Shown: piece after piece, positions 1 through 64,000 of the stretch
Numbering within the stretch: the first letter of the stretch is position 1
Layout of the letters: the number at the start of each line of letters is the position of its first letter
Assembly: GCA_039096225.1 (NCBI GenBank)
Contig: JBBPEB010000003.1
Coordinates: 62,001 to 126,000 of the forward strand
From: Blastocystis sp. Blastoise
Lineage: Eukaryota > Protista > Bigyra: Opalinata
Length of the DNA stretch: 64,000 bases
Direction of reading: 5' to 3'
Made by a program: the position numbers and the translations under genes
Notes under the pieces: model-generated
The model's database searches: none
What the model was told of the DNA's origin: nothing
The model's input: only the letters and a program-made list of their open reading frames with translations

Positions 1-1801
<1,801 letters not shown>

Positions 1802-2392
1802 TTGAAATTGTTTAATATTTCATATAAAAAGTAATAATTTATGAAAAAATCTTTTTATTCCCTAGAATTCCCTTTGATATTCGTGAATCTATTAAAATAA
1901 TTAAAAAGCAGAGTTTTGCACTCATCTGTGTTTATAAAATATTTAAATTCTTTTTCTATACATATCATATTGTGTTTTGTTGTGAAATAAATATAAACAA
2001 TTTAAACATGACCCAAAATCACTTATTTTCTATTAAAAAAAATCTCAAAAAAAAACTGCTTTGTTTCTCATGATCAATCTCAACATTCTTTATTATTCAT
2101 AATAAAAATATAATCATCTATGCTTCATTTATACTCATAGAATGCATAGAATTCTTTGCATGAATAATCATGAGAGTATCTGAATGGAAATTCTATTGTT
2201 TTCCCTCTGATTATGGAAATAATCACAAAAATCATCAGCATATTATTTTTAAATTTGTAGTATTATTTTACACGCGTGTAATTTAAATAGGTATATACAT
2301 ATATATATGCTCATACTACAAATACATAAGAACTCTATGAATATGGTTTTTTAAATATTCATTTATTGATCTTTTTAAATTTATAGTTCAAA

Positions 2393-4497
2393 ATGTCAGA
2401 TAGTACTGAAAAATCAGTAAATACGAATACTTCAAGTTCCTATGAACAACTTCGTTCTCAATTTAGAGATCAATTCTTAGAAAGAATGAAGAATGGTACT
2501 TCTAAGGAACAACTTATTGCTGAATCATGGATTGCTTTAGAGGACTGCTTTATGAATGACATTAAGAAGGAATCAGATAAATATAAATCTGCAGAATCAC
2601 AAATATCTGAACTTGAATCTAAACTTGAAGAAAATACTCAATCTCTAAATGTAATGAAGGATACATGTGAACAAAAGGAAAATGAAAATAAAGAATTATC
2701 GAATCAAATTCAAACATTAAAAACTGAATTATCTGAAAAAGAATCAAGTATAAAAGCTTCTATGGATTCTATTTCTGAATATAAAAAACAAATAGAAAAT
2801 TCTAATCTTAAATTGGAAGAAAATGAAAATCTAATAAAAGAAAAGGATTCTCTTTTAAAGGAAAAAGATTCTCTTTTAAAAGAGAAAGAAAGTATTATTA
2901 TGGAAAAAGATTCTCTTTTAAAAGAAAAAGAAAGTATTATTATGGAAAAAGATTCTCTTTTAAGAGAGAAAGAAGATGCATTATTATTATTAAAAAAGTC
3001 AAAAGAAGAATTAGAAAAGATATATGAAGAATGTAAGTTGTCTATAATGGCTAAGGAGAATGAAATCAGTACAATTCAGACTAATCTTAAAATGAAAGAT
3101 GATCAATTAAAAGAGAACCATGATACTCTACAACATCAATCTTCTCTTCTTTCTGAATGCCAATCTTCTATAACTGAACTTGAGAATAAGAATAAAGAGA
3201 ATGAAAATTCTATTCAAACCCTTCAAGAAAAGAATCAGCAAATATATGATGAAAAGAATCATTTAAATACTATTTTAAGAGAGAGCTATTCTTTATTATA
3301 TCCTGCTAATACAGATAAGGACACTATTGATATTAAGGAGATTCAAGAAAAGATTCAAACATTCTCTTCTTCTTTCAAAGAGATGGAGACTTCTCTTATA
3401 AATACACGAGAAGAAGTTACTACTCTTCAAGAAACTGTTTCTACTTTAGAAGCCACAAAACAACATTTATTAGAAGAACAACATAAGTGTTTCCCTATTC
3501 CTTCAAAATATGATATTGATAATGGTAAGTCAAATTATTATTATATTTTATGTATTATTATTATTATTGTTATTATTATTTTTGATTTATTATTTTCTTC
3601 ATGATTCTTATATTTTCTTCATTATTATTATATATTCTTTTTATTTTATTATATTATGATATTTATTTTATTATATTATGATATTTATTTTATTATATAT
3701 GATTTATTTTATTATATATGATATTTATTTTATTATATTATATATATTCTTATTACATTCTTTTTTCTTATATATTTTTCTTATGATTATATTATATATA
3801 TTCTTATTCTATTCATTATGATTATCTATAGGTATTCGTGTAGTTCGATGGGTTCCCGATGATATGACCGACACCTGTGAAGATTGTAATGCTAACTTTA
3901 GTACATTCAACAGAAAACATGTATAGCGTTTATTATAAACATTATTTTTATTGTCTATATTATAATATAATATAATATAATATAATATAATATAATATAA
4001 TATAATATAATATAATATAATATAATATAATATAATATAATATAATATAATATAATATAATATAATATAATATAATATAATATAATATAATATAATATAA
4101 TATAATATAATATAATATAATATAATATAATATAATATAATATAATATAATATAATATAATATAATATAATATAATATAATATAATATAATATAATATAA
4201 TATAATATAATATAATATAATATAATATAATATAATATAATATAATATAATATAATATAATATAATATAATATAATATAATATAATATAATATAATATAA
4301 TATAATATAATATAATATAATATAATATAATATAATATAATAAAATATAATATAATATAATCTATATATAGCATTGTAGAGCTTGTGGTCGTTTAGTATG
4401 TAGTAAATGTTGTCGTCAAGTGACAAAGAACGATAAATCTGTTTGGATGTGCACAAAGTGTCAATCTACTTCTTCTACTTCTCTTCCTAGTCAATAA
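2393..4497 (+). CDS. Coiled-coil protein with C-terminal FYVE zinc finger (exons 2393-3524, 3832-3920, 4372-4497)
   Basis: Long E/K/L heptads with KEKDSLL/KEKESII repeats. Spliced C-terminus WVPDDMTDTCEDCNANFSTFNRKH|HCRACGRLVCSKC...CTKC matches the FYVE WxxD and RKHHCR motifs. TAA at 4495-4497. Confidence 0.93.
3961..4360. repeat. (TATAA)n pentanucleotide array in the intron that splits the RKH|HCR motif
   Basis: About 80 near-perfect copies between donor 3921 and acceptor 4371. Confidence 0.97.
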
Positions 4498-5611
4498 AGA
4501 ATCATCAATCTAGTTAAGAAAAATAAATTATGATATATCTATTATATAGATTCATTTATTATATATTTGTTTTTTCTATATTATTATATATATCTTATTT
4601 CTTGCTTTCTTAAGAATAAATATTCTTCTATATATGTATATAATTTATTATATATTGTTTTTTTAGAATTCTATATTGATTATCAATTTCTATTTCTTAA
4701 TTTGACATTTTTTTTTATTCATAGAATGTATTATTTATTTTCATAAATATATATTTTTTATTTTTTATTAACTAATCAAGAAACTAAACTAAACTATACT
4801 ATTTAAAACTATGTATAGTATCATATATATATACAAATAAAGGACTAAACTGAAAAAAAAAGACTAATCCAAAAAAAAAACAACAAAATATAAGGAAATT
4901 AACACATAAAGACCTAGGGTATTTACTTTATTTAGACTCACATAATTCATTTATTAGGACTTTAGGAATACATAAAGAGTACAATAAAAAGGAAAACAAA
5001 TAATAAAAAAAATCAAATGAATTATAAGAAATCGCAATATTTTATGGATAAATATATGTATATATTCATACTGAATAAATACTATATATAAAGATAGGAG
5101 GATAGGAACAGTAACAAAAAAAAAGTCACTTTAAAAAAGTGAAAAGAATACCGTTCCTTAGAATCACATTATGGGATACAAAAATAGATTCGATTCAATT
5201 CTAATAGATGACACACAATATAATAAAATAATAGAGAATAGATTACATATATAATAACAAATATAAATTTATATAAATAAAAAGTAATATAAATAAAAAA
5301 AAAGAATTATATAAATAAAAAGATATATAAATAAAAAAATAGAATTATAAAAATAAAAAGATATATAAATAAAAAAAAAGAATTATATAAATAAAAAGAT
5401 ATATAAATAAAAAAATAGAATTATAAAAATAAAAAGATATATATAGAGAATAGAAAATCTATATAAATAAATATAAATAAATGTAAAAATACGATATATA
5501 AATAAATAATGAAAACAGTAATATATACATAAAAAAAAAATAAATATTAAATAAAAACAATTATTGACAACAGACTATTTCTAAATAAAAAGTGTTATAT
5601 ATATATAATAT

Positions 5612-7369
5612 TCATTGACGACACCATTGTTTGAAATCTTTTGGTTCCATTTGATGTATATATAAATAATCTGTTTGTGTAATATCATTAAGCCAGTTTC
5701 TAAAAGTGTTAGCATACCCCACATCCATACTTCGTTTAGCCACATAAACATTAGATAATAAAGAGAGATAACTTAAGAGTACGTCATCGGTATGTACTAA
5801 GCAATCTAAATAAGGGAATACATGCACATGCTTATTTATAGTAGAATTCGATAGTACCATCATCGGTCCATCAACAAATGGAAAACTATATGGTATACTA
5901 TAATAAGGAGTAGAATGCTTCCCAATTTGAATGACATCTGGAGAACAATCATAAAAATGGCCTACATATAAATCATCAGTAATCACACGATCTAAATATC
6001 TAAATAATACTTTTAAATTAAAGCAAGAATCATCATCTGTTATAGCTACAAACTTTGTAGTTGTATTAGAATATATATATAGATCTTCAATCATCATAAC
6101 TTTCAATGTATTATTCCCATAAGTATCCAATATATTCATACCTATAATATCTTTATTGACTCTTTGTTCTTCAAGAATTGCTTTCTCTACAGAAAGATCA
6201 TTATTTCTACCTATTAAAAAATATATTTTAAAAGGATGTTTTCTATTGTAAGAAGCATTTTTATACGAATAACGAACCATATCTCGTTTCGCTTTATTAT
6301 GTATACCTGATTTCGCAAAGAATACTATAAAATAAGGATCAAATAAATCTTTTAATTGATCATAGAAAGGAAACGTATAGAATGAAAACCGTGTTCCTAC
6401 AGGAAAGAAATAGACCGTAGGTCTATAGGTAGGATAAAACATATTTAGGGAAGGAGGAAGAGCAGTAGGGATCTGATAATGATATTTAATAACAGTTCGA
6501 TTATGAAAGTATTGTATAGGATTATAAGGATGATAATATTCTTCGAAACGATCGACGGGGCTCTTCGTTAAATGAAAAACAGATATCTGACCATATAGTA
6601 TATTATTCTCTACAAAAAATGTAGGTAATTGTTTTTGAATATCTAATTGAATCGATTTACTCATTTTAATATTATCCCTCTTCTGAGCATGAACCAATCT
6701 CTGACGCTTTTCATAATCATTTAAATATTCCTTACGTAACAACGTGTAATTCTGAACATACTTTGGAATTGGACTCAATAACTTTGACATAAATACATGA
6801 TGCATAAGTCTACCCTTCTGCTCTTTTGATAATTTAAAATTATTTAATTCTTCTTGATAATCTCGAATAGGAATCGAATCTTCAAAATCACTCTCATTTA
6901 GATGATTCCATATATCTAGAGTATTCACATAAGGAAATAACTTTGCCAATAAATCTGAATATGGACGATTTGATGTATTAATAAGTGACTTATTCAAATT
7001 ATTACGAACACCAAGTTGTATTGAAGACGTATTTTTTGGTGTCCACAAATCAGGTATCTGGAATAACTGTACATTAGCGGTTCTATTTGATTTCTGACTT
7101 GATAAAACACTTGGATTAAATGGTGACGTCATTTCCATTAACTTTGTTTCAAAGTCCTCTATATCAATGTAAAATGAACTCATAAATATCTTTCACTAAT
7201 ATATAAACATACTAATCACGTCTGAATTAATTTCAAAGGCAACACTTGAATTGCCTAAAACAAACAATCGTGGAAAAACTATTTCTTTCTCATAAAACTT
7301 TAGATAAACTGATAGAGAGCAAATAAATATAATTATAATCAAAACGATTGAATTATAAAGTAGATGCAT
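5612..7369 (-). CDS. GT31-family beta-1,3-glycosyltransferase, type II membrane protein (30-nt intron 7190-7219)
   Basis: C-terminal motifs FLIG...ILEEQRVNKDII...DTYGNNTLKV, ITDDDS, YVG, PFVDGP and DDVLL. An upstream exon from ATG 7369 adds the TM anchor IVLIIIIFICSLSVYL via a phase-0 GT..AG 30-nt intron. Confidence 0.88.
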
Positions 7370-7786
7370 GTTGATAAAAAGGATGAATGAATGCTAAGAT
7401 TGAAACAAATAATTTTTTTCAGCTATTTTCAGATTTTTTCTTACCTTGATAATTCATTATATCATATATAAAATTCATAATCAAAAGGATACTTAAGTAT
7501 AGTTCTTGATTGGGTTTCGATATTTATTATTATTTTGATATTTGGTCCATGATTATGAAGAAAATATTTTGAGTATTGTTATTTTATCTGCATTAATTCA
7601 ATGAAAATCATTTATTTTGGAATGTATTAAAATATCTATATTAGATAAATGATTCAATTATGTTTATGATTTGGATTCACATTTAAATTTAAAAGATACA
7701 TTTAAAAATTGCCTAACATATATTTATAAATTATTGTGTCATTTTCGTTAAATCAAATTATATGTATTATTTTTTTGTTGTATAAA

Positions 7787-8100
7787 GAATCCTTCAATTG
7801 CAAAGAATGGATTGTTTCAAAAAATATTATAGAACACAATCTCATTCTCCAAGATGATTGGCTTATTTTAGAAACTGACCAATCTTTGCATTCTTTTTAA
7901 ATGACTATTGGTTCCCTTACTAAAGAAATAAACACAAGTTGAAATTGATAAATCATCGTAAATAGGTGTAATTCATAATAGCTATAGTGGAAGATATTTC
8001 TGGTATAGTAACCATAGTAAAATAGGATAATAGGCAGGTAGCTTAATAACCTGAACAATGGTTAATGTGATTTATCCTGAAAACATTTATTCTAAATAGA
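7787..8100 (+). pseudogene. Possible decayed coding remnant
   Basis: Reads as protein-like (ESFNCKEWIVSKNIIEHNLILQDDWLILETDQ...GRYFWYSNH) but has several stops and a frameshift. No family recognised. Confidence 0.25.
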
Positions 8101-8255
8101 TTCTTACTAATAAGTGAGAGAATGCTGTGTATTTTTATTTTTCTCATTATTCGTTTTTAATTCATTTTTTATAAACTACTTTTATTACTGAAATATGAAT
8201 AAAAAAATAATGTTGTTAATTCTAACACTATAAACAATTTTTGTTTTTTTGACCC

Positions 8256-8757
8256 TATTTCCCGTAAGAGAAACAACAAAATGACTGGAGTTTTTTAGTC
8301 AAAAAAGTGTTGGCCTAAACCCGAGAGCAAAAGCTCCGCCAACTTGTCGAGTTTCTCTCTTTTTGACAAGAATAACTTAAAAATAACTCTAAAAAATATA
8401 TTGTTTATTTATATAATCATAGACATTCTAAATATTGACTATTTTACAGTGTTTTATGATTTAAAATGACTGTTTAAAACCAAAAAGACTTTAATTTTTT
8501 CTCTGAAGTCTATAATTCAGGAATGGATTACATGAGTGAGAAGTTTTTAAAATTTGTGTATTCTCTGAGTGATATATTATCATTTCAATTATTCTCGTCA
8601 AGTCCTTTTACAATAAAAACCATTATACAGCCTAAACCAAAACACACCTAAAAATTTCTTCTTTTTTATTTCCCAAGGAAAAAACAATAAAATGACTTGA
8701 CTTTTTTATTCATAATTTTTTAGCCTAAAGACGACAACATTTCTTTCAGCCAACTAC
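8256..8757 (+). repeat. Degenerate ~90-bp direct repeat (about 8256-8345 and 8667-8757) in the left subterminal region
   Basis: tatttcccgtaagagaaacaacaaaatgactggagttttttagtc..gcctaaa..gccaact versus tatttcccaaggaaaaaacaataaaaatgacttgacttttttattc..gcctaaa..gccaact. Confidence 0.65.
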
Positions 8758-9350
8758 CCTAGAAAGTCAAAACAATTAAAAATTCAAAAAAGAAAAGTAA
8801 AACGGAAGCTCTTGTTTTTGTTTATTGATTATCGTCAATAAACCTGTTTTTAAAAATATGACTTTAGAATATCATTCAGGACGTGATTTATAGTTCAGGG
8901 TATCGTTTTAAGGTTTAAAATAGCTTTTTTGAGAGAATTCATAATTATGTCCTAAACCAAGAGGAGTTGTGCGTTTTTATCATCTCTGTTGTTAGACATA
9001 CTTATACACAACATACTCAGCTTACAAAATTGTTTTTCTTGCTTGTTGTGATTTTCACTCATTTTTGAATATTTGATTTTTAGTCTCAAAAGTGGTATAA
9101 AGTGTCTATACATGCCTGTAAGAATCGATTTTAATACTATAAAGTCAAAAATATTAAAGAAAAGTGACAGTGAAAAAAAGGAGGGAAAAAATATTTTTTT
9201 GAGTTTCTAGATATTCCCGCAAAAATGATTTTTCTTTTAAGACCTGAATACACCCATACGCTATTGAGCCTATTGACTTAGAAAATATTTCATTTGTTAC
9301 ATATTTTTTTTATTTTTATTCTATTTTTATTTGCCTTTATTTTTAAAAAT

Positions 9351-13550
<4,200 letters not shown>

Positions 13551-13619
13551 CCTTAAGCTTATATTGGTAAGTATCTATCAGTTGATGATAGAAAACAGGT
13601 TCAATTCCTGTCTTAAGGT
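13551..13619 (+). ncRNA. tRNA-like (mascRNA-architecture) element 1
   Basis: CCTTAAG-CTTA-TATTGG-TAAG-TATCTATCA-GTTGA-TGATAGAAA-ACAGG-TTCAATT-CCTGT-CTTAAGG-T. 7-bp acceptor, 4-bp D arm, 9-bp stem (1 mismatch), 5-bp T arm with canonical T loop/B box GGTTCAATTCC. Confidence 0.85.
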
Positions 13620-16069
13620 CAATTACATAACTAATTCTTTATATATAGGTATCAATAATTATATAATATTAATTTTTTCAAAAATTATCTATTCAAAGAG
13701 ATGAAGATAAATTAGATCAATTACTATTTTTTCTTTACATACGTATTTATTTCATTATTGAATGCATTGATAATATATAGATCAATCAAAAATAGCATTC
13801 AAAATAATCTTTTTAACAAAAAGAGACACAATAACAGTCAATTACTTCTTAAGTGTATTATAAAACAAAATAATCTTCTCAAAAGATTATTCAAGTCGTT
13901 TTATAATGAGTATATGTGAAAAATTAGTTTAGTTCAAAATAATAATTCTCATTTTCAAAATTTGATTATCAAATTATTCTGCGTAATTTTTTTCTCGTAT
14001 AATCACTATACCCTTTTACACTAGAAAATAATCATTTAAATTCATTTTTAACTTGATAAATAATAAATTAAGAATTTATTCTTGTTAGAAAACAAAATTC
14101 TTAGAAAATAATGCTAGGATCATACAAATAATCAATACAAATATTCAATCATACACCTTTAATGTGATTTAAGACAAGTCATAAAAATGGAGATTGTCAA
14201 TATTTTATATTTTTTAACTAATTGATATCTTAATAACTTTTAAACTTCATTTAAACACTAAATATGTAATATAATATGTTTTTGTCATTTTCGAAATTAG
14301 AATATGTATTTCAAATAATTTTAGTTTTACTAAAAATCACTTAAAATGAATACACAGAGTTTGTAGACAATAAATAAATTATGAATAAAACTATATATCG
14401 ATATAAGACTTTTTTTGACAAAAAAGTGATTTTTGCATTTGTTTTATAATAAACTATCAACACGACTCCGACTATTCAACTAAAAATATATAAAATATGA
14501 TTTTTGTTTGTTTATACGTATATTTGATAATAGTAAGTCCTTGAATACTAGAAAAAGTTCTTGCTGAGTAATTATAAAATACTATTTTGATTTGTTTTTG
14601 ATATTATTTAAATGAAAAACACTATTTGCATGAAAAAACGCTTACCTTATGTATATCAAGTCTATTTAAAGATATTAGAAGACTTTAACTTGATTTCAAT
14701 TATTGCTTTAATTCACTTTAAAAATATTTTTTCCACTCTCTTTGTCATATTGTGATAATAAATTAATAAAAAATCTGGACAAATACATTAAAAAATAATA
14801 ATTTATAACATTTTTGACTCTAGACCTTTTTTATCTTCATTTTCTTTATTTTATCATTTTATTGAAGATATATGATTCAAAAGAATTCTTTAAATAATGA
14901 TTCAGGCAATCATTCTGGATTATATAAATGACTTTTATTCTGGAAATAGAAGTTTCAGAGTCTTCTCTATAAGTCTGTATTGTAACCTATATTTATTTTT
15001 TAAAAGACTTATACTTACTGAGTGATACTAAAAATAATTTTGACAATTAAGGATAAAAATCACTCTTCCATAGTCAAAACTGATTATAAAATGATATAAT
15101 GATAAATAACTATATAATTCTTTAAAATAAAACAATTTTTGTATTACTTATGATAATTAGGATAAATTGAAAATAACAATAACAATATCCATTTTCCTCA
15201 TAGAAATAAAATTTCTCTTTCTCTTTTATTCTTAACCATTCATTTTATTTATGATGAAGATTCTCTATATTTAGTAGATATGAAATTATTCATGTTTATT
15301 TTCATTATTTCAGCTATATCTTTTAAATTCCTATTACACCCTTTTATAACAAAACAAAATCCTACATGACTTATTACATATTTATTTTATTATATCTTAT
15401 ATGATTAATATGATATATTATTAAATTATTACTTTATTTTATTATATATGATACTATTATGATGGTAGGTGTTTGCTGTTTCTTTATATTTTATTTTTTC
15501 TACTCTATTCATTCATTTTCTATAGTAGCTGTCTCTGCTTGGTGTTTTGACACTTGCTGGTCTCCTTAAACGTTCTGGTCCTTCTTTTGTGTGGTCGTGG
15601 CTCTCTTATAGATGGGTTCTTTAGGTCTAGAATGGAAGGAATCAATGTTAAAAGAAGGTATATATCATCTATATTATCTATTACATATTATATAACTAAC
15701 CCCACTTTATATTTATATAGCAGTAATGTATATATTTATATTTTATTATTCTATATTAATTTACTTTATTATATATTATTATATTATATAACTTACTCTA
15801 TCTTTATATAGGTTTCCGGGGGTCACTATGAGGCAGGATTTTTTTGCAAAATCTCTCCAAAATGAAGATTTGTATATCAGACTGAATCAGAACCCTTTCA
15901 GCTTAATTATAAACATGGGGAAAAACCTTAATATATTTGATAAATTCACGGGAATATAAAAAATGTCTTTAAAAATGACCCAATGAAAATTATATATTAT
16001 TTTATATCAGCCAATAAAACATATTTAAAATAAACAAAACGATTGGATAACTTTTCAAGCATTAATATA

Positions 16070-16560
16070 CAGAAGAAAGAACAAAGAAAAGAGAAAAAAA
16101 GACAAGGAAAAAAAAGAAGAAGAGAAGAACAATTTAAGTTTGTAATGGAGTAATCTATACAGCTATTAACACTCTAATAAGACCGCAGAAAGTTTCAATA
16201 CCTATATATAAAGAAATGATAAGAATGTAAAGAATAAAAGGTGAATATAAGTAAATACCATTGATAAGAAGCTTTGTAATGGGTCAAGGTTGAGATACTT
16301 GGTCTTCTTATAGATGCTAGAATATAATTAGTAAAAATGAATAGAAACATACCTTTCCAATTACTATTGTTTTTGATATTTTGAGTTGATAATAATATAA
16401 TAAACCTATAGAATTAATTATAGAATAAATATATATATACCTTATCCATAATCGTATTCATTTACTTATTATATTGATGATATAAAGAAACCTATATACT
16501 ATTATATGTATAAAATAATAAAAATACATTTTATAGAACCTTTATTATATATTTTTGAAA
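16070..16560 (-). ncRNA. Putative five-exon short non-coding transcript in the inner element
   Basis: Four short GTAT...TAG introns on the minus strand (about 16492-16527, 16406-16440, 16317-16352, 16202-16258). The ATG at 16461 reaches a stop after 20 codons. Pyrimidine-rich tail. Confidence 0.4.
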
Positions 16561-16655
16561 TATAAATAGAAAAAATATTTATGTAAAGATTGAAAATTAT
16601 TAAAAAAAATAAACAGGGGTGGGGGTAAAAGAGAATCTTTTTATTTATATATAAA

Positions 16656-16706
16656 CTAGGGTCACGCCGCAGGTCCAGTGCCTAACGGCCCCGGACCGCG
16701 GCTGCA
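16656..16706 (-). other. Isolated GC-rich hairpin followed by CTAG|T, resembling a Helitron 3' terminus
   Basis: Minus strand GCCGC-GGTCC-GG-G-GCC-GTTA-GGC-A-CT-GGACC-T-GCGGC, then GTGACC-CTAG-T. It stands out sharply from the AT-rich background. Confidence 0.55.
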
Positions 16707-16840
16707 TAAAGAGTATATAAAAAATATTTATTATCTTTTATCTTATATATTATATATATATAGTTTTTAATATGAGTCATTTATTATATATTATATATTA
16801 TATATTATATATATTATTTATTATTTATTAAATATTAATT

Positions 16841-16909
16841 TCTTATACTCTATATGGAGAGTTACAATTATTTTATGATTGTAATCAGGTTCAATTCCTG
16901 ATATAAGAT
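16841..16909 (+). ncRNA. tRNA-like (mascRNA-architecture) element 2
   Basis: TCTTATA-CTCT-ATATGG-AGAG-TTACAATTA-TTTTA-TGATTGTAA-TCAGG-TTCAATT-CCTGA-TATAAGA-T. Same arm and loop lengths as element 1, fully paired (one G-U). Confidence 0.88.
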
Positions 16910-16949
16910 TATTTTAGACTTTTTAAATAAGAAATTAAAAAAGAGAAAA

Positions 16950-18730
16950 AATTATTGTTTAATTAAAATCACTTTCTAAGTCAATTTTTTCACAACAATT
17001 TATTTTTAAAATATATTTTGTATTTAGTAATAATTAAACAACTGTTTAAAACATTCTTTGAGTTTTTAAAGTCAATAACTTTAGAAATGAGTACCAATGT
17101 GAAGTAGTGTAAAGTATTTTTAATTCATAAAATTCATTTAAATAAGCATAATATAATAATTTTAACTCATTTTAATACTTTTTAAAAGAATTAGAAAGCT
17201 TTAATCATAACAAAGTCAGCATTCATTCTAACTTTGACAACTAAAACATTATTTAAAAAGTTAATATTTTTATATTCGTCTCAAATAATGATTTTAACAT
17301 AAATAACTCAAAATAGTAACTTTTAAATAGACTTTACCCATTCAAGATCCACTGTATCAAAACAGTTTCCGTCAGTCTTTTGATATAATATAGAGTTTAT
17401 CATACTATTTATTAAATAAAAGTAAATGTTTTGAATCTCTTTCTTAAAGACCCTTTTTGACACATTATGAAAAGTTGACACACTTAAACTCATTTTTAAA
17501 TGCTAATATTTACACACTTTACTTAATATGACCATAGCTACACATTGGTGATCACTTTAAAACATTTTGTAAACCTTTTGCATTTGCTCATTTACTTCGA
17601 CCAAAATATTTTCATCCCTCCTTTTGACATAATATAGAGTGTGTTGTCTAATTATATGAAAGCGATGGGGAATTTTGAATCTCGTCCTCTAAGTCAATCA
17701 TTTTCACATTTTTTAAAATTAAGACCCTTAGAGTTGATTTTTGAAGTTAATTTTTCTACAGTGTTCCAAAAACACGATTTTGGATAAACTGAAGTAAAAA
17801 TATTTTTTCAATAACTCTCACAACCCTTCACACATCCAGTCTCTAAAAATAGTTTTTGCTATATTTTTGATATGTTGTAGAGTGTCTCTTAGTGTATACT
17901 GAACAATATCTCGTTTCTTAAAACTCTCATTTTATGACTCTCTTTGAACATATTTTTACTAATTGAAAGGCTTAAACATATTTTTAAAAGCTAATATTTA
18001 CATAGTAGACTTTATATGACTCTATAAGCACATTAGTCAACACTTTAGACTTTTTAAGGACACTTTACCATTTGGTCATACACTTTGATCAAAACATTTT
18101 CGTCCCTTCTTTTAACATAATATAGCTCATACACTCTAGTTTAATGAATAAACACTCTTATTTTGAATCTCGTCCTCTAAGTCACTCATTTTTACATTTT
18201 TTTAAATTTAAGACCCTTAGAGTTGATTTTTTGACTCAATTTTTCTACAGTGCACGAAATTCACGATTTTAAATAAACTGAAGTAAAAATAAATTTTTAA
18301 TAACTCTCACAACACCTCACACATCCACTCTCTAAAAATTATTTTCTTTGCACTTTTGATATGTTGTAGAGCTACTACAGCTGTACACTAATTAAAATCT
18401 ATAAATTTTTTATTCATAGTTTAAGACTATGTTTTACACATTTATTTAAATTTGGCAACCTTAAACTATTTATTTAAAGTTCTTATTCATAGAATATACT
18501 TAATACATGATTCTATACACATATGCAAACACTTTTACTTTTTAAGACACATTTTGTCATTTGGTGATACACTTTGACCATCATAATTTTGACTCTCCTT
18601 TTAACATAGAATAGAGTATTATCTCTAGTTTACTAAACAAAAGTCATTATATTGAATCTTATCCTCTAAGACCACTTAATTCACATTTTTTCAAAATTGT
18701 GACACTCAAACTCATTATTTTAAGACCTTG
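16950..18730. repeat. Degenerate ~244-bp satellite with ~488-bp dimeric higher-order period
   Basis: GAATCT-anchored monomers at 17433, 17677, (17921), 18165, (18410) and 18654. 17677-17882 and 18165-18371 are clearly the closest pair. More eroded copies lie to the left. Confidence 0.8.
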
Positions 18731-20179
18731 TTTTAACTATAGTAGTTTGAGGACCTATTGATTACCATTATACAATATTAGTCCATTATAAGAAGATCGA
18801 AGAAAAATATCGATCACTCAAAAATCGTCCTCAGGAACTCAAAATTGGTACACCTAGGTTTTTCGACCTCCTGAATCAGAATATCATGTCAAAATAAGAA
18901 TCTAAATTTGACCGTTAAGGCCTCACGTGTTCAATATGAAAAAGTATTAAAAAATAGATAAATATAAAGAATAAACACGGATAACGTATATTGTGGGATT
19001 GAGAAAAAATCAAGTTTACCCCATGTTTATTTTCCAATTGTCTGGTCAACAATTTTTATCGGGGTCACCCCAAAGAGCCAATCAAAAACGACTCAAAAAT
19101 CATGTTTTCTGTTCTTTTATTAATATCTTTTTAATTATTAATTATATCGCTTAACCAAATATATGGTGCACAACTACATGTTATATCCTATTGAACTGTG
19201 TTTCACTCAAAAGTTAACTCCCCGTAAGTTTAGAGGAGTTGCGGCGACAAACTATAGTATATAGTAGCCAATCAAATGCATTTTCCAAAAACTGACCAAT
19301 GGGAATTTTTTTGCCTATTCTCATATATATAGTAATGAAATTTCATTAAAATTTGATTTAAATCCAGGAGATAGATGAAAACGTCTGTTTTTCTTTTTTT
19401 TAATACTAAAAAGTCTTTGTTAAACAAAAGTCTATTAATAGAGTTTAAAATGAGTTGTATACGTTTATTTATTCTTATTAATAACGTGTAGAGACTACTG
19501 AAATAACAATTTTAATATTTTCAAGGAATGAAGTCATAATTGCCCTCATGTATAGGTTCTATTGATATAATAATATGACATAATTGATAAGAACAGAGTA
19601 AATTATAAAATAAGAGAATTTATATGTCTTTATGTTTGTCTAATTAGTACATTCTTTAAAAAATAATTATTTTTATTTTTCTATGATTATTATAATAGAA
19701 ACATGTTTCTATGAATAATTTAAACAAAATAATAAATACAATTTAAATTGTTATACGAGAAATATATCAAAAATAATAGATAATAATAAAACACTGTATC
19801 TTTATAAGAAAAGTAAATAATAACATAAAATTATCATGCAGTTTAATATAAATCAGTTTTGAATCATAAATATATGATTTAAATGAATAATAATATTATA
19901 ACAATAGGAGAATAAATATTTATTCATCGAATACATAATATATATGTGGTAATAGAAGGAGGAAGAAGAGTAGTTATTATATAGTGTATTATTTCTCTAT
20001 ATGCTTTACTTTTTATATATTAAAAGAAATAGAAAGAGTAGAATAGAATGAAGATAATAAATGATATACATAATAGTATATTGAAGATTCTTTTGAAATA
20101 GATAATATAATATTAAAAATAAATTCAATTCAATAAGCTTATATAATTGTATATATATATATGTATATATATATATACC

Positions 20180-20604
20180 CATAAAGTAGTTCTTCTCCCA
20201 TCGATAATCGTTGTTTCAATACAAATGTAAGTGTAGAATATTTAATATAATGTTTATATCTATCTTGTAATCGTTCTAAACCATAGACAATACAATATTT
20301 CTTTTCTTCTTTAGATAATATACTATATCCTTATGATACTATATATTTATTTCTATAAAGCCATTAATAAGATATGCTTTTGCATAAAAACAATTCCAAT
20401 ATAATTTATTATCAAAACTCGCAATTCGAACACAGCATTCCGTTAACTTTTGCCAAAAACGATTCCATTTTAAATAATAAAGGCCAAATATATGATTTAC
20501 TAAACACATAGGATAACATTCAGGTAAGGATTTCGTTAATAACATTTGAACCGCTTTCTCTATATATGCATTTCTTATACGTTCTTCTGTTAAAGATACC
20601 TATA

Positions 20605-20644
<40 letters not shown>

Positions 20645-23319
20645 TATTTGTAAAATAGAGTATATATATATTATATATTATATTCATTATACTATAATAT
20701 ATATATACAGGAACATTTTCAAGGTTAGTAATTACATTAAATAGATCTACAGGACTGACAAACGGATAAGATGAATTATCTTCTATATCAGGTACTAAGT
20801 AAATAAGTTGTGCCGTTTCATCATCTGGACTTTTCTTTAGTTTCTCCATAAATTCATTTTTCGCCTTAATAGTCATGGTATATATAAGTTCATGGTCATC
20901 CGTTTTATATTGGAAATGATGATGTACTGATCGAATGACGCTCTGTATGTCGATACGAAGAATGTTCGAAGAGAGTAACGTTTTGTACTATAGAGAAATA
21001 TTATAATATATGCATTAATATTATGTTTTTTAATGATATATAGAGAGTAATAGAAAAAAAACAACAATAATATACTATTATTATTATTTATATACATAAT
21101 TTGTCTTTACTCGCTAATCCAATTCTATCTAAGAATACTTGTAAAGTCTTTGTATATAGGGCGGGGATGAAGGGAGAGCGAGTAACGAAGTGGAACAACA
21201 GGAGAATCTGTGAAGGGGAGGAAAATAAAGAAAAAAAAAATATATATATATATATATATAAATGGAAGAATAAGAGAGAATGATATCATAATCCAAACTA
21301 ATTTATATATACATATATATATACCATAAACAGTGTCTTCTACAAGATATAAAGAGGGATAAATAGAGTGATCATCGAAGAATGTTGTAAGACAAAGAGA
21401 AATGTCCCGCGGGGAATTGAGAGATAGGAAAGTAGTGATAGCCACAGAGAGTAGTTCATTAAGGGATTCCGTGGGAGGAAGAAGGAGGGAAGATAATGGA
21501 ATATCTACATACTATATATATATATATATAGTTATAAATAAAGAATATATATATAGTTATAAATAGAATAATAATAGAGAAAATTATATATATATACTTG
21601 ATATCTAAGGAATTCAGGGCTATCATATAAATCATGTATATTATCTTTATTAAATTGTTCTTGTAATAGATATACATTCTTATATTTGGTTCCCGCGTCG
21701 ATAGTTGCCGCCAAGGAAGTCACGAGAGGTTCATTGTTATTAATCATAATGAATGTAGCTTCAGGATAATGAGAAGAGAGAGAAAGAGGAAGAGAAGTAT
21801 TGACGGATGTCCAGTGTAAGAAGGAGAAATGAGCTAGAAAAGAAAGGAATATATAACTAGAATATATATAGGAATATATAGCTAGAATAAATATAGGAAT
21901 ATAGAGCTAGAATAAATATAGGAATATAGAGCTAGAAATATATATAATAATAAGCATAATAATATTAAGAATAGCAATAATAAGTATAATTATAATAGAG
22001 TATAAAAAAGAAAATAAGAGAATGTCACAGTATGCGTCACATACGACGATCTACTTCAATATTTTGCTTTAAAATTCGAAGAACAGTTTTGTCAGATGTA
22101 GGACGTGCTTTGAACGATAAATAATTAAGAATGGCACTATATATAAAAGTATATATAGGTATATGTAGTGAGAAAAAAATAGATATATATGGTTATATAA
22201 AAAAAATACATATATATATACTTCATAGTAGCTTCTCCATTGATTCTATCCACAAATAGATTACGACTATGAACATTCTTAACCCCGCGGGAAATCATCA
22301 AATCAAAGGGTAATTGTAAATAGCTATATAGTTATATATATAGTTATATATATAATTATATATAGTTATATATATACAGATTAATAAGAGTATGTATATA
22401 TGTAGAATTGAGACCCAATCGGAGTAGAGAATAAAGAGCAATACCATCACTCACCTATATATATAGTTATATATAGTTATAAATATAGTTATATATAGTT
22501 ATATATAGTTATATACTATTCTTAATAATATCGTTAAAGAGTTGAGTGTAATCTTTGGTATTCTTATACCTATAATATAATAGTATATAATAATAAATAA
22601 TAATAAGATATAATAAATAATAGTAAAATATAACATATAATATACTAATCAAGATTGTCTAGAAGAAGTCGGCCTTGACTTTCTTTGCTCATCAGATCCT
22701 CGCGGGGATCTGTGTATAATTTATGCATAGTATCAATAAGTGTATAGATAGGGGGTAATTGTATATATGTATATAAAGGCAGAGAAAAGAAGCATATAAG
22801 TCTTCAGATAGAGTCCATCTGAATTTAGATTGTTCAATTATACTTAATATCAGTCCATTCTTAGTATTTGAATATGTATATAAGAATTAATCTTTATTCC
22901 ATTTTAAATATAGTTTATTTAATGTATTTCTAATTATATAAGAACTACATATATATACATTATGTATATCGGACATATTCTGTAGAGTTGATTGAGCATA
23001 TATATTGTTGAAAAGTGGCTTAATATTGATGAATTGAATCAAAGGAAGACTTCCCGCCAATTTCACAGTCAATAAACCAGTATTTCTATATACATATATA
23101 TTTATATATAGATCATATATAATAAGAAGATTAGCAGAAAATACACAGAATATATATTATTCATGTAGTAAATATACTATTATATATACTATTATATATA
23201 TATACTGTCCACAGATAGATACTGTTAATATTCATTTGGCGGGATACGAGGTAATAAATAAGAAAATAAATTTGATACATGACTATATTTCTGTGAATAC
23301 ATAACAATTAATAAATCAG

Positions 23320-23352
<33 letters not shown>

Positions 23353-24620
23353 TTCATATACAGTTAATTGTATAGGAATTATAACGTGCCTTAACGTTCT
23401 TTGAGGGATGGAGGAGTGCGTCAGTGAGGGAGTTACAAGAAGTAACTATAAGAATGTATATATATATATATATAATGATTATTATGAAGATATATATATA
23501 CAGGCAGATCTTTCAATAGGTTGAAGACGACTATATATATGTATAATTATTATTATTATTATTATTATATAAAATTATATAAAATAATATATATGCATCA
23601 AGTTGTTGAAAGCTCTTTAGAATACGAAGTGCATGAAGACGATGTGTATGTAAAGGGGAGGCGAGAAGTGGTGCGAGGGTAGGGATAAGGGCCTGAAGGC
23701 GAGAGGATGAAAGGTAGGGACTATCAGAAGATAATGATGTATATATATATCTATATATATATATATATAATAGTATTAATATATAGATAATATGGATAAA
23801 GTATAATAATCTAATATATATATATACCTGCAAAAGTAGCTAAAATGATAGGATTATATTTATATATAGGTATCAATTCAGATAATATTGAAATTAACTA
23901 TATAATAATAAATAATAATAATATATATATATATATATACTTATTCTTGTTGTTGTAAGGAATCCATAATAGTATCTCTTTCAAAAACATTTATATATAT
24001 ATAATGAATAATTTTTGACCAATAAACGTCATTCTCCATACATAAACCTATATATATATATATATATAATAAGTATATATAATAATAATAAATATAATAA
24101 TAAGTATATATATACACTCTTGTTTATCTTTTAATTGATTTCATAACTGAATGTCTTCTTTAATATATTGTTCACTTATAGTTTGAAAATATATAAATAT
24201 AATATATGATAACAGCTGGATAGTAATTATAAGAATGAACTATATATATATATTATTTTCATAATCAAAATATAATCGTAACTATAATAAATATAATAAT
24301 AATAAATATAATAATAGATAAAATTGTAATATTATTTATATATACTTTGTATTTCAAAATAGTTTGAATAGCATTCCAATATATCACTTTCATAACTGTA
24401 GTATACTAATGATACTAACTACTTTCTATATAGGTACATAAAAAATACTTAAAGATCTTGCATAATAATCTACTATATCCATAGTAAATACTAATGATTC
24501 TTCTCGATATATTTCTAATAATTATTTTATACTTAAAAAGAAAGAACGATATATCTAAGGAGAAGGGATGTAGTAGAGGGAAACAAGTGAAAGATATGTA
24601 GATATATCCATTTTATTATT
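20180..24620 (-). pseudogene. UTP20: Captured, disrupted UTP20-like (SSU processome HEAT protein) fragments inside the inner element
   Basis: NLENVP|VSLTEERIRNAYIEK...NHIFGLYYLKWNRFWQKL...LYWNCFY and LLASPLHTHRLHALRILKSF resemble conserved UTP20 segments (from memory). Introns are retained. Frameshifts/stops occur near 20200-20340, 22760-22890 and 24450-24620. The region is far shorter than a full UTP20. Confidence 0.6.
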
Positions 24621-24705
24621 TCTATATAAATATATATAAATAATAAATGATAATAAGTTTAATAATAATATAACTAATATAATATAAATAATAAATATAT
24701 ATACT

Positions 24706-25310
24706 TATCTAGATTTTTGTATTTAAAATGACCTACAAACATAAATCTAAATTTTAAAATGTTCCACATTCAATTACGGTATATGTATCGTATATCTATA
24801 TATATATATATATAATTTATTATCATAAAAATATTAGTAAATATTATTTAAAAAGAGACAGATCAGAATATAACAAATTAGTTTAATAAATAAATATAAA
24901 AATAAATTAATAAAATAATAATAATAAAAAAAATAATTATAATATAATTAATAAAAATACTCACATAAACTGACATAGAACACACAGCAAACACTTCGGG
25001 AAGCCATCAATCATTCTATACTATAAAATAAAGATATATTAAATAAATAATGCTAATTAAAAAATATAATTATATACAGAAAGTGTTTTTGATCCAGTTG
25101 AGCCACCTAGGAAAATACAGAACCAAATTTTACGATGGAAAGAGTTGTCCTATCTTTAAAAGACCTGATACCTAAAATAAGAAATGAATTAAGTAAAATA
25201 AAATATTAAAAATACAATAAATTTGAAAAAAGGACACTGTAACTAAATAAGAAATAATGTAATTAAATCAAATATATAATCATACGTCAAGTTGAGCAAA
25301 AAAAGTAATC
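24706..25310 (-). other. Non-coding spliced leader exons running inward from the inner element's right end into the UTP20 cargo
   Basis: A series of small exons with GTATGA/GTATTT/GTATAT/GTGAGT donors and TTAG/ATAG acceptors. The 24706-24795 exon has stops in all three frames. Confidence 0.4.
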
Positions 25311-26420
25311 AAAAGACCAACTTTCAAATTTTTCTTTTTTTTTGAAATGAAAAAAATTACCGTGTATTACAAAATTTGACTGTCTGAATTTTTGTTTTTG
25401 ACTTTTTTTATAAACATCATAAAACAAGTTTTTTCATTTATATTATGAGTCTACATGCTCTATTGAACACCGTTTAGCAATTTTTTATTGAAAATAAGTC
25501 AACATTTCCAAACCACTAATGTTAAGAAAACAAACATAAAAAGCAGCTCTGTTTGTCAAATAAAGACCCTATTGACTAAATATAAACTTAAAAACCTCAT
25601 ATTAACTCTATATGAGAAGAATAAAGAAAAATAGAAAAATAATATCGACTTAGAATTATTTTTTTTTGTTTTTCAGAAAAATTCCTTCTCTAAACCACTT
25701 TTTTAGAAGGTCAAATTTTTAAAGAAAAATTATTGGACTATTTTAAAAATTAACCAACCAAAACTCTTAAATAGGCCACCCTGCCTCATAGTGGGTTCCG
25801 TTGCTGTCGTTGTTGTTAATTGGAGAGAATGGCTTATCAAAGGTATGTATATATATTAATTATATTCCTTTTTATTACTTATACTATTTAATATATCTTT
25901 TATAGGATGGTTCCTTGTCTTCGCTTCCTTTCTTTTCTTGTAATTGTCGTGATAAAAGGTATATATTTTTATTTTATTATTATTTTAAAATGTTATATAT
26001 ATTACTAATAGTACTAGTTAATTAATATCATCTCTTTATATAGGTTGGCTTGGTTTGGGTTTCCAATTAAAGACTGAAACTGTCCTGCTGCTTAAATATT
26101 ATTAAATATTATATATACTAAATTATATTGTTAATTATATGTTTTATTATCTTTTTTTAAATATTTATTATATTGTTTTTTATATATTTATTATTCTTGT
26201 TTTTATTATATGTTTTTAATTATAATTTGATGTTATTTAATTTGCTTGTTTTGTTGTATCGTTGATTATTACACCACAAAAATAATATAAAGACCAATAA
26301 ATATAGAATAAAGGATGAAAATAAGCATTTCTATTGGCCAATTATCTATTTTAAGGTGTGTCATACTTATTCACTGCTCTGTTGATAAAAAAACCCACTG
26401 AAACTCTGACCAAAAATGAC

Positions 26421-26663
26421 ACTGCTCCACCACTGGGGAAACCAAACTGAACTTTTCAATCATCTTTTTACTAAAGTCTACCCAAAAAAATTTACTGCTC
26501 CACCACTGGGGAAACCAAACAGAAATTTACAATTATCTTTTTACTAAACCTTGCTTAAAAATTCCAACTGCTCCACCACTGGGGAAACCACACTGAAATT
26601 TACAAACACCTTTTTACTAAAGTCAACCCAAAAAACTTCACTGCTCCACCACTGGGGAAACCA
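26421..26663 (+). repeat. Four subterminal repeats with an invariant 24-nt core ACTGCTCCACCACTGGGGAAACCA at exact 73-bp spacing
   Basis: Cores at 26421, 26494, 26567 and 26640. The intervening 49-mers are related but diverged. The array ends about 50 bp inside the outer right end. Confidence 0.95.
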
Positions 26664-27135
26664 GTTTGTTATAACCAAAAACCTTTTCACAGACCCCAAA
26701 AAATGCTTATAGTGTAAATAGTATATTATAATGTATTTCTTTAGTTATTATAGTTTTAAAAGAATGATAATAAATTTTTTAAGTTTATTATTATATATGA
26801 CTAAAACAAAACGACGAATGATAAAGAAAGCAATCTTTGTGATATATATATATATATATAATTGATTGTGTTAAGCTTCAAATATGTTCATATAAAGAAA
26901 TAAATATAGATTGTAAATATATATAAGAAAAATATATATATTTATAATATATAAAGAAATGAAATTAAATTTATATAATATAACAAAAAGAAATGGTGAG
27001 CAATATATATAAAGAATAAAACAAATATATATATAAAGAATAAAAAGTAGAAAAAAATATATGTATCGAAAGAATAAAATATAGAAATCATAATAAAGAT
27101 GTAAAAATCATAATAATAAACAATATATATATTGT

Positions 27136-28391
27136 TTATCCTAATAGACAGAAAGAGAACATAATAAATACATATCCAACAATCATCGAGAAAACCATCC
27201 AATTAGTATCAACATCTAGTTTGAATCCCGTTGGAATTAGTTCGGAAGTCGTTATATACACCATAATTCCCGCGACTATACCAAATATACATCCTAAAAC
27301 AACGTTATTGAGATAGTTTTGAAGAAATAGTGCACAGAGAAGAGCGCCTATAGGTTCTGCGAGTCCTGATAATAAAGACCATAAGAATGCTTTTCCTTTG
27401 GATCCTGTTGCATAATAAACAGGAAGAGCAATAGAAAGACCTTCGGGGATATTATGAGCACCTATACCTATAGCTAAACCTATACCTACAGTAGGATTAT
27501 CTATATATCCAACATAACTTATCATTCCTTCAGGTAAGTTATGAATAGCTATTGCTAAACATGTTAATAATCCCATATTATTCAAATTTTCTTTTAATTC
27601 TTGATCCATATAATAAGTAGCATGAGCTAAATCCGAAGTATTCCCCGTAAATCGAGTAATTTCATAACTTTCTTCAGGTACAGATACATCAATTAATGTA
27701 TCTTTCTTAATCACTTCTTTATTCTCATTATCTTCTAATACAGGATTCATTAAAATAGTACCTGTTTCTGGTGTTTTTAACCCACTCTCACTTACACGAA
27801 CAGATATATGCTTTTTTATCTTTGCTATTTATAGAATTAATTATAAAAGCTAATGGATAATAAATAAAATAAATATAATAAATAGAATAAATATAATAAA
27901 ATGAAAAATATAATAAATATAATAAAATGAAAATTTACATTAAATATACAAAAAATTAAATACATACGATTATGATGAATATCTTTAGCCATTTTTTCGG
28001 TATTATTCTCTGATATTTCAAAATCAACTTTTGTTCCTTTATGTAAGAGTTTTTCAAGAATAAAAGTTATAAGCATTCCAGACATGAAGGCACCTATTGC
28101 ACATAATATTCCTAATTGTTTACTTTCTGTAGCCTTGATAAAATACTGCTGACATTCATTATATAATTCTGAAAACGATATAAACAACATAACACCTGAA
28201 GCAAAACCTAGGGATGCTGCTAAGAAATTATGATTCGCAAGCTTCACCAATGATTTGAAATAAACTATTGCACCACCCACTGCAGTTGCAAGACCAGCAA
28301 CAAGAGAAAGACCTATGCCAATCCACGTCTATAATATATTATAAATCTAAAAATCTTATAGTTCATTACGTACATCACTATTCCACACCAT
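27136..28391 (-). CDS. zupT: ZIP-family zinc/metal transporter, ZupT/GufA type
   Basis: MVWNSD|TWIGIGLSLVAGLATAVGG, LGFASGVMLFISF, AIAIHNLPEG, GIGAHNIPEG, SGLAEPIGA and GIMVYITTSELIP. Three exons. Confidence 0.95.
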
Positions 28392-29096
28392 TGAATATTA
28401 TTTATTATTGTATTTTATAGGTTATTTAAATATTTAATAAAAGAATTATTTTTGTCTTAAAATAAATTCAGTTCATTTTCCTCTTGATAATTAGGAATCA
28501 GTTGGTTCCATTTGTTTTTATTGTATATGATTGATTTAGGATTTTGTTAGGAATAAAAGTGATAAACTCAATAAAGAAAAACTCTTTAAGATAAAGGAGA
28601 ATGTACTGAAGATAATATGAAGCAAAAGAAACAACTTTTTAGATTTTACAAAAAAAAAATTCAAAAAGAGTTGATATCGTGAATCAAAGAAGAAAATGAA
28701 AATGTATAGAAGAAGAAGGAAAAAAGTTCGTTTAATGAATAAACAGGTTTTTGCAAAAAGAAAATAAACAATTATAAAAAGAAAAAAGAATAATAAAGAA
28801 ACTACAAGAAAAAAAAGTATTTGAAGAATTAAGAAAAAAAATGTATTGGTAATACATAAAAAAAAAGAGCAAATATATAAATAATAAATATATTTGTGAG
28901 TAAAGAATTGAAAAAAAAATACACAAAAATATAAACAAATAGCTATACTACGAATAATAATGTTTAGAAAGAAATAATGTCAACAGGGAAAAAGAGACAG
29001 GTACTTATAATACAAAAAGAGTGGATATATATATATAATATAATATATATAATATACATATATGAAAAAATAAAATATACAAAAAAAAAAACAAAT

Positions 29097-36335
<7,239 letters not shown>

Positions 36336-36674
36336 GATTAAGAAACTTTGGTTGAATAAGACTACTATAACACATATTTCAAATAATACTGATTTTGTTT
36401 TAGAATTTTTATCAGACAATTTCATAGTGAGTCCTTCTGCTAAATACCCAGAAATACGGTATTTCTATAGTGACTCTCTATGACTGAAAAAGGTTGAATT
36501 CATTTTCTTTTACAAAAAAAAAAAATCTGTTTTATAGTCTTTTCAATTAATTGTTCTTCATTATTCATTATAATTGAATTTAATTAATAAATTTATTGTT
36601 AATTCTTGTTGTTTTTACGAATACTTATTGCAAAACAATAGTTTCAATATATAATCTTACAAATTTCTCCGATC

Positions 36675-37011
36675 ATGCAGAATTTAAGTAAAAAGTCATA
36701 TTGTTTTGTTTATATTTATTCATAATTTCAAGGTGTTGATAGTAGCCAAACAAGATACGTTCAAAATCGAGCCAAGTTTGTTGAAAGTTTATCTGATTTA
36801 GAACGCGAAGACGACATTAACGAAAGGCAGAATGATTCTGTAGATGTATATATATATATATTTAAAGCATTTTAAAAGAATTTTTATTTTGATAAAGGAA
36901 TCCTATGATTTGAATATTCAAGAGAATGACCACAATGAAACATTATTTCCGTCTACAGGTATGAAATATATTTATGAATAGTTTTTATTCACTTAAAATT
37001 TGTATAATCTG

Positions 37012-37046
<35 letters not shown>

Positions 37047-38682
37047 TCCGACTTTTGTGGATACTGTATATAAAATAATATTTTCATTTTTTTTAGTTAC
37101 TATATAAATATATAGAATCGTGTTTTGTCATTTAATTATCAAAATGATTCTCGATTTTTTGATAAATTAAATGAACTACGAGAAAAAACAGAAACTGCAA
37201 AACAAAATAGTATATAAAAAATATAAATATTTTTTTTTATTTATTTTATATTTTATATTTTATTTATTTTATTTATTTTATTTATTTTATTTATTTTATT
37301 TATTTTATATATTTTATATATTTTATATATTATATTTTTTTTATATATTTTTATATATTTTCTATATATATAATTTATGCTTATATAAATAGTATATCGT
37401 TATGATGTTAATAATCCTGATGATCTTCAAGTATTATCAACTATGACCTATGGAGAATTAGAGCATTATTTACATTCATTAAAGGATTCTATACAATATA
37501 CAAATACTGTATATATTTATTATTATTTATTATTTATATTGTATATATTATATATGATATTTCCTATACTGAATAATAATGAATATTTTCTATATATATT
37601 CATGAATACTATTCTATATAGTTAATACAATGTATGAATGATGAAAAGAATGCGAAATCCAAGATAATTGATTCATTAAAAAAGGATAATAGCGAATTAC
37701 TTCAAAACTTGCAGTTAATTCAGACACAATTAGACCGATTTCAGAATTTAAAAGATATGGACGAACAACTTGAAGATTATATTCATCGTTATACTGTATA
37801 TATAATATATATTATGATTATTGTGTTTTATTTTTTTTTTGTTATTAATTTGAAATTATTATGTTTATTTTTTTTATTAATTTGAAATGATTAAGTTTAT
37901 ATCTTTTTTTTATTTTATGATTATTATGTTTATTTTTTTTTTTATGATTATTTCATATCATATCTTATTATCTATATATATAGTTAGCTATGAAAAATAT
38001 AAATTCTTTGATTCCTGATATTAAACAGCAAGTGAGGGATCGTTACCAAATCCTCGAACGTTACGATCAACGAGTGAATGACGTCACTGCTAAAATATCC
38101 GAATATGATTGGCTTATTTCTGAATATAATAATCGTATTTTAGATTATACGGAACGTATTGATTCCTTATATAATTTTATTAATACATTAAAATATATAC
38201 CTTCGGTTCATAAATATTTATCTCATACTCCAAATTTAGAAGAAGATAATGAATATATTCCACAAGGAATCCAATCTCAAAATATTCCTCCTTCTTATAA
38301 TGCTTCGAATACATATTATACTACTGGTCCTTCTTATAATCATATGAATAATCCAGATATAATAACATCACCTCAAGATACTCATGAAGATTATACATCC
38401 TTTACATCGACTATAAATGCCAATAACTACTCGAAACCCACGGGAAATGAACTATTTACATCGATTCCGAATCAACGTCCTTCAGATACGACAGCGAATC
38501 CTTATATAACTGTGGAAAACACAAGTAATATGATGAATCCAAGTGTCCCTACGAGCAGAAATATGATGAACATGAAGAATAGTAATAGTAGTTATAACAA
38601 TAGTAGTAATGTAGCTAATAATAATAATAATAATAATAATATTAATATTAATAATATTAATAATAATAATAATAATAATATT

Positions 38683-38716
<34 letters not shown>

Positions 38717-38718
38717 GC

Positions 38719-38752
<34 letters not shown>

Positions 38753-38802
38753 GCTATAATAATAATAATAATAATAGCTATAATAATAATAATAATAATA
38801 GC

Positions 38803-38833
<31 letters not shown>

Positions 38834-39414
38834 GTTTTAATAGTAATATTATTCTAAATAATATTAATAATAATAATAATAAATATAATACGATCAATAA
38901 TAATCCTAATACGATCAATAATAATCCTAATACGATCAATAATAATCCTATCCATTCTCTTTCTATTAATACATCAAATCGATTTTTAAATAATTATTCT
39001 TCATTTCCTTCATCAAAACCCTATCAATCTTCGTATCCAGGTCACTCCTATACAAACACTCAAATATCTTCTCAGGACCCTCAATGTGGATGCTTTTCTC
39101 CTTCTCATGCTTCCTCCTCTACTCTTGTCAATAACTTAGTCAATCAATCGAATACTAATAATACTATAAACACCAATAAAGGAAATATACCATCCTCTTA
39201 TACTACTTCTAAAAACATTTTAAATAGCAATCAATCTTATTCAGTTTATAATCAACCATTCACTACTCCAAGAAATACTCTAATGACACCTTCAAATTCT
39301 TTTTATCAAACGCCTATAAACAATAATCCCGCACCTATCTCCAAAATACCATCCCGTCGAAGTCTTTATCGTTCTACGTCAATTACTATTAAATCACCAC
39401 AAATCAATTCTTAA
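36675..39414 (+). CDS. Hypothetical coiled-coil protein with an Asn-rich low-complexity C-terminus
   Basis: ATG 36675 and about 8 exons with canonical splice sites. Heptad-like segments at 37634-38200, then poly-N/SYNNNN. TAA ends at 39414. Confidence 0.7.
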
Positions 39415-39861
39415 TATATATATATAATAATAATATACAGATTGTAATATCCATTTTAAAACTATTTTTATTAATAAATATATTTAAACTGTTTTTCTAC
39501 ATTATATTATATTCATTTTTGTTTTAGTCTCCTATAAATAGTTCAAGTATATTTCTATCTTTTTGACTTGCTTTTTTTATTTTTTTATATAAGATAAAAA
39601 TATGTATATTTTTTTATTTTCTTTACTTATGACTTTATCATGAATGATTGAATTTATTATTATTATTATTATTATTATTCGTTTTTTTTCTTGAATTGTT
39701 TTGTAAAAAAATAATAATTAAATATACATTTTCAAATACTTAACAACAATTATGTATACTCTTGTTATATACTTTAAAAAATAAACAAATAATTATAAAA
39801 ATAAAAAAAAAATAATAATAGTTGCTATTCTTAATGCGAATGAAAGTAATATATATATATA

Positions 39862-42842
39862 TTAATGAGCTTTATATAATTGATTAATTTGTTCAGAATA
39901 TTTCTTGTATATTTCGAATCGTTTGAGTTTAAAACTTGGAGTTAAAAGATTATTATCTGTAGTCCAAGGTTCTGAAATAATAATAAACTTCTTAATACGT
40001 TCAATTCCTCTTAAATGATTAATACTGAAAATAATATCTAACTGATTTTGAATCAATTTATAAGTATCATCTTCTTGACATATTTGATCAAAAGATAAAT
40101 CATTCTTATTATTATACAGTTGTTTATACCAATTCACAAGGGTATGAAAATCTGGGACTATAATTGCTATTAAATAATTCTCATTACAATTTCCATATAT
40201 ATATATTTGATATATATATTGATTTTGAGAATATATGGATTCTAATTTTTCGGCAGAGATATATTCCCCTTGTGATAATTTATAGAAGTTTTTCTTTCGA
40301 TCAATAATCATAACAGAATAATTAGGTAATAAAACGCCTATATCTCCTGTATGATACCATCCATCTTTATCAATTACTCTATGAGTTTCGTCAACATTCT
40401 TATAATAACCAGAAAATAAAATAGGACCTCGAAAACACAATTCTCCTCTTGCAATACATATATTTCCGTGATGAGTTCGATCGGTTGTCAAATAATTCAT
40501 TTCTGGAACGTCGATCAATTTGATTTCACAAGCTGTTGTTGGTCCACCTACAGAACCTATATATATATTGTATTTATGTTTATTACATTTATTATATGTA
40601 TCATATTTATTATATGTATCATATGTATTATATTATATTATATTTATTATTTATTATATGTCTTATATTATATGTATTATATTTATTATATGTATTATAT
40701 TTATTATATGTATTATATTTATTATATTTATTATATTATAGTATATTTATTAATTATTCTATATTATATAATATAATATTAAATTATTTATTCCATATTC
40801 CATATTCATTATATTAATTATGATACCGAATTATAAACTATCTATTTATAATTATCATAATTATATAATTAAACAAATAAAAATAACATAAAAATAAGAT
40901 AATACAAACTGCATACAAAAATCAACAACATTCATCAATAAAACTCTACTTATTCCTATGAATATCTATATACCTATATGAGTATCATGTATATTCTGTA
41001 ACAGACAGCATCCACAAGTTTCGGTAGCACCATAACCCTCTATAACGGGACACCCAAATAAACATTTCAGAAATATCATTATATTTGGAAGAAGAGGAGC
41101 AGACCCTGAGACTACAAAACGGACATTATTCAGTCCTATAGCTTTCTTTATAGGATTCAGTATTAACATATCCACAAGAAATGACTTATTAATTCCATTC
41201 TTTAGTCTATTCTGTTTTGTCCTTAATGCATATTTATATAGATTATTATATAAACAACCTTTTTCTTCCATCTTTTTATTTACAGATTCATATATTCTAT
41301 TAAATCTATATAGTATATATATACAGCCAACTCTTTATCTTGTATATACATATAAATCAAATATATATCCAATAAATTAACATATATATATAGTATATTC
41401 AAGAATATCTATATATATACAATCTAGGAACACTAACAAAGATGGTGGGTTGTAAAGTTTGAATATCTTGTAGAATAGTCTTTGTAGATCCTTGATAATA
41501 ACCAATGCTACCTCCTGCATTTAATATCATATTCTGAACTAATCTCTCTAATATATGTGCCATAGGTAGATAAGATAAATATATATCATTCTTTCTTCCT
41601 TCAATCTCATTGCATAATAAACTATACCCATTAGAACAAAAAGCTTTATGTGAAATTAAAACTCCTTTAGGCATGCCTGTAGTACCTGAAGTATAACAAA
41701 TAGTATGAATATCATCAGGAGTAGGAACTATAGGAATATGAAGATGACTCACACCTCCTTCTTCTATTTCCTTAAATGTATATAATTGAATATTCTATTT
41801 ACAAAGGAATAATAGATAATAATTATTAAAGAAATATATATAGTATAAATCATTAAAGTAATTAGATGAACACTGAATAGAATAATAGAATGAACAAAAT
41901 ATGAAATATATCAAGAATAATTAAATATATATATATATATATACATTTTGTTGTGACATAGATTTCATCTCTTTAGTAATATTTCCAATTACAATAATTA
42001 CTTTTAAAAAATACTGTTTTTGTTCATTTGATAATAACTATATATATATATTCATAAAATATATATTTAAAACAATAGAAATAATTAGAATATTATATAA
42101 GTATACTTTGATAGTATTTATAGAGTCACAAACACATGTTTTCATTTGTGTTTGAGTCAGAATATAATTCAAAGAATCTTGGGATAAAGAATCATAAAGA
42201 GGACATAAAGTGAATGAATAGGAATTACAACATTGTTCTACAATCCCCCATTCAACACTATTACAAGCACATATACCTATTATATGAAACTATATATAAA
42301 CATATTAAATAATTAAAATATATTCACTAAACATAATTATAAAACTACTTTATAAGTATCAATAGATAATGGAACCAATTCGTAATACAATAGTCCAGAA
42401 GCGAAATTCTGAACACGTTCCCATATTTGAATATAAGTCAAGAAAAAATATTCATGGGCTTGACCATGAATATCCTATATATGTATTATAGTAAATATAT
42501 TATTTTATTGATTTATATATTAATAATAACAATAACAATAAATACAACAACTCGGAAACCCATACAGTTTCCATTTGGATTAATTGATAAACCATGATGA
42601 AAATTATCAAATCTATATATTGTTGAAAAATATTTACAAAGAATATCAAGAATGATGACATAATTATATACAATGTTTCACAATCAAAATATCGTTTTGT
42701 GATATATGAACCATTAGTGCATTCTATGTTTCTTATAGTTGCTGACTAAATATTTGATGAATCATTAAAAAAACACGAAAACATTTACAGAACCATTTCC
42801 AGACGGCTCACTTTCAAAGCCGTATATTTTACTTTGCGACAT
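39862..42842 (-). CDS. Long-chain fatty acyl-CoA synthetase (ACSL/LACS family)
   Basis: ICYTSGTTGMPKG, YLSYLPMAHILER, SGSAPL, EGYGATE, GELCFRGP, GWYHTGDIG, IIDRKKNFYKLSQGEYI and LLTPSFKLKR. ATG 42842. Confidence 0.96.
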
Positions 42843-43322
42843 ATTCTTAATGCTTGAAGCAATATATTTGTTATTATAATGACTAGTTTAAATTATATAC
42901 AAAAATCAACTATTTAAAGATTTCGACTTTTTTCGATAAAAATATATATATATGAATCGATACTCATTGAATACGACTACGACAAAATAATTATTATCCT
43001 TAATAAATCAAATTAGAATGTTTTACTGTAACTCAAAAATGTGTTGTGTTTTATTTAAACTATTATTATTGGTTTAAGTTTTATAATTAAAAAATATATA
43101 TATTTGTATTCTTTTATAATAATATATCATAAAGTTTTTTATTAATTTAAAAATAACACTTTAAACAAAACAAATAAATTAATTTATCAATGTAAAAAAG
43201 ACCAATGATAAAAAAAAACAACAGAACAATTATATCATTAATGGTATAACATGAAGAATACTATTCTAAAAGTAATATATAAACAATAGTTAAATATAAT
43301 AATGACTATTTAAACTGGAAAT

Positions 43323-46300
43323 CTAGTTAGTTTTACGAAGATTATAAATACTAACAGTTTTGTATTGAGTCTTAAAGCTCTTACCAACGAAATAGTTGAT
43401 GAAAGTTAAAATAGCATCAGATTTAGCTTCAACAATAGCACCCTCTTCATTTTGAACAGCATAAATAGTATTATCTAAGTATTGTAAGAAGAATGTCTTT
43501 TGTTCTTCATTTCTGAAACGAAGTTCAGTATAGAAAGCAGTATTCTTATATACTCCAGGTTGAGATTCATCAGGAACTTCACCTTTAATCATAAATACAT
43601 TAACATCAAAGTCTTCAAAGAGATGTTCAAAATAATAAGCAGTAGGATGTCCAATGAAACGAGCAAAAGCACGAGCAAGAGAATATTGAACATCAGAACT
43701 AGCTCCTCTAGGATCCATATTTTCAATAACAATCTTAAGATGAACATCAGACCATTTATTAGTAGAACCAGCAATATATTGATTATAAGAATTAGTAGTA
43801 TAATCCTTGTAGAGAGATTCATAATACTTAGATCTACAATAACGAGTTACAGCACCATCAAAGACAGTTCCTTCAGCGGAAGTGAAATCGGAATAACCAT
43901 AATAATAAAGAATAGTATCAGGATAAGTGATTTCATCAACAGTAGCAACTTTTTGTTCAGTAGCATCAACAGTTTCATAATAAGAATAATCAACACCACT
44001 ATCTGTAAGTTCATAACAAACATCAGCTCTAGCTTTAGCGAAAGCATCATTAACTTCTAATTTATAGACACTCCAGAAATATTCAGTAGTAGCCATAAGT
44101 TTAGCATTAACAGCATCCATGAAAGCACTTTCATAGAACATTAATTGGGCATCATTAGCAGAATCATATACGGTATCAAAAACAACTTCAAGAAGATTAC
44201 TATATTCACCAGCTTCATTACTGAAATCAATCTTAGTAACATATACATCACTTACAGGAGTAGTAGAGACTTCAGTAATAGCAAATAAGAGTTGTTCTTT
44301 AAACCAGAAAGAAGAAGGAACAATATTATATTGTACAGCATTCTCTCTAGCAACAACTTCAAAGACTACTTTAGTATAAGAAGAACCAGCAGGAACAAGT
44401 TTAATAGTTTCAGCTTCAAATCTATTTCTATGACAAACAGAGATCATCTTAACAAGAGAAGCACGTTTAAGAATAGAGTTATAAGCACAATAACTTTCAG
44501 AAGTAGTATCAGTAACATCATCACAAACTTCTTCATAAGTAGTAGCACTAGGAGTTAAAGAAGCAAGAGTAGGTACATTATAAGCATCACCACAAGAAGG
44601 AATAATATGCATATCATAATTGACACCACTTATAGTACAAGTATATTTATCATAAGTAGAAATAGCAAAGTTGAATTTGAATTTATTATCTTCAACAACA
44701 ACAGTATATTGAGTATTTTCAGCTTGATTCTTAGTTAATTCAACAGTACCTTCATAACAATGAACATCATCAACAGTTTGACCTAAATTATTAATAGTGA
44801 AATCCTTATCTTGTTTACCAATAATAGTAGTACAAGGAATTCTATCAAGAAGATTAACACCAATAGTCTTTGTAGTAATAATATATTTATCAGTTTCAGT
44901 TACAGTAGGAGTAAATTTAATGTAGAATATAGCAGGACCAGAACTAGTATAAGCACCAGTAAGAGTAACACGTGTAAGATCTTCAATAGTAGTAGGAACA
45001 GAGATACCATAATTAGAACAAGCAACAGTAGTAGTGAAAGCAGCAGAAGTAGAACAAGAGATGGTATAACCAGAGATACCAACACAAACACCATTATCTT
45101 GAGTACAACGAACATTTAAGGCAGTAACATCTTCAATATACTTAGTAATAACTTGACCTTCGTTAAGCATAGTTTCTTCATCATAAACATCAAAAGCAAC
45201 ACTTTGAGATACAAAGAGATCGAAATCAAAATAACAATCAGAAGTACTCTTGATATCATTATTATGTTCAGCAGGAGAAGAAGGATTATTAAGGACAGAA
45301 TAATATTCACCTTCAAGAGAAGTATCTAATTGGAAATCACCACCATAATAAGTATTACCATTTAATATACTAGTTTTGAACATAGAAGGATGAGCTTGAG
45401 ATTCAACAACACTTCCATCAAGTTTAGTATAAGTAATTTGTTCAACAGAAGAATCAGTAGACCAAGCAGTACAAGCAGCATTAGCTCTCTGTTTATTTCT
45501 CAGACGAACACGATAAGTGGATTGATCTAAACATAAGAAAACTCTGAAATAAGGATCAAAACGACCACCAAGGAAATTAGCTAAACCATAATATTGAGTC
45601 ATAGCAGTTTGAGCATATTCACCAGTAATATCATCACGTTTAAAGATTTCAAAACCTTCAGTACCACCATTAGTAGTAGCTAATTTATCAAAGACAACAA
45701 CTCTTTGGTTTTCAGCACAATCTACAGGACCAAGATGAATAGTAAGAGTATTAGAAGTACTACCAGCAGAAGAAGTAAAAGCGAAATCACCTACAATATA
45801 ACCAGTATAATCAGTTTCTCCTTCACGTTGTTCAGATAAAGTAGAGAAAGTAACATAAGAATCAGAAGTCCAAGCAGTAGATAAAATAGAATCAGAAGTA
45901 GCACGAAGAGTATACATTTCTAAAGTATAATCATCCTTAGGTAAACAAACAGCATATTCAGCAATAAGATTCTTAAGATCAGAACCAGTATTTCTAAGAA
46001 TACGACCCCAACCAGTAGTAGATTGATCATTAACATTAATAGTATCACCAACTAATTCACCTTGAGAATTCTTAAGAGTGAAAACTTCACGTAAAGTATT
46101 ACCATTATGAACTCTAGTTACAAGAACAGCATATTCACCAGGATTAGTACAATCGAACTTTTCAATATTAACAATCTTCTTAGGAGTATCTTCACCACTA
46201 GTTCTAATAGTGAAAGAAGCAGTCTTTTCAAAGGTAGAGACGTCTACTTTACCAGAGAAAATATAATCAGAATCAACAAATTGTAAACCAAGAGCAGTTT

Positions 46301-47031
46301 CACCTTCAAAAGATAATTGAGTTAAATAATTACCTTCAATATTATAACTTATAGTATTATCATTATTTAAAATAAGAGCAATTTCAGGTCTGATTTCAGT
46401 AGGATTGAAAGCATCAACGAAAATAGTTTCGGTAATTCTATTAATAGAAGGAGTATAAATTTGAACACTATCAATTTCACTAATACCAAAAGATTGAGTA
46501 TTGGTAGCAGCAACTTGATAACAAACACCACTGTAATAGTTCTTAGAAGTATAATCTTGAACTTTTACACAATAACCTCTAACAACAGAACTTACTACAG
46601 TGAATTGATAGTTATAAAGGTAAGCAGTATCAGAAGATTCGGAAACTAAACATAAATCAACTTTAGCAGTACCAGCCTTAATTTGTTGAGCAGTATAGGA
46701 AAAAACAGTTGGACAGTTTCCAGTAGCAAAGTCAGCAGCATTAGTAACAGGAGTACCACAGACAGTTGAATAAGCAGCAACAACACTGTTTTGAGGATCT
46801 AAAAAGGTTGGGCTAACAGTGACAACTTCGGTATTAGCGGGGTTACCAATAAGATTACCAGTAATCTCAATAGTGACTAAACGATAATTGACAGTAGCAT
46901 CAGTTCCGCAAACTATAGACAATTGTAATTAATTATGATAATGTGTTAATTAAAGCTAAGGAATGAGAAAGAAACATACCTGATTGAGAAAGAGCAATAG
47001 ATAAAATAAAAAGAAGAATTAAAGACTTCAT
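43323..47031 (-). CDS. Large secreted/surface beta-rich protein (about 1210 aa) with signal peptide
   Basis: A short first exon MKSLILLFILSIALSQS, then a single 3.6-kb exon. T/S/V-rich with paired Cys and two copies of a C..E.F..CL...Y..AW..DS module. Confidence 0.88.
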
Positions 47032-47699
47032 TATTATTTAGCTAAAGATAAAGAAAAATAAGAAATACTCTTTTTCATTTATAGATAAATCCATGACTCG
47101 AGTTTTCCTGATACGACTAGATGTTGAGTGATTTCCAAAATGTCTTATTTTCATAGCAAAAACTAATTGATATGAGAATTGTTTTTCGTTTCTTTTCTAG
47201 CCGCTTTCCAAACATTTAGTTCAAAACTGTTTATTACGGGGAAATCTATATCTTTTGGGATGACGCACTTTTTGTATTTATGGTATATGTATTCTTAAGA
47301 CAAGAGTTCTTATCATTGTAAAAACGATTCAAATTTTATATATAGCTAACACAAAATAGAGTTATCTATTGCTTACTAACAACATTTGGTCATGATACTT
47401 TTTATAAATGAAATTGTGAAAACTTGCAATTCTATTCCATGAAATTACCATTTGCTTGTGACTGTTCTGCTGTTCTTCTGTGATTCAGCAATTATATATT
47501 GAATTCAATAAATATTATTTTTTAAATTTGTTGCACTCAATAAATACGTTTAGCTACAAGTTGATCGTCATATAGGTATGAAAATACAATTTTCAATCGT
47601 TTTTCTATAAATAAAAAAAATTCATTTAAAAAAACAAAAAAATATTTTTTTTTTAATTTGAACAATTATCTATATCCATTATCATATAAGCTGAAGCTG

Positions 47700-49130
47700 C
47701 ATATATTGTATTCAAAAAATAAAATTAAAATTATGATTATTAATAAATTAGCATAAAACACTTTGAATCTACTATATAATGAATATTAAAGGTAATATAG
47801 TTCACATATATTCCACCATTACATATCAAAATGAAAATGTGATAAATGAGAATAGAAAAATTCGGAATAACAATCATTAAGACTTTTCAATAAGTATATT
47901 CATAATGATCTCATATACATCTATTTATCATGAATCCTTCTTCAGAAATATTAGGAATAATATTAAAATATTTTATTTATTATTTCATCAATGATACCCT
48001 CATAGAGATTTAATTTCGTTCTTCTATCAGTTATAATACTATTAAGCCAATTATCCTGTAAAAAAAAACAAATAAATTATATATTATAATTACTAAAACT
48101 TACGTTAAAATTTTCAGAAATACACGATCGTTTCCTATATTTTAGTAAACAAAATATAGCTATAAACTTCACTCACTGTTCGTAAATCATTTATTTTAGT
48201 TGAATACCAAGAATGTGAATTTTTAACGTTCCAACAAACACTAAAGAAAGAATGATCCATTTTTTCACTGATAGCTTTTGAATTGGATTGAACTAGAAAT
48301 ATTATTAAATGAAACAATAAAGATATACTATAAGTTGTATATATATATATATATAGTAACATAAAAATTTATATTGCTTAATAATTTACATTGTTTGTTA
48401 ATTATTCATCATCTAATGCGTTAAAAATATGTGTGAACTAATCATTACACACAAATTAATAGAGAAACATTCTTCAAAATTTTGTGTAGAATCATCAATG
48501 TACTCAATTCACATTTAAAAAGCATCTAATTGCTTCTAATATAATTCTATGAATGAATCAAACTATTTATTCTTCAAATATATTGTTAGATTTTTAAAAA
48601 TATATAAAAAACAAACATGAAGCATTTTTTTTGTATATTTTTTAATTTTTTAATTGGTTTTTTAATTAAATGAATGAAAGTTTATCAAAAAATAACTTTT
48701 TATATATTATTTATATACTTTGAGTGAAAAGTCTCAAATTGGTCTGCATATAATATCTGAGTTCGTCATCTCATGATTCTGATCTTGTAAAAATCTTCTA
48801 TTTAATAATGCAGATATTCTTTAAATAATGTGAAACAAGTACTTATTTATTTTTATTATAAATTTATAGACATAATGATTCCCATATATTTCCTTTTTTG
48901 TTCAGTGATGTCATTATATGTGTACACGTAATACAATATTCATGCCATTGCTATACTTAAAGCATGTAAACGTAATTCCTTGTTGATGGCGACTATAAAT
49001 GCGAAGATTATTTCTTTTGTTGAGGATTTTGGTGTTCATTCGGATCTTCTATTTCAACATAGAGAAAAGATAATAGTTTAATGATGATGGGATCTATAAA
49101 TTCTAAATTCACCCATTATTGTGATATCAA
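47700..49130 (-). pseudogene. Possible decayed multi-exon gene remnant(s)
   Basis: Exon-like blocks with splice sites (e.g. VQSNSKAISEKMDHSFFSVCWNVKNSHSWY; DNWLNSIITDRRTK) but in-frame stops in neighbouring blocks. Confidence 0.3.
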
Positions 49131-49187
49131 TTGATGAATGATTCTAAAAATCATTGTTATTATTAACTAGATTTGTTGATAAAGAAT

Positions 49188-52005
<2,818 letters not shown>

Positions 52006-52894
52006 ATTTACCTCATTATTTATTATTCACAATATATATTTATTTATTTATTATATATATATTTTTATGTGTAAGCTTTATTAGTATTGCGTTTATTTTA
52101 ATTCCATATTTCTAAGATGAAAACAATCATTTAATAACTTGAATCCACTCCAAAATGTATTAGTATTTATAAACAGAGTCTAACAATATATAAAAGAATA
52201 AAATAACTCTTTTTAAAAAAGTATTTTTATACTCTCTTCGAATAATTAACCGACGAATCAATGAATACTATCCAATTAGTCTAAAAACAAAAAGACGAAG
52301 AAAATAATCATATTCAGAAATTTTCTTTTTATCATAATTACATTATATATATATGTATGTTTCTTTATTATAATAAAATTTACAACCACATAATCATTTA
52401 TTATTAACAACAAATAAAGCCATAAAAAAAATAAATGAAAAAAATCACTGAGTAATACCAAAATTAAAAATCCGAAAGTTACCCTTAATTCTCTATAGTA
52501 TCTAAAACATAATAAATAGTATTTTTAGGTAAATGATGAATCAATTATTTCTTTATTATTTTAAATTACTGAATGAAAGATAAATAAAAAGAGTAGTTTT
52601 GTCGCGAACATTTCTTCTACATATATTTTGAATCTATAAATATATAAATCTTCAAAGAATTCAAGGTAAATCGACATGACAAACAGAAGTTTTGGATGAA
52701 TAAACTTCTTAGTTTCCAAACCCGTGGTTATCTAGTATTATTGGTTGAAAATTGAAAAATAATGTCAGAACTAGTTTCGTTTTATTTTTTTGGAGATACC
52801 ATTTCATTTCGCACCAGAATTACATGATACATTGTTTTTAAAAAACCAAACAATTTTATTTTGCGTTTTGTCTATCTATTTATTAGTAAAATAA

Positions 52895-53957
52895 ATGACT
52901 ATAGACAATCTTATTGATGATTTCAGTCAGCGTATTGACTTGGTAGTAAAACTGAGGCAGATCTTAGCTAGTTATCCTAGTGGTTTGACCATTTTTCAAA
53001 GTATTTTTATATTAGGAATATATCTACATCAACATATTCTATAATCATTGTTATCATCTTATAGGAACTGCTTCAAAATGCGGATGATTCAGGTGCGAAG
53101 AATGTTGAGTTCATTTTAGATTTAGGTCAATATAGAAAAGATCATTTGATTTACAATGGAATGGGAGAGTGTCAAGGTCCAGCTTTATTGGTTTATAATG
53201 ATGGAATGTTTACGGATAAAGATTTTAAGTCGATTATTGTATTTTTATTATAACTATTATTATTTATTCGTTTAAAGTCTATTGGTAATTCTTCAAAAGG
53301 AGAAGATGAAAAAGGATTTACAACAGGAAAATTTGGTATTGGTTTTAATTCAGTGTATGTAATTGTTTATATATATATATATTTATTATATATATAGATA
53401 TCATATAACAGATTATCCTACATTTATTTCTTCATCAAAAATATGTGTTTTTAATCCTTCTGTATATATATATATATAATAATAATAATATATATAAATA
53501 TATATATAATAATAATAATATATATAAATATATATATAGCGTCGAGTAATTCCAAAACAGTATGATGCTGGTATTCAGATCGATTTCGTTGATCATTATA
53601 ACGATTTAATTCGTAATTGTAAGGACAGTTTAGATGTATTTACTGTGAAAGTACCTTCTTTTGATCGTCCTTATGAACATACTCTCTTTCGTCTTCCTCT
53701 TCGTACTCCAGAACTTGCTAAAACGATCGAAAATACGTATATAGAATATATATTAGTTTTATTTTTATTTTTATTTTATTTTTTTTAAATATTTTAATTA
53801 TATATATATATATTATATGTTTTATATATAGGGAATATCAAATAACGTCAAATACGTATACTCCTCAATCTGTATATATTTATTATTATTATTATTTTAT
53901 TATTATTATTTTATTATTATGATTTATATGTTTTTATATCATAACAATAAATAATAA

Positions 53958-53994
<37 letters not shown>

Positions 53995-56900
53995 TGTTAG
54001 AATCTTTATTTGAATTGGGCCATGAACTTGAGAATCATTTGATTTTCCTGAAGAATATCTTATCTATTAAAATTGGATTTCTTAATGAAAATGTATATAT
54101 TAATATATTATAATATAATATATATATATAATATATATATAATATAATATATAAAATATATATAATATATATATAATATATATATATAGCATTCTATTCC
54201 CTGTCGTAATGAAGATATTCAATATATATTTGAGAGTAGTGTCTCTAATATTTCTGATACTCTTATTCGTAATAGAAATGGTATGAAGGAATCTATACAG
54301 AATATTCAGAAGAATAAGAATGAAAAGACAAATCGTATATATAATATAATATAATATAATATAATATAATAGTATATAATAATAATATAATATTATAATA
54401 TACTCTAGTTTTTACTTATGATTATACATTGAGTATAACTACAACTCAAAAAGCTTTTTCTTTTCCTTCTTCTTCTTCTGCCAAGAATTCTTGTGTTATT
54501 CCTCAAACAACATCTACTCATACCTCTTATTATGTATGTAGTCAATTCGGATCTCTTATCGCTTCTCCCATCGATTTTGATCATTCTACCGATAAAAGAC
54601 GACGATTACCGTGGGGAGCGGTTGCTGGGTGCTTAGAAACAGACAAAGAACATGTTTCAAATAAAGGTATATATATATATATATATAATGATTAATAATA
54701 TTCATTATGTATAGTATCATTATACTTTTTTATTATATATATATTTTTATCTATATTATTATTATAATATAATAATAATCTTCATAATATAATACTAATC
54801 TAAATACTAATCTAAATAATAATAATATAATATGAACTATATAATAACAATCATAATATACTATGAATCTATATAATAATCCTAATACTATATAATCCAT
54901 AGGATATGCTTATTGTTTCCTTCCATTGCCTATAACAACAGAGTCTCCTATTCATGTGAATGGCTATTTCGATCTAAGTGATAATCGAAGAGAAATGTGG
55001 TATGATGAAGAAACAGAGCTTCGTAATGATCCTCGGTGTATCTGGAATATTTATTTATTAAGAGGGGTTGTAGCACCTTGCTATATACGATTTATGAAGT
55101 ATTTAGCTAATTTAAGAATATCGTCTTCTTCTTCTAAAGAACAGAAAGAATTGTTTAATCATTATTTACCTTTAGAAGAAACACGAAGAATATGGAGAGT
55201 ATTTATGGATACATTTAAAGAATTATGTATTAATGAAACTTTCTTCTTTGATTATAATACCAAGAAACTCTTCAATTTATTTAATTATCCGTATTTATTT
55301 ATACGTGATGATATACAACAAGTCTCTGAACGAAATGCTGAAAAGAACTTAAATGAACTGATTTCTGGATTTGAAAAGTGTGGTATTCAAACAGCTGCTA
55401 TTGATAACGAAACGAAACAGTTCTTAACATCTCTTCTAGCTACCAATCAACATCTTTTAGTTAATAAATTCTTAAATAGTGATGAATTACGTAAATATCT
55501 AATTATTCGCGGGAAAGAGTATATTAATCAATTATCAACTGAAGAAGTTAAAATGATGTTAAGGTATATATATATAGAATAACTATTATTATTATTATTA
55601 TATATATATAGTTATTGTTTGATGGATATTAATAGTAATAACTTATCCGCTTTAAATAATTTATGTTTACTTCCTCTTCAAAATAATACTATAGGATCTT
55701 TTCTCTATATGTATACTGATAATTATTGTATTAAACAACAACTTATTGATAGAGGATATGATGAAGTATATATTATATTTATTATACTTATTATAATGTT
55801 TTTTTATTATATTTATTATATTTATTATATTTATTATATTTATTATATTTATTATATTTATTATATTTATTATATTTATTATATTTATTATAATGTTTTT
55901 TTTATATTTATTATATTTATTATATTTATTATATTTATTATAATGTTTTTTTTATTATATTTATTATATTTATTATATTTATTATATTTATTATATTTAT
56001 TATGTTTATTATAATGTTTTTTTATTATATTTATTATATTTATTATATTTATTATAATGTTTTTTTTATTATATTTATTATATTTATTGTATTTATTATA
56101 TTTATTATATTTATTATGTTTATTATAATGTTTTTTTATTATATTTATTATATTTATTATATTTATTATGTTTATTATAATGTTTTTTTATTATATTTAT
56201 TATTATTATATTTATTATATTTATTATTATTATATTTATTATTATTATAGTTAAAAGTTCGTTTATGTTTATACCGTTACCCTCACGAGATGAATATTAA
56301 TAGAATTATTCAATATTTAAATATGAATACTATTTCTAGTGATAATATTTATATTAAAGGTATATATACATATATTTATTTATTATATACATAATCATTA
56401 TATCTATATATATATAGCATCTCCAGAGATAACTACCTTATTTCCTTCTTCTTCATCAACATTTCTACATGAATCTCTATCTTCGAATTTCTCATCTCAA
56501 ATACTTATTATTATGAACTCAAAATTATTTAATCTTTGTGAAATGAATACTAGTATATTTATCGATTGTATGAAGAAAGAATTACCTTCTGTATATATAT
56601 ATATATTGCTTTTTTTTAAATATATATATAATTATATATCTATACTATATATATATACATAGAATTGGAATTCTAGTTCTATTCAGAATTATTCAGCTTC
56701 TTTTAGCAAGGAATGGTTTGTACAAGCGTTAACATATATGTTTATTGGTAATAATAGTATTAATATACAAATTATTTCTTCTCTTGGACCTCTTCTTCCT
56801 TGTGAAAATAACCATATATGCTCCCTTCTTGATATAAATACAAATAAACCTATAGCTATGGACACACATACTCTTCCTTATTCTATTCATAACTTTATTA

Positions 56901-59900
56901 ATAAGGTATATATATAAACTTTTATTTTATTTATTTATTATTATATTTATTGTTATATTTTATTTATTATAATATATTTATTATAATATATTTATTATAA
57001 TATATTTATTAAAATATATTTATTATAATATATATACTTATATTATTTATTAAACATATTAATTATATATATAGTTGGGTATAAATGTATTGGATAATTC
57101 TCTATCGGATTCTTTAAAGCAATCTTTATCGTCTTTTTATTTACCTTCTTCTTATACTTCCTTCCTATATTTATTAAATACTCTATATAATAATAATACT
57201 AATCAAATTCTGAATATTATTAGCTCATTCTCAGATCAAGAAAAAAATGATTTTTATGAATTTATTATTTCTCTCGATACAAACTTACTTAACAATGTAT
57301 ATATATATTTATATAATTATAGTTTTATTTATTTATATTAGTATTCTTCAATGTTGAGTAATTTCTCTGTATATCCTACATATGGTCATAATTATACTTC
57401 TCTTAATTCTCTCTCTCTTCCTGATACGAATATACCTTATGATTGTCTTAATGGATATACTACAGTTGCTTTCTATAATAAGTATATTATTATTATTTAT
57501 TTATATTTATATTACTCTTTACTTATAATAATACTTATTCTCATTATAATACTATAGTTCTGAAGAATATTCAAAATTAAGATTATTAACCTATAATTAT
57601 TTATCTTTTGCTACTTATATTTCTGATTTATTCTTAAGAGATGTCAGTACTATGGACCCTCATAAGAGAAACACAATCATTAGTATTATCTATAAAAACT
57701 TTAATATTATTCAGTATATATATATTATATTTATTGTGTATTTTTTATTTTAAACCAAATATAATATTATTATTATTTTAACTCTTATACTATTAATAAT
57801 TTTTTTTCTAGAAATGATAATAATACTCTAATGAAATTACAGCAATCTTATTGGCTCCCTAATTCATCTAACCAATTATGTTGTCCAAAAACATTATATA
57901 ATCCTTATATAAAAGATCTTCAAAATATAGTACCAGATTTATATTTACCTTTAAATACATATTATTCTTTAGATGAAAATAGTTTAAATTCTATATATAA
58001 TTCTATTGGTATTAATCGAGTTATTCATAGAGATGGATATATTACTATATGTAGTTATTATATTAGTTTATATGGAAATTCACAAAATAATTCTATTTCA
58101 GAGACTATTAAAGATAAATTAACATCGTTATTACTCTATTTAGATAAAGAGAAAAGTCGATTATTACCTTCAAAACCTTCCTTTAACTATTATTATAGTA
58201 ATGATAATGAAAGTATATATATGGATAGTAATTCCTTCTTAACATCTATTCTTCAATTACCATTTATTATTCCTTTATCTACTTCTCCAATCTCTATTTT
58301 ACCGTGGAAATCCGTTACTATGAATCAAATGGTATGCTTAAATCAATGTGTAGATAGAGAAACTATGTGGTTTGCCTCTTTTGATCGATATATATGTAAT
58401 AATGAACATGTATATATTATATTTATGTAGTATTATTTAAGTTTTATTTTATTATTATTAATTATTATTATTAATTATTATATTAATTATTTATTATATT
58501 ATTATATTAATTATTATATTAATTATTTATTATATTATTATATTAATTATTATATTAGTTATTTATTATTATATTAGTTATTATAAATATTTATTACCAT
58601 TTATTATGTTATATTATTTATTATCTAGTTATCTAATGATTTCTTTGATTATTTACAAATATCAAAACAATTTTCAAATGATCATTTAGTGACTCAATTA
58701 CTTTATATATCTAATTTATATTGTCAATCTTCATCAATATCTATTGATATACAAACTAAATTAACTACTGTTTGCTTTAAAATATATCAACAAATATTTA
58801 ATGGAAGTCCACTGTCAGCAACTTCTGAAAATTACTTAAAAACTGAAAAATTAATTTTTATGAATAATATATTTATATCTATATCTCAATTATATTTACA
58901 ACCTTTAGAAGCTAATTATCCTAATATATATACTCTTTCTTCTTCTCTTTCTTGTTTCTATAATGCTTTCAAAACTCTTGGAGCTAAAGAAAAAATGGGA
59001 AAACAAGATTATATTTATGTATATAGAATTATTATTATTATTTTTATTTACGCATTTTTTATTTGCTTTTTTTTAATACATATTATATTTTTATTTCTAT
59101 TATTATATAATTAAAAGTATATATTTGTATTTATTATATTCTATCATTCTATAGATATTGAATTATTTACATACTGTTAATAAAACATCTCCTCTTCCTT
59201 CTGCTTCCTTAGATATAGCTATTACTATATGTCAAAAACTAACTGTATTTGATCTCACTAAAGAAGATTTTAATAAATTATTCCTACCTGCTCAAGATGG
59301 AGTATATATATTATTTTATTTTATTTATTTATTTTTATATTATATTATTATTTTTATAAATCATTATAAATCAATATAAATCTATCTATACAGACCCTTC
59401 AAAGTGTGTCTTCTCTCTCTTATATGGACAGTGACTGGGCCTCTAAAACACGTAATAAAACTCCTCCTTCTTCTCTTATACATAAGAATATCTCTTTAGA
59501 AGTATCAAAACATTTACATGTATTTAGTGTTCGTACAAAGAATTTAACGAAATCGAATTTAAAGTTTAAATCTCAAGGATTTGGTCAACATGAACCTCTA
59601 ACTCGACGTATTAAAGATATCTTAGATCAATATCCTGCTGGACCTACTATATTATATGAAATGATACAGAATGCAGATGATGCACATGCAGAACGTATAG
59701 AATTCTGTTTAGATTTAAATGATTATGGTACAGATTCTTTATTATCTCCTGAATTAGCTCTATGGCAGGGACCAGCATTATTAGTATATAATAGTGGTGT
59801 ATTCTCGGATCAAGATTTAAATGCTTTACAAGAAATAAGTTGTGGTCATAAAAAAGAGATAGTAGGAACAACAGGTCGATTTGGATTAGGTATTAATAGT

Positions 59901-60257
59901 GTATATCATATTACAGATGTGCCATTCCTGGTTACTCGTGATCGATTTATTATATTAGATCCTCATCAGAAATACGCACCTGTTGAAGGAGAACCGGGTC
60001 TTATGATTAAATTCCATGAACAAAGCTTAACTGAAGATTTTTCAGACCAAATCAGTCCATTCCAGTTCTTTGGATGTGATATACGACAAAATTTTAATGG
60101 AACACTATTCCGTTTCCCTCTTCGTAATCGAGAAGCTTTAGCAAGTAGTGATATTAGTAAGAAACCATTTGGTATTGATAATATATTAGAAGCGTTTGAA
60201 GTATTAAAGAGAAATATTAATCATTCATTAATTTTCGTATATATATATTTTTTATTT

Positions 60258-60300
<43 letters not shown>

Positions 60301-60866
60301 TTATTTATTTATTATTTATTTATTTAATAATGATTTATTCGATTTATAAAAAATAATAATTATTATAAATATATTTAATTCTATAAATAATATTATAGTT
60401 AAATCATATTAAACAAATAAATGTATCTATTATACCTCCTTCCTTTACTACTCCTTTGAATCTGTTTACCACGGTTATTCAGGAAAGATCATTAACAGAA
60501 TATAATTGGAAACGTCTTCGTGATATATATTATTCTAAAGATAATAAAGTTTCCAGAACTGAGTTTTTCAATTATTTAAAGCAATATCGTGGTAGAAATA
60601 TACCAAATCATATAGAGATGAAACAATTATTGACTTCTGTTAGTGATTTATTTATATATATACAGAATCATAAAGACGAGATTATTCGTCGAGGAAGATT
60701 ATCTATAGATAGTTCTGATATAATGAATAAAGTAACAAAGATCGTAGAGAAGAATAGTGTTGATTATTTAATATCTACATGTATGGGTGGAGATACTATA
60801 TTAGATATATGTACAGAAGAAAAAAATAATGAACTGAAATTAATTCCCGTTTGTGCTGTTGCTGTA

Positions 60867-60906
<40 letters not shown>

Positions 60907-63900
60907 TTTATTATTATATATTTTATTATTTATTTATATATCATTAGAATATAAATATTTAAAATTATAAATATATTTATATTAAAATTAAAACATGATA
61001 AATATTAATATAGGCTGTTCTTCATCATAATACTGCTGATGAATGGTATTTATCTTCTCCTTCTCCTTCTCTCTATTGTACACTACCTCTTCCTAATAAT
61101 CCTTTAAAAGATTCTATACATGTTGATATTAATGGTTTCTTTGAATTATCTAGTAATAGAAGAGATATATGGCAGGGAACAGATGTAGCAGGAAATAGTC
61201 AAGTGAAAATTGAATGGAATAATATTCTTCTTCATGAAGTCTTATCACGTGCTTTACTTGCTCTATTCGAATTCTCTACTGAATGCTATATACCTGATGA
61301 TAGCGGTTATGTTAATTATTGGAATTTACTTCCTTCGGTTGATTATGATTCTCCTTGGAAAGAATTTGTTAAAGGTGTTTATGAATATATTAGTGAATAT
61401 ACTGTATTTACTATAGAAAATGAATTAAAAGAATCGGATCCTCCATATTATCAAGGAAATCAAGTAGTTGTTTATAAAGAAGAAGATCATTATATATGTT
61501 CAGAAAAAGATCAAGAAGTATTATTACAATTACCTATGTATTTAATGAAAGAAGGAGTAAAGATATCCATGCCTATTTCTTCTATTGCTTCTTTAATTCG
61601 ACTTTATTCTTCTAAAATTGACTCGGTTATTCCTGAATATATATTAAGACATTATATGAGTCAAAGATTACCAAAGAAAATGTTACAAACAAATATTTAT
61701 AATAAAATATTATTACTATTCTTTAATGAATTTGAAAAAAGCCGTAATATTCAATTCTTAAATGGATTCCCTTTATATTTTATTAATGATAAATCAGTTG
61801 GTATATATTATTATTTATATATTATTATTTATATAATTATTATTTATATATTATTATTTATATATTATTATTTATATAATTATTATTTATATAATTATTA
61901 TTTATATATTATTATTTATTTAATTATTATTTATATATTATTATTTATATAATTATTATTTATATATTATTATTTATATAATTATTATTTATATAATTAT
62001 TATTTATATATTATTATTTATATATTATTATTTATATAATTATCTAAATTACTATTCTTGTCTATAAACTTATTTTTCTTCTATATCACTATATTCTTTA
62101 GAATGTGTAAATAAACATGAAAGTAAATTATATATTATGTGTCCTCAATATGAAGTTATATTTAAATCATTTTATACTACTGCAATTATTCAGAATGATC
62201 AATATTTATTGAATTTATTTGTTCCTACTTTATTACGTACACATAAGAATTCTTCGAATTCTTCGAATTCTGTTGATATTGATATTGATGATCCACGTTA
62301 TTCGAATCAACGAATCAATAGTTCTGTAATTATTGTTGATAAAGAAACAAATATTAGCACATATACATATATAGAAAAAGAACATTCAGAAAAAGAAAAT
62401 GAACAAGCTGTAGCCTTATTACAGAAAACTGATAAATTATATTATATTACTAAAGACTTATTCATACAATATCTTTCTATTATGTTAGATAACAAGTTTA
62501 TTGGTGACAAACAAATTTTATATAATAAAATAGCATGGTATCCAAAACCTTCAAGTGGAATGTCTATGCTAAGTTTTAAATTTCAGTTTGTTTCAGAAGT
62601 GTGGATTTCTACTTTATGGACACTTCTTGCTACATATGAAGATAAACAAATCTCTACTTTATTAAATAAATATCCTTTATTACCTATTTATGAAGGAACT
62701 ACAAGAGAACTTATTCAATATAGTAAAAGTACTTTTATTATTAATTATATTCAAAATGATAGTATACAATCTTTATTAGTTAAATGTGGTATATATCTAT
62801 TTGATATTAAAGCTTATACTAATAATAATACTGTTAATATAACAACCGATGGAACTTCTTCTTCTCCCTCTTTCCCTAAAGAATTCACGAAATATGTATA
62901 TATGCCTACAGGAAATTCAGTTATTTCACTTCTAAAAGCCTCATTAGATAAATATGCAAATCAAAAAGAAAAAGAGCCATCAATATTATTTTCGAATAGA
63001 ATTATACGAAAGGCAACAATGAGTGATTATTTCAAAGACTTGAATATAAGTGAAGAAAATATTGTACAATTACGTAAAGAATTAATTCCATTATTGAAAC
63101 AAGATATTAATAATATACAAAATAAAGAGATTATTTTATCTTTACCTATTTGGATGTTATATAATGATAGAAATAAGTATTCTTCTATCTCTATTAGTGA
63201 TAATTATATTCCTCCTCAACGAATTCCTGAACGATTATTAACAAATCGTTTTATTTCAGAAACAGATAATGATATTATAACCTTCTTAAAAGCTATTGGT
63301 ATACAAACACTTTCAGAAATTGATTATAATTGTAAATACCTTATTAAAGATATACTCACATTACAATCGGACGATTATAAATATGGTATTAATTATATAT
63401 GTAAGAATTATGATGAAATTAATCAGAATGGTTGTTCTTTGAGTGAAGCATTTCAAAAGAAGAATTTATTATTAAATAGGACAAATCAACGTGCTATTAA
63501 AAACAATCTAAAGAATTGTGAAGAGTTATATTATTGTGTATATAGATATATTTTTATTATTATATGTGTTTTTTTTAAATTATATATTATTATTATTATT
63601 ATTATTCATTATATAATAATAATCATATATATAATATATAGGAAGATGAGTTTATAAATAATTTAATACCTGATGAGATAGGATTAAATAAAGATTTATG
63701 TATACCAGAAACAATCAGAATATTAGATACTTTAGGTTTACATACAAAGTTAGATATTTCTATTATGTGTAAACTTATTCAAAGATTATTAACTGGAAAT
63801 AATTATAATAATATAAATTTAAAACAACTTGAACAATTATGGACTTATTTTGATGATCATTCAGATGATTATGCTCAAGAATTAATGAATACCAATGTGA

Positions 63901-64000
63901 ATACCTCTGACTTCCAACGAATTCGCTGGATTCCCGTGATTACTGAGTCTACTAATGAATTCATTCCTATTCAAATAGATATAAATCGATCCGATATAAT
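52895..64000 (+). CDS. SACS: Sacsin-like protein with at least two HSP90-like sacsin repeat regions, truncated by the window end
   Basis: Repeat 1: FSQRIDLVVKLRQILASYP...ELLQNADDSGA...QGPALLVYND...GKFGIGFNSVYHITD...TLFRLPLRT...FLPLP...PIHVNGYFDLSDNRR. Repeat 2: FGQHEPLTRRIKDILDQYP...EMIQNADDA...GRFGLGINSVYHITD...TLFRFPLR...INGFFELSSNRRDIW. Confidence 0.95.

Follow-up and report, generated by a model that had tools for sequence, protein, structure and literature searches.

The window, by which we mean the whole 64-kb stretch of DNA analysed here, comes from the tortoise gut protist Blastocystis sp. Blastoise (GCA_039096225.1) and has a base composition of about 22% GC. It contains a locus of three nested elements, in which an outer CACTA transposon encloses an inner CACTA transposon and this in turn encloses a Helitron. 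The outer CACTA (8226-26714) has CACTATAA termini, a 3-bp target duplication (TAA) and subterminal 73-bp repeats at 26412-26663; no transposase, empty site or second copy of it was found in the window or the sampled DNA. The inner CACTA (15824-25793), which is the host of the Helitron, is bounded by a 14-bp terminal inverted repeat and a 3-bp target duplication (GGT). Two 68-nt tRNA mimics lie on the plus strand of this locus: copy 1 at 13551-13618, with a discriminator T at 13619, is within the outer CACTA, and copy 2 at 16841-16908, with a discriminator T at 16909, is within the Helitron. Around copy 1 we found no further nested element: the sequence there shows neither a terminal repeat accompanied by a target duplication nor a convincing end of a Helitron.

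The 2683-bp insert at 16656-19338 (minus strand) is a non-autonomous Helitron, with a 5' TC, a 3' hairpin followed by CTAG, and no target duplication, inserted before a T (T|T in the window, A|T in the related copy at the sampled locus L144). Its terminator (16656-16702, minus strand) consists of a GC-rich hairpin at 16666-16702, 6 nt before the terminal CTAG at 16656-16659, and is 94% identical to that of the L144 copy. This hairpin was also considered as a ribozyme, and was ruled out as such because it is the Helitron terminator. Internally the Helitron has a tandem repeat with a unit of about 489 bp (17258-18719), and its 5' arm carries four CCAAT motifs (19034-19300, plus strand). Related copies of the inner CACTA at L121, L139 and L141 lack the interval corresponding to window positions 16656-19338, show the empty junction, and carry no mimic. 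Since a 2.7-kb insert with Helitron ends is missing from these three other copies, copy 2 is borne by the Helitron; it lies 185 nt inside the Helitron 3' end, antisense to the element. The related Helitron in L141/L144 sits exactly between the A and the T of a hAT element, other copies of which are empty at this point.

All helices of the mimic abut directly, forming a four-way junction without linker nucleotides. In the 68-nt numbering the acceptor stem (1-7/62-68) is followed by the D arm (8-21), the middle arm (22-44) and the T arm (45-61). The positions and stems given for both folds in a preliminary description are present exactly as reported, with three qualifications of detail: the 9-bp middle stem exists but has an A-A mismatch in copy 1, the 5-nt middle loop can alternatively be drawn as 7 nt once its A-U closing pair opens, and of the D-loop TGG, described as constant, the GG alone is invariant across the wider family. 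The cloverleaf is the minimum free energy structure of each 69-nt sequence (-20.5 kcal/mol for copy 1 and -19.1 kcal/mol for copy 2, z about -3.9), and none of 200 shuffles was as stable as either fold. Between the two copies both-sided changes occur in 8 of 25 base pairs, with pairing kept in 98% of cells. The 15-nt T arm common to the two copies has two occurrences in the window against 0.02 expected, and a strict pattern of the architecture gives two matches in the window and none in 300 shuffled windows.

A covariance model was built from the two window copies and used to search about 0.32 Mb of distinct sequence of the Blastoise assembly, sampled via transposon proteins. Nine sites were found, representing five distinct sequences that are 63-91% identical; this count describes a sample chosen around transposons and is not genome-wide. 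Copies 3, 4 and 5, which the model had not seen, scored 66, 84.5 and 57.6 bits respectively. Copies 3 and 4 are both carried by a 6.5-kb Helitron at L144 (14201-20689), and are found again in L159, where a transposed copy of this Helitron lies at another locus with 99.9% identity. The host of copy 5 is an autonomous hAT of 5957 bp, in which the mimic lies about 0.7 kb beyond the annotated gene for the transposase and on the strand opposite to it. Short terminal inverted repeats, an 8-bp target duplication and a hAT-type transposase are all present in this element, whose three copies are 99.9% identical and have different 8-bp target duplications. Both this hAT and the Helitron are recently mobile. 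All nine mimic sites are inside DNA transposons of three superfamilies (CACTA, Helitron and hAT), and no mimic was found in the gene-rich flanks included in the 0.32-Mb sample. Because the sample was built around transposons, this restriction of the mimic to transposons is suggestive. Scans of viral collections and GTDB gave no family member, the best locus scoring at most 35 bits compared with 79-91 bits for members. As a separate observation, the L144 Helitron appears to consist of two tandem units, both of which contain the 489-bp repeat and one mimic, surrounding a captured divergent pair of spliced transcripts.

These host assignments alter the earlier proposal that the mimics are associated with CACTA termini and carried one per element. 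Copy 1 does reside in a CACTA, but copy 2 and its relatives reside in Helitrons and copy 5 in a hAT. The rule of one mimic per CACTA fails at the inner CACTA itself, whose three other copies have an empty site and no mimic, and a rule of one per element of any kind fails since one Helitron holds two and a hAT holds another. Most copies of the inner CACTA, and of another hAT family, have spread without a mimic, which is therefore an accessory of these elements and not a requirement.

The compensatory covariation first noted between the two window copies is maintained in the three further distinct copies. In the five-sequence alignment both-sided changes occur in 12 of 25 pairs and 94% of cells are paired, a level beyond that of all 500 shuffles and all slid registers, although the five sequences are related and the shuffle counts are thus not probabilities. 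The acceptor stem is paired in 35 of 35 cells, with compensatory change at five of its seven pairs; conservation of the fold is lowest in the middle arm (87%), and the D-loop GG and T-loop TTCRA are invariant. RNAalifold, unaided, returned the identical fold with a covariation term of -3.6 kcal/mol. The would-be A-box residues T8 and A14 are absent in copies 1 and 5, and because the T-to-A change is compensated in the acceptor stem, selection in these two copies acts on pairing and not on promoter sequence.

Comparison of the orthologous Helitron ends that carry copies 2 and 4 (window versus L144) shows the mimic to be identical at 63 of 68 positions (93%), against 540 of 789 (68%) in the downstream flank (Fisher p = 6e-6). 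In the same comparison the transposition terminator is identical at 48 of 51 positions (94%) and the spacer at 75%. From this conserved island within a non-autonomous Helitron we infer that the mimic marks something needed by the element in cis. In mobile elements belonging to three superfamilies, the mimic is subject to purifying selection. Between families, similarity ends at the edges of the 68 nt, with no clear common flank, body or tail, and when copies from different families are compared, their downstream flanks give alignments no better than those of shuffled sequence. This sharp boundary disfavours a SINE; tRNA-derived SINEs, which are likewise dispersed tRNA-like units with a B box, share a body and a 3' tail, whereas the mimics have neither beyond their 68 nt, keep their fold by compensatory change and travel inside DNA transposons.

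ARAGORN, and Rfam at its curated cut-offs, reported nothing in the 64-kb window; when a short stretch was searched with the Rfam tRNA model (RF00005), copy 1 scored 23.5 bits against a cut-off of 29. The mimics have in common with canonical nuclear tRNA (RF00005) the acceptor stem, the B-box T loop, the D-loop GG and the discriminator base, but they lack its U8-R9 linker and regular variable loop, have no conserved anticodon and draw no ARAGORN call. The linker-less fold is not the normal nuclear tRNA type of this organism, a possibility raised earlier, as judged from the one host tRNA gene sampled: this tRNA-Gly (in L147) is canonical, with a linker, a 7-nt loop, a variable loop and a T6 terminator, is GC-rich, and scores 25 bits on the mimic model, where mimics score 79-91. 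The parts retained in the mimics, namely the acceptor stem, T arm and D-loop GG, are those of a tRNA that are read by RNase P, RNase Z and the CCA-adding enzyme, and the anticodon and A-box positions are not kept. Where a 7-nt loop can be drawn, its central triplet reads TTG in copy 1, TTT in copy 2 and TTA in copy 4, the middle loop is shorter in copies 3 and 5, and U33 and purine 37 are not kept. Because triplet and loop length vary and these two residues are not kept, decoding by the mimics is unlikely, in agreement with the preliminary description.

The closest structural parallels are mascRNA and menRNA, the tRNA-like ends of vertebrate MALAT1 and NEAT1/MEN-beta, whose crystal structures show a linker-less junction and a GG-to-T-loop elbow (PMC11693755), and whose conservation is strongest in the T arm (PMC11693755, PMC12941219). 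Like these RNAs (PMC11693755), the mimics have four helices without linkers, a 7-bp acceptor stem and a canonical T arm, and also two G residues abutting the 3' D strand and a long middle stem with a compact loop; in the mimics, too, the T arm is the most strongly conserved part. They differ in length (68 nt against 57-58 nt), in the D arm (14 nt against 10-11 nt) and in the middle arm (21-23 nt against 15-17 nt), and they are AT-rich and multi-copy in protist DNA transposons whereas mascRNA and menRNA lie at single-copy lncRNAs. Upstream of mascRNA and menRNA lies a U-rich triple helix that a genomic A-rich tract closes; this structure is absent upstream of the five mimics. The mimics fall below the cut-off of the Rfam mascRNA-menRNA family and of every other Rfam family; an Rfam search by E-value listed only the generic tRNA model, behind which a weaker clan match may be hidden. 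The mascRNA-like architecture of the preliminary description therefore stands for the linker-less junction and elbow but does not extend to the triple helix or to the Rfam family. Because the MALAT1 triple helix is absent, the mimic is an analogue of mascRNA and menRNA and not a member; there is no sign of homology to them beyond the T arm common to tRNAs, and the likeness is best read as convergent. With that restriction our results support the earlier identification of a selected, transposon-borne and non-decoding tRNA-mimic family with linker-less geometry.

Two other systems offer partial comparisons. The gammaherpesvirus TMERs are also parasite-encoded tRNA-like units; they have pre-miRNA hairpins downstream, unlike the mimics, whose downstream flanks are not conserved between copies. 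As Pol III tRNA-like RNAs of MHV68 (PMC4337559, PMC8223928), the TMERs provide the closest model for transcription of the mimic by Pol III. ENEs, the triple-helix stability elements of plant and fungal transposon RNAs, protect polyadenylated transposase mRNAs, and RNase P processing sets MALAT1 and MEN-beta apart from all other such elements (reviewed in PMC7583470). Like the mimic, an ENE is a structured module of a kind known from MALAT1 RNA and found again in transposons, where it controls the fate of transposon RNA. It is the protective half of the MALAT1 end, and the mimic would by analogy be the other half, the cleavage signal.

Upstream of copy 1, and on the same strand, putative GT-AG spliced exons at 9400-9850, read from the sequence, are followed by a 3.8-kb pyrimidine-rich tract (9701-13500, plus strand) that ends just 5' of the mimic. 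A 0.5-kb pyrimidine tract is likewise oriented 5' of copy 3 (L144 16265-16765), so that copies 1 and 3 share an order of putative spliced exons, pyrimidine tract and mimic on one strand; none of the three frames of the exon 5' of copy 3 is free of stops. A similar 5.8-kb tract at positions 1-5800 of L139 and L141 has no mimic. No A-rich tract was found in the 40 nt 5' of the mimic in any of the five copies, the longest A run being 1-3. These pyrimidine tracts are kilobase-long and strand-biased, and gene callers place low-complexity genes on them.

We tentatively suggest, as a reading with slightly less than even chances, that the mimic is a minimal tRNA mimic kept by DNA transposons as a cis-acting RNA-processing cassette. 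A Pol II transcript would cross the element on the mimic strand and the mimic would fold within it, after which RNase P would cut at its 5' edge and RNase Z at its 3' edge, as for mascRNA and menRNA. The upstream piece of RNA would be left unprotected, because no triple helix or A-rich tract precedes the cut site, and the outcome of cleavage would be termination or destruction of the transcript, not its maturation. In the hosts of known polarity, Helitron and hAT, which represent two independent lineages only, the mimic lies on the antisense strand and points into the element from its 3' end. Together, the inward antisense orientation and the unprotected upstream RNA favour an RNase P/Z cleavage or termination cassette acting on element-crossing transcripts, which we again consider almost as probable as not, and which might, speculatively, limit RNA-guided silencing. 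In this more speculative step the antisense mimic could cut antisense or read-through RNA, and loss of that RNA might deny RNA-guided silencing a double-stranded or nascent-RNA scaffold. Escape from silencing would aid any transposon regardless of its transposition chemistry. A partial search of the literature found nothing on RNAi or RNase P in Blastocystis. The fullest form of the proposal, in which the unrelated CACTA, hAT and Helitron elements acquire and retain a common, exchangeable cassette because it recruits host tRNA enzymes to cut transcripts passing through them, as an RNA-encoded anti-silencing device and an independent invention of the mascRNA fold beyond the vertebrates, is possible but rather unlikely.

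Counting against the cleavage cassette, the invariant and perfect B box and the nearby T runs also suit Pol III, and most copies of the inner CACTA and of the other hAT family have spread with no mimic. The mimic could accordingly be a self-contained Pol III gene, its B box recruiting TFIIIC, that yields a non-decoding RNA of about 70 nt trimmed from a short precursor by RNase P and RNase Z, or that acts as a boundary; we regard this as a serious if doubtful alternative. The benefit to the element might then lie in open chromatin, in a tDNA-like barrier to silencing or in a small RNA acting in trans, a proposition of the same limited plausibility. The B box matches the consensus, is invariant in the five copies and equals the T loop of the host tRNA-Gly. 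T5 runs occur downstream of the five copies at +6, +11, +12, +55 and +67, such that a run of at least five T lies within 12 nt in three of five and within 70 nt in all; the background for such a run within 12 nt is 6-16%, giving a post hoc p of about 0.01-0.06. Copies 2 and 4 have just about 200 nt of element upstream, and a partial A box, consisting of T8-R9 and A14 at the spacing of an A box, remains in copies 2-4. However, copies 1 and 5 have lost the A-box positions and none of the five copies has G10 at that register, the distance to the T run differs between the orthologous copies 2 and 4 (12 and 67 nt), and T4 runs are present within copies 2 and 3. A boundary acting purely as DNA would have no need of covariation in the acceptor stem.

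If the mimic instead matured the 3' end of a functional transposon-encoded lncRNA, as in MALAT1 and NEAT1, the exons, the pyrimidine tract and an RNase P cut would form one design. The same-strand layout of copies 1 and 3 and the stop-ridden exon of copy 3 are consistent with this, but no triple helix or A-rich tract would protect the end, the layout is missing in copies 2, 4 and 5, and the long tract of L139/L141 lacks a mimic, making this explanation improbable. Functionless remnants, whether captured tRNA pseudogenes, organellar tRNA insertions or SINE heads, are a very improbable source of the family. Copy 1 does come near the Rfam tRNA cut-off from below (23.5 against 29 bits), the spacing of the D arm suggests descent from a canonical tRNA, and Helitrons and CACTAs capture host DNA; yet the changes are compensatory where decay would be expected of remnants, the mimic is the conserved island of the Helitron ends, similarity between families stops at its edges, and the non-canonical geometry recurs in all copies. 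The probability is just as slight that the mimics are an unusual class of working host tRNAs captured by transposons. For copies 1, 2 and 4 it is possible to draw a stem of 5-6 bp with a loop of 7 nt, but even an orthologous pair of copies does not agree in the middle triplet (TTT and TTA), neither U33 nor purine 37 is kept, the loops of copies 3 and 5 are shorter, and the one sampled host tRNA, canonical and GC-rich, scores far below the mimics on their own model (25 against 79-91 bits).

MALAT1 and NEAT1 have been described as the only lncRNAs known to be matured by tRNA machinery (PMC12941219). We found the linker-less tRNA-mimic design described only for these vertebrate RNAs, and a partial literature search gave no report of tRNA mimics in DNA transposons. 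Selection of a linker-less fold in a stramenopile, without a triple helix, indicates that the fold can arise independently, and the family supplies natural variants for testing the requirements of RNase P and RNase Z. As the three host superfamilies share no transposition chemistry, its presence in all of them points to a general benefit in transcription or chromatin. Such a benefit is directly testable, since the organism is culturable and has a contiguous genome and existing RNA-seq.

Several further features were observed in and near these elements. Spliced models were examined exon by exon, and series of G/T-rich GT-AG microexons were seen inside transposons at L144 17754-18900 (plus strand) and at window positions 15520-15823 and 25794-26100 (plus strand), the window series being split by the inner CACTA. 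Most of the L144 microexons are 48-72 nt long, a multiple of three, and resemble one another at their ends; the series is annotated as a gene of 143 aa. No sequence similar to the series was found elsewhere in the sampled DNA, and the idea that the microexon transcripts are spliced antisense copies of another gene was rejected as no match to such a gene was found there. The inner CACTA carries a multi-exon cargo gene (window 19900-24400, minus strand; P0007-P0011) whose protein has no Pfam match and, within the searched length range, has relatives in the Blastoise genome only. At least four CACTA copies contain this gene, and a hAT has captured part of it. A hAT family of about 16 kb, with at least 15 near-identical copies (L140, L142-L151 and L155-L159), is a recent burst in this gut protist; it carries a gene with a UTP20_N domain, a fragment of the CACTA cargo gene and, at L144 20820-21610, a microsatellite of GC-rich hexamers. 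In the public model P0006 (window 20340-28393, minus strand) a ZIP zinc transporter and the CACTA cargo gene are fused into one gene; the fusion crosses two element borders and is probably an annotation artefact. A sacsin-domain gene, unrelated to the mimics, lies on the plus strand at window positions 54900-63650.
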